Assembly (NCBI GenBank): GCA_963514005.1
Contig: OY740783.1
Span: forward strand, 129,828,001-129,892,000
Reading direction: 5' to 3'
Source: Raja brachyura
Taxonomy: Eukaryota
Length of the DNA: 64,000 nt
Shown: positions 1-64,000 of the stretch, piece by piece
Position numbering within the stretch: position 1 is the first letter of the stretch
How the letters are laid out: each line of letters starts with the position of its first letter
Program-made: the position numbers and the translations under genes
The notes under the pieces: model-generated
Databases searched by the model: none
The model's input: the letters and a program-made list of their open reading frames with translations, nothing else
What the model was told of the DNA's origin: nothing

Positions 1-330
1 CGAGCATCGTGCCCCATCTGCACTAGTCCCATCCGCCTGCGTTTGGCCCATATCCCTCTAAATCTTTCTGATCCAGGTACTTGTCCAAATGTTTCTTTAA
101 ACGTTGTGATAATACCTGCCTCAACTACCTCCTCCAGCAGATCATTCCACAAACCCACCACTCTTTGTGTTTAAAAATAAATGCCCATCAGGTTCATATT
201 GAATCTTTCCCTCCTCAACTTAAAACTATGTCCTCTGGTTTTTAATTCCGCGACTCTGTATAAAAAACTCTGGGCATTCCATTCCTCTCATGATCTTACC
301 CACCTCTGCAAGATCCTCCTACAAAGTCCT
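1..330 (-). mobile_element. CR1 (HER1-like) LINE 3' fragment
   Basis: Reverse complement resembles the CR1 ORF2 C-terminus/3'UTR seen in other copies here (e.g. ORF 29417-29803). Confidence 0.75.
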
Positions 331-332
331 AC

Positions 333-915
333 AAGTCAAGTCAAGTCAAGAGAGTTTATTGTCATGTGTCCCAGATAGGACAATGACATTCTTGCATTGC
401 TGCTGCACAACAGGATATTGTAGTCATAAATACAGATCAGATCAGTGTGTCCATGTACCATAGAATATATATATACACACATCAGCAAACAGATAAAGTG
501 CAATAGGCTGTTATAGCTCATAGTTTGTTTGAAGTTGTGTTTAATAGTCTGATGGCTGTGGGGAAGTAGCTATTCCTGAACCTGGATGTTGCAGATTTCA
601 GGCTCCTGTACCTTCTACCTGAAGGCAGCGGGGAGATGAGTGTGTGGCCAGGGTGATGTGGGTCCAAGATGATGCTGGCAGCCTTTTTGAGGCAGCAACT
701 GCGATAGATCCCCTCGATGGTAGGGATGTCAGAACCGATGATGGACTGAGCAGTGGTTACGACTTTTTGCAGCCTTTTCTGCTCCTGGACGCTCAGGTTG
801 CCGTACCAAGCCACGATGCAACCGGTCAACATGCTCTCTACTGTGCACCTGTAGATGTTCAAGAGAGTCCTCCTTGACAAACTGACTCTCCGTAATCTTC
901 TCAGGAAGTAGAGGC
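333..915 (-). mobile_element. Rex1/Babar LINE 3' end
   Basis: ORF 518-940 reads LYFLRRLRR...YRCTVESMLTGCIVAWYGN...LPSGRRYRS...RFRNSYFPTAIRLLN; (CAAGT)n tail at 333-350. Confidence 0.88.
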
Positions 916-1073
916 ATGATGATACAATACATGAATACAATTAAGCCAAACGCAAGTACAAAGAGAAAAATACCCAGTGCAGAATATATTGCTGCAACAT
1001 TACAGTTACAGAGAAAAAGTTGCAAAGTCTGCAATGTGGTAGGTTGGGAGATCAAAACTACACTCTAACAAGG

Positions 1074-1310
1074 AAGGGTCCCCACTTTCATGACCTCATT
1101 CACAACCTTTTTTTACTCGTGGACATTTTTCATCATGCTAGAAAAACGCCTCGACCTACTTGATGCCACGAGTACCTACGACTAGCATTACAACCTGCTA
1201 CGACCTACCTACTACCTCCTACGACCTCGTGATGACCATGCTGCGAGTATGAGTCAAGGGCAAACTCAGCAGAGGTCGTGAATTAGGTCATGAAAGTGGG
1301 ACAGGTCCTT
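1074..1310. mobile_element. PIF/Harbinger-type MITE
   Basis: TIRs AAGGGTCCCCACTTTCATGACC ... GGTCATGAAAGTGGGACAGGTCCTT; same TIR family as 3303-3601. Confidence 0.7.
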
Positions 1311-1467
1311 CATTCTCGTAAACGCAGAGCACCTTGTTTCATGCTGAGGGGAACAGGCCCTTCGGGACATGGTGTCTGTGCCGAACAAGATGCTGAATCA
1401 AACTAATCCCCTCTGTCTGCACATATAACCCTCCATATCCATGGGCCTATCTAAAAACCTTGTAAAC

Positions 1468-1765
1468 AGGGCTGTGGAGTCGATACCCAAAACACCCGAC
1501 TGTCTCCGACTCCTTGATTTCCTGTGTATCCTACTCCGACTACGATCCCTAGAGATAATAACTCTAAATCTGCAATGATGCCATTACACAAGATTGCATT
1601 TCACAAGAACTATATGAATCATCAGGCTACCTTTTAAACCCATGTCCTGAAAGTTTTGAGTCTAATCATTGTGGTTATGCTATTGTGGCTTTTCTCATTG
1701 TTTATTTGTGAGAAAAAACAACAGAATTCATTATTCTGCTAAAAGTGGCGTTTACAACTTACAAG
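1468..1765. mobile_element. hAT-like DNA transposon fragment inserted in a CR1 3' fragment
   Basis: Starts CAGGGCTGTGGAGTCG; flanked by duplicated TTGTAAA; CR1-like sequence resumes after it. Confidence 0.45.
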
Positions 1766-2572
1766 TTGTAAATGGCACTATCGTATCTGCTTCCACCAAC
1801 CACCCCCTGGCAGTGCGTTCCAGGCACCCACCGCCCGCTGGGTAATAAAACTGTCCCCACACATCTCCTTTAAGCTATGCCCTCGCTACTAGCCTCCCTG
1901 TAGACTTGGGACTGTGCAGCTAAACTATGCCCGAACTTCATCTACCAGTTTGCAGATGATTCCACTGTGGTGGGACAGATCACAAACAGTAACAAGCTGA
2001 AGGACAGGAAGGAAATAGAGATCTCAGTGAAGGTGTCAAGTCAAGCCAACATCCTCTCCCTCTCTGCCTTTGATATTTCCACATTGGGGGAAAAATAAAA
2101 TTCTGTCCCAGCTATGCCTCTCATAATTTTATATACTTTCAGGTCTCCCTCAACCTCCGATGCTCCAGAGAGAACACTCCAGGTCTGTCCAACCTCTCCC
2201 TGTAGCTAATTACCACTCGCCCATGCATCATTCTGACTAACTTCTGCACTGCAAAACCTCCACATCCTTGCTATAATGGGACAACAAAACCTATACGCAA
2301 CACTCTAAATGTGGCCGAACCAAAGTCTGATAAAACTGCAAATTCATCTCTGTACTGACCCAAATGATTGCATTCATAACGTTGCCCCCTGCTTGATAAT
2401 CTCTCCATGTTATTGTGCAAGGAACTTAGAAATTAAAGCCAAATGAGGCCATTTTGTCAGTCCCACCATTCAATGTGATCTCCAACTTCAGTGCATTTAG
2501 ATTCATACAGCACGGAAAAAAAGGCCCTTTGGCCTAACTTGCCCACGCCAGCCAACTTGCCCCATCTTGTGC

Positions 2573-2881
2573 ACCACGGTGGCGCAGCGGTAGAGTTGCT
2601 GCCTCACAGAGCCAGAGACCCGGGTTCGATCCCGACCACGGTTGCTGTCTTTACGGAGTTTGTACGTTCTCCCCGTGACCCCGTGGGTTTTCTCCGAGAT
2701 CTTCGGTTTCCTCCCACACTCCAAAGACGTGCAGGTAAGTAGGTTCATTGGCTTGTTGTATGTGTAAATTGTCCCTAGTGTGTGTAGGGTAGTGTTAATG
2801 TGCGGGGATTGCTGGTCGGTGCGGACTGGGTGGGCCAAGGGGTCTGTTTACGTGCTGTATCTCTAATCTAAAACTAAACTA
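2573..2881 (+). mobile_element. tRNA-derived V-SINE (HE1-like)
   Basis: A box TGGCGCAGCGG, B box GGTTCGATCCC, conserved core GTTTGTACGTTCTCCCCGTGAC, (CTAAA)n tail; many copies in the window. Confidence 0.88.
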
Positions 2882-3159
2882 CAATAGTCCCACCTGTCTT
2901 AGTTTTACCCATATCCCTCTAAACATTTCCTATCCATTAACCTGTCTAAATGTCTTTTAAATATTGTTATAGTACCTGCCTCAACTACTTCCTCTTGTAG
3001 CTCGTTCCATACACCCAGCACCCTTTGTAAAAACATTGTCCTCAGGCTCCTATTAAATCATTCCCCCCTCACCTTAAACTTATGTCCTCTTGTTCTTGAT
3101 TCCCCTCTGGGTGAAAGACTGCATCCTCCCTATATATCCCCCTCATAGTTTTTTACACC

Positions 3160-3830
3160 ATGGTGTGGGTCCTTGATGATGCTGCCAGCCTTTTTGAGGC
3201 AGCGACTGGGATAGATCCCTTCGATGGAAGGGAGCTCAGAGCCGATGATGGACTGGGCATTGGTAACAACTTTCTGCAGTCTTTTCCGTTCCTGGATGCT
3301 CAAGGGCCTGTCCCACTTTCCCAAGTTACTCACAAATTCTCCCAAGATTTCCCCTTGATTCAAACTCGGAGAATTACGGTAATAGCCAGCCGTAGGTACT
3401 CGGGTCTATTTTGTTTTTATTTGTGGACATTTTTCAATATGTTGAAAAAAGTCCCGATTTATCTGATGCCCCGGGTACCTACGGCTGGCATTACGAGCCG
3501 CTACAAAATATCTACTGACTCCTACGGACATTCTCCGAGTTTAAATCAAGGGGAAAACTCGGGAGAATTTGTGAGTAACTCGGGAAAGTGGGACAGGGGC
3601 TTCAAGTTGCCGAACGAAGCCACGATGCAACCGGTCAGCATGCACTCTACTGTGCACCTGTAGACGTTCGAGAGAGTCCTCCTTGGCATATCGACTCGCC
3701 GTAATCTTCTCAGGAAGTAGAGGCACTGATGTGCTTTCTTTATGATTGCATCAGTGTTCAGGGACCAGGAGAGATCAGTAGCTATACCAACAGAACGATA
3801 ACAACTAGATGCAGGACACTTCACATGCCT
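3160..3830 (-). mobile_element. Rex1 LINE fragment interrupted by a MITE
   Basis: ORFs 3546-3824 and 3130-3363 carry Rex1 RT C-terminal motifs (DLSWSLNT..KKAHQCLYFLRRLR; RLQKVV..AQSIIG). Confidence 0.8.
3303..3601. mobile_element. PIF/Harbinger-type MITE with 3-bp TSD (TCA)
   Basis: Long TIRs AGGGCCTGTCCCACTTTCCCAAGTTACTCAC / GTGAGTAACTCGGGAAAGTGGGACAGGGGCT. TCA duplicated at 3300-3302 and 3602-3604; removing the element restores the Rex1 sequence seen at about 785-800. Confidence 0.82.
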
Positions 3831-4608
3831 TCCACCATTTTGACATTGTCAAATTCTCCCACCGCCTCATGTTCACCAGGGATGTACGGTGGCACACTGG
3901 TGCAGAGGTCGAGCTGCTGCCTCACAGCACCAGTGACACGGGTTCCATCTTGAATTTGGAAGCTGTCCGTGAACGGTGTTTGTACGTTCTCCCTGTGGGT
4001 TCCCACCTCCAAAACATGCAGGTTTATAGGTTATTTGTCTCGTTAGATAACGTAGAATTAGTGTGAACAGCTGATTGCTGGTCGGCGTGGGCTGCGGGGC
4101 CTGTTTACCAAACCAAAACCTCCATCTGCCGTCAGGAAGGTCTTAAAACTTCTTCTGAAACAGAGATCCAACCGGCTCCCCTCTCTCCATCAGCCAGCAC
4201 TCTCATCCACCCAGCAGAACTTGTTCTCAGCCCAACAACTTCTCTAGTGACTCCTCTCACTTTCTACAAATCAAAGGTAACCATGGGCACTGGTGTGAGC
4301 CTTAGCTCATTCTGCCTTTACAATGGATCTGTGAAACTCTCCCTGCTCCAAACCTTCTACAGTAGCACTCCACAACACATTCTCAGTTACATCAATGACT
4401 TTGTTAGTGCTGACTCCTACACCCAGATGGGAAAGGTTTATAGGGAACTGGGGCAAATGGGCCAACTCAGAATGGCACCTGGTTGACATGGACAATTTGG
4501 GCCGAAGGGCCAGTTTCCCTGCTGCCCGACTCCATTACTCTATAGCTAAGTTGCACTGAGGTAGATTAGAAGTTCGGGAAAAACATCCTTAACATATGAG
4601 AGTTCCTT

Positions 4609-5320
4609 ATGTTTAGGTTTAGGTTTACTATTGTCACGTGTACTGGGGTACAGCGACAAGCTTTGTTTTGCACACTATCCAACAGATCAGATAATACCAC
4701 ACATAAATACAACCAAGTCAAACTCCAGTACAATAGGTAGAGCAAAGGGGAAGATACAGAGTGCAGAATATAGTTCTCAGCATTGTAGCGCATCAGTTCC
4801 AGAGACAAAGTCCAATGTCCGCAATGGGGTAGAGGTGAATCGGACAGCACCCTAGCTTATGGAGGGACCGTTCAGAAGCCTGATAACAGAGGGGAAGAAG
4901 CTGTTCCTGAGTCTGGTGGTGCGCGCTTTCAAGCTTCTGTACCTTCTGCCGGACGGGAGCGGGGAGAAGAAGGAATGACCGGGGTGGGACAGGGACAAGT
5001 CTTTGATTACATTGGCTGCTTTCCCGAGGCAGCGTGAAGTGTAGAGAGAGTCGATGGTGGGGAGTGTGGTCTGTGTGATGGACTGGGCTACATCTACAAT
5101 GGTGGGGAGTGTGGTCTGTGTGATGGACTGGGCCACATCTACAATGGTGGGGAGTGTGGTCTGTGTGATGGACTGGGCCACATCTACAATGGTGGGGAGT
5201 GTGCTCTGTGTGATGGACTGGGCTACATCTACAATGGTGGGGAGTGTGGTCTGTGTGATGGACTGGGCTACATCTACAATGGTGGGGAGTGTGCTCTGTG
5301 TGATGGACTGGGCTACATCC
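4609..5320 (-). mobile_element. Rex1-related LINE 3' end
   Basis: ORF 4852-5181 ends HPGHSFFSPLPSGRRYRSLKARTTRLRNSFFPSVIRLLN; (GTTTAG)n tail. Confidence 0.85.
5054..5318. repeat. 45-bp tandem repeat, about 6 copies
   Basis: Unit ATGGTGGGGAGTGTGGTCTGTGTGATGGACTGGGCTACATCTACA. Confidence 0.95.
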
Positions 5321-5334
5321 TCAGACTATCTTTG

Positions 5335-5643
5335 AAGGCCTGTCCCACTGTACGAGGTAATCCAAGAGCTTTCCCGAGTTTAAAAAAAAAATCAAACTCG
5401 TGGTAAGTACGTAGAATGAATGTAGCGGGTACGTCGGACCTCGGGACATCTCTTAGCGGCTTGTAACGCTAACGGCAGGTACTCGGGAAACACGGTAAGC
5501 TCGGGAAGATTTTTCAACATGTTGAAAGATGGCCACGAGAGCCCCGAGTACCTACGAGCGGCTATTACCGTAAATCTCCGAGTTCGAATCAGGGGAAACT
5601 CGGGAGAACTCTTGAATTACCTCGTACAGTGGGACAGCCCCTT
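5335..5643. mobile_element. PIF/Harbinger-type MITE
   Basis: TIRs GGCCTGTCCCACTGTACGAGGTAAT / ATTACCTCGTACAGTGGGACAGCC. Confidence 0.78.
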
Positions 5644-6280
5644 TTTAATCTGATTTTGCTGACTTATCTTGCACTAAATGTTATTTCCTTTATCCTTTAT
5701 CTGTACACTGTGGACGGCTCGATTGTAATCATGTACAGTCCATCTGCTGACTGGATAGCACGCAACAATAACGATTTTCACTATACATCGGTACACGTGA
5801 CAATAAATTAAACTAAAAGCTCAGGTAGAGTTCTTGACCGGCAAGCACAAGTTGGGCTGAAGGGCTGGGGATACTGAATACAATTAGCAATTGGCTCAAC
5901 AATTGACACAGAGTGCTGGAGTAACTCAGTGAGTCACGCAGAATCTCTGGTGAACATGAAGAGGTGACGTTTTTTCAGCTCGTAACCCTTCTCCAGACTG
6001 TTTCTCACAGAGTGGTGATGACTCATATAAGATGGCTAGAGAGGAGGAGGCAATGTGGAAAAGAAATTCTCAGAAATCGAGAACCACTGGTATTACAGCT
6101 GCCCTGCCCCCATCACCATTCTAGAAGGCACTTTTGAACCCAACCCAACCACTTCTGTAAACCTCGCAACACTCTAGACCAGTTGCCACGGTCTTAGAAC
6201 ATATCTGGTAGAACGGTACAGCACAAACATGGTCCTTCACCCCACAATACCTGTGCCAAACAGGATGCCAGGACCATATT

Positions 6281-6521
6281 TAGACTTTAAACATACAGTC
6301 TGGAAATAGTCCCTTTGGCCCACCGAGTCCGCGCCGACCTGCGATCACCCCCCACACTAGTTCTATCCTACACACCAGGGACAATTTTCAATTTTACCGA
6401 AGCCAATAAACCTGCCAAACACCTTTGGATGTGTGGGAGGAAACCGGAGCACCCGGAGAAAACCCACACAGTCACAGGGAGAAAGTAAAAACTCTGTACC
6501 AGGGTCTCTGGCGCTGTGAGA
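6281..6521 (-). mobile_element. V-SINE, partial
   Basis: Reverse complement of the SINE at 2573-2881. Confidence 0.8.
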
Positions 6522-7108
6522 CCCAGCTATTCACAGTCTGAATCACCAATTTGGTTCAACATCATTTCCAAGGTTGTGCAAGGTATTAAACCAGACGTGA
6601 CTTTGGGCATAGACACAAAGTGCAGGGGTAACTTATACATACAATTTTATACAATTGTTTATTGTCATTTGAACCTCAAATGAGGTTCAAACAAAATTTG
6701 GTTTCTGCAGCCATACAACAAGAAGAAACAATTTAACAAGACACACAACCAACTCAATTCACACAGACATCCATCACAGTGAATCTCCTCCTCACTGTGA
6801 TGGAAGGCAAAGTCTTGTCTCTCCCCTGCTCTCCATCTGTGAGAAGTTGCTGTTGCGGGAGATTTGAAAAGCGGTCTCCCACTAGGGACACGCGAGCTTC
6901 CGATGTTCCTCTCCACCGGGCCTGAGGCCGGAGCCTCCGAAGCTCCGAAGTCGGATCGCAGCGGCGCGCCACCACAGCTTTCCACGTGTTTCCCCCACTC
7001 CTCCCCCCACATATACACAGCTCAAAACAATATAAAACAATCTAAAAACCACAACCAACTATACATTCAACGGGACAAAAATAAAAAAAAGACGGACGGA
7101 CTGCAGAG

Positions 7109-9108
7109 CAAAGATTACAGAGGAGCAAGATAGGCCACTCCTCCGAAATCCAATGGACTGGTGTGTAGTACGTAACGGAACGTCACGGCTGCCATTTTGG
7201 CGGTATGCCTCCCACTGTGTAATCCGCTCCAAAGCTACAGAGCAGTTGCAAGTGAGATGCCTATAAACAGGAATGTTTCATTGTCTTTTGAATAAATAAT
7301 ATTTTGATGTGGACTTCTATTGCATGCGTTTGTCTATGGCAGGCTATGTAAATTGCCGTTGGGTTAGTGTCAAATATTTACTGATTCATATCAGTGTTGT
7401 AGGGAACATTGTTTGATATAGTGCATCTATCACCTCACATATTTTAGTTAATTTAATTGTAATGTTTGGTAATGACAATCACACATGTGATACTACGCCT
7501 TTTCCACAGAGTGGCGCATTGCTCCTCTATAATCTTTGGTTGGCTGGAGGTGGGGGAGAAAGTTGATAGAGAGAAGTGGGGGCAGGACAAAACCTGGCAA
7601 GTGAAGAAGGGTCCCACCCCTTGAAAGCACAGACCACCATACTCAGGAACAGCTTCTTCCCCACTGTTATCAGACTACTGAACGGTCCTCTCATTTGCTA
7701 AGGATAAATTCCTGATCTTCCAATCACCCTTGTTGTTCCCCTTGCACTTCAGTGGGCGCCGCCCACTGCAGTGGCCTCTGCAGCAAAGATTATAGAGGAG
7801 CAAGATGCGCCACTCAGTGGTACAAGCGTAGCATCACATGTGTGATTGTCGACGGCATTTTAGCGGACCAGAGATGGCGTCGACTATGGCGTCTACATCA
7901 TTGGGAAACTAGGCTCCTCTATAATCTTTGTCTCTCGATCTCCCGCTGTGTAACCCGCTCCAAACCTACAGAGCAGTTGCAAGCAAAGATTATAGAGGAG
8001 CAAGATGCATTAGAAAGTTATTAGATTTATTTGTAATAGATCTTTACTTACCTCTCGATCCCTCTCTATCCCCTCTCTTCTCTATATCTCCCCACTCGAT
8101 CGCTCTCTATCCCCTCTCGATCTCTCTCAATCTCCCTCTCTTCTCTATCTCTCACCTCTCGATCGCTCTCTATCCCCTCTCAATCTCTCTCCCCTCTCTT
8201 CTCTCAATCTCTCTCTCCCCTTTCTCTCGATCTTTCTCTCTTCTCTCTCTCCCCTCTCTTCTCTCGATCCCCCCTCTTCTCTCGATCTCTCGCTTATCTC
8301 GATCTCTCTCTCCCCTCTCGATCTCTCTCTCCCCTCTCGATCTCTCTCTCTCTCTCCCCTCTTGATCCCCCTCCCTTCCCTCTCTCCCTCCCTTCCCTCT
8401 CTCCCTCCCTTCCCTCTGTGTGAGAGTTGGCAGCCCTGCTATGCCTTAGGTCCAAAAGAGGATAGAAATAAATTACATAATGGTCTTTGTAAGACGATTT
8501 TAATAAGCTCTTCTGTCTGTCCCACCATATATTTATATGAATGTGTGTTTTGTGTGTGCCTGTAATTTTGTGCACAGTGTGTGTTAAAGCAATACAAGGG
8601 AAGCTGCACAATGCAATGCAAGGGAAACTACGCAAAGGTGCGGTCTGGGGAGGAAAGATGGGAGGGAGATGGGGGAACAGGGGGAAAACATTACAATTAA
8701 ATTAACTAAAATATGTGAGGTGATAGATGCGCTATATCAAACACTGTTCCCTACAACACTGATTACACCAAGGATGATGGAGCGGATCGAAGGATCTTTG
8801 GAGCTACTATTTTACATGTAAACGTATATGAATCAGTAAATATTTGACACTAACCCAACGGCAATTTACATTGCCTGCCATTGACAAACGCATGCAATAA
8901 AAGTCCACATCAAAATATCATTTATTCAAAAGACAATGAAACATTCCTGTTTACAGGCATCTCACTTGCAACTGCTCTGCAGCTTTGGAGCGGATTACAC
9001 AGCGGGAGGCATACCGCCAAAATGGCGGCCGTGACGTTCCGTTACGTACTACACACCAGTCCATTGGATTTCGGAGGAGTGGCCTATCTTGCTCCTCTAT
9101 AATCTTTG
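7109..9108. mobile_element. Cluster of non-autonomous TIR elements (about 7109-7538, 7784-7930, 7984-9108), unclassified
   Basis: Termini CAAAGATTATAGAGGAGCAAG ... CTTGCTCCTCTATAATCTTTG; 7109-7460 is a near-identical inverted copy of about 8695-9108. A CT-rich tract lies at about 8050-8420. Confidence 0.7.
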
Positions 9109-9388
9109 CGGCCAACTGCCATCTGTCTGAAGAAGGCCCCCCCCCCCCTCTAAAATGTCTCCTCTTCATTGCCTCCGCAGATGGTGCCTGACCTGCTGAG
9201 TTCCTTCCTCTAGGACTTTGTTGCTGGCTGTAACCCACTCCCCTGCGTTGATGTGTAAATCAGTATCACCGACAACTGGTGGTGCCACTTGTGACTCCAG
9301 TCCAAGCGCAGTGTGGCTCTGGAACCTGTGCTTCTTCCCCTGTTGTTCTATTATTCACCTCTCTCTTCCCCCCTCTCTCTCTCTCCAG

Positions 9389-9778
9389 GCTTTTCGCACG
9401 ATGGTTGGACAATGTCCGGTGCTGATGAGGTATCTGCCATGGAAGGGGCCTCTGCTGTGTTGCCATGTACATTTACCTACCCACCCAATGGTGGCAACGT
9501 CACCGGCTCCGTGTTGTGGCACAACAAGTTGATGCCATCAGAGGCTCTCAGCCTTGTGTTTAAATGCACATATGCCGGTCCCGGCCGCCCCCGATGTGAT
9601 GAAGAGACACAGAAGGCCGGAGGAGGTCGGTTCATATTCGTGGGGAACCTCCCAGAGGGAGATGCCTCGATAATGGTGGAGCCGCTGAGAAAGAATGACA
9701 GGGATAAGTACCGGTGCCGCGTGGAGCTCACTGTTGGGGGTTTTCAATCTGTGATTTTCACGCAGCTGACTGTGGAAG
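9389..9778 (+). CDS. Ig V-set exon D1 of a Siglec-15-like receptor
   Basis: Pyrimidine tract + CAG acceptor, G|GTGAG donor, 390 nt, phase 1-1. Protein WTM..EVSA.EG..AVLPCTFTYP..W..VFKC..C..GRF..VGN...D.SI.VE.L...D...YRCRVEL aligns motif by motif with the Siglec-15 V domain as recalled, including the extra Cys pair and the F-strand Arg (CGC 9718-9720). Confidence 0.93.
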
Positions 9779-10149
9779 GTGAGAGTAATGTTCAGAAACC
9801 GTCGCTGCATCTTGTACAGTGAGTCATAGAGTTATATAGCATGGAAACAGGCCCTTCAGCCCAACTCCTCCATGCTGACCCATCTACACTAAACCGATTT
9901 GCCCATTATTTGACCCACATCCCTTTAAACCTTTTGTATCCATGTACCTGTCCAAATGTCTTTTAAATGTTGTTATAGTCCCTGCTTCAACTACCTCCTC
10001 TGGCAGCTCTCTCTATACATCCACCACCCTCTGTAACTTGAAGATTGAATACTCTAACCAAGTAGCCCTTGCTTCCCCTCTCTCTCCATCCCTCCCCTAC
10101 CTAAGCTTCAAAGTTGTCTTGTGTCTATCTTCAGTGTAAACCAGCATCA

Positions 10150-10500
10150 GGAACTGCAGATGCTGGTTTTACACTGAAGATAGACATAAAATGCTGGAGT
10201 AACTCAGCGGGACAGGCAGCATCTCTGGAGAGAAGGAATGGGTGATGTTTTCGGGTCGAGACACTTCTTCAGACAGAGTCAGGGGAGAGGGAGACACAAA
10301 GATAATGAAGTGTGAAAAGGAGACATCAAAGAGGATAAGTTCAAGGGAAATGTAAAATGATCATTGTGTTAAAGAAGGAACTGCAGATGCTGGAGAATCG
10401 AGGGTTACACAAAAAGCTGGAGAAACTCAGCGGGTGCAACAGCATCTAAGGAGCGAAGGAGATAGGCGACGTTTCGGGTCGAGACCCTTCTTCAGACTGA
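10150..10500 (-). mobile_element. Two nested Penelope-derived short repeats
   Basis: Same sequence family as the tail of the GIY-YIG element at 60090-60185. The inner copy (about 10368-10497) is flanked by duplicated TGATCATTGT. Confidence 0.7.
10465..10500 (-). ncRNA. Minimal hammerhead ribozyme core (Penelope type)
   Basis: Minus strand reads TCAGT-CTGAAGA-A-GGGTC-TC-GACCC-GAAAC-GTC-GCC: CUGANGA, stem II, GAAA, GUC cleavage triplet. Confidence 0.68.
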
Positions 10501-10947
10501 TCATTGTTAGCTAGAAGAAGGTGCCAATGTGCCAAAAGTCTTTTTGACCACCTTATCTACCTGCGACTCGACCTTCAAGGAACCATGCACTGGTACTCCA
10601 AGATCCCTCTGATGACACTCCCCAGAGGCCTACCATTCACTCTTCAGGTCCTGCCCTTGTTAGACTTCCCAAATTTAGAAAGGGCTGCAAGGAAAAGCCT
10701 GCAAACTACAATCCAATGAGCTTAACATCTTTGGTAGGCAAGTTACTGGAGAGTATTCTGAGGTATAAGATATGTATTTGGATAGACAGGGACTGATTAA
10801 GGAGATTCAGCATGGTTTTGTACATGGGAGATTGTCTCACAAATCTGATTGAGTTTTTTGGAGAGGCACCCAACAAGGTTGACGAGGCCAAATCCGTAAA
10901 CGTTGCCTCTGTGGACTTCAGCAAGTCATTTAATACGGCTCCACTTG

Positions 10948-13900
10948 ACAATAGGTGCAGGAGTAGACCATTCAGCCCTTCGAGCCAGCACCGCCATTCA
11001 ATGTGATCATGGCTGATCATCCACAATCAGTACCCCGTTCCTGTATTCTCCCCATATTCCCTGACTCCGCTATCTTTAAGAGCCCTATCTAGCTCTCTCT
11101 TGAAAGTATTCAGAGAACCGACCTCCACTGCCCTCTGAAGCAGAGAATTCCACAGCCTCACAACTCACTGTGAGAAAATGTGTTTCCTCGTCTCCGTTCT
11201 AAATGGCTTACCCCTTATTCTTAAACTGTGGCTCCTGGTTCTGGACTCCCCCAACATCAGGAAAATATTTCCTGCCTCTAGCTTGTCCAAACCCCTAATA
11301 ATCATATATGTTTCAATAGGATACCCTCTAATCCTTCTAAATTCGAGAGTATACAAGCCCAGCTGCTCCATTCTCTCAGCATATGACTGTCCCGCCATTC
11401 CGGGAATTAACCTTGTAAACCTTTGCTACACTCCCTCAATAGCAAGAATGTCCTTCCTCAAATTAGGGGACCAAAACGGCACACAATACTCCAGGTGTGG
11501 TCTCACTAGGGCCCTGTACAACTGCAGAAGGACCTCTTTGCTCCTATACTCGTCTCCAAAATGCCATTCACTTTTTTCACTGCCTGCTGTACCTGCATGC
11601 TTACTTTCATAGACTGATGAACAAGGACCCCCCAGATCCCGTTGTACTTCCCCTTTTCCCAACTTGACGCCATTTAGATAGTAATCTGCCTTCCTGTTTT
11701 TTATACCAAAGTGGATAACCTCATATTTATCCACATTAAACGTCATCTGCCATGCATCTGCCCACTCCCCCAACCTGTCCAAGTCACCCTGCATTCTCAT
11801 AGCATCCTCCTCACAGTTCACACTGCCACCCAGCTTTGTGTCATCTGCAAATTTGCTAATGTTACTTTGAATCCATTCATCCAAATCATTGATGCATATG
11901 GTAAATAGCTGCAGTTCCAGCACCGAGCCTTGCGGTACCCCACTAGTCCCTGCCTGCCATTCTGAAAGGGACCCGTTAATCCCTACTCTTTGTTTCCTGT
12001 CTGCCAAACACTTCTCTATCCATGTTAGCACTCTACCCCCAATACAATGTGCCCTAAATTTGCCCACTAATCTCCTATGTGGGACATTATCAAATGCTTT
12101 CTGGAAGTCCAGGTGCACTACATCCACTGGCTCTCCCTTGTCCATTTTCGTAGTTGCATCCTCAAAAAATTCCAGAAGATTAGTCAAGCATGATTTCACC
12201 TTCGTAAATCCATGCTGACTCGGACCGATCCTGTTACTGCTATACAAATGTGCGGCTATTTCATCTTTCGTAATTGACTCCAGCATCTTCCCCACCACCG
12301 ATGTCAGGCTAACTGGTCTATAATTCCCTGTTTTCTCTCTCCGGCCTTTCTTAAAAAGTGGGATTACATTAGCTACCCTCCAATCCACAGGAACTGATCC
12401 TGAGTCTATAGAACATTGGAAAATTATCACCAATGCATCCACGATTTCTAGAGCCACTTCCTTAAGTACCCTGGGATGCAGACCATCAGACCCTGGGGAT
12501 TTATCAGCTTTCAGTCCCATCAGTCTACCCAACACCATTTCCTGCCTAATGTGGATTTCCTTCAGTTCCACCGTCACCCCAGATCCTCTGGCCACTACTA
12601 TATCAGGAAGGATGTTTGTGTCCTCCTTAATGAAGATGGATCCAAAGTACCTGTTCAACTCATCCGCCATTTCCTTGTTCCCCATAATAAATTCACCTTT
12701 TTCAGTCTTCAAGGGTCCAACTTTGGTCTTAACTATTTTTTTTCCTCTTCACATACCTAAACAAGCTTTTACTATCCTGCTTTATATTCTTGTCCAGCTG
12801 ACCTTCGTACCTCATCTTTTCTCCCCGTATTGTCTTTTCAGTTATCTTCTGTTGCTCTTTAAACATTACCCAATCCTCTTGCTTCCCGCTCATCTTTGCT
12901 ACGTTATACTTGTTCGCTTTAATTTTTATACTGTCCCTGACTTCCCTTGTCAGCCACGGTTGCACATTACTCCCCTGTGAATCTTTCTTCCTCCTAGGAA
13001 CGAACTGATCCTGCACCTTCTGTATTATTCCTAGAAATACCTACCATTGCTGTTCCACTGTCATCCCTGCTAGTGTATCTTTCCAGTCAACTTTGGCCAG
13101 CTCCTCCCTCATGGCCCCATAGTCCCCTTTATTCAACTGCAACATAGACACCTCCTATCTACCCTTCTCCCTCTCCAATTATAGATTAAACCCGACCATG
13201 TTATGGTCACTGCCTCCTAAGGGCTCATTAACCTCACGTTCCTTTATCAAATCCGGTTCATTACACAACACTAAATCCAGAATTGCCTTCTCCCTGGTAG
13301 GCTCCAATACAAGCTGCTCTAAGAATCCATCACAAAGGCACTCTACAAGGTCCCTTTCTTGGGGTCCAGTACCAACCTGATTTTCCCAGTCTACCTGCAT
13401 GTTGAAATCTCCCATAACAACCGCAACATTACTTTTGCTACATGCCAATTTTAACTCCTAATTCAACTTGTGCTCTATGTCCAGGCTACTGTTTGGGGGC
13501 CTGTAGATAAGTCCCATTAGGGCCTTACAATTCCTTAGTTCTATCCATACTGACCCCACATCTCCTGTTTCAATGTCACCCCTTGCAAGGGACTGAATTT
13601 CATTCCTCACCAACAGGGCTACCCCACCCTCTCTGCCCACCTGTCTGTCTTTTTGATAGGAGGTATACCCTTGCAACATCATACTTGCCAACATCTAACT
13701 GAGCCTCAAGCTCGTCCACTTTATTCCTTATACTTTGCGCATTCATATACAACACTTTGACCTCAGTACACACCTCCCTTCTCGCACCGCTCGCAATTGG
13801 CCCTGACCTTACTCCCTTATCGAACTTTCCTTCCCATTAATTTGAGAATCTTTTTTAATTTTTCCCTTCCCCTTCAACTCCACCTTTATACTCCCAATTT

Positions 13901-14440
13901 GTCAATCCCTCCCCCCCACTATTTAGTTTAAACCCACACGTGTAGCCCTAGCAAACCTGCCTGCCAGAATGTCGGTTCCCTTCCAGTTAAGGTGTAACCT
14001 GTCCCATTTGTACAGGTCACCCCTAACCCAGAAGAGATCCCAGTGGTCTATACATCTAAATTCTTGGTCCCTGCACCAGCCCCTCAGCCACACATTCAGA
14101 TCCCCTATCTCCCTGTTCCTGTCCTCACTAGGACGAGGTACTGGAAGCAATCCAGAGATGACCAGCCTAGAAGTCCTGCTTTTCAGTCTTCTTCCTAACT
14201 CTCTGAAGTCGTGTTGGAAAACCCCCTTCCTCTTCTTCCCGATGTCGTTTGTGCCTACGTGCACAACTACTGCCGGCTGTTCCCATTCTCTCTCGAGGAT
14301 GTTCTGAATTCGGCTCGTGACATCCTGCCCCTGGCACCAGGGAGGCCACAGACCATCCTCACGTCTCATCTGCCACCACAGAATCTCCTGTCTGCTCCTC
14401 GGACAATGGAGTTACCCACCACTGTGGCTCTGCCCAACGC
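10948..14440 (-). mobile_element. CR1 (HER1-like) LINE, degraded: ORF1 esterase end plus ORF2 endonuclease and RT
   Basis: VVG(N)SIVRG and VVVHVGTND..DRLHLN (SGNH esterase, 13923-14430); IYRPP and MGDFN (APE endonuclease); NYRPVSLTS, DFQKAFD, GVPQGSVL, KFADDTKL (RT, 11426-12712). Confidence 0.95.
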
Positions 14441-15546
14441 CAGTTGAGTCCCATCTCCAAGATTTACGAGGATGTTGCCAGGACCTGAGCTATGGGGAAA
14501 GTTTGGGCAGATTAGGACTTTATTCCATGGAGCGCAGGAAGATGAGGGGTGACCTTGCAGAGGTGTATAAGATCGTGATGGGAATAGATGGGGTAAATGC
14601 ACAGAGCCTCTGGCCAGAGTAGGGGAATCAAGAGGAGAAAGGTAGGTGAGGGGGGAAAGATTTAATAGGGACCTGAGGGGTAACTATTGTACACAAACGG
14701 GTTGGGTGTATAGAATGAGCTGCCAAAGGTGGTAGCTGAGACAGGTATTATCGCAAGACATTTGGATAGGTACATGGATAGGAAATGTTAAAATGGCCAA
14801 ACGCAAGCAGGTGGGACTAGTCTCGATGGGCATCTTGGTTGGCATGGGCAAGTTGGAATGCACTGCCAGGGGTGGTGGTGGAGGCAGATACTATAGTGGT
14901 GTTTAAGAGGCCTTTAGATCGGCACATGGATACGCAGGAAATGGAGGGATATGGATTGTGTGCAAGCAAAGAAGATCAATTTAATTTGGCTTCATGTTCG
15001 GCACAGACATTTTGGAATGAAGCATCCTCCTGTGCTGTACGGCTCGATGTTCCACGTTTTATAACATTCCCCACCTTTGTTATCAGATTCCATCCTCTAC
15101 ACCCTTTAGTCTTCCCCACTGAACATCTCCAGCCTTGGTCACTACCTCTACGCTTCTTCCATCACCTCACTCATCCCTCTCCTCACCAGGATCTATCTAT
15201 CACTTGTCCAAAGTCTGAAGAAGGGTCTCCACCCAAAACATCACCCATTCCTTTTCTCCAGGGAAGCTGCCTGTCCTGCTGAGTTACTCCAGCATTTTGT
15301 GTCTACCTTCCATCTATCACTTGCCAGCTCTTGCACCACCACTCCCCTCACCTCTTTCTACAGCAATTTCCCCTCTACTCCGTCAGACTGAAGAAAGGAA
15401 CCGATCCGAAAGGTCATCTGTCCATTTACCTCCCCGGATTGCTGGGCTCTTTTCACCACAACCCTCTGTCTTCTATCAGTAAATTAGTTCTGAATCCAAA
15501 TGGTCACGGCACCATTAATCCTTCTGAGTCAGCCTACCATGAAGAG

Positions 15547-16245
15547 TGACACAGTGGAGTTGCTGCCTCACAGCGCCAGAGACCAGGCTTCGATCCCGAC
15601 TACAGGTGCTGTCTGTACGGAGTTTTGTGCGTTCTCCCCGGGACCGCGTGGGTTTTTTCCGGGTGCTCCGATTTCCTGCCACGCTCCAAAAATGTGCAGG
15701 TTTGCAGGTTAATTGGCTTCTGTAAATTATCCCTAGTGCGTGTAAGGTAGTGTTAAGCCCCTGTCCCACTTAGGAAACCTGAACGGAAACCTCTGGTGAG
15801 CTTGCCCGTGACCCAAGGTTTCCATGAGGTCACCGGAGGTTTTGGTCACTCTCTCTAATGGTTGAAAGTGGTTTCCGCTTGGTCAAGGCTTCATCTAGGT
15901 TGCTGCTATTTTTTCATCATGTTTAAAACCGGCCTCGACTAAAAATAGGTTGCCGTTTTAAAAATCAATAATTTTTTAGTGGCAGGTCTATTCGAAGCCG
16001 GTTTTCTTCACAGTCGAGGAAGGTTTTCAACATATGTGTGGGAGGTGGTAGGAAGTTGCAGGTCACCTCGACCTTGATTTTTTTTTGGGTGGCGGGCAAG
16101 GTCACCAGAGGTTGCTGTTTAGGTCTTCTCAGTGGGACAGGGGCTTAAAGGGGCTTAAAAGGTCTCCTGAGTGGGATGATTGCTGGTCGGCACGGACTCG
16201 GAGGGCCGAAAGTCCTGTTTCCACGCTGTATCTTTAAACTAAAAT
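15547..16245 (+). mobile_element. V-SINE interrupted by a Harbinger-type MITE (about 15756-16145)
   Basis: SINE head at 15547-15755 and tail at about 16170-16245; MITE TIRs AGCCCCTGTCCCACT / AGTGGGACAGGGGCT. Confidence 0.78.
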
Positions 16246-16454
16246 AGCATAAAAGATGCTGCCTGACCCGCTGAGTCCCTCCAGCACTTTCTTTTTTGCT
16301 GATGATTCCAGCATCTTCAGTTCCTTGAGTCTACAGGTTTGGCTGGTTGGGTTCTCTGGGGCAGTTTTTAAGCCTCGAATTTTTCCCCGATAAGTTGGTT
16401 GATTGCGGTCGGCGAGGTTCAACTGATACATTCCGGTGTCTGTCCTTCCCTCAG

Positions 16455-16874
16455 CGCCCGGCGGGAATGTCTCAGTGGTGACTGGGACTGTGGGAGGTTC
16501 GGCCACGTTACCCTGTGTGTATCAGCAACCCCAGCGTTACCGCAGCGTCCTCACGGTCACATGGATGAGGAAGGATCCCTACCGACACATCGTCACGTTC
16601 ACACACAAAGCTGATGGATCCTGGGCGGTGGAGAACGGAACAACTCGGTTCGAGCTGGTCGGGGACCCAGAGCTGGGAAACGTCTCAACCAGGATAAACC
16701 AGCTGAGTGTGGAGGACAGTGACGGCTACCAGTGTCTGGTGGAGTTCAGCAAAGGGGAAAACTACGATGCGACAACGTACGTCCACGCACATTTGAGGAG
16801 CAGCGTACACCCCCCGTACACCCATCAGTACCAGCGTGAGGTCCGGCTCCAGGTCCAGCTGCAGGTCACACCCG
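16455..16874 (+). CDS. Ig V-set exon D2 of the same receptor
   Basis: TCCTTCCCTCAG acceptor, G|GTAAG donor, 420 nt, phase 1-1. G.SATLPC, LTVTW, RFELVGDP, D..GYQCLVEF and VRLQV motifs; N-glycosylation sequons NVS, NGT, NVS. Confidence 0.92.
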
Positions 16875-18926
16875 GTAAGAAACCATCGCCACGTTCTGCC
16901 ATGTAGAGCGAAGGTCAATAGTTTGTCTGAACCCCACCCCACCCCCACACATGTGCCGTTCAGTGTAGCTTCCTCTCCCGTGCCCGGACCCTTGCGCTGA
17001 ATGCCGTGTGTGTCACTCCCAGAGTCAGACCGACTAACGGAGTCTGAACCAGTGAGTCGTTATTCATAGAGTCGTGGAGAGTCCCAGGTCCTTCTGCCCA
17101 TGTTGCCCACGCCGACCAACATGCCCCATCAACACTGGTCCCGCCTGTCCACATTTGGCCCATATCCTTCTAAACTTATCCTCCCCAAGAACCTGTCTAA
17201 ATGTCTCTTAAATGTTGCAAGAATCCCTGCCTCAACTACCTCCTCCTGCGGCTCTTTCCTTACACCCACCAATCTTTGTGTAAAAAAAGTTACCCCTCAG
17301 ATTCCTATTAAATCTTTCCCGCCTCACCTTAAATCTATGTCAGGTGGTTCTGGATTCCCCAACTCTGGACAAAAGACTGTGTGTGTTTCCCCGATCTATT
17401 CCTCTCATGATTTTTATACACCTCTATAAGATCGCCCCTCATCCTCCTGCGCTCCAAGGAATAATGTCCTAGCCTGCTCAACGTCTCCCTACAGCTCAGC
17501 ATGTCAAGTCACATCCTTGGTAACACCCTTGCAAATCATCTCTGCATCCTTTCCAGCTTGACAACATCGTTCAAGTTCAAATGTATTTGTCACATGCACC
17601 ATAAGGTGCAGTGAAATGTGATTTACCATGCAGTGTTACAATTAAAAAAGGACATAGTACACAATGTAATTCAACACACATCCACCACAGCATTCTTCAC
17701 TGTGGTGGAAGGCAATACTGTTCAGACAGTCCCGTACATGGTGACCAAAACTGAACACAATATTCCAAATGTGGCCTCTCCTATGTCTTATACAACAGTA
17801 ACATATCCTCCCAACTTCCATACTCAATACTCTGACTGATGAAGACCAATGTGCCAAAAGCCTTTATGATCACCCTATCATCGGCTGATATTCAATCACA
17901 GCTGATCTGTCTTTCCCTCTCAACCCCATTCTCCTGCCTTCTCCCCATAACCCCTGATACCAAAACCAGTCAAGAATCTATGAATCTCCGCCTTAATAAA
18001 TATTCATTGACTTGGCCCCCATGCCCGTCTGTGGTAATGAATTCCACAGATTCACTACCCTGTGACTCACGAAATATCGCCTCAACTCCTTCCTAAAGGT
18101 ACATTATTTTATTCTCAGGCTATGGCCTCTGATCCTAGACTCTCCCACTAGTGGAAACATCATCTCCACATCCATTCTTTCCAGGCCTTTCACTATTCAG
18201 TGAGTTCCGCCCCTCATCCTCAACTCCAGCAAGTACAGGCCCAGTGCCGTTCTAACGTTCATCATATGTTAACCCAATGAATAAGTTTATGAATGAATAA
18301 ATGAATGAAGGAATTAGTTTATTGGCCAAGTATTCACATACAAGGAATTTGCCTTGGTGCTCCGCCCGCAAGTGACAACATGACATACAGTGACAGTTAA
18401 GAATGATACATAAAACATTAAACATTAATAATAAAAAATTCCTGGGATAATTCTTGTAAACCCCCTCTGGACCCTTTCCAGAGCCAGCACATCCTTCCTC
18501 AGATATGGGGCCCAACATTACTCACAATACTCCAAATGCGATCTGACCAGTGCCTTGCAGAGCATTCCATCCCTGTTTTTGTATTATAGTCCTTCTGAAA
18601 TAAATGCCAGCATTGCATTTTCCTTCCTTACCACCCATTCAACATGCAGATTAACGTTTTGGGAAACCTGCACCAACACTCCCAAGACCCTTTACATCTC
18701 TGGTCATTCAGTCAAGTCCAATGTCCGCTATGGTGTAGAGGTGACTCGGATAGTACCCTATCTCATGGAAGGACTGTTCAGACAGTGCATCTTATCCCTC
18801 AGAATACTGTCTCGTAACTTTCTGACCACAGATAGTTAGACTCACAGCACTGTCATTCCCAGGATTTTCCCAGCCACCCTTCTTAAACAGAGGCACAACA
18901 TTTGCCACCCTCCAGTCTCGTCATTT

Positions 18927-19235
18927 AGGGCAGCACGATGGCGCATCGGTAGAGTTACTGCTCTACAGTGCCGGAGACCCGGGTTCGATCCAGACTATGG
19001 GTGCTGTCTGAGCGGAGTTTGTACGTTCTCCCCGTGACCTGCGTGGGTTTTCTCCAAGATCTTTGGTTTCCTCCCACACTGCAAAGTCGTACAGGTTTGT
19101 AGGTTAATTGGCTTGGTATAAATGTAAAACATTGTCCCTAATGTGTGTGTAGGACAGTGTTAATGATGTCCGTGTGAACTCGGCGGGCCGAAGGGCCTGT
19201 TTCCACGCTGTATCTCTAAAATAAATGAAACTAAA
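18927..19235 (+). mobile_element. V-SINE
   Basis: A/B boxes, core and tail as at 2573. Confidence 0.85.
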
Positions 19236-19384
19236 TTTAGATCATTTACCTTAATTCACAAGCAAGTTAGAAATGGCGTTCGCACATCCGAGTTATTTGA
19301 TGGATCATCATTGATCATATGTTAAGGCCGGGTGTGAACACATGGGCCTACTGATCTCCTGGTCTTCACTGCTCTTTTTTACAG

Positions 19385-19480
19385 TGACACCCATCCAAAC
19401 ATCAATATATATCCTGCGCATTCTTCTTCTCATCCTCGTGCTCTGCATTCTGTCTATCATTATCCTCTGGAATAAAGGAG
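19385..19480 (+). CDS. Transmembrane exon with intramembrane Arg
   Basis: CTCTTTTTTACAG acceptor, GAG|GTGAGT donor, 96 nt, phase 1-1; encodes VTPIQTSIYILRILLLILVLCILSIIILWNKG. Confidence 0.88.
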
Positions 19481-19492
19481 GTGAGTTGACCT

Positions 19493-19634
19493 CTTCTTCT
19501 CCTTGCGTATGGCGTGCACAGCCTAAAGTTGTAGGACAACTTGTTCTATTTGATCTTATTTGATTGTGCACGCCGGGATGATTGCATTTGTTGAAACAGG
19601 GCGGACCACGTGAAGATTGCAATCTCCCACCCCC
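19493..19634 (-). mobile_element. Short retroposon with 12-bp TSD at the TM splice donor
   Basis: GTGAGTTGACCT duplicated at 19481-19492 and 19635-19646; (GAA)n-like tail on the minus strand. Confidence 0.75.
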
Positions 19635-20360
19635 GTGAGTTGACCTACAAATAAGCCATTGCAATTCTCTGTCTGCTATCGATTATTATTGTCCCTTGCA
19701 CCGGGATGCAGCGATCAGCTTTGTTTATGTGCTATCGTTTGTCTTTAATCGGACGTCCACACTTCAAGCTGCCTCGGCAAGACCACCGGCATAATCAAGG
19801 ACCGGTCTCACCCCTCTACTCCCCTCTAGTGAAGTAAGAGTTTAATTGTTTCACTTCCGAACTCATGACAACAAAACACAATTGACTCACATTAAGCAAG
19901 AGGTACAGAAGTGTGAAAACACACACCTCCAGGTTCAGGGACAGTTTCTTCCCAGCTGTTATCAGCGGTCCTGATCTCCCATCTACCTCATTGGAGCTCT
20001 TTGAGCTAACTTTAATCGGACTTTACTGGACTTTATCTTGCACTAAACGTTATTCCCTTTATCCTGTATCTGTACACTGTGGACGGCTCGATTGTAATCA
20101 TGTATAGTCGTTCCGCTGACTGGATAGCACGCGACAAAAACAACTTTTCACTGCATCTTGGCACACGTGACAATAAAGTAAACTAAACTACGCTAAACTA
20201 ATCTAAAGCTATCCAGTCATATAATAATATACATGAGTACAGAGTACCAGTACAAGTGTTGCAAAGAGAAAAATGCAGAATATATGTTATTGTGTTAAAT
20301 TTTCAGAAAAAAAGTGCATGGTAGATAATGAGGTAGGTTGGGGGATTGGGTCAGTATCCT

Positions 20361-20550
20361 TATGGGCATGTCCCACTTAAGCGACATTTTAGGCGACTAC
20401 AGGCGACTGTCAAAAATGTTTCAACATGTTGAAAAAATTTCTGTGACAATTTGGACTGTCGTAGGTTGTCGCCGGTGTTGACTTCGGTGAATTCCATTGT
20501 CCTAGTCGCTGGCAGTCGCCTGAAAAATTGCCCAAGTTGGACAGGCACAT
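20361..20550. mobile_element. Degenerate Harbinger-type MITE
   Basis: GGGCATGTCCCACTT ... AAGTTGGACAGGCAC. Confidence 0.55.
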
Positions 20551-20594
20551 TAGCTTGTGAGAGAAACATCCAGTGGTCTGATACGAGAGGGGGT

Positions 20595-21020
20595 GATAAG
20601 ATACAGAGTGCAGAATATAGTTCTCAGCACTGTAGCGCACCAGTTCCAGACACAAAGGCCAATGTCCGCAATGGGGTAGAGGTGAATCGGACAGTACCCT
20701 AGCTTATGGAAGGACTGTTCAGAAGCCTGATAACAGAGAGGAAGAAGCTGTTCCTGAGTGTGGTGGTGCGCGCTTTCAAGCTTCTGCACCTTCTGCCGGC
20801 CAGGAGCGGGGAGAAGAAGGGAAAGACAGGTGTAAAAGGTCCTTGATTATGTTGGTTGGTCAAGTGTAGGTGTCGGAGTCTGGTGTGTGTGGTGGACTGG
20901 GCTACATCTTCAACTTTTTGCAATTTCTTGTGGAATTGGGCAGAGCTGTTCCCACAACCAGGCTGTGATGCACCAGACATGTATGGTCTCTACGGGGTGT
21001 GTGTAGAAGTAGGAGTCTCA
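20595..21020 (-). mobile_element. Rex1-related LINE 3' fragment
   Basis: ORF 20699-20980 ends RSLKARTTTLRNSFFLSVIRLLN. Confidence 0.78.
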
Positions 21021-21118
21021 GTCTCCTGAGGAATTAGAGGCAACGGTGTGCCTTCTTGACTGTGGCTCCGCCATGCTGATACACAGCAGATTATTGGTAA
21101 CACCAACGCTTAAGAACA

Positions 21119-21430
21119 GGGCGGCAGGGAGGTAGAGTTGCAGCCTTGCAATGAATGCAGCTCCAAAGACACAGGTTCGATCCCGACTATGGGTGGTGTG
21201 TGAACGGAGTTTGTACGTTCTCCAGTGACCTGCGTGGGTTTTCTCCGAGATCTTCGGTTTCCTCCCACACTCCAAAGACGTACAGGTTTGTAGGTTAATT
21301 GGCTTGGTAAATGTAAAAACTCTCCCTTATGGGTGTAAGGTAATGTTAATGTGCAGGGATCGCTGGTCGGCGTGGGCTCGATAGGCCGAAGGGCCTGTTT
21401 CCTTGCTGTATCTTTAAACTAAACTAAACT
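21119..21430 (+). mobile_element. V-SINE
   Basis: B box GGTTCGATCCC, core and (AAACT)n tail. Confidence 0.85.
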
Positions 21431-21596
21431 TGAAGTGCTCAACATTAGCCGTAGCTACAATGTGGTCAGTTCAGCCGGTCTGAAGGAGAAAAACCCAGTA
21501 AACTCTTCATACTTCACTTTAGTTTAGTTTATTGTCACGTGTCCCGGGAGCAACGCACCTCAGCAACTGCTGGGGGCCGTGGGGGGAGATTCAACG

Positions 21597-24500
21597 GGTG
21601 GGGAGAGTGGGTGAGGGGGGGAGAGTGGGTGAGGGGGGGGGGAGAGTGGGTGAGGGGGGGAGAGTGGGTGAGGGGGGGGGAGAGTGGGTGAGGGGAAAGT
21701 GGGTGAGGGGGGGAGAGTGGGTGAGGGGGAGAATGGGTGAGGGGGGGAGAGTGGGTGGGGGGGAGACAGTGTGTGAGGGGGGGAGAGTGGGTGAGGGGGG
21801 AGTGGAAGAGGGGGGGGAGTGGGTGAGGGGGGGAGTGGGTGAGGGGGGGAAGAGTAGGTGGGGGGGTAGTGTGTGAGGGGGGGGGCGAGTGGGTGAGGGG
21901 GGGAAGAGTGGGTGAGGGGGGGAAGAGTGGGTGGGGGGGGAGTGGGTGAGGGGGGGGCGAGTGGGTGGGAAGAGTGGGTGAGGGGGGAAGAGTGGGTGAG
22001 GGGGGCGAGTGGGTGAGGGGGGAGAGTGGGTGAGGGGGGAGAGTGGGTGAGGGGGGAAGAGTGGGTGAGGGGGGGCGAGTGGGTGAGGGGGGAGAGTGGG
22101 TGAGGGGGGAGAGTGGGTGAGGGGGGAGAGTGGGTGAGGGGGGAAGAGTGGGTGAGGGGGGCGAGTGGGTGAGGGGGGAGAGTGGGTGAGGGGGGAGAGT
22201 GGGTGAGGGGGGAGAGTGGGTGAGGGGGGAAGAGTGGGTGAGGGGGGAAGAGTGGGTGAGGGGGGCGAGTGGGTGAGGGGGGGCGAGTGGGTGAGGGGGG
22301 AGAGTGGGTGAGGGGGGAGAGTGGGTGAGGGGGGAGAGTGGGTGAGGGGGGAGAGTGGGTGAGGGGGAGAGTGGGTGAGGGGAGACAGTGTGTGAGGGGG
22401 GGGAGAGTGGGTGAGGGGGGGGAGTGGAAGAGGGGAGAGTGGGTGAGGGGGGGGACAGTGGGTGAGGGGGGAGAGTGGGTGAGGGGGGAGTGGGTGAGGG
22501 GGGGGGAGTGGGTGAGGGGGGGAGTGGAAGAGGGGGGGAAGAGTGGGTGGGGGGCGAGTGGGTGAGGGGGGGGAGTGGGTGAGGGGGGGGCGAGTGGGTG
22601 GAAAGAGTGGGTGAGGGTGGGAAGAGTGGGTGAGGGTGGGAAGAGTGGGTGAGGGGGGGGCGAGTGGGTGAGGGGGGGCGAGTGGGTGAGGGGGGAGTGG
22701 GTGGGGGGGGAGTGGGTGGGGGGGGAGTGGGTGAGGGGGGGAGGAGTGGGTGAGGGGGGGAGGAGTGGGTGAGGGGGGGAGGAGTGGGTGAGGGGGGGAG
22801 GAGTGGGTGGGTGAGGGGGCGAATGGGTGGGGGGGAGTGGGTGAGGGGGGGAAGAGTGGGTGAGGGGGGGCGAGTGGGTGAGGGGGGAAGAGTGGGTGAG
22901 GGGGGAAGAGTGGGTGAGGGGGGAAGAGTGGGTGAGGGGGGGAAGAGTGGGTGAGGGGGGAAGAGTGGGTGAGGGGGGAAGAGTGGGTGAGGGGGGGGAA
23001 GAGTGGGTGAGGGGGGGAAGAGTGGGTGAGGGGGGGAAGAGTGGGTGAGGGGGAGTGGGTGAGGGGGAGTGGGTGAGGGGGAGTGGGTGAGGGGGGAGTG
23101 GGTGAGGGGGGGCGAGTGGGTGAGGGGGGGGCGAGTGGGTGAGGGGGGGCGAGTGGGTGAGGGGGGGAGTGGGTGAGGGGCGGGAGAGTGGGTGAGGGCG
23201 GGGGAGTGGATGAGGGGGGGAAGAGTGGGTGAGGGGGGGGAGTGGGTGAGGGGGGGGACAGTGTGTGGGGGGGGGAATGGGTGAGGGGAGACATTGTGTG
23301 GGGGGGTGAGTGGGTGAGGGGAGAGCGTTTGTGAGTGGGGAGAGTGGGTGAGGGGGGAGAGTGGGTGAGGCGGGAGAGTGGGTGAGGGGGGAGAGTGGGT
23401 GAGGGGGGAGAGTGGGTGGGGGGAGAGTGGGTGAGGGGGAGAGTGGGTGAGGGGAGACAAGTGGGTGGGGGGGAGAGTGGGTGAGGGGGGAGAGTGGGTG
23501 AGGGGGAGAGTGGGTGAGGGGGGGGAAGAGTAGGTGGGGGGGAGTGTGTGAGAGTGTGTGAGGGGAGGAGTGGGTGAGGGGGGGAGTGAGTGAGGGGAGG
23601 AGTGGGTGAGGGGGGGAGTGAGTGAGGGGAGGAGTGGGTGAGGGGGGGGAAGAGTAGGTGGGGGGGGAGTGGGTGGGGGGGGCGAGTGGGTGAGGGGGGG
23701 AAGAGTGGGTGTGGGGGAGAGTGGGTGGGGGGGGGAAGAGTAGGTGGGGGGGAGTGTGTGAGAGTGGGTGAGGGGAGGAGTGGGTGAGGGGGGGGGAGTG
23801 AGTGAGGGGGGGAGTGGGTGAGGGGGGGGAAGAGTAGGTGGGGGGGAGTGTGTGGGGGGGGGCGAGTGGGTGAGGGGGGGAAGAGTGGGTGGGGGGCGAG
23901 TGGGTGAGGGGGGGCGAGTGGGTGAGGGGGGGCGAGTGGGTGAGGGGGGGGAGTGGGTGAGGGGGGGAAGTGGATGAAGGGGAGTGGGTGAGGGGGGGAG
24001 TGGGTGAGGGGGGAGTGGGTGAGGGGGGGGGAGTGGATTGGGGGGGCGAGTGGGTGAGGGGGGGGGAGTGGGTGAGGGGGGGAAGAGTGGGTGAGGGGGG
24101 GAAGAGTGGGTGAGGGGGGGAAGAGTGGGTGGGGGGGGAGTGGGTGAGGGGGGGGAGTGGGTGAGGGGAGAGTGGGTGGGTGAGGGGAGAGTGGGTGTGT
24201 GAGGGGGAGCGAGTGGGTGTGTGAGGGGGAGCGAGTGGGCGAGGGAGGGGCGAGTGGGCGAGGGGGGGAGTGGGTGAGGGGGGGAGTGGGTGAGGGGGGG
24301 GCGAGTGGGTGAGGGGGGGGGCGAGTGGGTGAGGGGGGGGCGAGTGGGTGAGGGGGGGGCGAGTGGGTGAGGGGGGGGAGTGGGTGAGGGGGGGAGTGGG
24401 TGAGGGGGGGGAGTGGGTGAGGGGAGAGTGGGTGTGTGAGGGGAGAGTGGGTGTGTGAGGGGGAGGGAGTGGGTGAGGGAGGGGCGAGTGGGCGAGGGGG

Positions 24501-24700
24501 GGGAGTGGGTGAGGGGGGGAGTGGGTGAGGGGGGGGAGTGGGTGGGGGGGAGTGGGTGAGGGGGGTCGAGTGGGTGAGGGAGGGGCGAGTGGGTGGTAGG
24601 GGAGTGGGTGAGGGGGGGGAAGAGTGGGTGAGGGGAGAGAGTGTGAGGGGGGGAGAGTGGGTGAGGGGGGGAGTGGGTGAGGGGGGGAGTGGGTGAGGGG
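21597..24700. repeat. G-rich minisatellite, about 3.1 kb, unit about GAGTGGGTGAG(G)n, 15-20 bp
   Basis: Directly visible; the + strand is almost free of C. Confidence 0.98.
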
Positions 24701-24813
24701 TTGGAGATTGCCTTTGGGCTGTAACTTTGATGAATCTTTATTATTCTACATTTGTTATCCAATGTGGATGTCAGCCATTACCTTAATCTTTTCTCATCTC
24801 TTTATTCCTGCAG

Positions 24814-24832
24814 TGTTTTCATCCGTAATGAG
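24814..24832 (+). CDS. Candidate cytoplasmic micro-exon (VFSSVMR)
   Basis: Long pyrimidine tract + CTGCAG acceptor, GAG|GTCAGT donor, in non-repeat DNA; phase 1 to 2. Confidence 0.55.
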
Positions 24833-24883
24833 GTCAGTCACATTTTCAAAAAGGTAATAGGGGACATGAATCCAAGGCTAAGC

Positions 24884-25195
24884 GGGGTGGCATGGTGGCG
24901 CAGCGGGTAGAGCTGCTGCCTCACAGCGCCAGAGACCCGGGTTCGATCCTGACTACGGGTGCCGTCTGTACGGAATTTGTACGTTCTCCTCGTGACCGCA
25001 TGGGTTTTCTCCGGGTGCTACGGTTTCCTCGCACACTCCAAAGACGTACGGCATTGTAGGATAATAGGCTTCTCTGCATTGTAAATTGTCCCTAGTAGAG
25101 TGGGTAGGATAGTGCTCGTAAACTGCCGATCGCTGGTCGGCGCTGACTCGCTGGGCCGAAGGGCCTGTTTCCACGCTGTGTGACTAAACTAAAGT
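24884..25195 (+). mobile_element. V-SINE
   Basis: A/B boxes, core and tail. Confidence 0.85.
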
Positions 25196-25533
25196 GTAAA
25201 GTCTTGCGTCGCACTTTTTCACACTGGGTTAAAAGGTTTTGACAGTCTACCATATCCATGCCTCTCATTATTGTACATCATACAGGTGTACGGGTTTGTA
25301 GGTTAATTGGTTGGTCAAATTGTAAAATGTCCCTACTGCATAGGGTAGTGCTAGTGTACAGCACGGACTCAGTGGGCCGAAGGGCCTGTTTCCGCACTCT
25401 ATCTCCAAAGTAAAATTTCATATACTCGCCCTCCGAGATCTGTGGTGTGAGCAGGAAGTTGAGATGCGCAGGTTGCCATGAGATTTCCTGGACGTTTTAT
25501 GTGATTTCCTCACGTTGGTTCCTCTCTCTGTAG

Positions 25534-25603
25534 GAGTGCTGTGAATCCGGATGACACTGGCCGAGGGGAACAGCTGCAGAGTGCCACAAGACAGCTACCA
25601 TAG
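25534..25603 (+). CDS. Candidate cytoplasmic exon running into a Rex1 insertion ([22 protein letters not shown])
   Basis: TTCCTCTCTCTGTAG acceptor; open in phase 2, matching the preceding micro-exon; stop TAG at 25601-25603 lies in Rex1 sequence. Confidence 0.5.
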
Positions 25604-27989
25604 TGCCGGTGCCGACAAAGTCTAAAGTCACCAATCTGAATGACTATCGCCCGGTTGCCCTAACTCCAATACCAATGAAGTGCTTTGAAAGGCTGGTCCT
25701 CTCCCACATCAAATCCATTATTAAGCCATAATTAAGGAAGCCTTTTTGGAACAAAGTCAGCTCAGAGCTGGCTTCCATTGTTCCAAAATAATCAATTCTG
25801 CATTCGGTTTCAGTTTTATTTTGAATAATTTTGTAAAAATTTCAAAGATATCATTCCAGAATTTTTGGATTTTTATGCAAAAAACAAAGGAATGAGCTAT
25901 GGTTGCTTCTTGGGATAGACATTTATCACAAATTGGGGAGACATTTGTTTTGAATAATATAGTCTATGTAAGGTTTTAAATTGGATTAAAATATGTCTTA
26001 CATTGATCGAGCATTTATGCACATATAGCAAGTGTTTGTCCCAACTCTCTTTCAAGATTTTTATAGCTAGTTCTTGTTCCCAATCTCTTCTAATTCTATC
26101 AGATGATGATATTTCTATATTTAGGATAATATTATACGTATGATATTAAATTAGTTGAATCTGCCTTTATATTCGTTGCTTCGTCTAATAAGCCTGGAGA
26201 CAAATTTTGATATTCTTGTGTATATTTTTTCAAATAATCACGAATTTGAAAATATTTAATATATTGATTACTTTTCCGATTGTATTTAAGTTGTAGTTGC
26301 TGGAATGATAAGAAATTTCCATTTTCATACATATCTCCGAACGTTTTAATTCCTATTCTTTCCCAATATGTAAATGATTTATCAATACTAGAAGCTTTAA
26401 ACGAGGGATTATTAACCATAGGGGTGAGAAGTGATACGTTTTGTAATTTAAGGGTTAATTTTATTTGTTTCCAAATTCTAATAGTACTATGAATAATTGG
26501 ATTTTCACTATATATTGTTTTATTCAGTTTTGTTGGTGAGAGAAGGATCACTCCTATATTAAAAAGGGCGCAATCCTCTCTCTCCATTACTATCCAATCC
26601 GCCCACTGGGCAGAGTCGTCCAACAAGTGAATCACATTTTTGACGTTTGCTGCCCAATAATGATACCAAAAATTAGGGAGTGTTAATCCACCAAATTCTT
26701 TAGGTTTGCACAAATGTCTACTTTGAATTCTATGAGATTTATAGTCCCATATAAAATTTATAATATCAGAATCCAGTTTTGTTTTTAAACTTTTTAGATA
26801 AGTATATTGGTATTGATTGGAATAGATATAAAATTTGTGGTAAAAAGATAATTTTTATAGCATTTATTCGTCCTATTAAAAACATCGGAAGAGTTTTCCA
26901 AAACTTAATCAGGGTGTTTAATTTGTTACGTAGGGGCATATAGTTTGCATTAAATAAAGATTTATATTTGCTGGTAATTTCAATTCCCAAATATTTAACT
27001 GGGCCCGCACCTGTCCTCCACTATCACCCTGAGCACCGGCACACCACAGGGCTGTGCACTGAGCCCCATGTTCTACTCCCTCTTCACACACGACTGTGTT
27101 CCTGCATTCGACACCAACACCATAGTCAAGTCGGGCAGATCACCAACGGTGATGAAACAAAATACAGAGCGGTGGTGCAGAACCTGGCGGACTGGTGCTT
27201 ACTTAACAACTTGTCACTAAACACCTCCAAGACCAAGGAGCTGATTATCGACTTCAGGAGATCACGAAATGAGGAATACGCCCCAATCTCCATCTACGAG
27301 GACAGTGTGGAAAGAGTGCCCAGCTTTAAATTTCTGGGCACTCACATCTCAGAGGACCTCACATGGTCCACCAACACCGCTGCGCTGGTCAAGAAGGCAC
27401 AGCAACAACTGTGCTTCTTGAGAACATTGAAAAAGACTGGTCTGCCCCAGCAGCTGCTGACAACCTTCTACCGCTGCACGACAGAGAGCATACTAACGTA
27501 TGGCATCTCTGTGTGGTATCTCAGCTGCATGGAGGCGGAGAGCAGAGCTCTTCAGCGCGTCGTCCACAGAGCGCAGAGGATTATTGGGACACAGCTACCA
27601 GCCTTGGAGGTCATCTGCCACACACAGTGCCTCAGGAAAGCCGTCAGCATCCATAAAGACTCCTCACACTCTTGTAATGGACTGTTCGAACTACTTCCTT
27701 CCGGAAGGCGTTACAAGGCCTTCTACGCCCGCACCTCCAGACTCAGGAACAGCTTCATTCCCAGAGCTATAGCAGCTCTGAACCGGCCCTGCTGAGTGCC
27801 CCCCCCCACCCATGGACTGTCTCCCAAGGATGGTCACGTCGCACAGACACATCTGCACTTTAGTCTGTTCTGACTGTTTTACTGTTTTAATGTTCTTTTT
27901 ACAAACCATGTTCTCGGGGTATCTAAATCTAAATTGTAGTAGTTATTTAAGTTATGACATCGGATGTAAGCTGCATATATTATTATTAT
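25588..27989 (+). mobile_element. 5'-truncated Rex1 LINE containing an inverted L1 fragment
   Basis: [31 protein letters not shown] from 25588; RT C-terminal ORF to 27795 (LNTSKTKELIIDFR..LPSGRRY..RLRNSF); (TAT)n tail. Confidence 0.9.
25719..26998 (-). mobile_element. L1-clade LINE ORF2 internal fragment
   Basis: ORFs 26766-26990 (GRINAIK..LPQILYLFQ) and 26132-26713 (GGLTLPNF..YWAA) are homologous to ORF2 at 32418-36200. Confidence 0.88.
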
Positions 27990-28458
27990 GATTCAGGTAC
28001 TGAGCGAGCACCATCTACCCTGCCTAAGGCAGCAAGCAGACCAAACCTACAGGAGGGCTACAGGTAGCAAATGGAGGGTGGAGACAGTCCGGGACTGCAC
28101 ACGAGGAAATGCAGATGCTGGTTTGCAAAATAAAAGACACAAAGTGCTAGAATAACTGGGGCGGCACAGTGGCATAGCATCGGAGTCGCTGCCTTGCAGC
28201 GGCAGAGACCCGGGTTCGATCACGGCTACAGATGCTGCCTGTGCTTTCAAGAGAGAGCTGGATAGGGCTCTTAAAGATAGCGGAGTCAGGGGATATGGGG
28301 AAAAGGCAGGAACGGGGTACTGATTGGGGATTATCAGCCATGATCACATGAATGGTGGTGCTGGCTCGAAGGGCCGATTGGCCTACTCCTGCACCTATTG
28401 TCTATTGTCTACTGAGTTTGTACGTTCTCCCCGTGACCACGTGGGTTTTCTCCGCGTG

Positions 28459-28810
28459 TGTAATTATACTAAAGCTTACCCCCTTTAGTCTCGTTCAGTA
28501 AAACACTGAGTGAAACGCCAGATCACTATTCTTTATTTCCAACAATAACAAACTCCCTATACAATGCCTAACCAATCGCGGGTCCGATCCTTGTCTCTGC
28601 TTGTTTAAGCCCTTCAGCCTTGTGCAAGCAGACACCTCCAAATGTTTACGCAGTCCAAAGCGCCCCTCCAGAAGATGGGCTCCAACCCTCATGGGGTCCA
28701 CTCTTTTATAGGTCATCGGACCGTGTGGCGCCCCTACAAACCAATCACAAATATTGATTACATTGTACTATTGACAGTTCCCTAACCCAATTACAAAGTA
28801 ACCCATTACA
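28459..28810 (-). mobile_element. Probable solo LTR
   Basis: TGTAAT...ATTACA termini; minus-strand TATAAAAG and AATAAA; CCAAT boxes; homologous to 60823-61222. Confidence 0.62.
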
Positions 28811-29329
28811 AACTAAAACTAAAAAACTCAGCTGGTCTGGCAGAGCCTTTGTCTGAAGAAGGGTCTTGACCGGAAACATCACCCATTCTTTTTCTCCAGA
28901 GATGCTGCCTGTCCCGTTGAGTTACTCCGGCATTTTGTGTCCATCTCTGGAAAACATAGATGGGTGACGTTTCGGGCCGGGACCCGCCTGAACGTTTACA
29001 TTTAGGTTTATTATTGTCATGTGTACAGAGGTACCGGGAAAAGCGTTTTTTGGCATCCTATCCAAACAGATCGGATATACCACATGTAAATACAATCAGT
29101 TCAAAGTCCAGTACAATAGGTAGAGCAAAGGGAAAGATACAGAGTGCAGAATATAGTTCTCAGCATTGTAGCGCATCACTTCCAGAGACAAAGTCCAATG
29201 TCCGCAATGGGGTAGAGGTAAATCGGACAGCACCCCAGCTTATGGAAGTACCGTTCAGAAGCCTGATAACAGAGGGGAAGAAGCTGTTCCTGAGTCTGGT
29301 GGTGCGCAAGTCACCAACAGCACCTGTAA

Positions 29330-31590
29330 CCATATAACAATATAACCATATAACAATTACAGCACGGAAACAGGCCCTCTCGGCCCTTCCAGTCCGTGCC
29401 GACCATTTATTTTCCCCTAGTCCCATCTACCTGCACTCAGAACATACCCCTCCATTCCTTTCCTGTCCATATACCTATCCACTTTACTTTTAAATGTTAA
29501 AATCGATCCTGCCTCCACCACTTCTGCTGGAAGCTCATTCCACACAGCCACCACTCTCTGAGTAAAGAAGTTCCCCCTCATGTTACCCCTAAACGTCTGT
29601 CCCTTAATTCTCATGTCATGCCCTCTTGTTTGAATCTTACCTACCCTCAATGGGAAAAGCTTATCCACGTCAACTCTGTCTATCCCTTTGATAATTTTAA
29701 AGACCTCAATCAAGTCCCCCCTTAACCTTCTGCGCTCCAAAGAATAAAGACCAAACTTGTTCAACCTTTCTCTGTAACTTAGTTGCTTGAACCCAGGCAA
29801 CATTCTAGTAAATCTCCTCTCTAGACGGATTTATATAGGCAATCATGGGAAAATGAATTGGGTCAAACAATTAGACCAGAAATTTGGGATGAAAGCTTAC
29901 AACATATACATCATTGTTCGTTAAATACTAGACATTCTTTAATACATTTTAAAGTATTACATAGATTGCATTATTCAAACACAAAACTGAATAGAATTTT
30001 TCCAAATGTTTCCCCTATTTGTGATAAATGTCAACACTTAGAGGCTAACCTATTGAACTCATTCGTAAGTTGTATAAAAATTAATAATTTTTGGATGGAC
30101 ATTTTTAAGATAATCTCAGAAGTCGTCAATACCAAACTGTTTCCTGAATCAAAATTAATAATATTAGGAATAACGGAACCAAATCAATTCATTATTTCGA
30201 ATCAAAGAACTTTTATTGATTATAGTTTAATAATTGGGAAAAAATTAATATTAAAATTTTGGAAAGGCTCTATAACCCCCACAATTAAAATGTGGACCAC
30301 AGAAATGTCGGAGACCCTATATTTGGAAAGAATAAGATTTGTCTTAATGGACAAACAAGAACTATTTAAAATAATATGGTCCCCATTTATTGAATATTTG
30401 CAGGGGCAAACTGGTTCGTCACGAGAACCCGACTGAAACCAGAATCAAAGAATAGATGAAGTAGTACATTTCATAAAACGCGGATATATCTCCAACTATG
30501 CAAAATCTGTAGAACTTTCCAGTCTTTCCCAACTTTTTATATATATATTTTTTTATTTAATCTTTCTCTACTATTTTCTATCTTTATAAAAAATGGAAAA
30601 AATATATAGAAGCACAATTATTATGCAATCATTAATATAAATATTACTGATTATGTATATCTACAAACAACAAAATGATTTTTATTATGTCAACAATGAA
30701 CACGCACCTTTTTTATTATGTAATTGCTTCTAATTAATAAAAAAAATTAACAAAAAAAATCTCCTCTGTATTCTCTCTATTTTGTTGACATCCTTCCTAT
30801 AATTAGGCAACCAAAATTGTACACCATACTCCAGAATTGGTCTCACCAATGCCTTGTACAATTTTAACATGACTTCCCTACTCCTATATTCAATGCTCTG
30901 ATTTATAAAGGCCAGCACACCAAAAGCTTTCTTTACCACCCTATCTACATGCAATTCCACCTTCAGGGAACTATGCACAGTTATTCCTAGATCCCTCTGT
31001 TCCACAGCATTCCTCAATTCCCTACCATTTACCATGTACGTCCTATTTTGATTTGTCCTGCCAAGATGTAGCACCTCACACTTACAATTCCCCCTTTAAA
31101 TGTCCTCCATTTCTCTTCTACATCCTTCCCATAAAACAAAATGTCCCAATTCACTCCTTTTAATTCCTTACGCATTCCCTCAAAGTTAAGCTTTCTCCAA
31201 TAAAAAATCTCAACCCTCGGTCCAGTTCTGACTCTCTCCATAATTATATTGAAACTAATGGTATTGTGATCACTGGTCCCGAAGTGCTCACCAATGCATA
31301 CCTCCATCACCTGACCTGCCTCATTTCCTAACAGGAGGTCCAGCTCTGCCCCTTCTCTGGTCGATACCTCTATGTATTGCTGCAAAAAACTATCCAGCCC
31401 ACATTTTACAAACTCCCAACCATCCAGCCCATTCACAGAATGGGTTTCCCAGTCTATTTTTGGAAAATTGAAATCTCCCACAATCACTACCTTATGCTTA
31501 CTAATAATATCTGCGATCTCCTTACATATTTGCTCTTCCAATTCTCGCTCCCCATTTGGCGGTCTATAATACACCCCTAAAAGTGTTGCT
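29330..31590 (-). mobile_element. CR1 LINE, internally deleted, with nested L1 fragment
   Basis: YYRPP/VGDFN (31029-31574), RDLG..YKALVRP.LEY (30730-31074), LERRRLRGDLIE (29417-29803). Confidence 0.9.
29821..30756 (+). mobile_element. 5'-truncated L1-clade LINE with 11-bp TSD
   Basis: ORF 29858-30436 is an ORF2 C-terminus (FKVLHRLHY..CDKC); AATAAA + A tail; TSD AAATCTCCTCT at 29810-29820 and 30757-30767. Confidence 0.9.
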
Positions 31591-32417
31591 ACACCGTTCC
31601 CACTTCTCAGTTCCTGTAGTCAGGATCAAACCCGACTCGGTAAGGCTGCAAGGCAGCAACTCTACTGCTGCACCATTGTGCCACCCATTTTTACTTTTAT
31701 ACATGAATATAATCAAGCCAAACCTAAACACTAAGGGTAAAGGGAAGAGAAAGATACCAGATTGCAGAATACAGTTTCTCAGTATTGTCGCGTATCAGTT
31801 CCATAAAAAGTGCAATGAGGTAGGTTGGAAGATCAGGACTGCACCCTAACTTATGGAAGGACCATTCAGAAGTCTGTAATTAAGGGCCACAGAAACAAAC
31901 AACCTGGGTCGTGGGGTGAATTCACAAGGCTCTGAGGGAAAGGATAAATTTAGTGGGAAGAGGGGCTAGCACCAACTCGATGGGTGGATTCCCTGCAAGG
32001 ATTCTTTTTTTTTTTTGTTTAATTTCTTTTATTAGAAGTAATCAATTTACAATAGTGTAAACATTGTACAAACATCAACTTAATTCCATATTTTTTTAAA
32101 TAACCCGTGAAAAGTTATTATCTTCTATTTTTTTAGGAAATAAAGATAAGGATAGAGTAGTTTTAAATCAATAAGAGAGTGATTAAATAATAATTTGATT
32201 ATATAAAAGAGAAAAAGAAAATAGAGAAAGGAAAAAAGGTTAACAAAAAGTGAAAAGATATTATATATATATATAAATGAAAATCAACAAAATATATTGT
32301 ATCTAAAACTATTACAAATAATAATATCAATGAAGACATGCCTATTAATCCTAGTATAAGAATATGTTATTCTCATCGTCCCGCAGGGTACCCGTCAAGC
32401 TGTGATGTCAAGAACAG

Positions 32418-35400
32418 CTACTTCTCTAGATACTGTATATATGGAGACCATATTTGTTCGAAGGTACTATATTTGTCCAATAGGACAAATCTGATTCTTT
32501 CTAATTGTAACGTCTCCAACATTTCTGCTGCCCACATTTTAATTGTGGGGGTTAATGTTCCCTTCCAAAATTTCAATATGATTTTTTTCCCTATTATCAA
32601 ACAGTAATCAAATAAATTTCTTTGATTTACTGTAAGTACCGAATTTGAATCCAAAATTCCAAGTATTAATAACTTTGGGTCTGGATCCAATCTAATTTTA
32701 AGAACCTCAGAAATAACCTTAAAATTTTCTGTCCAGTAGTGATTCAATTTGGGACATGTAGCAAAACTGTGTGTTAAATTTGCTTCTAAATTCTTATATT
32801 TATCACAAATTGAAGAGAGATTGGGAAAGATACTATTTAATTTAGTTTTTGAATAATGTAATCTATATAATACTTTGAATTGTATCAATGTATGTCTGGC
32901 ATTTAACGAACACCGATGTATTTGCTGTAAACTTTCTTCCCAATTTTCTTTTGTTATGGATAAACCAATTTCATTCTCCCATGCTTGACGATATGTTTCA
33001 GTTGTCGGATTCTCCTTATCCAAAATTATGTTATATATATAGGCTATTAATTTTTCTGTATTTGTGTGCAAATTAAACAAATCATCTAATAATCCTGGTA
33101 CTTTATTTTTATAATCTTGTGTGTTGGATTTTATATAATCTCTAATTTGTAAGTACCTAAACAAGTGTTGCGGAGACAATCTGTAGATATCTTGTAACTC
33201 TTGGAATAAAAGAAATTTTCCTTTTCTATAAAGGTGCTCTATCCTTTTAATTCCTAAATCATCCCAATGTCTAAACCCTCCATCCAATATAGAGGGTTTA
33301 AATAATGGGTTATTCGTTATTGGTAGTCTGAGTGAGAGATTATCTAGCTGTAAAGTCTTAACTATTTGTTTCCAAATACGTCTATTATTATAAATTATAG
33401 GGTTGTCCCTATAAATTTTTTTTTGTACTTCCTTTGGGGCAAAGAGAATCGAGCCTACATTATAAGGTAAACAATCTCCCTTTTCCATCTTTAACCACAT
33501 TGGTTCATGATCCATATTTACCCACCAAAAATTCATATTCTTAATCTGGACTGCCCAAAAATAATATAAAAAATTTGGAAGTGCTAGTCCTCCGTTTATC
33601 TTAGATTTACATAAATGTTTTTTACTTATTCTATGATTTTTATAATCCCAAATAAAACTATAAATAATATTATCTTTTTTTTTTTAAGTCTTTGGGAGAA
33701 AAAAAGGAATAGCCTGAAACAAATATAATAATTGTGGTAAAAACACCATCTTTATAGCATTTATTCTACCAATCATGGATATAGGAAGTGTTTTCCAATA
33801 CAGAATATTTTTTTTAAGTTTATCTAATAATAGAGGGTAATTAGATTTAATTAGTGAATTATAAGATTTAGTTACATTAATTCCTAAATATTTAAATTTA
33901 TCTGTAACTATTTTTAATGGATATTGTTGTAATATATTTAAATTAATTCCTGTTATAGGCATAATATCACTTTTGTTCCAATTAATCCTAAATCCTGAAA
34001 ATGTGCCAAATTTTGTTATAACATTAAACAGCTCAGGTATACTAATTTCCGGTTTTGTAAATTAAACCAAAACGTCATCTGCATATAAAGATATTTTGTT
34101 AGTTGTTGTGTCAGTATTATAGCCATAGATTTCAGGATCAGATCTGATTCTTTCCGCCAAAGGCTCTATCATCAAAGCAAATAGTAAAGGCGATAACGGA
34201 CATCCCTGTCTACATCCCCTAGAGAGCTTAAATTTAGCTGATAATATTTGATTAGTTAAGATTCTTGCCGTTGGATTCAAATATAAAATTCTTATCCATT
34301 TACAGAATCTATCCCCCAATTGAAACTTTTCCATTGTATTAAATAAATATAACCATTCCACCTGATCGAATGCCTTTTCTGCATCTAGCGATACAACTGC
34401 TAATTCCCTGTCCCGTACTCTTTTTGAATATATAATATTAAACAAGCGTCTGAGATTATGGGATGAATAGCGTTTTGGAATAAAACCTGTTTGATCATGA
34501 TGTATTAATTTAGAAATCACTAAACTTAATCTCTGAGATAAAACTTTAGTTAATATTTTTTGGTCTGTATTTAGAAGTGCGATCGCTCTATATGATCCTG
34601 GATCTTCCAAATCCTTATCTACCTTAGGAATGAGTGTAATTGTGGATTCGTTTAAAGATTCTGGTAATTTGCCTTGTTCATATGCATATCTATATACTGT
34701 ATATAATCTTGGGGAAATCAGGTCTAGAAATTTTTTATAAAATTCTGCATTCAGGCCATCAGGGCCCGCTGCTTTTCCATTCTTTAACGAACTAATTGAT
34801 TCTTCAATATCTTTTACTGTTATTTCAGCGTTTAACAAATGTCTACCTTCCTGATCTAGACTGTTAATTTGACACTCTTGTAGGAATGTTTCCATACCAA
34901 CTGTTTGTCCTGTTAATTTAGATGAATAAAGATTTTGATAATATTGTAGAAATCTATCATTAATATCTTTTGGTATCGTCAATATATTTCCATCCGCAGA
35001 TCTAATTCTATGTATCAATTTTTCATCTTCTAATTTTCTAAGTTGTCTTGCTAGCAGTTTTTGTGGTTTGTCTCCAAACTCAAAGTGCACTTGTTTGGTT
35101 TGTTGAAATAGTTTAATGACTTGGTTAGAATATATTTTATTTAGTCTATATTTTGCTATTGCAATTTTATTACTTAGCTCTTTTGAAGGGCGTTTTATGT
35201 TTTCACTATCTAGTTGTTTTATCTCATTTTCTAACCTTTGTTCCATCTTTCTATTTTCTTTATTAAAATAAGCCTGTGCTGATATTATTGCACCACGCAT
35301 AAATGCTTTAAATGTGTCCCAGAGTAACGATGGTGAAATCTCAGGTTTGTCATTAGTTTCAAAAAATAGTTTAATCTGTTCCATTACATGTTTACAACAG

Positions 35401-36204
35401 TCCTTATCCTTTAATATCTGGGGATTAAATCTCCAAGTAGTCGTTTTATTAAGTATATCTTTTAGTTTTATCTTGAATGTTAGTGGCGCATGATCTGAAA
35501 TAATAATATTATGATATTTTGCGTCATACGTAAAAGGTAGTAATTTTGAATCTATTAAAAAATAATCTATCCTAGAATAGGTTCCATATACGGGCGAAAA
35601 AAACGAGTATTCTCGTCCGGATGGATTATCTAGTCTCCAAATATCCTTAACATTCGATGTATTAATAAAAGAATTTATAAGTTTACTTGAATTAGAGGTA
35701 GCTTTCCTTTTTGTAGAAGACCTGTCTAGGTAGCTATCTAAGGTGCAATTAAAATCACCCCCAATAACTAAATTATATTGAGTGGAAATAGGAATATTAT
35801 TAAATATTTTCTTAAAAAATAGTGGGTTATCAAAATTAGGGGCATATATATTCACCAAAATTATTTTCTGTGAATATAATTCCCCTGTAATTATTACATA
35901 TCTACCCTCTTTGTCCTCTATTATAGAACTTTGTTTAAAAGGTATACCTTTACGGATAATTATTGCAACTCCTCTAGATTTGTGTATAAATGAAGAGTGA
36001 TATACCTTGGAAATCCATTTTGCTGTTAATCTATGTTGAGCATCTCTTTTAAGATGAGTCTCTTGAAGGAAGATCACGTCTGATTTCAATCTGTTCAACT
36101 GTGCTAGCACCTTTCCCCTTTTAATTGGTTCGTTAATTCCCTTAACATTCCAACTACAGAAGGTAATTCCACCCCCCCCCAGTCTTCACATTCATGTCTT
36201 GCAT
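32418..36204 (-). pseudogene. L1 ORF2 (APE endonuclease, RT, C-terminal Cys domain), disrupted
   Basis: SWNVKG, FLQETH, GGDFN, SRIDY, SDH; DAEKAFD, RQGCPLSP, YADD. In-frame TAA at 34062-34064 and 33684-33686; frameshift in the G-run at 36172-36180 near the start. Confidence 0.92.
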
Positions 36205-36813
36205 TTTACTGTTAGGGTGGTTTTTTTTGGAGTAGCCTTCTCGACCCCTCCAGCCCAGCGGTATACCCAAACGCCAACCCGATGAGAATTTCTATCCTCA
36301 GTAATCCATATACATATCTTCTTAAAGCAATTATACAATATCGCTCATAACTACATTCATATAATATATAACATAAAATCAAATATTTAATATATAAGAA
36401 AAAATACAAAGTGTAATTAAAAAAAGAGAAAAGGGTGTTAACAGGGTGCCCAGAAAAAAAAGAAACTACACTGATATATTGTGTAGTGTGCATTAGTGAG
36501 AGCCACACTAGCGTGGCTATTAATCTACTGACTTCCGTTTTTTAAAAAAAAGATGTTAAATGTTCCAGCTCCTGTCTATAATGCTGTGTATATTGGGGTG
36601 GGGTACTAACTTTAAGTACTTAGTAATTATTTCTATTATTCATATTACTAATTACTAGTTATTAATTTCTATTATAATTAATATTATAATAAGTAATACT
36701 ATATTAGGGGGACAATTGAAATTTTACTAATTAATACCAAACTATAACAACATGTCCATTATTGCCCCTCTTTCTCAATGAATAATTCATAACCGCAGGT
36801 CGGTGATAAAAGT

Positions 36814-37916
36814 TCATTCTTCTTCTCCTTCCTCGCTTGCTTCTTCTTCTGCTTCCTCTTCTGCCTTCTTCTGTATGTCTCGAGCGAATTCCAGTGCTTT
36901 GGTATGCTTAACAAAACGGTATTCCTTGTTGTCGTAGGTCACTCTCAATGTTGCTGGGTACATCAGACCATATCTGAGATCCTTTATATCCTTTATATTC
37001 CGAAGAATACCTCTTGTTTCTGTGAATAAAGATCTTCTCTTAGCCACTTCAGCCGGGTAATCTCTGAAGATACTGATGTTATCTCCTTCGTATTTCAAAT
37101 TCCTCTTTCTTATTATTATCTTCATCATTTCTTCAAAGACATGATCGTGGGCCACCTTTACAATCATTTGTCTTGGCGGTGCACCTTTCCCAGGGACACG
37201 TCTTAAAGCCCTGTGAGCACGGCCCAACAGGGGTTCTTGATCCAAATCCAGAATGTCCTTTAGGAGTTTTGCAGCAAATTTTCGCGGGTCTTGATTTCCT
37301 TCCCGCCCCTCGGTCAATCCTACGATACGCAAATTCTTACGTCTTTGTCGTCCCTCCAGATCAATACATTTCTCGTTTATTTTATGTAGTAGCTCTGAGA
37401 GACATTTATTCTCGTCGCGTAGCTTCTCACTTTCCTTAGCACTTGTTACAGCAAAGTTAGTCAATTCTTTAATTGCATCATTGTGTTGGTCAAGTAAGAT
37501 TGAGATAGGATCTATCTTCGCATCCAGCATTTGTTCCGTCTCAGCAATCTTGTCGTTTACCTCAGCCATCCGGTTTTGAAACTCAGCATCCGCCTTTATT
37601 TTCCATTCATTCATCATAATCTTTACCGTTTCTGTAGCTTCTTTTTTTAGTTCTTCTTTAATTCTCTCTTGAGACTCCTGGATATCCGTTCTTAACAGTT
37701 TTATTTCATCTTTGTATTCCTTCTTCAAATCTTTCATTTCTTTCATCAGTTTCTTCATTTCACCAAGCAAAGAATTTTTAAGTTCTTCCATTTCACTTTT
37801 TCTTTGTGAAATCTCTTCCTGGGAGGCAGCCAAACTCAAGCCCGAGGCTTTGAGGCCTGCCTCCCTTCTTGGACCTTTTTTTGTCGCGGGGGGGGGGGGG
37901 GGGAGGAGGAATGCAT
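36814..37916 (-). CDS. L1 ORF1 (coiled coil + RRM/CTD)
   Basis: ORF 36814-37839 contains DLEGRQRRKNLRIVGL.E, RAHRA, FRDY and YPATLRV. The likely ATG at about 37916 is out of frame across a 16-nt homopolymer. Confidence 0.88.
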
Positions 37917-38648
37917 TTTGAATTTCTTACCGAAGTCGCGCGCCTGATGACATCACGCAGCTTGCAATTGCACCGGAGCCGTTTAGAATCGCTCTCCTGC
38001 GGTAAGTACCCCCGATTTTTTTCAGATTTTTGTGGAGCTGATCTGGCGCTGTTCTCTCTCAGAACATGGCGCCACCGGAAGTCCCCTCCCTGCAAGGATT
38101 CTATGATGTGGAACTCAGTGCAACAGACGGTGATGGAGGCCAAGTCATTGGCTATTTTTAAGGCGGAGATCGACAGTTTCTTGATTAGTGAGGGTGCCAA
38201 AGGTTATGGGGAGAAGGCAGGAGAATGGGATTCAGAGGGAAAGATAGTTCAGCCATGATTGAATGGTGCAGTAGCCTCGATGGGCCAAATGGCCTAATTC
38301 TGCTTCTATCACATGAAATTATGATACTCATGAGAGGAATACATTGCGTAAATGCAGTCTTTTACCCCAACTGGGGAATCAAGGACCAGAGGATGTAGGT
38401 TTAAGTTGAGAGGGGAAGGACTTAATAGGAATCTGTGGGGAAATTTTTATACATAGAGGGTGCTGGGTGTGTGGAACGAGCTGCCAGAGGAGGTAGCTAC
38501 TATCATAATGTTTAAAAAAACATTTGCACAGGTACATGGATAGGAAAGGTGGGACTAGTGTAGATGGGGCATGTTGGTTGGTGTGGGCAAGTTGGGCCGA
38601 AGGGCCTGTTTCCAGTCTGTATCATTCTAAGACTGATTGGTGTTACAG

Positions 38649-38687
38649 AGCTTGACAATAATGTGGTGTCCAACAGTGGCGAGGCAG
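38649..38687 (+). CDS. Candidate cytoplasmic micro-exon (ELDNNVVSNSGEA)
   Basis: TTACAG acceptor, CAG|GTGAG donor, 39 nt, phase 1-1, in a unique-sequence island. Confidence 0.45.
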
Positions 38688-39164
38688 GTGAGCATTAGCA
38701 CCTTATTTTGGGTCGGAGCCGTGATCTAATTTGTGTTCCAAGTTTGGTCGGCCAACCCAGAGGATATCTTGTTTTGGTTTAAGAAGCTGAAAATCCCCCC
38801 AAACGGTGACTTCATCGGTTCCAGGAGCAGGAATAAGCCATTCAGCCCATCAAGTCTACTTCGCCATTCAATCATTCCCTCTCTTCATTCCAACATTCCA
38901 TTCGTTCCCTCTCATTGATTGACAAGATTGAAAAGACTGGGCTTGTATTCACTGGAGTTTAGAAGGATGAGGGGGTTCCCGGAGGATTTTTCAATTTTTT
39001 TAAATAATCGGCGGAACATAGAAGAAGCGGAAACCACTTTCGACCATTAGGGAGACTGACAAAAACCTTCGGGAACCGCACGGAAACCTTGGGTGGGGCG
39101 CAAAGTCTCCAGAGGTTTCCGTTCAGGTTTCCAAAGTGGGACAGGGGCATTATACAGTGGTATT

Positions 39165-39410
39165 GTAGTTTTGTTTAGTTTAGAGATACAGCGCGAAACC
39201 AGGCCCTTCAGCCGACTGGGTCCGCGCAGACCAGCGATCCCCACACATTAACACCATCCTACACACACCAGGTGCCATTTTTTAACATTTACCAAGCCAA
39301 TTAACCTACAAACCTGTACGTCTTTGGAGTGTGGGAGGAAACTGAAGATCTCGGAGGAATCCTATGCAGGGAAGAACGTACAAACTCCGTACAGACAGCT
39401 CCTGTAGTCA
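39165..39410 (-). mobile_element. V-SINE
   Basis: Reverse-complement SINE core and tail. Confidence 0.8.
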
Positions 39411-39488
39411 GGCTCACCCTCTGACGCATGTCTCTTTCCATTCATGTGTGTGCCTGTAAATGACTGTCAAGATTTCACTTATTCACAG

Positions 39489-39506
39489 GAACAGCAATCA
39501 GCTCAG
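39489..39506 (+). CDS. Candidate micro-exon (GTAISS)
   Basis: TTCACTTATTCACAG acceptor, CAG|GTAAAG donor, 18 nt, phase 1-1. Confidence 0.4.
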
Positions 39507-39742
39507 GTAAAGTGTTGGTACAAGGAACTGCAGATGCTGGTTTACAAACAAGTGCTGGATTAACTCAGCGGGTCAGGCGTCATCCCTGGAGAACGTTCCC
39601 CTTCACCTTCAACCTATGTCCAATGGTCCTTGATTCACCAACTCTGGGCAAGAGACTACCCAATCTATTCCTCGCAACACCAATACCCACATCCCTCACA
39701 GTTCGACTGGTTGACTAATGGCACATTCTCCTTTACTTCCAG

Positions 39743-39772
39743 GTGAGCAGAAACCTGAAGCTGCAAATTCAG
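39743..39772 (+). CDS. Candidate micro-exon (GEQKPEAANS)
   Basis: TTCTCCTTTACTTCCAG acceptor, CAG|GTGAAA donor, 30 nt, phase 1-1. Confidence 0.42.
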
Positions 39773-39923
39773 GTGAAAATGATTCTGTTCCTACTTTGCT
39801 TTAGTTGAGTTTAGAGATACAGCGTGGAAACGGGCCCTTCCGCTCACCGTGTCCGATCCCCGCACCGACCAGCGATCCCCGCACATTAACACTACCCTAT
39901 ACTAGGGGACAATTTTGACATTA

Positions 39924-40367
39924 AGGGGCCCGTCCCACATGGCCGTAATTTGCGTGCCATTTACGCGATCTGGTAGCCTGTGGGTAACGTGGGACGGGCG
40001 CATGGAGTGACGTGGAGGAGTATGGATCCGGATCCGCCCCCATTCCTACTCCCAGAGCGGGGTCAAGACGATTGAAGATCGACACAAAATGCAGGAGTAA
40101 ATCAGTGGGACCGGCAGCATCTCTGGAGAGAAGGAATGGGTGACGTTTTGGGTAGAGACCCTTCTTCAGACTGAAAAAGAGTCTCGGCCCGAAACATCAT
40201 TCATTCCTTCTCTCCAAAGATAATGCTGGTCCCGCTGAGTTACTCCTGCATTTTGTGTCTATCTTCAAATGACGTCACGCGCTCCAGACGGATGTGCGGG
40301 CACATGATCACGTGCGTCAGTCACTACCAGCCTGTCGATTAAATGACGGCCAAGTGGGACAGGTCCT
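39924..40367. mobile_element. Harbinger-type MITE inside a minus-strand V-SINE, carrying a palindromic Penelope-derived core
   Basis: TIRs AGGGGCCCGTCCCAC / GTGGGACAGGTCCT; TTA on both flanks; internal hairpin at 40072-40268. Confidence 0.72.
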
Positions 40368-40519
40368 TTAGACCAAGCCAGTTAACCTACAAACCTGTAC
40401 GTCTTTGGAGTGTGGGAGGAAACCGAAAATGTCAGAGAAAACCAATGCAGGTCACGGGGAGAATGTAGAAACTCCGTACAGACAGCACCCATAGTCGAGA
40501 TCGAACCCGGGTCTCGAAT

Positions 40520-42530
40520 CCATTCAGCCCTTCGAGCCATTCAATATGATCATGGCTGATTATTCAAAATCAGTACCCCGTTCCTGTTTTCTCCCCATAT
40601 ACCTTGATTCCATTAGCCCTAAGAGCTATATCTGACTCTCTCTTGAATACATCCAGTGAATTGGCCTCCACCGCCTTCTATGGCAGAGAATTCCATAGAT
40701 TCACAACTCTCTGGGTGAAAAAGCTTTTCATCTCAGTCCAAAATAGCCAACCCCTTATTCAAGCTAATACAAGCCCAGTCGACCCATTCTTTGACATGTC
40801 TGTCCCACAATCCCGGAAATTAATCTGGTGAACCTAAACTGCACCCCCTCAATAGCAAGAATGTCCTTCCTCAAATTAGGAGACCAAAATTGCACACAAA
40901 ACTCCAAGTGCGGTCTCACCTGGGTCCTGCACAACTGCAGTAAGACCTCCTTGCTCCTAAACTCAAATCCTCTCTCAATGAAGGCCCACATGCCAGTAGC
41001 TTTCTCCACTGCCTGCTGTACCTGCATGCTTACTTTCAGTGACTGATGTACAAGAACACCCAAGTCTCGTTGCACCTCTCCTTTCCCTAACCTGGCACCA
41101 TTCTGATAATAATCTGTGTTCCTGTTTTTGCCACCAAAGTAGATAACCTAACATTTATCCACATTATACTGCATCACTCAACCTATCCAAGTCACCCTGA
41201 AGCCTCAAAGCATCTTCCTCGCAGCTCACACTGCCACCCAGATTTGTGTCATCCACAAATTTGGAGATGTCACATTTAATTCCCTCGTCTAAATCGTTAA
41301 TATATATTGTAAATAACAGGGGTCCCAGCACTGAGTCTTGCGGCACCCCACTAGTCACTGCTGCCATTCTGAAAAGGACCCGTTAATTCCTACCCTTTGC
41401 TTCCTGTCTGCCAACCAGTTCTGTATCCATGTCAATACCCTACCCCCAATACCATGTGCTCCCAATTTTGCACACTAATCTCTTGTGTGCGACCTTGTCA
41501 AAGGCTTTTTGAAAGTCCAGAATCACCACATCCACTGGCTCTCCCTTATCCATTCTACTTGTTACATCCTCAAAAAATTCCATAAGATTAGTCAAGCATA
41601 ATTTCCCCTTCATAAATCCATAATAACTTTGACCGATCCTGTCACTGCTTTCCAAATGCGCTGCTATAACATCTTTATAATCGACTCCAGCATCTTCCCC
41701 ACTACCGATGTAAGGCTAACTGGTCTATAATTCCCCGTTTTCTCTCTCCCTCCTTTCTTAAAAAGTGGAGTTACATTGGCTACCCTCCAGTCCACAGAAA
41801 CTGACCCAGTCGAGAGAACATTGGAAAATGATCACCAATGCATCCACGATTTCTAGGGCCACCTCCTTGAGTACTCTGGGATGCAGACCATCAGATGCTG
41901 GGGATTTATCTGTCTTCAGTCCCAACAGTTTTACCTTACACAATTTCCTGACTAATGTGGATTCCCTTCAGATCCTCCCTCCCACTAGATCCTCTGTTCC
42001 CTAGTATTTCTGGGAGATTGTTTGTGTCTTCCTTAGTGAAGACAGAACCAAAGTACTTGTTTAACTGGTCTGCCATTTCCTTGTTCCCCATTATAAATTC
42101 ACATTTTTTTTACTGCAAGGGACCTACATTTGTCTTCACTTATCTTTACTCTTTGCATATCTAAAGAAACTTTTAGTCAGTTTTAAATTCCCGCCAAGCT
42201 TTCTACCATGCTCTATTTTCCCCCATCTTAATGAACCGCTTTGTCCTCCTCTGTTGAATTCTAAAATTCTCCCAGTCCTCCTGTTTGCTGCTTCCGCTGG
42301 CCAATTTATATGCCTCTTGGATTTAACACTGTCCCTAATTTCCCTCGTTAGCCACAGTTGAGCCGTCTTTCCCATTTTATTTTTATGCCAGACAGCGATG
42401 AACAATTGTTGTCATTATCCATGCGGTCTTTAAATCTTTGCCATTGCATCTCCACCGTCAATCCTTTCAGTATCATTTGCCAGTCCATCCTAGCCAATTC
42501 CCGCCTCATAGTTACCTTTCTTCGTGTTCA
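40520..42530 (-). mobile_element. CR1 LINE ORF2, degraded
   Basis: [44 protein letters not shown]; paralogous to 10948-13000. Confidence 0.92.
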
Positions 42531-42800
42531 GGATCCTTGTCTCTGATTACTCTGATTACTCAGTAAACTGTATTACTCTCCATCTTAATGCAGAATTGTG
42601 GTCACTGTTGCCCAAGGGGCTTTGCACTAAATGGTGTTCCCATTATTTTGTATCTGTACACTGTGGCTGGCTTGATTTATGTAGAGTATTTTTGCTGACT
42701 AGATAGCACGCCACAAAAATGCTTTTCACTGCACCTTGGTACAGTACATGTGCCAATAAAATAAACTGAACATTAGCACTGTTTGGAATTGCTCCTGCAG

Positions 42801-42841
42801 ACACTGTGAACCCATCATCAGCTGGTCAAAACCTCATACAG
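42801..42841 (+). CDS. Candidate micro-exon (DTVNPSSAGQNLIQ), phase 1 to 0
   Basis: TTGCTCCTGCAG acceptor, CAG|GTAGTG donor (weak). Confidence 0.3.
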
Positions 42842-44127
42842 GTAGTGTTATGTTCCAATGCCATAGTTGTGTTTGTAAGAAACATTCCATTATCGAAAAT
42901 CATGTTACAAAGATAACAAAGGACAAAGGACATTTATTGTCACTTAAACCAATTGGTGTAGTAAAATTTGAGTTGCCATTTGCAACACACCAATAAAAAT
43001 AAAACACAGCATTAAAGAATTTAACATTAAACATAAAAACATCCCCCCACAATGGTTCCCACTGTGAGGGAAGGCGGCAAAGTCCAGTCCTCTTCCTCTT
43101 GTTCCATGTCAATGACAGCTTCAAATGTTAATAACAACATTATTTTTCCTGCAAGATTTAAGAAAATAAATATTTTCAATAACAGTAAGGTTATTTTTAT
43201 TACTGCGAGCTAACAATACTAAAGTATCACATTGTTTAAAAGGGTATCATTGCACAAGTGTCAATGGAAGCGATTGCTTGTCAATTTCTATGTCCTCCCA
43301 CGGTGAAACGGACAGACTGTGTTCTTAAGTGGCAATTACCACAGGGAGAATACATGGAAACAGTTTTTCCCCCTTAACTTTTTTTCCCCAAGCCAGCTTT
43401 TTTTTTTGCTTTACAATTTCCAAAGTAGTGTTTAAATGGTTCTCTAGTTCTTAAAATTGCATTATAACTAATTTAGTCAGCTGAATGCGTAGTGATTCTG
43501 GTCATCGCTAATATTATATCCAATTTGTGTATTGGAACCACGCGCAGTAGCACATTCACCTGAAATAGAAACAAAACTAGAAAATGCTGGAAAAGCTCAG
43601 AACTAGTTTCTGAGGAAGGGCGCAGTTAAAGGAAAGGTTCTCTTTCCACAGATGCTGCCTGACCTGTTGAGTTTTTTTCCAGCATATTCTATTTTTGTTC
43701 CAAATTTCCAGAATCTGAAGCTATTTAGAAGAGTTTAGTTTAAAGATAACACAGATTAACACATCAACCTAATTGCCCCCATCTATGCTAATCCTACCTG
43801 CCTCCCTCTAAACCTTTCCTATCCATGTACCTAATATCTTTTATCCAAATATCTTTTAAATGTTGTTATAGTACCAGCTGCAACTAACTCTTCTGGCAAC
43901 TTGTTCCATACACCCACCAACCTCTGTGTGAAAGAATTGCCCTTCAGGGTCATATTAAACTTATGTCCTCTGGTTCTTGATTCAGAGTTGGTATTAGGAG
44001 GATGACAAATATTTTGGGACATTATTCACTTTAGACAATAGACAATAGATGCAGTAGAAGGCCATTTGGCCCTTCGAGCCGGCACTGCCATTCAATGTGA
44101 TCATGGCTGATCATCCACAATCAGTAC

Positions 44128-44420
44128 TTTAGAGATACATGTGAAAACAGGCCCTGCGGCCCACCGAGTCCGCGCTGGCCAGCGATCCCTATACACTAGC
44201 AAAGTCCTACACCCACGAGGGAAAATTTACAATTTTAACAATTGAATATACAAACCTGTATGTTTTTGGAGTGGGAGGAAACCGGAGCACCCGGAGAAAA
44301 CCCACGCGGTCACAAGGAGAACATACAAACTCCGTACAGATGGCACCCTTAGTCAGGATCGAACCTGGGTCTCTGGCGCTGTGAGGCAGCAGCTCCACCC
44401 GCTGCACTACTGTGCCGTCC
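44128..44420 (-). mobile_element. V-SINE
   Basis: Reverse-complement SINE, nearly full length. Confidence 0.85.
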
Positions 44421-44539
44421 CTGCTGTTATTTCTGTTTGTAATGTTTTATAATTAATATAACCTCCTGTGTGGGAGGGAATCGATGGGACTATGCGACTG
44501 ACAGACATAACGGAAGAGTCTTCTCCTCTGCCTCTACAG

Positions 44540-44608
44540 GTGAGAAACCCTTTGAGTGCCCGAACTGCCACGAAAGCTTTGCCAGGAACAGCACTCTGAA
44601 GTGCCACA
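44540..44608 (+). pseudogene. ZNF131: ZNF131-like zinc-finger exon, 5' part only
   Basis: TCTTCTCCTCTGCCTCTACAG acceptor, then GEKPFECPNCHESFARNSTLKCH; human ZNF131 as recalled is GEKPFECPNCHERFARNSTLKCHLTAC. Cut off by repeat sequence at about 44610. Confidence 0.8.
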
Positions 44609-45024
44609 AGAGTAACTCAGCGGTTCAGGCAGCATCTGTGGAGAACATGGAGAGGTGAAGTTTCGGGTTGGGCCCCATCTTCAGATTAATTGCAGGGGTG
44701 GGAGGAAAGAAAGCTGGAAGAGTGGAGGGCAGGACAAAGCACAGCAGGTCATAGTCAAATAAAGAAACTGCAGAGGGCAGCGAACAGTGCTGGTGAGGCA
44801 GAAGGGAGAACTCTCTCTCCCTCTCCCCCCCTCAATCTCTCTCCCCCCTCTCTCCTCCCTCTCTCTCGCCTCCATCTCTCTCTCTCCCCCATCTCTCGCC
44901 CTCCCCTTCCTCTCTCTCTCCCTCTCTCTCTGTCCAATTCACTCTCCCTCTCCCTCTCCCTCTCCCTCTCTCTCATTACCTCTCTCTCCCCCCCCCCCCC
45001 CCACCACACCCAACCTGTACAACC

Positions 45025-45580
45025 TGTGGAGAACATGGATAGGTGACGTTTCACAGAGTGCTGGAGTAACTCAGCGGGTCAGGCAGCATCTGTGGAGAAC
45101 ATGGATAGGTGACGTTTCACAGAGTGCTGGAGTAACTCAGCGGGTCAGGCAGCATCTGTGGAGAACATGGATAGGTGACGTTTCACAGAGTGCTGGAGTA
45201 ACTCAGCGGGTCAGGCAGCATCTGTGGAGAACATGGATAGGTGACGTTTCACAGAGTGCTGGAGTAACTCAGCGGGTCAGGCAGCATCTGTGGAGAACAT
45301 GGATAGGTGACGTTTCATAGAGTGCTGGAGTAACTCAGCGGGTCAGGCAGCGTCTGTGGAGAACATGGATAGGTGACGTTTCATAGAGTGCTGGAGTAAC
45401 TCAGCGGGTCAGGCAGCATCTGTGGAGAACATGGATAGGTGACGTTTCACAGAGTGCTGGAGTAACTCAGCGGGTCAGGCAGCATCTCTGGAGAACATGG
45501 ATAGGTGACGTTTCACAGAGTGCTGGAGTAACTCAGCGGGTCAGGCAGCATCTCTGGAGAACATGGATAGGTGACATTTC
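45025..45580. repeat. 66-bp tandem repeat, about 8.4 copies
   Basis: Unit TGTGGAGAACATGGATAGGTGACGTTTCACAGAGTGCTGGAGTAACTCAGCGGGTCAGGCAGCATC. Confidence 0.96.
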
Positions 45581-46192
45581 GGGTCAGGCCCCATCGTCAG
45601 ATTAATTGCAGGGGTGAGAGGACAGAAAGCTGGAAGAGTGGAGGGCAGGACAAAGCACAACAGGTCATAGGCAAATAAAGAAACTGCAGAGGCTGGTTTT
45701 TATCGAAGATAGACATGGAGTGCTGGAGCTACTTAGCGGCTCAGACGGAGATGCTATCTGACCCGCTGAATTACCAGCACTTTGTATCTATCTTAGGTGG
45801 TAGGTGAACACAGGCATGGGGATTTAATAATTACATTCCTTAGTTTAGTTTAGATATACAGCGCGAAAACAGGTCCTTTGACCCACCGAGTCCGCACCGA
45901 CCAGCGATCCCCGCCCACTAGCACGATCCTACACACTAGGGACAATTTGCAATTTTTACCAAAGCCAATTAACATATGAACCTGTCCGTCTTTGGAATGT
46001 GGGAGGACACCATTCATTGATATTACAAGGATAGTATGGCGCAACACAACTTTGGATTTAAATCTAATTACAGGTTGGGTGAGGTGGGTGGGGAAGGATG
46101 AGAGGCAGGTATATCACCACTTTTTGCTCTGTTTTTCTTTTTGTCCATTTATTTATTTTTTCTATTCCTCTCTTCTTTCTTTCTTTTATTCA

Positions 46193-46345
46193 CTCGGCGA
46201 GCTGCGGCAACATGTGATGGAGAAGCACGGGGAGTCCGAGCCAGCAGCGGCTGAGGACGAGCTGACCGAGATCGTGGTGCCGGTGGTGATGATCGACACT
46301 GAGGCCATGGAGGGCGAGACCATCATCGAGCAGGTGACGGTGTAG
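46193..46345 (+). pseudogene. ZNF131: ZNF131-like terminal coding fragment (last half-finger + acidic tail + stop)
   Basis: LGELRQHVMEKHGESE...TEAMEGETIIEQVTV*, versus recalled human GNELRRHLSDAHNISE...TEPVTSMTIIEQV. High GC3 codon usage contrasts with the flanks. Confidence 0.68.
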
Positions 46346-47073
46346 CTGACTCCCCACTGCCCGCGTTTGAGGGGGAGTAGGGCATTTGGTGCGAGGCTTT
46401 GGGCAGGGGACGGTCGGACCCTTCAACGCCCAGCCCGACCGACCAGGGCAGAGAACAGCGGGCCGCGTCTCCCTCCCCACCCGCTTCTTTGGACTTCTTT
46501 CGACAAACCGGCGGTCGGCTGAGGCGGAATGCAATCAAAGTCTCCGTGCCTCCTGTGCGTTAAGGAGATGTTGGAGCAGCCGAGGGTGGGATGTCCCCTC
46601 TCCGACCAGCCGGCATCGCTCGGCACATGAACTCCACCGGCACAAAGGCCGCCGCCGGGAATGGAAAAGAAACAGCAACAGCAATGTGGTTTTTGTTGGC
46701 CGGCAGCAGAACGATCGAGCCCCTTGCACTGGGAGCCATCGCCCGCGGATTAACACCGTACACACTGCTGGCGGGCGGGCGGGTTTGTGCCACTGAAGCA
46801 CCACTGGGCATCCATCCCGTGTTGAACTGTTGGGCTTGAGATCTAGGGCCTTTTGCCACTGCCTGAGGCTTCATCAAAGCCAGTCTGCGCTATCAGGTGG
46901 CCGTGCCCTGAAGCGGTGATTCCCCTGGACTGTATGACATCGGGGGAGTGGGATGTCGGACACATCGCAGAAAGGACTGCACTTCTACTGGAGTTCCAGT
47001 CGCCACCTCCTTGTGACTTCTTGTAAATGTGCGTAGAGAATGCAGGGCGGTTTAATCCACTTACAGGCACGTA

Positions 47074-47079
47074 AATAAA
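47074..47079 (+). promoter_or_regulatory. Candidate polyadenylation signal
   Basis: AATAAA about 730 nt after the stop at 46345, ending a non-repetitive UTR-like stretch. Confidence 0.5.
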
Positions 47080-47187
47080 AAACACTGTCTGATTCTGTAG
47101 AATCCAGTGCGCTACGTCTTTGATTTGACAGCGTTTTCCCACAGATCCTCCAGCTCAGCGACCATCCGCTGCCACCGCCCAGCTCTT

Positions 47188-47570
47188 AGCAATGTTACAA
47201 AATGTTGAGATTTTAAAAAGCAAGTCTGCAATTTATCCCATCCGATCAAGCACAAAAATAAGTTTAATTTGACACCTAATTCACTTTCATATCTTCAGTA
47301 GCAATGTTACAACATTTTGAGATTTAAAAAAATCAAGTCTGCAATTTATCCCATCAGATAAAGCATAAAAATAAGTTTAATTTGACACCTAATTCACTTT
47401 CATATCTTCAGTAATAAAAAAGTGATGGACATTTTCATACTCGGAAATTAGCATCTTGTTCCCTATTGCTTTTCCATTGACTTAACACAAAAGCTGTGAT
47501 CGTGGACAGTCAAAAGCCCATAACGTTGTTAACAATGAAGAGAACTGAATGAAATTTCCAGTTGGTTATT
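47188..47570. repeat. AT-rich repeat or DNA-transposon end with a tandem duplication of about 112 bp
   Basis: AGCAATGTTACAA...CATATCTTCAGT occurs twice in tandem (about 47188-47299 and 47300-47412). Confidence 0.65.
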
Positions 47571-47571
47571 A

Positions 47572-47600
47572 CTAGACCAAGTGCAGACCCGCATGGGGTC
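47572..47600 (-). mobile_element. Helitron-like 3' terminus
   Basis: Minus strand: hairpin GACCC-CATGC-GGGTC, 10-nt spacer, CTAG, followed by T. Confidence 0.5.
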
Positions 47601-48219
47601 TTGGGGGCTGCTGTATAATCGTCAGCTGTTGGCGCCGGGACAGTCGGTGGGGAACGCGCTCCCGCCCGCGCGCCCGCTCGCGCGCCCAGGAGCGGCCGTT
47701 GACAGGTGTGAGGGGGAGGGGGAGGGAGCTGACGCCGCGCGGGGGCGAGCGATGACAGGGGGGAGGGGGAGGGGGGAGGGGGAGGGAGCTGACGCCGCGC
47801 GGGGGCGAGCGATGACAGGGGGGGAGGGGGAGGGAGCTGACGCCGCGCGGGGGCGACCGTTGACAGTTGGGGTTCGTGAATGAGCGCGCGGTGACGGCTG
47901 GGGGCGGTTAACAGGCGTTGAACAATTGAATTGAAGGGTCGGCACCAGTTGGACCGGGCGGTTAACGGGCGGGCGGGCGGACACAGCTGGGGGGCGGGGG
48001 TGGGGGTGCGGGCGGTTGATGGGCGCCGACAATTGAGAGGTGAAGACGGGCGGGCAAGTGGGAGTATCAACAGCTGGAGGCCGTGAGCGAACGAGCATCA
48101 GTCGATAGTTGGGTCGGTTGAAGGTAAACGGACGTCGACGGCGGGGGAGGAGACGGGATGTTAACGGGCTGGAGAGTTGGGGAGGCGGGAGGTTAAATGG
48201 CGTCGAAAGCTGGCGCCTC

Positions 48220-50617
48220 GCGCGCTGTCACCATCCCCGCCCCCCCCCCCCCGCGCTGTCACCATCCCCCCCCCCGCGCTGTCACCACCCCCCCCCCCCG
48301 CGCTGTCACCATCCCCCCCCCGCGCTGTCACCATCCCCCCCCCGCGCTGTCACCATCCCCCCCCCCGCGCTGTCACCATCACCCCCCCCCCCCGCGCTGT
48401 CACCATCACCCCCCCCGCGCTGTCACCATCCCCCCCCCCGCGCTGTCACCATCACCCCCCCGCGCTGTCACCATCACCCCCCCCGCGCTGTCACCATCAC
48501 CCCCCCCGCGCTGTCACCATCACCCCCCCCGCGCTGTCACCATCACCCCCCGCGCTGTCACCATCCCCGCCCCCCCCCCGCGCTGTCACCATCCCCCCCC
48601 GCGCTGTCACCATCCCCGCCCCCCCCCGCGCGCTGTCACCATCCCCCCCCCCGCGCTGTCACCATCCCCCCCCCCGCGCTGTCACCATCACCCCCCCGCG
48701 CTGTCACCATCCCCCCCCCCGCGCTGTCACCATCACCCCCCCCGCGCTGTCACCATCCCCCCCCCGCGCTGTCACCATCCCCCCCCCCGCGCTGTCACCA
48801 TCCCCCCCCCGCGCTGTCACCACCCCCCCCCCGCGCTGTCACCATCCCCCCCCCGCGCTGTCACCATCCCCCCCCCGCGCTGTCACCATCCCCCCCCCCC
48901 GCGCTGTCACCATCCCCCCCCGCGCTGTCACCATCCCCCCCCCCCGCGCTGTCACCATCACCCCCCCCCCGCGCTGTCACCATCACCCCCCCCCCGCGCT
49001 GTCACCATCCCCCCCCCGCGCTGTCACCATCACCCCCCCCCCCGCGCTGTCACCATCCCCCCCCCCCCCGCGCTGTCACCATCCCCCCCCCCGCGCTGTC
49101 ACCATCCCCCCCCCCGCGCTGTCACCATCACCCCCCCCGCGCTGTCACCATCACCCCCCCCGCGCTGTCACCATCACCCCCCCCGCGCTGTCACCATCCC
49201 CCCCCCCCCCGCGCTGTCACCATCCCCCCCCCGCGCTGTCACCATGCCGCCCCCCCCGCGCTGTCACCATCACCCCCCCCGCGCTGTCACCATCCCCCCC
49301 CCCGCGCTGTCACCATCCCCCCCCCCCGCGCTGTCACCATCCCCCGCCCGCGCTGTCACCATCCCCCCCCCCGCGCTGTCACCATCCCCCCCCCGCGCTG
49401 TCACCATCACCCCCCCGCGCTGTCACCATCACCCCCCCCCCGCGCTGTCACCATCCCCCCCCCCGCGCTGTCACCATCCCCCCCCGCGCTGTCACCATCA
49501 CCCGCCCCCCCCCGCGCTGTCACCATCCCCCCCCCCGCGCCGTCACCATCCCCGCCCCCCCCCCCCCGCGCTGTCACCATCCCCCCCCCGCGCTGTCACC
49601 ATCCCCCCCCCCGCGCTGTCACCACCCCCCCCCCGCGCTGTCACCATCCCCCCCCCGCGCTGTCACCATCCCCCCCCCCGCGCTGTCACCATCCCCCCCC
49701 GCGCTGTCACCATCACCCGCCCCCCCCCGCGCTGTCACCATCCCCCCCCCCGCGCTGTCACCATCCCCCCCCCCGCGCTGTCACCATCCCCCCCCCGCGC
49801 TGTCACCATCACCCCCCCCCGCGCTGTCACCATCCCCCCCCCCGCGCTGTCACCATCCCCCCCCCCGCGCTGTCACCATCCCCCCCCCCGCGCTGTCACC
49901 ATCCCCCCCCCGCGCTGTCACCATCCCCGCCCCCCCCCGCGCTGTCACCATCCCCCCCCCCGCGCTGTCACCATCCCCGCCCCCCCCCGCGCTGTCACCA
50001 TCCCCGCCCCCCCCCGCGCTGTCACCATCCCCCCCCCCGCGCTGTCACCATCCCCGCCCCCCCCCGCGCTGTCACCATCCCCGCCCCCCCCCGCGCTGTC
50101 ACCATCCCCCCCCCGCGCTGTCACCATCACCCCCCCCCCGCGCTGTCACCATCCCCCCCCCCGCGCTGTCACCATCCCCCCCCCCCGCGCTGTCACCATC
50201 CCCGCCCCCCCCGCGCTGTCACCATCCCCCCCCCCGCGCTGTCACCATCCCCCCCCCGCGCTGTCACCATCCCCCCCCCGCGCTGTCACCATCACCCCCC
50301 CCCCGCGCTGTCACCCCCCCCCGCGCTGTCACCATCCCCCCCCCGCGCTGTCACCATCCCCCCCCCCCGCGCTGTCACCATCCCCCCCCCGCGCTGTCAC
50401 CATCCCCCCCCCCGCGCTGTCACCATCCCCCCCCCCGCGCTGTCACCATCCCCCCCCCCCGCGCTGTCACCACCCCCCCCGCGCTGTCACCATCCCCCCC
50501 CCGCGCTGTCACCATCCCCCCCCCCGCGCTGTCACCATCCCCCCCCCGCGCTGTCACCATCCCCCCCCCCCCCGCGCTGTCACCATCCCCCCCCGCGCTG
50601 TCACCATCCCCCCCCCC
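48220..50617. repeat. C-rich/CpG-rich minisatellite, about 2.4 kb, unit CGCGCTGTCACCAT(C)n, about 20-25 bp
   Basis: Directly visible; invariant core with variable C-run. Confidence 0.98.
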
Positions 50618-50862
50618 CATCCCATTGGCTGCCTCTTCCCGCCAAGTCAGGCTGCCTCTTCCCGCCAAGTCAGGGGCTCGATTGTTCACCGCATTTTGAA
50701 GGAAGGTACAAAGAGGTGAGGAAATATTATTGTTTTCTGTCGATATTATTCTGTACTGAATGTTATTTTCTGTTCAGGGAGAGGAGAAGGGGGGGGGGGG
50801 CGTAGAGAAGGGGGGGGGGGAAGGCAAAGGCTTAGCGGGGGTTGGAGGAGGGGAGAAGGAGG

Positions 50863-52515
50863 GAAGACAGATGCTGCTAAGGGCATTCTTATCATACCCG
50901 ACTGGCCTACGTAGCCATGGTATCCGGTGGTCCTTGACATGATCAGTCAACCTTGGGTCCTCTTAGAGGGTTGCCCACAATTGGTCACTAACCCTGTGTC
51001 AGGGGAACCACATCCCTGCCACAGTCATCTAAACTTATTGGCTTGCAGGTTCTGAACAGGCCATTACTGCGGTATGGCCTATCATCTAGAACCATGGATA
51101 CCATCGGAGCGTCATGCCGGGAGTCCACCAGGCGGCAATATCTCACACACATCCGGAAATGGGAAACCTTCTGCAGCCGCTCCCACATTGCATATGACTC
51201 CGTAACCATCACCAACGTATTGGTATTCCTGGCGGGGTTGCACCATGACGAACACCTCAGCTACAGTGCCATCAACAGCGCCAGGAGTGCGCTGTCATTC
51301 TACCTCAACATTGAGGTAGGATCCAACAGGCTGGTGTCCAGACTCATGCGGGGAATATTCAATTCCAATCCGCCCAGACCGCGTTATAACGTCACCTGGG
51401 ATATTGGGAAGGTATTAACCCTGCTCAGGACGTGGTCGCCCATGGAGGGGCTTGAGCTGGACAAACTCACCCTGAAGCTGGTGATGTTACTGGCACTGAC
51501 TTCAGCGCAGAGGGTACAGACACTCCACAAGGTCAGGATCGACAGGATGATCTCTACCCCTGCGGAAGTAATCTTCTTCATAGATGAATTACTCAAGCAG
51601 CATAGACCTGGGTTCACAGGGCTGCAGCTGAAGTTCCCGGCATAGTCCGCTGTTGCAAGGCTATGTTTAGCCGCCCATATCCGTCACTATGTGAAAGTGA
51701 TGAGAAAACTGAGGGGAATGGAGAAATACTTGCTCATCAGCCACAAGAAACCTCACCATAGAGTGACGGTCCAGACGATCTCCAGATGGCTCAGGATCGT
51801 CTTGGGTGAGTCAGGTATTGACACTAATGTTTTCAAATCCCATTCCACCAAGGTTGCATCAACGTCGGCGGCAAGGGTCATGGAGGTGCCCATGGACCGT
51901 ATTCTTGCCACAGCAGGATGGCGAATGAAGCCACCTTCCAGTGGTTCTACAATAAACCTGTTGCCGCTCCTGTACAGTTCGCGGAGGCCATGCTGAATGC
52001 AGGTCAAGAACGTGCAGATGTCCCCTAGTGAGGGTTTTTTTCTTTTATTGTTAACAAATATTGTTATTATTTTTCAGTACAAGCAGTCTGGAAAGTTGAT
52101 TACTCCTATCCATCCTTATAAGTGGTGTGTGACAGCATGGACATGGTCCAGGGCATGGAATCACAGAGCTTTGAAGTCCTCACGAAGTCACTCACGTGAC
52201 TCCGAAATGAAATAGTAAGATTAAACGAGAACTTACCAGTTCGAAGGTTGATCTTTATTTTATGAGGAGTTGCGATGAGGGACTTCGTGCCCTCCGCTCC
52301 AAACCCTCGATCATAAATCAACTGGTAATTAGAGTCTCTTCAATCTTACTATAACAAGTCATTTCTCTGTTGTTGTTTCTGTGATTCCACACCGCTACTT
52401 TGAAGTATGTCGCGCATGCGTGCTGGCGGGTTCTTCACGAAATCCCTCATCGCAACTCCTCATAAAATAAGGATCAATCTTCGAACTGGTAAGTTCTCGT
52501 TTAATCTTACTATTT
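50863..52515 (+). mobile_element. DIRS-type tyrosine-recombinase retrotransposon, 3' portion
   Basis: GILIIPDWPT*PWYP (end of the upstream pol/MT ORF), overlapping YR ORF, and an 80-bp inverted repeat (52210-52289 / 52436-52515, 3 mismatches) matching the ICR/right-terminus arrangement. Confidence 0.88.
51043..51996 (+). pseudogene. DIRS tyrosine recombinase, inactivated
   Basis: STRRQY..W..FC, SARSALS, LLALTSAQR, HSTK (normally HSTR), AGW, then TFQWFYNKP after a frameshift; TAG at 51643-51645. Confidence 0.88.
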
Positions 52516-52599
52516 GTGTTCATTTTAGTTTGTAAATACTGATCAGTGGTTCCTGCTCCAGTCCAATTATTTTACTGCTCTTTGATATGATTGTGTTGA

Positions 52600-54390
52600 G
52601 TGGGTTACGATGGATGTTGGATAGTGACAAAAACCAGGCTGACATATTGAAGGTTATTACTGATTGAATTAAACATTTGTCAAAAGTTGTAAGGACTGAC
52701 GGTGAACCTGAAGTCTACGGAGTTTCCTTAGGAAAAAAGGCGCTGCTGACACATAGAATATATTGTTTCACTGTTTAGTTGGCAGGTGAGTTTGTGATCT
52801 ATTATTGTCCCAAGGTGTCTGTATGACTCGACCCTTGCTATTGGCTGGTGTTGACTAACAGAGTAGGGGTGATGGAAGGACCTTTACGGAAGTCAACAAC
52901 CAACTCCTTTGTTGTGGAGGTATTGAGGTCAAGGCAGTTCCGCCTACACCACTCTGCAAAAATGTCCATCTCAGACTGTAGCTGTCCCTGTGAGTTGGTG
53001 GTGTCCACGATCACAGTATCATCAGAGTATTTAATGTATGTTATACCTGGGTTAGTGCTCCTGCAGTCGTTTGTGTATAGTGTGTACAGAACCGGTGAGA
53101 TGACAGAGCCTTGTGGGGCTCCTGTGGAGACTGTCTTGGATGAACTGAGGTGACCGTTGACTCAGACCCTCTGGTGTCTATCTGTTAAGAATGAGAGGAT
53201 CCAGAGGATCAGGTGTGGGTTGACATCCATCTGGAGCAGGTTTCGTCCCATCAGGTGAGGTTGCATGGAGTTAAAGGCACTAGAGAAGTCCACAAAGACC
53301 AGTCTAATGAATGATTTGGGCTTCTCAAGATGGGTGTAGGCGCCATGCAGCAGTGTTAGTGCAACGTCATCCACACCCCTGTGCCCCATTGTACGCAAAC
53401 TGAAAAAGGTCAGCATACATACTGACCTCAAGATTCAAGATTCAAGAGAGTTTATTGTCATGTGTCCCTGACAGGACAATGAAATTCTTGCTTTGCTTCA
53501 GTACAACAGAACATAGAAGGCATGACTGTAGAACAGATCAGAGTGTCCATATACCATTATATAAATATATACACACATGAATAAATAAACTGATAAAGTG
53601 CAAATAAACAGATAATCGGATATTAATGATCAGAGTTTTGTCCGAGCCAAGTTTAATAGCCTGATGGCTGTGGGGAAGTAGCTTTTCCTGAACCTGGTCG
53701 TTGCAGTCTTCAGGCTCCTGTACCTTCTACCTGAAGGTAGCAGGGACATGAGTGTGTGGCCAGGATGGTGTGGGTCCTTGATGATACTGCCAGCCTTTTT
53801 AAGGCAACGACTGCGATAGATCCCCTCGATGGAAGGGAGGTCAGAGCCGATGATGGACTGGGCAGTGTTTACTACTTTTTGTAAGCTTTTCCGCTCCAGG
53901 GCGCTCAAGTTGCCGAACCAAGCCACGATGCAACTGGTCAGCATGCTCTCTACTGTGCACCTGTAGAAGTTCGAGAGAGTCCTCCTTGACAAACCGCTGA
54001 AGCTGGGAAAGAATAAGCCTTTCAAAGCCTTTCATGACCAAAGATGTTAATGCCACAGGCCGGTAGTCATTGTCACAGGTGGGATTGCTCTTTTTGGCTG
54101 CAGGACAGATGGTTACGGATTTCCAGTGTGACGGGATTGATTGTTCTGACAGGGAACGGTTGAAGAGATGACAGAAAACACCAGCCAGCTGGCTGCAGCA
54201 GGCCTTCTGCAACCGGCCACAGATCTGGTCAGGTACTGGTGCTTTATTCAGTTCCATCCTCCTAAGCATGAGTTCAAACTCCCCCTGTCGCAGCTCCAGG
54301 TTTACTTGGGTAGGTACCATTGGAGTGAGCTCAGCTATTAGCTCCTCCCTCTCCTGTGAGTAGTCAGACTGCTCAAACCTGCAGTAGAAT
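52600..54390 (-). mobile_element. Rex1 LINE RT region with a nested second Rex1 3' end (about 53428-53995)
   Basis: [28 protein letters not shown]; nested ORF 53630-54025 with (CAAGATT)n tail. Confidence 0.88.
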
Positions 54391-54399
54391 TGATGAAAC

Positions 54400-54760
54400 A
54401 TCTTATAGCGAGCAAGATAGATCACTCGACGAAAAAGAAGTAGTACGGTCATGGGTCGATTCATGGGTAATTTATGGCCCCATTTCCGTAACCGGCTTCC
54501 GTCTCCAAAGATCCCATCGCGGAGCAAAGATACTAGTGCGGAGATGTAAACCGGTTACGGAAACATCCTCGTAAAAATCAAAGTTCTTTGGTAAAAATCT
54601 TCTCCTCATTTTCAGAATTATAATTTATTAACACAAACTGTTCCCCCACAACGCTGATTACACTGCGAGTCAGGTCGGGTTGGGTTACTGAAATGGATGA
54701 AAAAAAGGCCCATTGTATTTAGCAGGAGTGGTCTATCTTGCTCCGCTATAGGATCTTTGG
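54400..54760. mobile_element. Non-autonomous TIR element related to 7109-9108
   Basis: GAGCAAGATAGATCACTC ... GAGTGGTCTATCTTGCTC..ATCTTTGG. Confidence 0.55.
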
Positions 54761-55221
54761 AATTGATTAAGGCTCTCTGCCATGTTGACAGAGTCTTCTG
54801 ACCAGGTGTTTGATGATGCCGAGTTATTGTTGGGGAGGCCAGCCAGTGTTTTAACGCCTCACCGGGTGTTCCTGGCTTTACCTTCCCGAAAGAGTTTCTC
54901 AACTCTCTCCTTGTAACTTAGTCATTACTAATAATAATAATTAAAAATAACTTTAGTCATTTCCCCCAAAAATTACTGCCGAGGAGCACTTCCAAGAAGT
55001 AACTGCTGATGTCTGTTCCAGTGACTGTTATCTTTTTTACTGCTGTTCTGTAGTTTGCTTATTCCAGGCATATTCTGTTCTGTGGTTTTTTCCAAGTATT
55101 GCAAGTCTCACTCACGTCTACATGAGTCAGCAGTATATTTCCTCTGTCAGTAGTTTTAAAGCTACATAGACACTTCAGCAAGAAAACAGAGAATGGCCAC
55201 GTATCCCATCATGCAAGGTAA

Positions 55222-55636
55222 TTCTAGCAAAGAGGTTCTTCTGCAGTTGTACAAAGCCCTAGTGAGACCACACCTGGAGTATTGTGTGCAGTCTTGGTTC
55301 TCTAATTTGAGGAAGGACATTCTTGCTATCGAGGGAGTGCAGCGTAGGTTTAGAAGGTTAATTCCCAGGATGGCGGGACTGTCATATGCTAAGAGAATGG
55401 AGCGGCCGGGCTTGTAAACTCTGGAGTTTAGAAGGATGAGAGGGAATCTCATTGAAACATATAAGATTGTTAAGGGTTTAGACACGCTAGAGGCAGGAAA
55501 CATGTTCCCGATTTTGGGGGAGTCCAGAACCAGGGGTCACAGTTTCAGAATAAGGAGTAAGCCATTTAGAACGGAGATGAGGAAACACTTTTTCTCACAG
55601 AGAGTGGCGAGTCTGTGGAATTCTCTGCTTCAGAGG
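55222..55636 (+). mobile_element. CR1 ORF2 C-terminal fragment
   Basis: SKEVLLQLYKALVRPHLEYCVQ; MRGNLIETYKI..RTRGHS. Confidence 0.88.
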
Positions 55637-55814
55637 GTGCCACAGTTCCTCCAGCACTTTGTGTTTTGCTCAAGATTCCAGCATCTGCAGTTCCTTGAGT
55701 CTCTGAACATTTTTTTGCAAGTGGTTAGGTTTACATTTCTGTTTTATAAAACGGGGCCTCTGCGTCCTTTCCAATCAGAAGTTAGTCCGCATCTGGAACG
55801 CTTACTTCACCTTC

Positions 55815-56120
55815 GGTTTACTTTAGAGATACGGCGCGGAAGCAGGCCCTTCGACCCACCAAGACTGTGCCAACCAGTGATCATCCCGTACACTAGCCGT
55901 ATTCTACACATTTGGGTCAATTTACGATTTACAGAAGCCAATGAACCTACAAGTATACACGTCTTTGGGGAGTGTGGGGGGAAACCAGAGCACCCGGAGA
56001 AAACCCACACGGTCACAGGGAGAACGTACAAACTCCATACAGACTGCACCCATAGTCAGGATGCAACCCGGGTCTCTGGTGCTGTAAAGCAGCAACTCTA
56101 CCGCTGACCACTGTGTCGCC
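55815..56120 (-). mobile_element. V-SINE
   Basis: Reverse-complement SINE. Confidence 0.82.
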
Positions 56121-56344
56121 CTGTGACAAGTCAGAGGTAGCTATAGAAGCGGTCTTTTAGAAACCATTTGGACAGATAAATGGATAGGAAGGGGTACTTG
56201 GGCCCATGGGCCAAATGGGACTAGCCCAATATGCCAACCTGATTGGCATGGGCAAGGTGGACTGAAGGGCCTGTTCCCATGCTGCCAGGCTCCTATACCT
56301 TCTTCCCAATGGCAGAATTCAAATGGGGGCGTGGCCATGGTGGT

Positions 56345-57540
56345 ATGGGTCTCTGATGATGCTGACGGCCTTATTGTGGCAACTCCTTCTATAGACCCCT
56401 TCGATGGTGGTGAGATCAGTACCCATGATGGACTGGCCAGTGTCCACCACTCTCTATAGTCTCCTTCATTCCTGGGCGTTCGAGTTGCTGAACCAGGCCG
56501 TGATGCAACCAGTCAATATGTCCTCTACCGCACGTCTGTAGAAGTTCAAAAGAATATTCCTTGACAAACGGAATCTCGTCAATCTTCTCAGGAAGTAGAG
56601 GCATTGGTGGCCTTTATTGATGCCTGCATCAATGTGCTTGGTCCAGTGGTGATCTTCAGAGATGTGCATGACGAAGATCCTAAAGTTGTTCTAGATCTAG
56701 ATCTAGGTGTATAACACTGAGAAGCTCTAGGTAGAACATCACTCAGCACTGGACGATTGTTTTTTACATTTTACCAAGCCAATTAACCTACAAACCTGTA
56801 TGTCTTTGGAGTGTGGGGAGGAAACCGAAGATCTCGGAGAAAACCCACGCAGGTCCCGGGGAGAACGTACAAACTCCGTACAGACAGCACCCATAGTTGG
56901 AATCGAACCCAGGTCTTTGGCACTGCATTTTGCTCTAAGCCAGCAACTCTACCGCTGCGCCACCGCCACTGTTAACTTTCTCCACCACCGAACCATTGAT
57001 AAAAACAGGTTTGTGGATCCTCGGCCTTCTTCTAAAATCAATAATCAGCTCCTTGGTCTTACTGACGTTGAGAGCATGGTTAAGTAAGTAAGTAAGTAAC
57101 TTTATTGGCCAAGTATTCGCATACAAGGAATTTGCCTTGGTGCTCTGCCCACAAGTAACATGACATACAGTGACAGTTACGATTGACTCCGAAAACACTA
57201 AACATTAATAATAATAAAACATAAATAATAAAACACCATTGATCAAGCATGTGAACCAACAAAGTACCAGATCAAAGGGAGGCTACAGATTTTTGGCTGT
57301 TGAGTAGAGCAACTACTTGTTGAAAAAAGCTGTTTTTTCATGTCTGGCTGTGGAAGCTTTGACTATCCGGAGTCGTCTTCCAGAGGGAAGTGATTCAAAG
57401 AGTTTGTGGCCAGGGTGAGAGGGGTCAGAGATGATATTGCCTGCTCGCTTCCTGGCCCTTGCAGTGTACAGTTCATCAATGGAGGGAAGGTTGCAGCCAA
57501 TAACCTTCTCTGCTGATCGGACGATTCGCTGCAGCCCCTT
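56345..57540 (-). mobile_element. Mosaic of Rex1 fragments and a V-SINE
   Basis: CLYFLRRL..NFYR (56466-56669); LNVSKTKELIIDFR (about 56970-57080); SINE at about 56760-56965. Confidence 0.72.
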
Positions 57541-57967
57541 AAATTCTAAATGTAGAAATATAGAACTGCAGATGCAGGTTTATACCAAATATATACACAA
57601 AGTGCTGGAGTAACTCAGCAGGTCAGGCAGCATCTCTGGCGAAAAAGGATAGGTGTCATTTTGGGGTGGGAACCCTCTTCAGACTGCTGGTATAAACCAG
57701 CATCTGGAGATGTTTGTTTCTACATTTTGGCTTACGTAAGTCTCTTCCTCTCAGCAGTTTGAAGAAAGGTCCCGACCCGAAACGCCAGCACGTGCTCTGT
57801 GCAGCCCTCACCGCTGATCGTGCGCTCTTCGGTCGCTGCCTGTATGCAGGAAGAAGGAGCAGGGCCGAGTGGTCAGATTTCCAATAGTAAGGGCAAGGGA
57901 TGGAGCGATAGGCATCCCTGATGGTGGTACAGCAGTGATCCAGGGTGTTTGCAGGGAATCACAGTGC

Positions 57968-58257
57968 GTAGCACAGTGGCACACCGGTAGAGTTGCTGCC
58001 TTACAGCGCCAGAGACCCGGGTTCGATCCCGACTACGGGTGCAGTCTGTACGGAGTTTGTATGGTTCTCCCCGTGATCTCTGAGATCTTCGCTTTCCTCC
58101 CACACTCCAAAGACATACAGGTTTGTAGGTTAATTGGCTTGGCAAGTGCAACATTGTCCCTAGTGGCTGTAGGATAGTGTTAATGTGCGGGGATCGCTGG
58201 TCAGCGCGGACCCGGTGGGCCGAAGGACCAGTTTGCGCGCTGTATCTCTAAACTAAA
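57968..58257 (+). mobile_element. V-SINE
   Basis: A/B boxes, core and tail. Confidence 0.85.
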
Positions 58258-58304
58258 AGGACACGTGCTGGTGCAGTAAATGGTTACTTCAAGCTGGCTT
58301 TGTT

Positions 58305-58613
58305 GAAGTCCAGAACCAGGGACCACAGTTTAAGAATAAGGGGTAAGCCATTTAGAACGGAGACGAGGAATCACTTTTTCTCACAGAGAGTTGTGAGTCT
58401 GTGGAATTCTCTGCCTCAAAGGGCGGTGGAGGCAGGTTCTCGAGATACTTTCAAGAGAGAGCTAGATAGGGCTCTTAAAGATAGCGGAGTCAGGGGATAT
58501 GGGGAGAAGGCAGAAATGGGGTACTGATTGGGGATGGTTAGTCATGATCACATTGAATGGCGGTGCTGGCTCAAAGGGCCGAATGGCCTGCTCCTGCACC
58601 TATTGTCTATTGT
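58305..58613 (+). mobile_element. CR1 3' end
   Basis: SRTRDHSLRIRG..FFSQRVVSLWNSLP; tail CCTATTGTCTATTGTC. Confidence 0.85.
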
Positions 58614-58995
58614 CAGACTACATTGCTAAAGGCGTCAGGGTACATTGATTGGTGTTTGTTGACCACGGCGTGCACCTCCTCCAATACTAGACGGACGTCT
58701 GCCTGGGGCGGGATGTCCACCGCGGTCAGGATGATGGAGGTGAATTCCCTTGGGGGCTGGGGGAGGGGTGGAAATGGCGACACTTCACCACCAGGTGTTC
58801 CTAGTGCGTGGAGCAGGAGTTGGACAGGACTGCCACGTCTGAGCGCCACAAAGAGTTGACCATGAGGTTGACGCCACTGCCTCTCCCATTACCCCGATGC
58901 CTCCATTCTGTCCATGTGATAGATGGAGAAACCTTCGCACTGGAGGGCTTCTGCTAATCTGGGAGCTGGAGGAGAAACAGAGCACACAGAGAAAG
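58614..58995 (-). mobile_element. Rex1 endonuclease fragment
   Basis: EGFSIYHMDR.EASG and PREFTSIILTAV.IPPQAD motifs. Confidence 0.78.
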
Positions 58996-59279
58996 TGCAA
59001 ATGAAAGTGCAAGGGCAGGAATGGGGTAGTTTGGGTATCAAGACAACACCAGATAGTCTGATTACAGCGGGGAAGAAACTGGTCCTGAATATGATGGACA
59101 GTGCTTTCAAGCATTTGTCTCTTCTGCCTCGAAGGAGAGGGGAGAAGGGGGAATGACCGGGATGAGGGAGATGGGAGGCTGGAAGTTGATGCAGAAGTCA
59201 TTGACAGCAAGTTTAGCAAACAGGACTACGTAAGGGTGCAAGGACCTCCTCCCTTGACCCTGTCCAGGAACCCCCGACT

Positions 59280-60185
59280 GTGTTGCCAGGTGAGGCAGTG
59301 GACCACTTGCACCTCCTCCAACCTCATCTACTGCATCCGTTGTTCAAGGCGTGGACTCATACAACACACTTTTTCTCACGGAGAGTGGTGATTCTGTGGA
59401 ATTCTCTGCCTCAGAGGGCGATGGAGGCAAGTTCTCTGGATGTTTTCAAGAGAGAGCTAGATAAGGCTCTTAAAGATAGTGGAGTCAGGGGATATGGGAG
59501 AGGCAGGAACGGGGTACTGATTGGGGTTGATCAGCCATGATCACATGAAATGCCGGTGCTAGCTCGAAGGGCCAAACGGCCTACTCCTGCACCTATTGTC
59601 TATTGTCTATCAGCGTGACCAAATGCAGACTTAGCCATCGTTTCTCTGAACACCTTCGCTCAGTCCGCCTGGACCTACCAGATCTCCTGGTTGCCAAACA
59701 CTTTAATTCCCCTGTTAAAGAAGGAACGGCAGATGTTGGAAAATCGAGGATTACACAAAATGCTGGAGAAACTCAGCGGGTGCAGCAGCATCTATGGAGC
59801 GAAGGAGATAGGCAACGTTTCGGGCTGAAACCCTTCCTTTAATTCCCCTTTCCATTCCCACACTGACCAGTCTTTCCTGGGCCTCCTCCACTGTCAGAGT
59901 GAGGCCAAACCCAAATGGGAGGAATAGCACCGCATATTTCGTCTTATTGAGTTCATTGTCTGTAACTCGTTTTCACCTAGCCCACTGCTAACAATGGCCT
60001 GTACCCTTTATCATCATTACTTTTTTGCATATCTTTCATTCACTTGTTCTACATCACCGTCTATATCTCTTGTTTCCCTGTCCCCCGACTCTCAGTCTGA
60101 AGAAGGGTCTCGACCCGAAATGTCATCCATACCTTTTCTCCAGAGATGCTGACTGACCCGCTGAGTTACTCAAAGTTTTTGTGTC
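59280..60185 (+). mobile_element. Penelope-like element 3' part (GIY-YIG endonuclease + terminal repeat) with two nested insertions
   Basis: TCTSSNLIYCIRCSR and TK.RL..RF.EHLRSV....VAKHFNSP. Split by a CR1 3' end (about 59365-59608) and an antisense short repeat (59714-59836, TSD CTTTAATTCCCCT). Confidence 0.85.
60092..60128 (+). ncRNA. Minimal hammerhead ribozyme core in Penelope terminal repeat
   Basis: TCAGT-CTGAAGA-A-GGGTC-TC-GACCC-GAAA-TGTC; C to T change after GAAA relative to the copy at 10465. Confidence 0.6.
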
Positions 60186-60822
60186 TAGCGAGGAAAGATA
60201 GTTGGATTAAATTGTGTTTATTTCAATGCAAGAGGCCTGTCAGGTTAGGAAGATGGCAGAATGGCAGGATGGCAGATAGATGAACTCAGGGCAAGGATAG
60301 GCACATGTGCCTAGGATGCTACATAGCCATCACAGAAACCTGTCCAAGAGAGGGACTGGACTGTCAGCTTCATGTTGTAGGGTGTAGGTGCTTCAGGCGA
60401 GGTAGAGGTGTGGATACGAGAGGAGGTGGTGTTGTTTTATTGATGAAGGAGAACGTGTATAAAATCATGATAAAAATTGATCATGCAGACGCACAGAGTC
60501 TCTAGGCTAGAACATGGGGATCGAGAACCATATGTTTAAGGTGAAGTGAGAAAGATTTAATGGTAATCTGAGGGTGTAACCTCCAGACTGACCTTTCACA
60601 TAAAGGGTGGTGGGTGTATGGAACGAGCTGCCGGAGGAGGTAGTTGAGCCAGGTACTGTTGCAACGTTTAAGAAGCATGTAGATGGGAACATGGATCGGA
60701 CAGCTTCAGAAGCATATGGGCCAAATGCAGGTAAGTGGGACTAGTGTAGATGGGGCGTTCTGGTCGGTGTGGCAAGTTGGGCCGAAGGACCCTGTTTCCT
60801 CACTGTATTACGGCAGAAGTCT

Positions 60823-61222
60823 TGTAATTATGCTCCTAAAGCTTACCCTGTTAGCCTGGTTCAGTAAAACACTGAGCCAAGCACTGGATTAACTGAACTC
60901 TTTATTATCAATCACTCACAAACAAACTTCCTATACGATACCTAACCAACACGGTGGGTCCGATCCTTGTCTCTGCTCGTCCAAGCAACTTCAACCTCGT
61001 GCGAAAAGACACCTCCAGACAGTCAACACAGTCCCAAGGGCACTTCCAGAAGATCGACATCGATCCATGTGGTGTCCCCTTTTTCATACTGTATCGGACC
61101 CGTGGTGCGAAATGCATGGGGGGGTGGGGGGGGGGGCAACCCCTACAAGCCAATCACAAATAAAGATCGTATGATACACTTATTGACAATTCCCTAACCC
61201 AATCACAAAATACCCCATTACA
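60823..61222 (-). mobile_element. Probable LTR
   Basis: TGTAAT...ATTACA termini; diverged homolog of 28459-28810. Confidence 0.6.
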
Positions 61223-62413
61223 TTATTTCCATAGAAGGTTCTAGTTGGAAGGTTCGAATAGTTCACCAAAGTAAATAAACATTTCCCCAGGTTACATCAA
61301 CAATTCGAGCAAGGCTCCATGCCCTGACCAATCACAAGATAACCGTGCAAAGACTCTGCAACATAATTGACAATACTTTACAACACCCCATTCTGTAACC
61401 AAGCCTGATCATGCATCTGCAACCCAGCTCAGCTCTTTTTGCAAAACCCTCATACATTGAGGGGACATCTGGACATCACCCAGTGCTTAACTTCCTCCCA
61501 GGGTCCACACACTCTGGAGCCATGAGCCTCATGTCTTTGCAGCTTTTCACAGAAAGATGATAAGCAGGCTTTGCAAAGGCAGAGATCCTCTATTTTGTCA
61601 CATACTTAATTTGGCCAATATTATCAGTCTGAGTCCATCCAGTGAGGCTTTTGGGATGGAGTTGAGAAATAAAAAGATGATTACATTGTTGGGAGTGTAC
61701 AATAAGCCCCAAAATATTCAACGGGAATTAGAAAAGCAAATCTCACATCGGTTTAGTATTCTGATAACAGCAGGGAAGAAGCTGTTCCTAAATCCTAAAA
61801 CGTTTGTATCTTCTGTCCGACTGGAGAGGGGAGAAGAGGAGATGACCAGGGTGTGAGTGGTCCCTGATTATGTTGCCTGCTCTCCCGAGGCAACGTGAAG
61901 TGTAAATGGTTCAATGGTTCTTTGTTGTCACATGCGCGCTGCACGGTAAGAATCTTATAGCATAGCGCACACATTCACCATATTTGGCGCCATTTATAAA
62001 AGTCCAAAGTCCGGCCCATGCACTCGATGTACTGAAACAGCTTCCGATCCAGGCAAGCCTCCAGGCTGCTGCAGGGACTCCTCCGTCACCCTCGGCCGGC
62101 TCGTCCCGTGAACCCTACGTACCTCTCCTCACCCGACTGTGCCCCGGAGGGTGCCTCCTGATACCAACCTCGATGTCTTTGGAGGCCATACCCCAGCCTC
62201 ACTCCTACCAGCCCACTCCTCATGTCCGTCATCACCAGTGGGCCCCCCCCCCCTCCTGGTGTTAGCAGAGTTGTTGCCAAACCAAAGTGCTCTGCATCCC
62301 AAATAGGATGCTTTCTACAGGGCATTTGTAGAAGTTGGTAAGAGTTGTTGGAGACATGCCAAACCTCTTTCATCTCTGGGGAAGTAGAGGTGTAAGTGCC
62401 CTCTACTTCCTAC

Positions 62414-62582
62414 NNNNNNNNNNNNNNNNNNNNNNNNNNNNNNNNNNNNNNNNNNNNNNNNNNNNNNNNNNNNNNNNNNNNNNNNNNNNNNNNNNNNNNN
62501 NNNNNNNNNNNNNNNNNNNNNNNNNNNNNNNNNNNNNNNNNNNNNNNNNNNNNNNNNNNNNNNNNNNNNNNNNNNNNNNNNN
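62414..62582. other. Assembly gap (169 N)
   Basis: Run of N. Confidence 1.
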
Positions 62583-62775
62583 CATTTCACATAGTGCTGG
62601 AGTAACTCAGCGGGTCAGGCAGCATCTGTGGAGAACATGGATAGGTGACGTTTCACAGAGTGCTGAAGTAACTCAGCGGGTCAGGCAGCATCTGTGGAGA
62701 ACATGGATAGGTGACGTTTCACAGAGTGCTGGAGTAACTGAGCGGGTCAGGCAGCATCTCTGGAGAACATGGAGA
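62583..62775. repeat. 66-bp tandem repeat, about 3 copies visible, abuts gap
   Basis: Same unit as 45025-45580. Confidence 0.92.
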
Positions 62776-62779
62776 GGTT

Positions 62780-63507
62780 AATTAGTTTCAGTTATAGTTT
62801 TAGAGATACACCACGGAAACAGGCCCTTCAGCCCACCGAGTCCGCACCGACCAACGATCCACACACATTAAGGTCATATGGTCATAAGGAATAGGAGAAG
62901 AATTAGGCCATTCGATCCATCAAGCCTGCTCTGCCATTCAATCATGGCTGATCTATCTCTCCCTCCTAACCCCATTCTCCTGCTTTTTCCCCGTAACCTC
63001 TGACACCCGTACTAATCAAGAATCTATCGATCTCTGCCTTATAAATTGCTGTGACTTGGCCTCCACAGCCGTCTATAGCAAAGAATTCCACAGATTCACT
63101 GCCGTCTGACTAAAATTCCTTCTCTTCTCCTTCCTAAAGAACGTCCTTTAATTCTGAGCCTATGACCTCTGGTCCTAGACTCTCCCACTAGTTGAAACAT
63201 CCTCTCCACATCCACTCTATCCAAGCCTTTCAATATCCGGTACCTTTTAATGAGGTCCCCTCCTTATTCTTCATAAAACATTAACACAACCCTATACACA
63301 CTAGGGACAAATTACATTTATACCAAGCCGATTAACCAACAAACCTGCACGTCTTTGGAGTGTGGGAGGAAACCGGAAAACTCGGAGAAAATCCCACGCA
63401 GGTCACGGGGAGATTGTACGGACTCCGTACAGACAAGCACCCATAGTCAGGATCGAACCCGGGTCTCTGGCGCTGTAAGGCAGTAGCTCTATCGCTGCGC
63501 CACCGTG
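62780..63507 (-). mobile_element. V-SINE split by a CR1 3' fragment (about 62869-63275)
   Basis: SINE tail at 62780-62868 and SINE head at 63277-63507. Confidence 0.78.
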
Positions 63508-63766
63508 TGCCCGGGTTGGATCGGGATCCTTCTTCAGACGGAAGAACTAAAACTTCACCTTTCCATGTTCTCCAGAGTAGATGCTGATCTGCTGAGTTAC
63601 TCCAGCACTCTGTGACCTTTTGTGCATTAACCATCTGCATCTTGTAGTTTCTATCTTTTTATTTAGTTTACAGGACCAGGGACCCTCTGATAGCTCAGCG
63701 TCAATGGCCTGTCATGATAAGGCTTATCTCACTTTAAAATCATCTTCCAGTCTGAAGAAGGGTCCC

Positions 63767-64000
63767 CTATCCATGTTCTCCAGAGAAGCTGCCTGACCCG
63801 CTGAGTTACTCCAGCCCTCTGTGAAACGTCACCTATCCATGTTCTCCACAGATGCTGCCTGACCCACTGAGTTACTCCAGCACTCTGTGAAACGTCACCT
63901 ATCCATGTTCTCCACAGATGCTGCCTGACCCACTGAGTTACTCCAGCACTCTGTGAAACGTCACCTATCCATGTTCTCCACAGATGCTGCCTGACCCGCT
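63767..64000. repeat. 66-bp tandem repeat in reverse orientation, runs off window
   Basis: Reverse complement of the 45025 unit. Confidence 0.92.

What the first reader, a model, noticed from the sequence alone, without database searches (positions are those of the whole stretch)
9389..19480. Siglec-15-like receptor with non-canonical V-V-TM architecture and no C2 domain
Seen: three phase-1 exons with canonical splice sites join in frame into V1-V2-TM. The DNA between V2 and TM is CR1/SINE debris with no Ig exon visible. Known: Siglecs normally have a V-set followed by C2-set domains, and Siglec-15 is V-C2-TM(Lys). V1 keeps the Siglec-15 hallmarks (aromatic A-strand W, AVLPCTFT.P, extra Cys pair, YxCRVE Arg). 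Inference: a member of a chondrichthyan Siglec-15-related receptor family made by V-exon duplication and C2 loss.
Basis: partly seen in the sequence, partly recalled or inferred. Interest (0 to 1): 0.8.

Follow-up and report, generated by a model that had tools for sequence, protein, structure and literature searches.

The report
Skate Siglec-15-like two-V receptor gene copy
This is a real copy of a shark-and-ray immune receptor gene related to the sialic-acid receptor Siglec-15, built from two V-type domains with no C2 domain; the build is typical of a large family that databases already predict, but this copy has lost its inhibitory tail and may be decaying.

Summary
Three phase-1 exons (V1 9389-9778, V2 16455-16874, TM 19385-19480) have AG/GT sites and open frames. 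Both Ig exons are V-set, and no other Ig exon lies anywhere in the 64 kb.

V1 carries the Siglec-15 hallmarks (Trp6, Cys59-Cys69 pair, Arg110). Its model best matches the Siglec-15 crystal structure (TM 0.82).

The build is not peculiar to this locus. At least 85 automatic gene models from skates, rays and sharks have V1-V2-TM or V1-TM. They come either with a Lys-bearing, Siglec-15-like TM and a stub tail, or with a neutral TM and a long ITIM tail. This scan already found the same family at several other loci of this genome. I found no paper on it.

Elasmobranch V-V-C2-TM proteins exist, and their second V is sister to V2 (100/99). This supports C2 loss in the family.

Its TM and tail exons are of the inhibitory type, but with Pro->Arg in the TM. 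A LINE fragment abuts the exon 5 donor, no ITIM is left, and no leader exon lies in the window. No RNA data were available. This copy is either decaying or an ITIM-less variant.

The parts
9389..9778 (+). V1 exon (phase 1/1): Siglec-15-type V-set domain, 129 full codons. Trp6, Cys26-Cys109, extra pair Cys59-Cys69, Arg110 (codon 9718-9720).
16455..16874 (+). V2 exon (phase 1/1): second V-set domain, 139 codons. Leu94 stands where V1 has Arg, there is no extra Cys pair, and the F-G loop is 22 residues long (residues 100-121).
19385..19480 (+). Transmembrane exon (phase 1/1), TPIQTSIYILRILLLILVLCILSIIILWNKG. It is the inhibitory-type TM of the family, with Arg (codon 19417-19419) where the skate relatives P0003 and P0151 have Pro.
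24814..24853 (+). Cytoplasmic exon 4, (V)FSSVMRSVTFSK, acceptor cag|TG, donor AG|gtaata, phase 1 to 2.
25534..25603 (+). Cytoplasmic exon 5, (R)[15 protein letters not shown]. The expected phase-1 end is at 25580, with a weak donor A|gtgcca. If that donor is not used, the frame runs on to TAG at 25601-25603 (..SATRQLP*).
25582..25731 (+). LINE reverse-transcriptase fragment that abuts the exon 5 donor (..[37 protein letters not shown]..).
   Evidence: 54% identity over 46 aa to the LINE RT ORF at 53844-54554(-), E 1.5e-11
39743..39806 (+). Remnant of a tail module, (G)EQKPEAANSGENDSVPTLL*, next to P0151 GEQKLEAANSDQDESCTYASI. The ITIM tyrosine is absent and a stop follows. AG lies in front, and a possible GT donor lies at 39773.
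11429..14411 (-). LINE (RT and endonuclease ORFs) that fills much of the V1-V2 intron.
21540..24780 (.). Minisatellite of 17-18 nt period inside the TM-exon 4 intron (GC 0.71, GC skew 0.96).

Best explanation
The locus is one copy of a large gene family of sharks, skates and rays that descends from a Siglec-15-like ancestor. Family members have a Siglec-15-type V domain (V1) on top of a second, different V domain (V2) with a long F-G loop. V2 joins directly to the membrane anchor; the C2 domain of Siglec-15 has been lost.

The family comes in two signalling forms. One has a Lys-bearing, Siglec-15-like TM and a stub tail (activating type; DAP12-type adaptor inferred). The other has a neutral TM and a long ITIM tail (inhibitory type).

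This copy belongs to the inhibitory branch by its TM, exon 4 and exon 5. However, it carries Arg in place of Pro in the TM. A LINE fragment sits at the exon 5 donor. Only a tyrosine-less remnant of the ITIM modules is left, and no leader exon lies within 9.4 kb upstream.

Inferred working, if it is expressed: V1 binds a sialylated ligand through Arg110, and V2 acts as stalk or second contact surface. The receptor cannot signal through ITIMs. It is then either an adaptor-coupled (activating-like) receptor through the TM Arg or a silent receptor.

My odds: member of this family with the V-V-TM build, 0.9. State of this copy: decaying or recently disabled, about 0.45; expressed ITIM-less receptor that signals through the TM Arg, about 0.3; expressed but signalling-dead, about 0.15; still inhibitory with exons I missed, under 0.1.
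For: Shown:
- Exon structure and open frames.
- Both Ig exons are V-set.
- The best solved relative of both is the human Siglec-15 V domain (E 3.1e-11 and 4.3e-09).
- The V1 model has pLDDT 90 and its top fold hit is 7zoz_A, TM 0.82.
- The V2 model has pLDDT 86 and a V-type fold.
- There are 201 relatives at E<=1e-3; the nearest are skate proteins at 70-77% identity.
- Junction residues match annotated skate proteins: window TVE-A-PGGNVSVV against P0151 TVEAPGGNVSVV; V2 runs straight into TPIQ..TM.
- Family survey: Lys TM (CIPLGLKT..LLVMG) goes with tails of 3-47 aa, all but one without an ITIM-like motif. The neutral TM usually goes with tails of 80-250 aa carrying 1-4 ITIM-like motifs. No neutral-type TM has Arg or Lys.
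- Tree: window V1 and V2 lie inside the skate clades, and V2 is sister to the second V of V-V-C2 proteins at 100/99.
- C2-bearing elasmobranch proteins are collinear with mammalian Siglec-15 and with skate family members.
- Tail exons, the LINE junction and the ITIM remnant.
- No ITIM-like motif lies downstream on the + strand.
- A leader HMM built from 34 family leaders finds nothing in the window.

Inferred: sialic-acid binding, adaptor pairing and expression.
Against: There is no transcript evidence. The run search found no RNA holder, and the runs laid were DNA contigs that cross exon borders. The leader exon is missing from the window, so the model is 5'-incomplete. The tail is disrupted, which fits a pseudogene as well as a converted receptor. 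In the V-domain tree, V1 does not group with bony-vertebrate Siglec-15 or with the first V of V-V-C2 proteins, although that grouping is not rejected (AU p 0.12). The alignment has only 128 columns. G-strand and Tyr87 contacts of human Siglec-15 are not conserved in V1. Arg in the TM could be a neutral single-base change (CCC to CGC is my guess at the ancestral codon).
Confidence: 0.7

Rival explanations
1. Decaying pseudogene: a tandem duplicate of an inhibitory family member that has lost its leader and its ITIM tail. It is no longer expressed, and the intact V1, V2 and TM frames only reflect recent loss of constraint.
For: No leader is found in the window despite a very conserved family leader. 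A LINE fragment lies within 7 nt of the exon 5 end, leaving a weak donor. The ITIM module remnant has lost its Tyr and carries a stop, and the other ITIM exons are absent. The end branches of window V1 and V2 (0.27, 0.20) are longer than those of the skate relatives (about 0.1).
Against: About 1 kb of coding sequence in five exons has no stop or frameshift, and nine of the ten splice sites fit the consensus well (the exon 5 donor GTGCCA keeps its GT but is weak). All structural residues are kept: both Cys pairs, the Trp residues and Arg110. The leader may simply lie upstream of the window.
Confidence: 0.45
2. New activating receptor made from an inhibitory one. The TM Pro->Arg change recruits an ITAM adaptor (FcR-gamma/CD3-zeta type, given the Arg near the outer leaflet), and loss of the ITIMs completes the switch. 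This would be a second, independent route to activation beside the family's Lys-type TM.
For: Arg at residue 11 of the TM exon stands where P0003 and P0151 have Pro. None of about 45 neutral-TM relatives has a charged TM residue. The tail lacks any tyrosine motif. The ectodomain is intact. Known precedent, from general knowledge: activating KIR and Ly49 genes arose from inhibitory ones by gaining a TM charge and losing the tail.
Against: There are no expression data and no test of adaptor pairing. A single base change in a possibly dead gene is an equally simple reading. Whether related species keep the Arg could not be read from the contigs.
Confidence: 0.3
3. Not Siglec-related: a member of another V-domain receptor group (pIgR/CD300-like, NITR-like, JAM/CAR-like, TIM-like), as some automatic names of relatives suggest.
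For: NCBI names of relatives include pIgR-like, JAML-like and HAVCR1-like. By fold, V2 is closest to CRIg, nectin-4 and TIM-1. By sequence, V2 matches CD276 and pIgR almost as well as Siglec-15.
Against: V1 matches Siglec-15 far better than any other solved protein: 46 bits against 32 for Siglec-8, 24 for NKp30, 23 for TIM-3 and 14.5 for PILR-beta. The top fold hit is Siglec-15. The Siglec-15-specific Cys pair and the Arg are kept. The family's Lys TM resembles the Siglec-15 TM. V-V-C2 relatives are collinear with Siglec-15. All Siglec-15-like V domains form one clade at 99/98.
Confidence: 0.05
4. A C2 exon exists but was missed, because it is diverged or lies elsewhere, so the true protein is V-V-C2-TM.
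For: V-V-C2-TM relatives exist in a ray and in sharks. There are no RNA data here.
Against: There is no Ig-like hit outside V1 and V2 in 64 kb. The V2-TM intron is high-copy repeat. The nearest annotated skate proteins go from V2 straight into the same TM sequence.
Confidence: 0.03

Closest known systems
Siglec-15 (human Q6ZMC9, structure 7ZOZ; orthologs in mammals, lungfish, sturgeon and teleosts, and V(-V)-C2-TM(Lys) proteins of whale shark and devil ray)
   Same: V1 is a V-set domain with the A-strand Trp, the canonical Cys pair, the Siglec-15-specific C'-C'' Cys pair and the F-strand Arg. It is the best sequence and fold match. The family's activating members have a PLG.K..LLL TM like Siglec-15.
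   Different: There is no C2 domain; a second V domain takes its place. This copy has a different TM exon, with Arg rather than Lys and at another depth. It also has remnants of an ITIM tail, which Siglec-15 never has. It is a paralog, not the ortholog.
Elasmobranch two-V Siglec-15-like gene models (e.g. Leucoraja erinacea LOC129695285, Amblyraja radiata LOC116971354 / LOC116971356; automatic names only)
   Same: The exon plan V1-V2-TM-tail is the same. V1 and V2 are 70-77% identical, the junction residues are the same, and the TM, exon 4 and exon 5 sequences are of the same type.
   Different: Pro->Arg in the TM, ITIM exons missing or decayed, a LINE fragment at the exon 5 donor, and no leader seen.
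Paired CD33-related Siglecs (Siglec-5/14, 11/16) and PILR alpha/beta
   Same: Sialic-acid-type V domains are shared between an ITIM-bearing and a charged-TM partner. The tree shows signs of sequence exchange between partners within a species (L. erinacea V2 domains).
   Different: Those have C2 domains (Siglecs) or a single V (PILR). The family here has V-V or V alone.
Activating KIR / Ly49 derived from inhibitory genes (general knowledge)
   Same: An inhibitory-type gene gains a TM charge and loses its tail.
   Different: The Ig domains are unrelated, and function is unproven here.
NITRs of bony fish (general knowledge)
   Same: A multigene family of V-containing receptors in fish, with activating and inhibitory forms.
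   Different: No J-like FGxGT motif is seen in the G strands of V1 or V2. The best relatives are Siglec-15, not NITR.

Membership tests
Siglec-15 (ortholog) | N-terminal V-set domain with the essential F-strand Arg (R143) next to the canonical Cys | tested here: met
   Y-R-C109-R110-V-E aligns with Y-F-C142-R143-V-E. Role of R143 from PMC10264397. Fold match to 7zoz_A, TM 0.82.
Siglec-15 (ortholog) | Extra C95-C104 disulfide (C'-C'' region) and A-strand Trp44 | tested here: met
   Cys59, Cys69 and Trp6 align with C95, C104 and W44. This is at sequence level only; the bond itself was not checked.
Siglec-15 (ortholog) | A membrane-proximal C2-set domain | tested here: not met
   The second domain is V-set. 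No C2 or I-set exon lies anywhere in the window.
Siglec-15 (ortholog) | TM lysine for DAP12/DAP10 pairing and a tail without ITIM | tested here: not met
   The TM exon is the family's neutral type with one Arg. Tail exons 4 and 5 are of the ITIM-bearing type.
Siglec-15 (ortholog) | Groups with Siglec-15 orthologs in a tree | tested here: not met
   V1 lies in the Siglec-15-like superclade (99/98) but outside the clade of bony-vertebrate Siglec-15. C2-bearing Siglec-15-type proteins coexist in elasmobranchs.
Siglec-15 (ortholog) | Arg-dependent sialic acid binding | not testable with these tools
   Needs V1-Fc on a glycan array with an R110A control.
Elasmobranch Siglec-15-like V-V paired receptors (public gene models, no paper found) | V1 and V2 domains of the family's two clades, joined without a C2 | tested here: met
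   Window V1 lies in the clade at 99/94 and V2 in the clade at 100/99. They are 70-77% identical to skate members.
Elasmobranch Siglec-15-like V-V paired receptors (public gene models, no paper found) | Conserved leader M.SLRVCLCTVLLSVSV.G | tested here: not met
   An HMM of 34 leaders scores 8 bits at best, on the wrong strand. The leader may lie upstream of the window.
Elasmobranch Siglec-15-like V-V paired receptors (public gene models, no paper found) | Either a Lys TM with a stub tail, or a neutral TM with an ITIM tail | tested here: inconclusive
   The TM is the neutral type but carries Arg. Exons 4 and 5 are present. The ITIMs are absent or decayed.
NITR (bony fish) | J-like FGxGTxL motif in the V domain G strand (recalled from memory, so a lead only) | tested here: not met
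   The G strands read ..SVIFTQLTVE and ..YQREVRLQVQLQV.
PILR | A single Siglec-like V domain closest to PILR alpha/beta | tested here: not met
   PILR-beta scores E 0.23, 14.5 bits, against 46 bits for Siglec-15. There are two V domains.

The most novel reading that the evidence does not exclude
An inhibitory receptor caught while turning into an activating one. In a family that already has a Lys-type activating partner, this copy of the ITIM branch has gained a TM Arg and lost its ITIMs, partly through a LINE-associated break at the exon 5 donor. This would create a second, independently evolved adaptor-coupled form, possibly pairing with a different adaptor (FcR-gamma/CD3-zeta type rather than DAP12 type).
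Probability: 0.25. Interest if true: 0.6.

Novelty: new variant of a known kind. Interest (0 to 1): 0.45.

Why it matters
Siglecs are textbook V-plus-C2 receptors, and Siglec-15 is regarded as a conserved, single-copy, activating member. Sharks, skates and rays instead hold a large Siglec-15-derived family. It lacks the C2 domain, has a second V domain with a long variable loop, and comes in both activating and inhibitory forms. That is a paired-receptor system at the base of the jawed vertebrates, and no paper I could find describes it. It gives a natural test of what the C2 domain does, of how old sialic-acid-based self/non-self sensing by paired receptors is, and of how inhibitory receptors become activating. 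This locus adds one possible snapshot of that last step. On its own it is only one more, possibly dying, copy.

Tried and rejected
- RNA evidence: the run search found no RNA holder. The four runs laid were DNA contigs that cross exon-intron borders, so no junction could be tested.
- Some of those contigs carry a patch at 16784-16795 (HAHL to DEKF, as in skate activating paralogs) and a 12-nt in-frame deletion at 16850. I took them for paralogs or relatives and drew no conclusion on constraint.
I therefore could not fetch the Leucoraja or Amblyraja loci to compare the exon 5 donor, the ITIM exons or the leader-intron length.
- Leader search by tblastn and by HMM found nothing.
- Searches for ITIM exons by tblastn (PAM30 and PAM70) and by motif found only the remnant at 39743.
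- A Lys-type TM exon is not present in the window.
- Six literature searches found no description of the family.
The N run 62414-62582 was left alone.
- Rejected readings: a pIgR, CD300, NITR, TIM or PILR affiliation, and a hidden C2 exon.
Full report
**The observation.**
- V1 is 9389-9778, V2 is 16455-16874 and TM is 19385-19480.
- Each has a pyrimidine-rich AG acceptor and a GT donor.
- Each begins with two bases that finish a codon and ends with one base, so all are phase 1.
- The inner frames are open: 129, 139 and 31 codons.
- The split codons read Ala (G|CG) and Val (G|TG).
All searches were made exon by exon.

**Nature of the two Ig exons.**
- Pfam calls both Ig exons V-set (E 1.1e-07 and 3.1e-13).
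- The two are 28% identical to each other.
- The third exon encodes TPIQTSIYILRILLLILVLCILSIIILWNKG, a membrane span with one Arg.

**No hidden Ig exon.**
The set includes proteins with C2/I-set domains.
- Ten + strand ORFs of the two introns show no Ig domain in Pfam.
- The four public runs laid on 16200-19700 were DNA, because their contigs run across exon borders. Summed contig depth is about 10-100 over V2 and TM but 1e3 to 1e6 over 17019-19241, so the intron is high-copy repeat.
- The V1-V2 intron holds a LINE on the minus strand (RVT_1, E 9e-30).
- More than half of each intron has further copies inside the window.

**What V1 and V2 are.**
- Against all solved structures, the best sequence match of both exons is the V domain of human Siglec-15, 7zoz_A (E 3.1e-11 for V1, 4.3e-09 for V2).
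- For V1 the margin is clear: 46 bits, against 32 for Siglec-8, 24 for NKp30, 23 for TIM-3 and 14.5 for PILR-beta.
- In that alignment, Trp6, Cys26, Cys59, Cys69, Cys109 and Arg110 of V1 stand at W44, C64, C95, C104, C142 and R143 of Siglec-15.
- The structure paper names R143 as the sialic-acid salt-bridge residue, W44 as a ligand contact, and C95-C104 as a disulfide peculiar to Siglec-15 (PMC10264397).
- An AlphaFold model of V1 (pLDDT 90) has 7zoz_A as top fold match (TM 0.82, rmsd 2.6). Sialoadhesin and Siglec-8 follow.
- V2 (pLDDT 86) is a complete V-type domain. It has Leu94 at the Arg position, no extra Cys pair, and a 22-residue, low-confidence F-G loop before a long G strand.
- By fold, V2 is a generic V domain (CRIg, nectin-4, TIM-1; Siglec-15 at rank 12).

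**The family.**
- A scan of 1.84 billion representative proteins with V1 gave 201 relatives at E<=1e-3. The top ones match in two stretches, V then V.
- A search with the skate protein P0003 returned 88 relatives, all from sharks, skates and rays. They cover at least 15 species, including Leucoraja, Amblyraja, Rhinoraja, Hypanus, Hemitrygon, Mobula, Narcine, Pristis, Heterodontus, Hemiscyllium, Chiloscyllium, Scyliorhinus, Rhincodon, Cetorhinus, Mustelus and Heptranchias.
- Their names are automatic and mixed: uncharacterized, Siglec-15, Siglec-12, pIgR-like, sialoadhesin-like, JAML-like.
- The nearest to the window are skate proteins, 70-73% identical in V1 and 70-77% in V2.
- Their sequences run from V1 into V2 and from V2 into the TM at the same residues as the window's exon ends. 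The window reads TVE-A-PGGNVSVV and P0151 reads TVEAPGGNVSVV; both have ..TPIQ.. at the start of the TM exon.
- The family falls into two forms:
  - About 35 have a TM of the type CIPLGLKT..LLVMG with a Lys, and a tail of 3-47 aa, all but one without an ITIM-like motif.
  - About 45 have an uncharged TM, usually with a tail of 80-250 aa carrying one to four ITIM-like motifs (SCTYASI, VIYAAV).
  - Some members have V1 only.
- The Lys TM resembles that of Siglec-15 (mammal LPLGALGLKVLLLVG, teleost LPLGAKVLLLL).

**V duplication and C2 loss.**
- Bona fide Siglec-15 of a mammal, a characin and a lungfish is V(-V)-C2-TM(Lys).
- Elasmobranchs have such proteins too: whale shark P0093 (V-C2-TM Lys), devil ray P0043 (V-V-C2-TM Lys) and sevengill shark P0027 (V-V-C2-TM-ITIM tail).
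- P0093 is collinear with mammalian Siglec-15 over V and C2 (E 6e-20).
- P0027 is collinear with the skate family member P0151 over both V domains (E 1e-38). It also shares the C-terminal IYAAVV motif.
- I built a maximum-likelihood tree of 74 V domains, rooted on conventional Siglec V domains.
  - All Siglec-15-like V domains form one clade (99/98).
  - The family's V1 domains form one clade (99/94) that holds the window's V1.
  - The family's V2 domains, with the window's V2, are sister (100/99) to the membrane-proximal V of the three C2-bearing proteins.
- The family's V1 does not group with the first V of those proteins in the best tree. That grouping is not rejected, however (AU p 0.12).
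- The alignment has only 128 columns, so deep branches are weak.
- My reading is that the V-V tandem predates the family and that the C2 exon was lost in the family.

**What is particular to this copy.**
- The gene does not end at 19480.
- By homology to the skate inhibitory proteins P0003 and P0151, a 40-nt exon lies at 24814-24853. It encodes (V)FSSVMRSVTFSK, has AG and GT sites, and goes from phase 1 to phase 2.
- A further exon starts at 25534 and encodes (R)[15 protein letters not shown].
- The TM exon is of the inhibitory type: 71% identical to P0151 over 31 residues and 75% to P0003 over 24. Arg (CGC, 19417-19419) stands where both relatives have Pro.
- None of the neutral-TM relatives surveyed has a charged TM residue.
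- Exon 5 should end in phase 1 at 25580. The donor there is a weak GTGCCA.
- From 25582-25588 onward the DNA is a LINE reverse-transcriptase fragment, 54% identical over 46 aa to the LINE ORF at 53844-54554(-) (E 1.5e-11).
- If the donor is not used, the frame stops at 25601-25603.
- No ITIM-like motif occurs in any + strand frame downstream of the TM exon.
- The only further trace of the tail is at 39743-39806: GEQKPEAANSGENDSVPTLL*, next to P0151 GEQKLEAANSDQDESCTYASI. It has no tyrosine and ends in a stop.
- An HMM built from 34 family leaders (M.SLRVCLCTVLLSVSV.G) finds nothing in the window. The leader exon is therefore either more than 9.4 kb upstream or gone.

**How it most likely works.**
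- Shown: the domain build, the family membership, the inhibitory-branch origin of the TM and tail exons, and the loss of ITIMs.
- Inferred: V1 binds a sialylated ligand through Arg110. V2 holds V1 away from the membrane in place of the C2, and may add a second contact through its long, variable F-G loop.
- Without ITIMs this copy cannot recruit phosphatases.
- If it is expressed, the TM Arg lies five residues into the span, near the outer leaflet. From general knowledge, FcR-gamma or CD3-zeta partners usually have an Arg there. It could therefore couple the receptor to an ITAM adaptor.
- Equally, the missing leader, the broken tail and the longer tree branches fit a copy that has recently died.
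- About 1 kb of open frame in five exons, with nine of ten splice sites close to consensus, argues that any loss of constraint is recent.
- My odds: decaying, 0.45; activating-like through Arg, 0.3; expressed but silent, 0.15; still inhibitory, under 0.1.

**Comparison with what is known, and novelty.**
- This is not Siglec-15. The C2 domain and the TM Lys are not there, and a C2-bearing Siglec-15-type gene coexists in elasmobranchs.
- It is a member of a Siglec-15-derived paired-receptor family whose build (V-V or V, no C2) is not in the Siglec literature that I could search.
- The family is nevertheless present in public automatic annotations of many species.
- Earlier notes of this scan report the same family at several other loci of this genome. 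Those notes are unchecked by me, except that my own searches reach the same family.
- The finding is therefore real and of moderate interest, but it is not unique to this window.

**Limits.**
- No RNA data were available.
- The species is unknown beyond 'skate-like'.
- The tree rests on short domains.

Noticed in passing
window 44443-44655 and 45980-46342 (+): The first is an ORF with a C2H2 zinc-finger piece (..TGEKPFECPNCHESFARNSTLKCH..; Pfam zf-H2C2_2 E 2.4e-04, below cut-off). The second is an ORF with no Pfam hit. I did not test that.
   Followed up: partly
window 34065-37926 (-): A long L1-like LINE. ORF2 has endonuclease and RT (Exo_endo_phos 4e-16, RVT_1 3e-30) and a coiled-coil ORF1-like frame lies upstream. 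A further 421-aa ORF at 32421-33683(-) continues it.
   Followed up: partly
window 21540-24780 and 48100-50800: Two large minisatellite arrays. The first has a 17-18 nt period and is G-rich on the + strand (GC 0.71, skew +0.96). The second is C-rich (GC 0.76, skew -0.55). Both give long spurious ORFs in several frames.
   Followed up: partly
window 50992-51993 (+): An ORF with a phage-integrase N-terminal SAM-like domain (Phage_int_SAM_4, E 3e-06), probably a tyrosine-recombinase retroelement or Crypton-type remnant.
   Followed up: no
window 16784-16795 and 16850 (V2 exon): DNA contigs of three runs carry a clustered patch that turns HAHL into DEKF, the residues of skate activating paralogs. 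One run also carries a 12-nt in-frame deletion in the QVQLQV repeat. These look like paralogs or gene conversion between family members.
   Followed up: partly
proteins P0003/P0156 (L. erinacea) in the tree: The V2 domains of the inhibitory and activating partners of one species are closer to each other than to their counterparts in Amblyraja. This is the pattern expected from sequence exchange between paired receptors.
   Followed up: no
window 62414-62582: A run of 169 N (assembly gap or masked), left untouched.
   Followed up: no

What the first reader, a model, noticed from the sequence alone, without database searches (positions are those of the whole stretch)
44540..47100. Displaced ZNF131 fragments positioned to donate a new 3' end to the immune receptor (possible chimeric gene)
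Seen: a partial zinc-finger exon with an intact phase-1 acceptor (44540), and a terminal coding piece with stop, about 730 nt of UTR and AATAAA. Both are on the receptor's strand, just after its last candidate exons, with no BTB or other ZNF131 exons in the window. The 44540 acceptor matches the phase of the TM and micro-exons (giving GEKPFECPNCHESFARNSTLKCH + repeat-derived KSNSAVQAASVENMER*). A pyrimidine tract of about 70 nt plus a weak GAG acceptor at 46201 is phase 0, matching exon 42801-42841 and giving an acidic tail ending EQVTV*. The retained intron acceptor implies DNA-level duplication rather than retrocopying. Inference: exon shuffling between a transcription factor and a surface receptor.
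Basis: partly seen in the sequence, partly recalled or inferred. Interest (0 to 1): 0.72.

Follow-up and report, generated by a model that had tools for sequence, protein, structure and literature searches.

The report
Decaying ZNF131 copy beside truncated receptor
A broken second copy of the tail end of the ZNF131 gene sits where a neighbouring immune-receptor copy lost its last exon; it is likely leftover from a recent local duplication that adds no protein to the receptor, though it could supply the end of the receptor's mRNA.

Summary
The ZNF131 pieces are real, but they are one duplicated block (42667 to at least 47170), not two exons. The complete ZNF131 gene lies 250 kb upstream on the same strand and runs into an assembly gap inside its last exon. 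The copy is about 2% diverged and rearranged. A 175-bp deletion removed the exon-5 donor and the finger's fourth zinc ligand. A 1,244-bp deletion removed the true last-exon acceptor, so the 'GAG acceptor' is a Glu codon placed behind a repeat's T-tract. 'Exon 42801-42841' is ZNF131 intron 4. The block replaces the last exon of a two-V-domain receptor (A). A has also lost both other tyrosine-motif exons and carries a LINE-derived stop at about 25601, 19 kb upstream. An intact paralogue (B) follows. A ZNF131-derived peptide needs two constitutive exons skipped. Contigs from one run hold both versions of the 3' UTR, which argues against misassembly. The mRNA-like contigs carry parent letters. The receptor-side junction was not tested with reads. 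Verdict: most likely decaying duplication debris, not exon shuffling. Left open: 44540 is the best downstream acceptor, so the block could give a tail-less receptor its 3' UTR and poly(A) site.

The parts
9389..9778 (+). Receptor A exon V1 (Ig V-set). The leader exon lies outside the window at G000:C3:129823838-129823898.
   Evidence: Pfam V-set E=2.7e-7; homologues; splice sites
16455..16874 (+). Receptor A exon V2 (Ig V-set)
   Evidence: Pfam V-set E=4.9e-13
19385..19480 (+). Receptor A transmembrane exon, phase 1 to 1, with an Arg near the start of the hydrophobic stretch that B and the inhibitory-type homologues lack
24814..24853 (+). Cytoplasmic micro-exon c1, phase 1 to 2
25534..25583 (+). 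Cytoplasmic exon c2, interrupted by an insertion; in-frame TAG at about 25601; its donor is displaced to 27997
   Evidence: A-versus-B alignment breaks at 25583 and resumes at 27989
25584..27988 (+). Young sense-strand LINE fragment (about 98% to many genomic copies) with a nested second repeat, inserted in c2; five AATAAA/ATTAAA hexamers inside
39743..39772 (+). Cytoplasmic micro-exon c4, phase 1 to 1; the last receptor exon left in A. Both TYASI exons of B have no counterpart in A.
42627..42666 (.). Junction between receptor-paralogous intron (homology to B ends near 42626) and the ZNF131 copy; not tested with reads
42667..44539 (+).
   Evidence: 29 mismatches in 1,929 aligned bases over 42667-44607
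44540..44607 (+). First 68 of 131 nt of ZNF131 exon 5; two substitutions (one Arg to Ser); cut by a 175-bp deletion that removed the donor and the finger's last Cys
44608..46194 (+). Rearranged intron-5 remnants with a 66-bp tandem array (45024-45580) and a repeat T-tract ending at the deletion junction
46195..46345 (+). Last part of ZNF131's final coding exon with its stop. Its acceptor and first 110 nt were removed by a 1,244-bp deletion with a 1-bp shared base at 46195.
   Evidence: 138 of 138 identical to the parent up to the gap
46346..47098 (+). Copy of the ZNF131 3' UTR, AATAAA at 47074; mRNA-like contigs end at 47098 and 47102
47099..47170 (+). ZNF131 downstream flank; the copy extends at least this far and its right end is unknown because the parent lies in a gap
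   Evidence: run X12 record 16 carries parent-type letters up to 47170

Best explanation
Window 42667 to at least 47170 is a rearranged, about 2%-diverged copy of the last two exons and 3' UTR of the ZNF131 gene 250 kb upstream; it likely arose at the junction of a local duplication and likely adds no protein to the receptor. Shown: the copy stands in place of the last (ITIM) exon of receptor A; two internal deletions destroyed the exon-5 donor and the last-exon acceptor; receptor A stops earlier, in c2 (LINE insertion) or just after c1, and lacks all three tyrosine-motif exons of its intact paralogue B. Inferred: ZNF131 and this receptor were ancestral neighbours on one strand, so a tandem duplication with one break in ZNF131 intron 4 and one in the receptor's last intron gives the order ZNF131 - truncated receptor | ZNF131 3' part - full receptor. 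A later exchange with another family member probably made B's 3' half more divergent. The promoterless ZNF131 piece has been decaying since.
For: Parent gene with 6 coding exons and an open frame at C3:129610290-129624823. Only two copies of each piece were found in the genome (2 of 2 candidates; 2 of 40 scored). Copy versus parent: 56 substitutions in 2,727 aligned bases, 2.05%; A versus B upstream of the TM exon: 588 of 21,682, 2.71%. Deletion junctions mapped. Neighbouring RefSeq accession numbers for ZNF131 and a receptor homologue in Amblyraja radiata (XP_032874360 and ...362), Hypanus sabinus (XP_059830204 and ...205) and, less tightly, Leucoraja erinacea (XP_055488071 and ...062-065) suggest ancestral adjacency (indirect). 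In-silico isoforms: 3 of 8 tested that keep c1 and avoid the pseudo-exon stop before ZNF131 sequence; ZNF131 residues appear only when c1 and c2 are both skipped. No chimera on record: 0 of 27 receptor homologues match the ZNF131 C-terminus below E=0.85, and 0 of 24 ZNF131 proteins match the receptor at E<=0.01. The 2,302-nt contig of run X2 leaves the window at 46195 with 1,401 letters upstream (parent CDS to that base: 1,340), ends at 47098 and differs from the window by 13 letters and 13 gap letters: it fits the spliced parent mRNA. In human duplicates, fusion transcripts of 3'-truncated copies are common but rarely alter the ORF (PMC6169893, passages).
Against: A versus B is 6.71% divergent downstream of the TM exon (380 of 5,662), three times the ZNF131 copy's divergence, so a single tandem event does not explain everything. 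The predicted second copy of the ZNF131-receptor spacer is not in the assembly: a gap and about 190 kb of 18-bp satellite lie there. The terminal coding piece is 138 of 138 identical to the parent, and the 44540 acceptor and poly(A) signal are intact; at 2% divergence this is weak. The receptor-side junction and the 44607 junction have no read test, and no listed contig bridged 46195 in the window's form (one search shows only part of its records). Contigs drop rare variants, so a minor chimeric RNA is not excluded.
Confidence: 0.75

Rival explanations
1. Fusion transcript without a fusion protein. Receptor A skips its broken c2 and splices c1 (with or without c4) to 44540, using the ZNF131 block as a 2.56-kb terminal exon with ZNF131's poly(A) site. 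The product would be a 336-aa two-V-domain receptor with a 14-residue tail, no ITIM and a TM Arg: a possible activating or decoy partner of B.
For: 44540 is the top acceptor of 459 downstream of c4. The poly(A) site is used in the parent (contigs end at 47098 and 47102). Both routes give the same 336-aa product; the stop is in the last exon or 26 nt before the last junction, so it would escape decay by the 50-nt rule (recalled). A's leader-to-c1 frame is open with canonical splice sites. A and B ectodomains differ at 16 non-synonymous and 3 synonymous sites, 7 and 0 in V2 (small counts, no significance test). Similar ectodomains with divergent tails is the paired-receptor pattern (PMC3210942, abstract).
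Against: No contig with window letters among those laid from the mRNA-like run X2 (weak). c2 keeps its acceptor and the LINE offers five nearer poly(A) hexamers; 20 AATAAA lie between c2 and 47074. The exon-5 remnant has moderate cryptic donors at 44654, 44747 and 44792. The family already has Lys-TM short-tailed members, and the Arg is one base change from the Pro of the homologues.
Confidence: 0.15
2. One reading: functional exon shuffling that gives the receptor a ZNF131-derived cytoplasmic tail (finger remnant via 44540, or acidic tail via 42801-42841 and 46202).
For: Frames are open on paper: TM-44540 gives 361 aa, TM-c4-44540 371 aa, TM-c4-42801-46202 393 aa. 44540 is a real, strong phase-1 acceptor.
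Against: All need c1 and c2 skipped. The finger lacks its fourth ligand and ends in repeat sequence. The 46202 acceptor scores 3.4 against 6.1-15.5 for real sites. 36 pseudo-exon pairs as good as 42801-42841 occur in the window, and that sequence is intronic in the parent. No homologue carries such a tail.
Confidence: 0.04
3. Assembly artefact or misplaced haplotype: the window holds the real 3' end of ZNF131 (missing at the gap), or a deleted allele joined wrongly to the receptor.
For: The parent ends at a 200-N gap inside the last exon and the UTR occurs only once in the assembly. Run X12 (another sample, same organism code) showed only parent letters at depth 4-5. The left junction is untested.
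Against: Run X1 holds both versions: window-identical records over 46380-46516 and 46549-47170, a parent-type record leaving at 46195, and parent letters at 46378-46486. The block differs from the parent by 56 substitutions, two deletions and an internal rearrangement, which mis-joining does not create. No gap lies between receptor A and the block. X1 may be data behind the assembly, so it is not fully independent.
Confidence: 0.06

Closest known systems
Incomplete segmental duplicates with truncation or fusion fates (human SRGAP2B/C, NOTCH2NL-NBPF, ROCK1P1, GTF2IP1; PMC6169893, passages read)
   Same: A 3'-truncated copy that keeps its promoter side lies upstream of a 5'-truncated, promoterless copy of another gene; fusion transcripts are possible and rarely alter the ORF.
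   Different: Here no transcript is shown; the donor piece has lost one donor and one acceptor, and the upstream gene has its own earlier stop.
ZNF131 (ZBTB35; alias recalled), BTB-zinc finger transcription factor
   Same: 95-100% identical exon by exon to skate ZNF131 P0002 at the parent locus; the window holds parts of exons 5 and 6.
   Different: No promoter, BTB or intact finger in the copy; two deletions and an internal rearrangement.
Paired activating/inhibitory Ig receptors with homogenised ectodomains (Siglec-11/16, PIR, KLRC; PMC3210942 abstract, PMC5701461 search listing)
   Same: A and B share 95% or more of the ectodomain but differ in TM and tail; B has three tyrosine motifs, A has none and has a TM Arg.
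   Different: A lost its tail by a LINE insertion, deletions and the ZNF131 block; expression and adaptor coupling are untested; the family's usual short-tailed form uses a different, Lys-containing TM exon.
Cartilaginous-fish two-V-domain receptors annotated as Siglec-15-like, sialoadhesin-like or uncharacterised (e.g. A. radiata LOC116971354); skate MDIRs (PMC3031540, passages)
   Same: V1 is 46-73% identical to 21 cartilaginous-fish homologues; best solved-structure match of P0015 is Siglec-15, E=4.7e-8, then pIgR and Siglec-8.
   Different: Identity with MDIRs was not tested; sialic-acid binding was not tested.

Membership tests
Functional chimeric gene by exon shuffling | Donor segment from another gene, in the same orientation, downstream of the host's exons | tested here: met
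Functional chimeric gene by exon shuffling | Open frame from host into donor under default splicing | tested here: not met
   Stop in c2 or right after c1; in-frame only if c1 and c2 are skipped
Functional chimeric gene by exon shuffling | Donor supplies an intact domain | tested here: not met
   Finger lacks the last ligand; Pfam zf-C2H2 19.9 bits, below the 25.2 cut-off; last exon lost its two fingers' 110 nt
Functional chimeric gene by exon shuffling | Transcript joins host and donor exons | tested here: inconclusive
Functional chimeric gene by exon shuffling | Conserved in relatives or under purifying selection | tested here: not met
   0 of 27 receptor and 0 of 24 ZNF131 homologues are chimeric; limited sensitivity and no close relative's genome
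Unprocessed partial duplicate (5'-truncated pseudogene fragment) | Intact parent elsewhere | tested here: met
   last 11 codons and UTR fall in a gap but are seen in contigs
Unprocessed partial duplicate (5'-truncated pseudogene fragment) | Introns retained, promoter and 5' exons absent | tested here: met
Unprocessed partial duplicate (5'-truncated pseudogene fragment) | Disabling lesions | tested here: met
   175-bp and 1,244-bp deletions through splice sites
Activating member of a paired receptor family (receptor A) | Ectodomain close to an inhibitory partner, no ITIM, short tail | tested here: met
Activating member of a paired receptor family (receptor A) | Charged TM residue that couples to FcR-gamma or DAP12 | tested here: inconclusive
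   Arg present near the N-terminal edge of the TM; coupling untested; the principle is stated in PMC4016189 (passage)
Activating member of a paired receptor family (receptor A) | Expressed at the cell surface and signals | not testable with these tools
   needs cDNA and cell assays
MDIR family of skates | Sequence membership with MDIR2-4 | not tested
   MDIR sequences were not among the fetched proteins

The most novel reading that the evidence does not exclude
An inhibitory skate Ig receptor copy has been turned into a tail-less, Arg-TM activating or decoy partner, and its mRNA now ends in a captured transcription-factor 3' end: ZNF131's exon-5 acceptor, UTR and poly(A) site. A minor isoform skipping c1 and c2 could add ZNF131-derived residues to the tail (that protein-level version at most about 0.04).
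Probability: 0.15. Interest if true: 0.55.

Novelty: new member of a known kind. Interest (0 to 1): 0.25.

Why it matters
Most likely it is ordinary debris of a local duplication in a fast-evolving immune-receptor cluster. It has two practical uses: it warns annotators that the only assembled ZNF131 3' UTR belongs to the broken copy, not the gene, and it dates the truncation of receptor A to about 2% divergence. If the open reading holds, it is a snapshot of an inhibitory receptor becoming a tail-less partner in a cartilaginous fish, with a borrowed mRNA end, and one 3' RACE would test it.

Tried and rejected
No RNA holder was listed on record for 46190-47100 (21 runs listed, two guessed RNA); this says nothing on expression. 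X2 and X4 were judged mRNA-like only from contig geometry. The receptor-side junction (about 42627-42666) and the 44607 junction remain without a read test. No listed contig bridged 46195 in window form, but 38,900 records were not shown. Retrocopy rejected: introns are present. 'Paralogues share the pieces' rejected: only two copies found, although 20 V2-like matches exist (20 of 79 scored). A single tandem duplication as the whole story rejected: 2.7% versus 6.7% divergence split. Cryptic in-frame donors in c2 before the stop score 1.9 or less against 6.7-10.3 for real donors. A pattern flag for a finger in 1 of 27 receptor tails (P0025) was not supported by BLAST. The splice matrix was trained on 12 acceptors and 13 donors of this region, so scores are rough and training scores are inflated. 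Literature: 'ZNF131, chimeric, duplication' gave 3 papers, none on this by title or abstract start; the MDIR search gave 1. Only these searches were made, so absence from print is not established. No supplements were read. No earlier scan notes near this place. No folding was done: it would not change the verdict.

Full report
Observation. The last-exon peptide of the parent finds 8 proteins among 58 candidates, all named ZNF131 of cartilaginous fishes, the best 95% identical to a skate protein. The host is therefore skate-like.

The parent gene. Both pieces have exactly one other match in the genome, about 250 kb upstream on the same strand (2 of 2 candidates; 2 of 40 scored matches cover the coding piece). 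There lies a complete ZNF131: six coding exons, canonical splice sites, open frame, C3:129610290-129624823. It runs into a 200-N gap inside the last exon, so the assembly's only ZNF131 3' UTR is the one in the window.

The copy is one damaged block. Window 42667-46332 maps to parent 129620661-129624823 with 56 substitutions in 2,727 aligned bases, 2.05%. It includes 1.9 kb of intron 4, so it is a DNA-level copy. A 175-bp deletion at 44607 removed the last 63 nt of exon 5, with the finger's fourth ligand and the donor. A 1,244-bp deletion at 46195 removed the true last-exon acceptor and the first 110 nt of that exon. Part of intron 5 is present twice around a 66-bp array. The 'GAG acceptor' is a Glu codon of the parent, now behind the T-tract of a multi-copy repeat; it scores 3.4, rank 57 of 459 AG sites, against 9.2 for the deleted true acceptor. 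'Exon 42801-42841' is identical to a stretch of the parent's intron 4, has no counterpart in 51 homologous proteins, and 36 equally good pseudo-exon pairs occur in the window. The splice matrix is small (12 acceptors, 13 donors) and rough.

The receptor. The window's gene (A) is a two-V-domain type I receptor. An intact paralogue (B) follows at C3:129897307-129942208 with 11 exons and a 440-aa frame: leader, V1, V2, TM, c1, c2, two TYASI exons each followed by a c4 exon, and a last exon with a VIYAAV ITIM. A keeps leader, V1, V2, TM, c1 and one c4. Its c2 is split by a 2.4-kb insertion of a young LINE (about 98% to many copies) that adds an in-frame stop and moves the donor to 27997. Both TYASI exons are missing, and the last exon is replaced by the ZNF131 block: homology to B ends near 42626 and the copy starts at 42667.

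What could be made. Eight splice routes were translated. c1 into c2 stops at 358 aa. c1 into c4 or into 44540 stops at once, at 336 aa, because c1 ends in phase 2. ZNF131 residues appear only if c1 and c2 are both skipped (361, 371 or 393 aa); the remaining two routes read ZNF131 out of frame.

Reads. On 45600-47170 (four runs, all contigs), X1 holds window-identical records (46380-46516, 46549-47170) and parent-type letters and a parent-type record, so both versions exist as sequence; X1 may be data behind the assembly. X2 (same sample) has a 2,302-nt contig that lies on 46195-47098 from its base 1,402, with 13 other letters and 13 gap letters. The parent CDS up to that base is 1,340 nt, so the contig fits the spliced parent mRNA with a short 5' UTR. 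X4 (another organism) has a like contig, 2,259 nt, ending at 47102. Neither run is on record as RNA. Neither shows window letters, but contigs drop rare forms. X12 shows only parent letters at low depth. The receptor-side junction has no read test.

Mechanism. Neighbouring accession numbers suggest that ZNF131 and this receptor are adjacent in other skates and rays (indirect). A tandem duplication breaking in ZNF131 intron 4 and in the receptor's last intron gives exactly the observed order. A versus B upstream of the TM exon (2.71%) is close to the ZNF131 copy's 2.05%, and A/B homology ends at the edge of a 190-kb satellite array. Against a single event, A versus B is 6.71% downstream of the TM exon. 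B's TM region is closer to a third paralogue at C3:133.38 Mb (5.1%) than A's is (7.0-7.4%), which fits a later exchange in B. This history is inferred.

Comparison with what is known. This is the known outcome of incomplete duplication. In human duplicates, fusion transcripts from 3'-truncated copies are common but rarely alter the ORF (PMC6169893, passages). No chimeric protein is on record among 27 receptor and 24 ZNF131 homologues. A and B resemble a paired set with similar ectodomains and divergent tails (PMC3210942, abstract). A has an Arg near the start of its TM, and charged TM residues couple such receptors to FcR-gamma or DAP12 (PMC4016189, passage). A's ectodomain frame is open with 16 non-synonymous and 3 synonymous differences from B (not tested for significance). 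Expression and coupling are unknown.

Verdict. Observation partly confirmed; protein-level exon shuffling unlikely (about 0.04). Best reading: a decaying partial duplicate at a duplication junction (0.75). Open reading: the block serves as terminal exon and poly(A) donor for a tail-less receptor (0.15). Interest 0.25.

Noticed in passing
G000:C3:129630738-129818906 (L022-L040): About 190 kb of an 18-bp satellite, in blocks up to 92 kb, lies between ZNF131 and receptor A; A/B homology stops at its edge.
   Followed up: partly
G000:C3:129624824-129625023 (L021:4824-5023): Assembly gap inside ZNF131's last exon: the gene's stop codon and 3' UTR are unassembled, so 3' reads would map to the broken copy in the window.
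   Followed up: yes
window 19385-19480: Receptor A's TM carries an Arg where homologues have Pro or Leu; with loss of all tyrosine motifs this resembles an activating paired receptor.
   Followed up: partly
window 16455-16874 versus C3:129925628-129926047: V2 of A and B differ by 7 non-synonymous and 0 synonymous changes in the counted part, most clustered in one loop after the second Cys.
   Followed up: partly
G000:C3 128.90-129.00 Mb, 133.39-133.49 Mb; C987; C1459: Further members of this two-V receptor family, some with stops; relatives include Lys-TM short-tailed and ITIM-bearing forms.
   Followed up: no
window 32015-37926 (- strand): Young L1-like element with endonuclease and RT domains, about 99% identical to a copy at C3:129949720-129953783 in the opposite orientation.
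   Followed up: partly
window 50992-51993: Fragment of a tyrosine-recombinase-type element (Phage_int_SAM_4 hit), probably DIRS-like (recalled).
   Followed up: no
window 21600-24700 and 48243-50617: Long G-rich (17-bp) and C-rich (23-bp) tandem arrays; the first expands A's TM-c1 intron relative to B.
   Followed up: no
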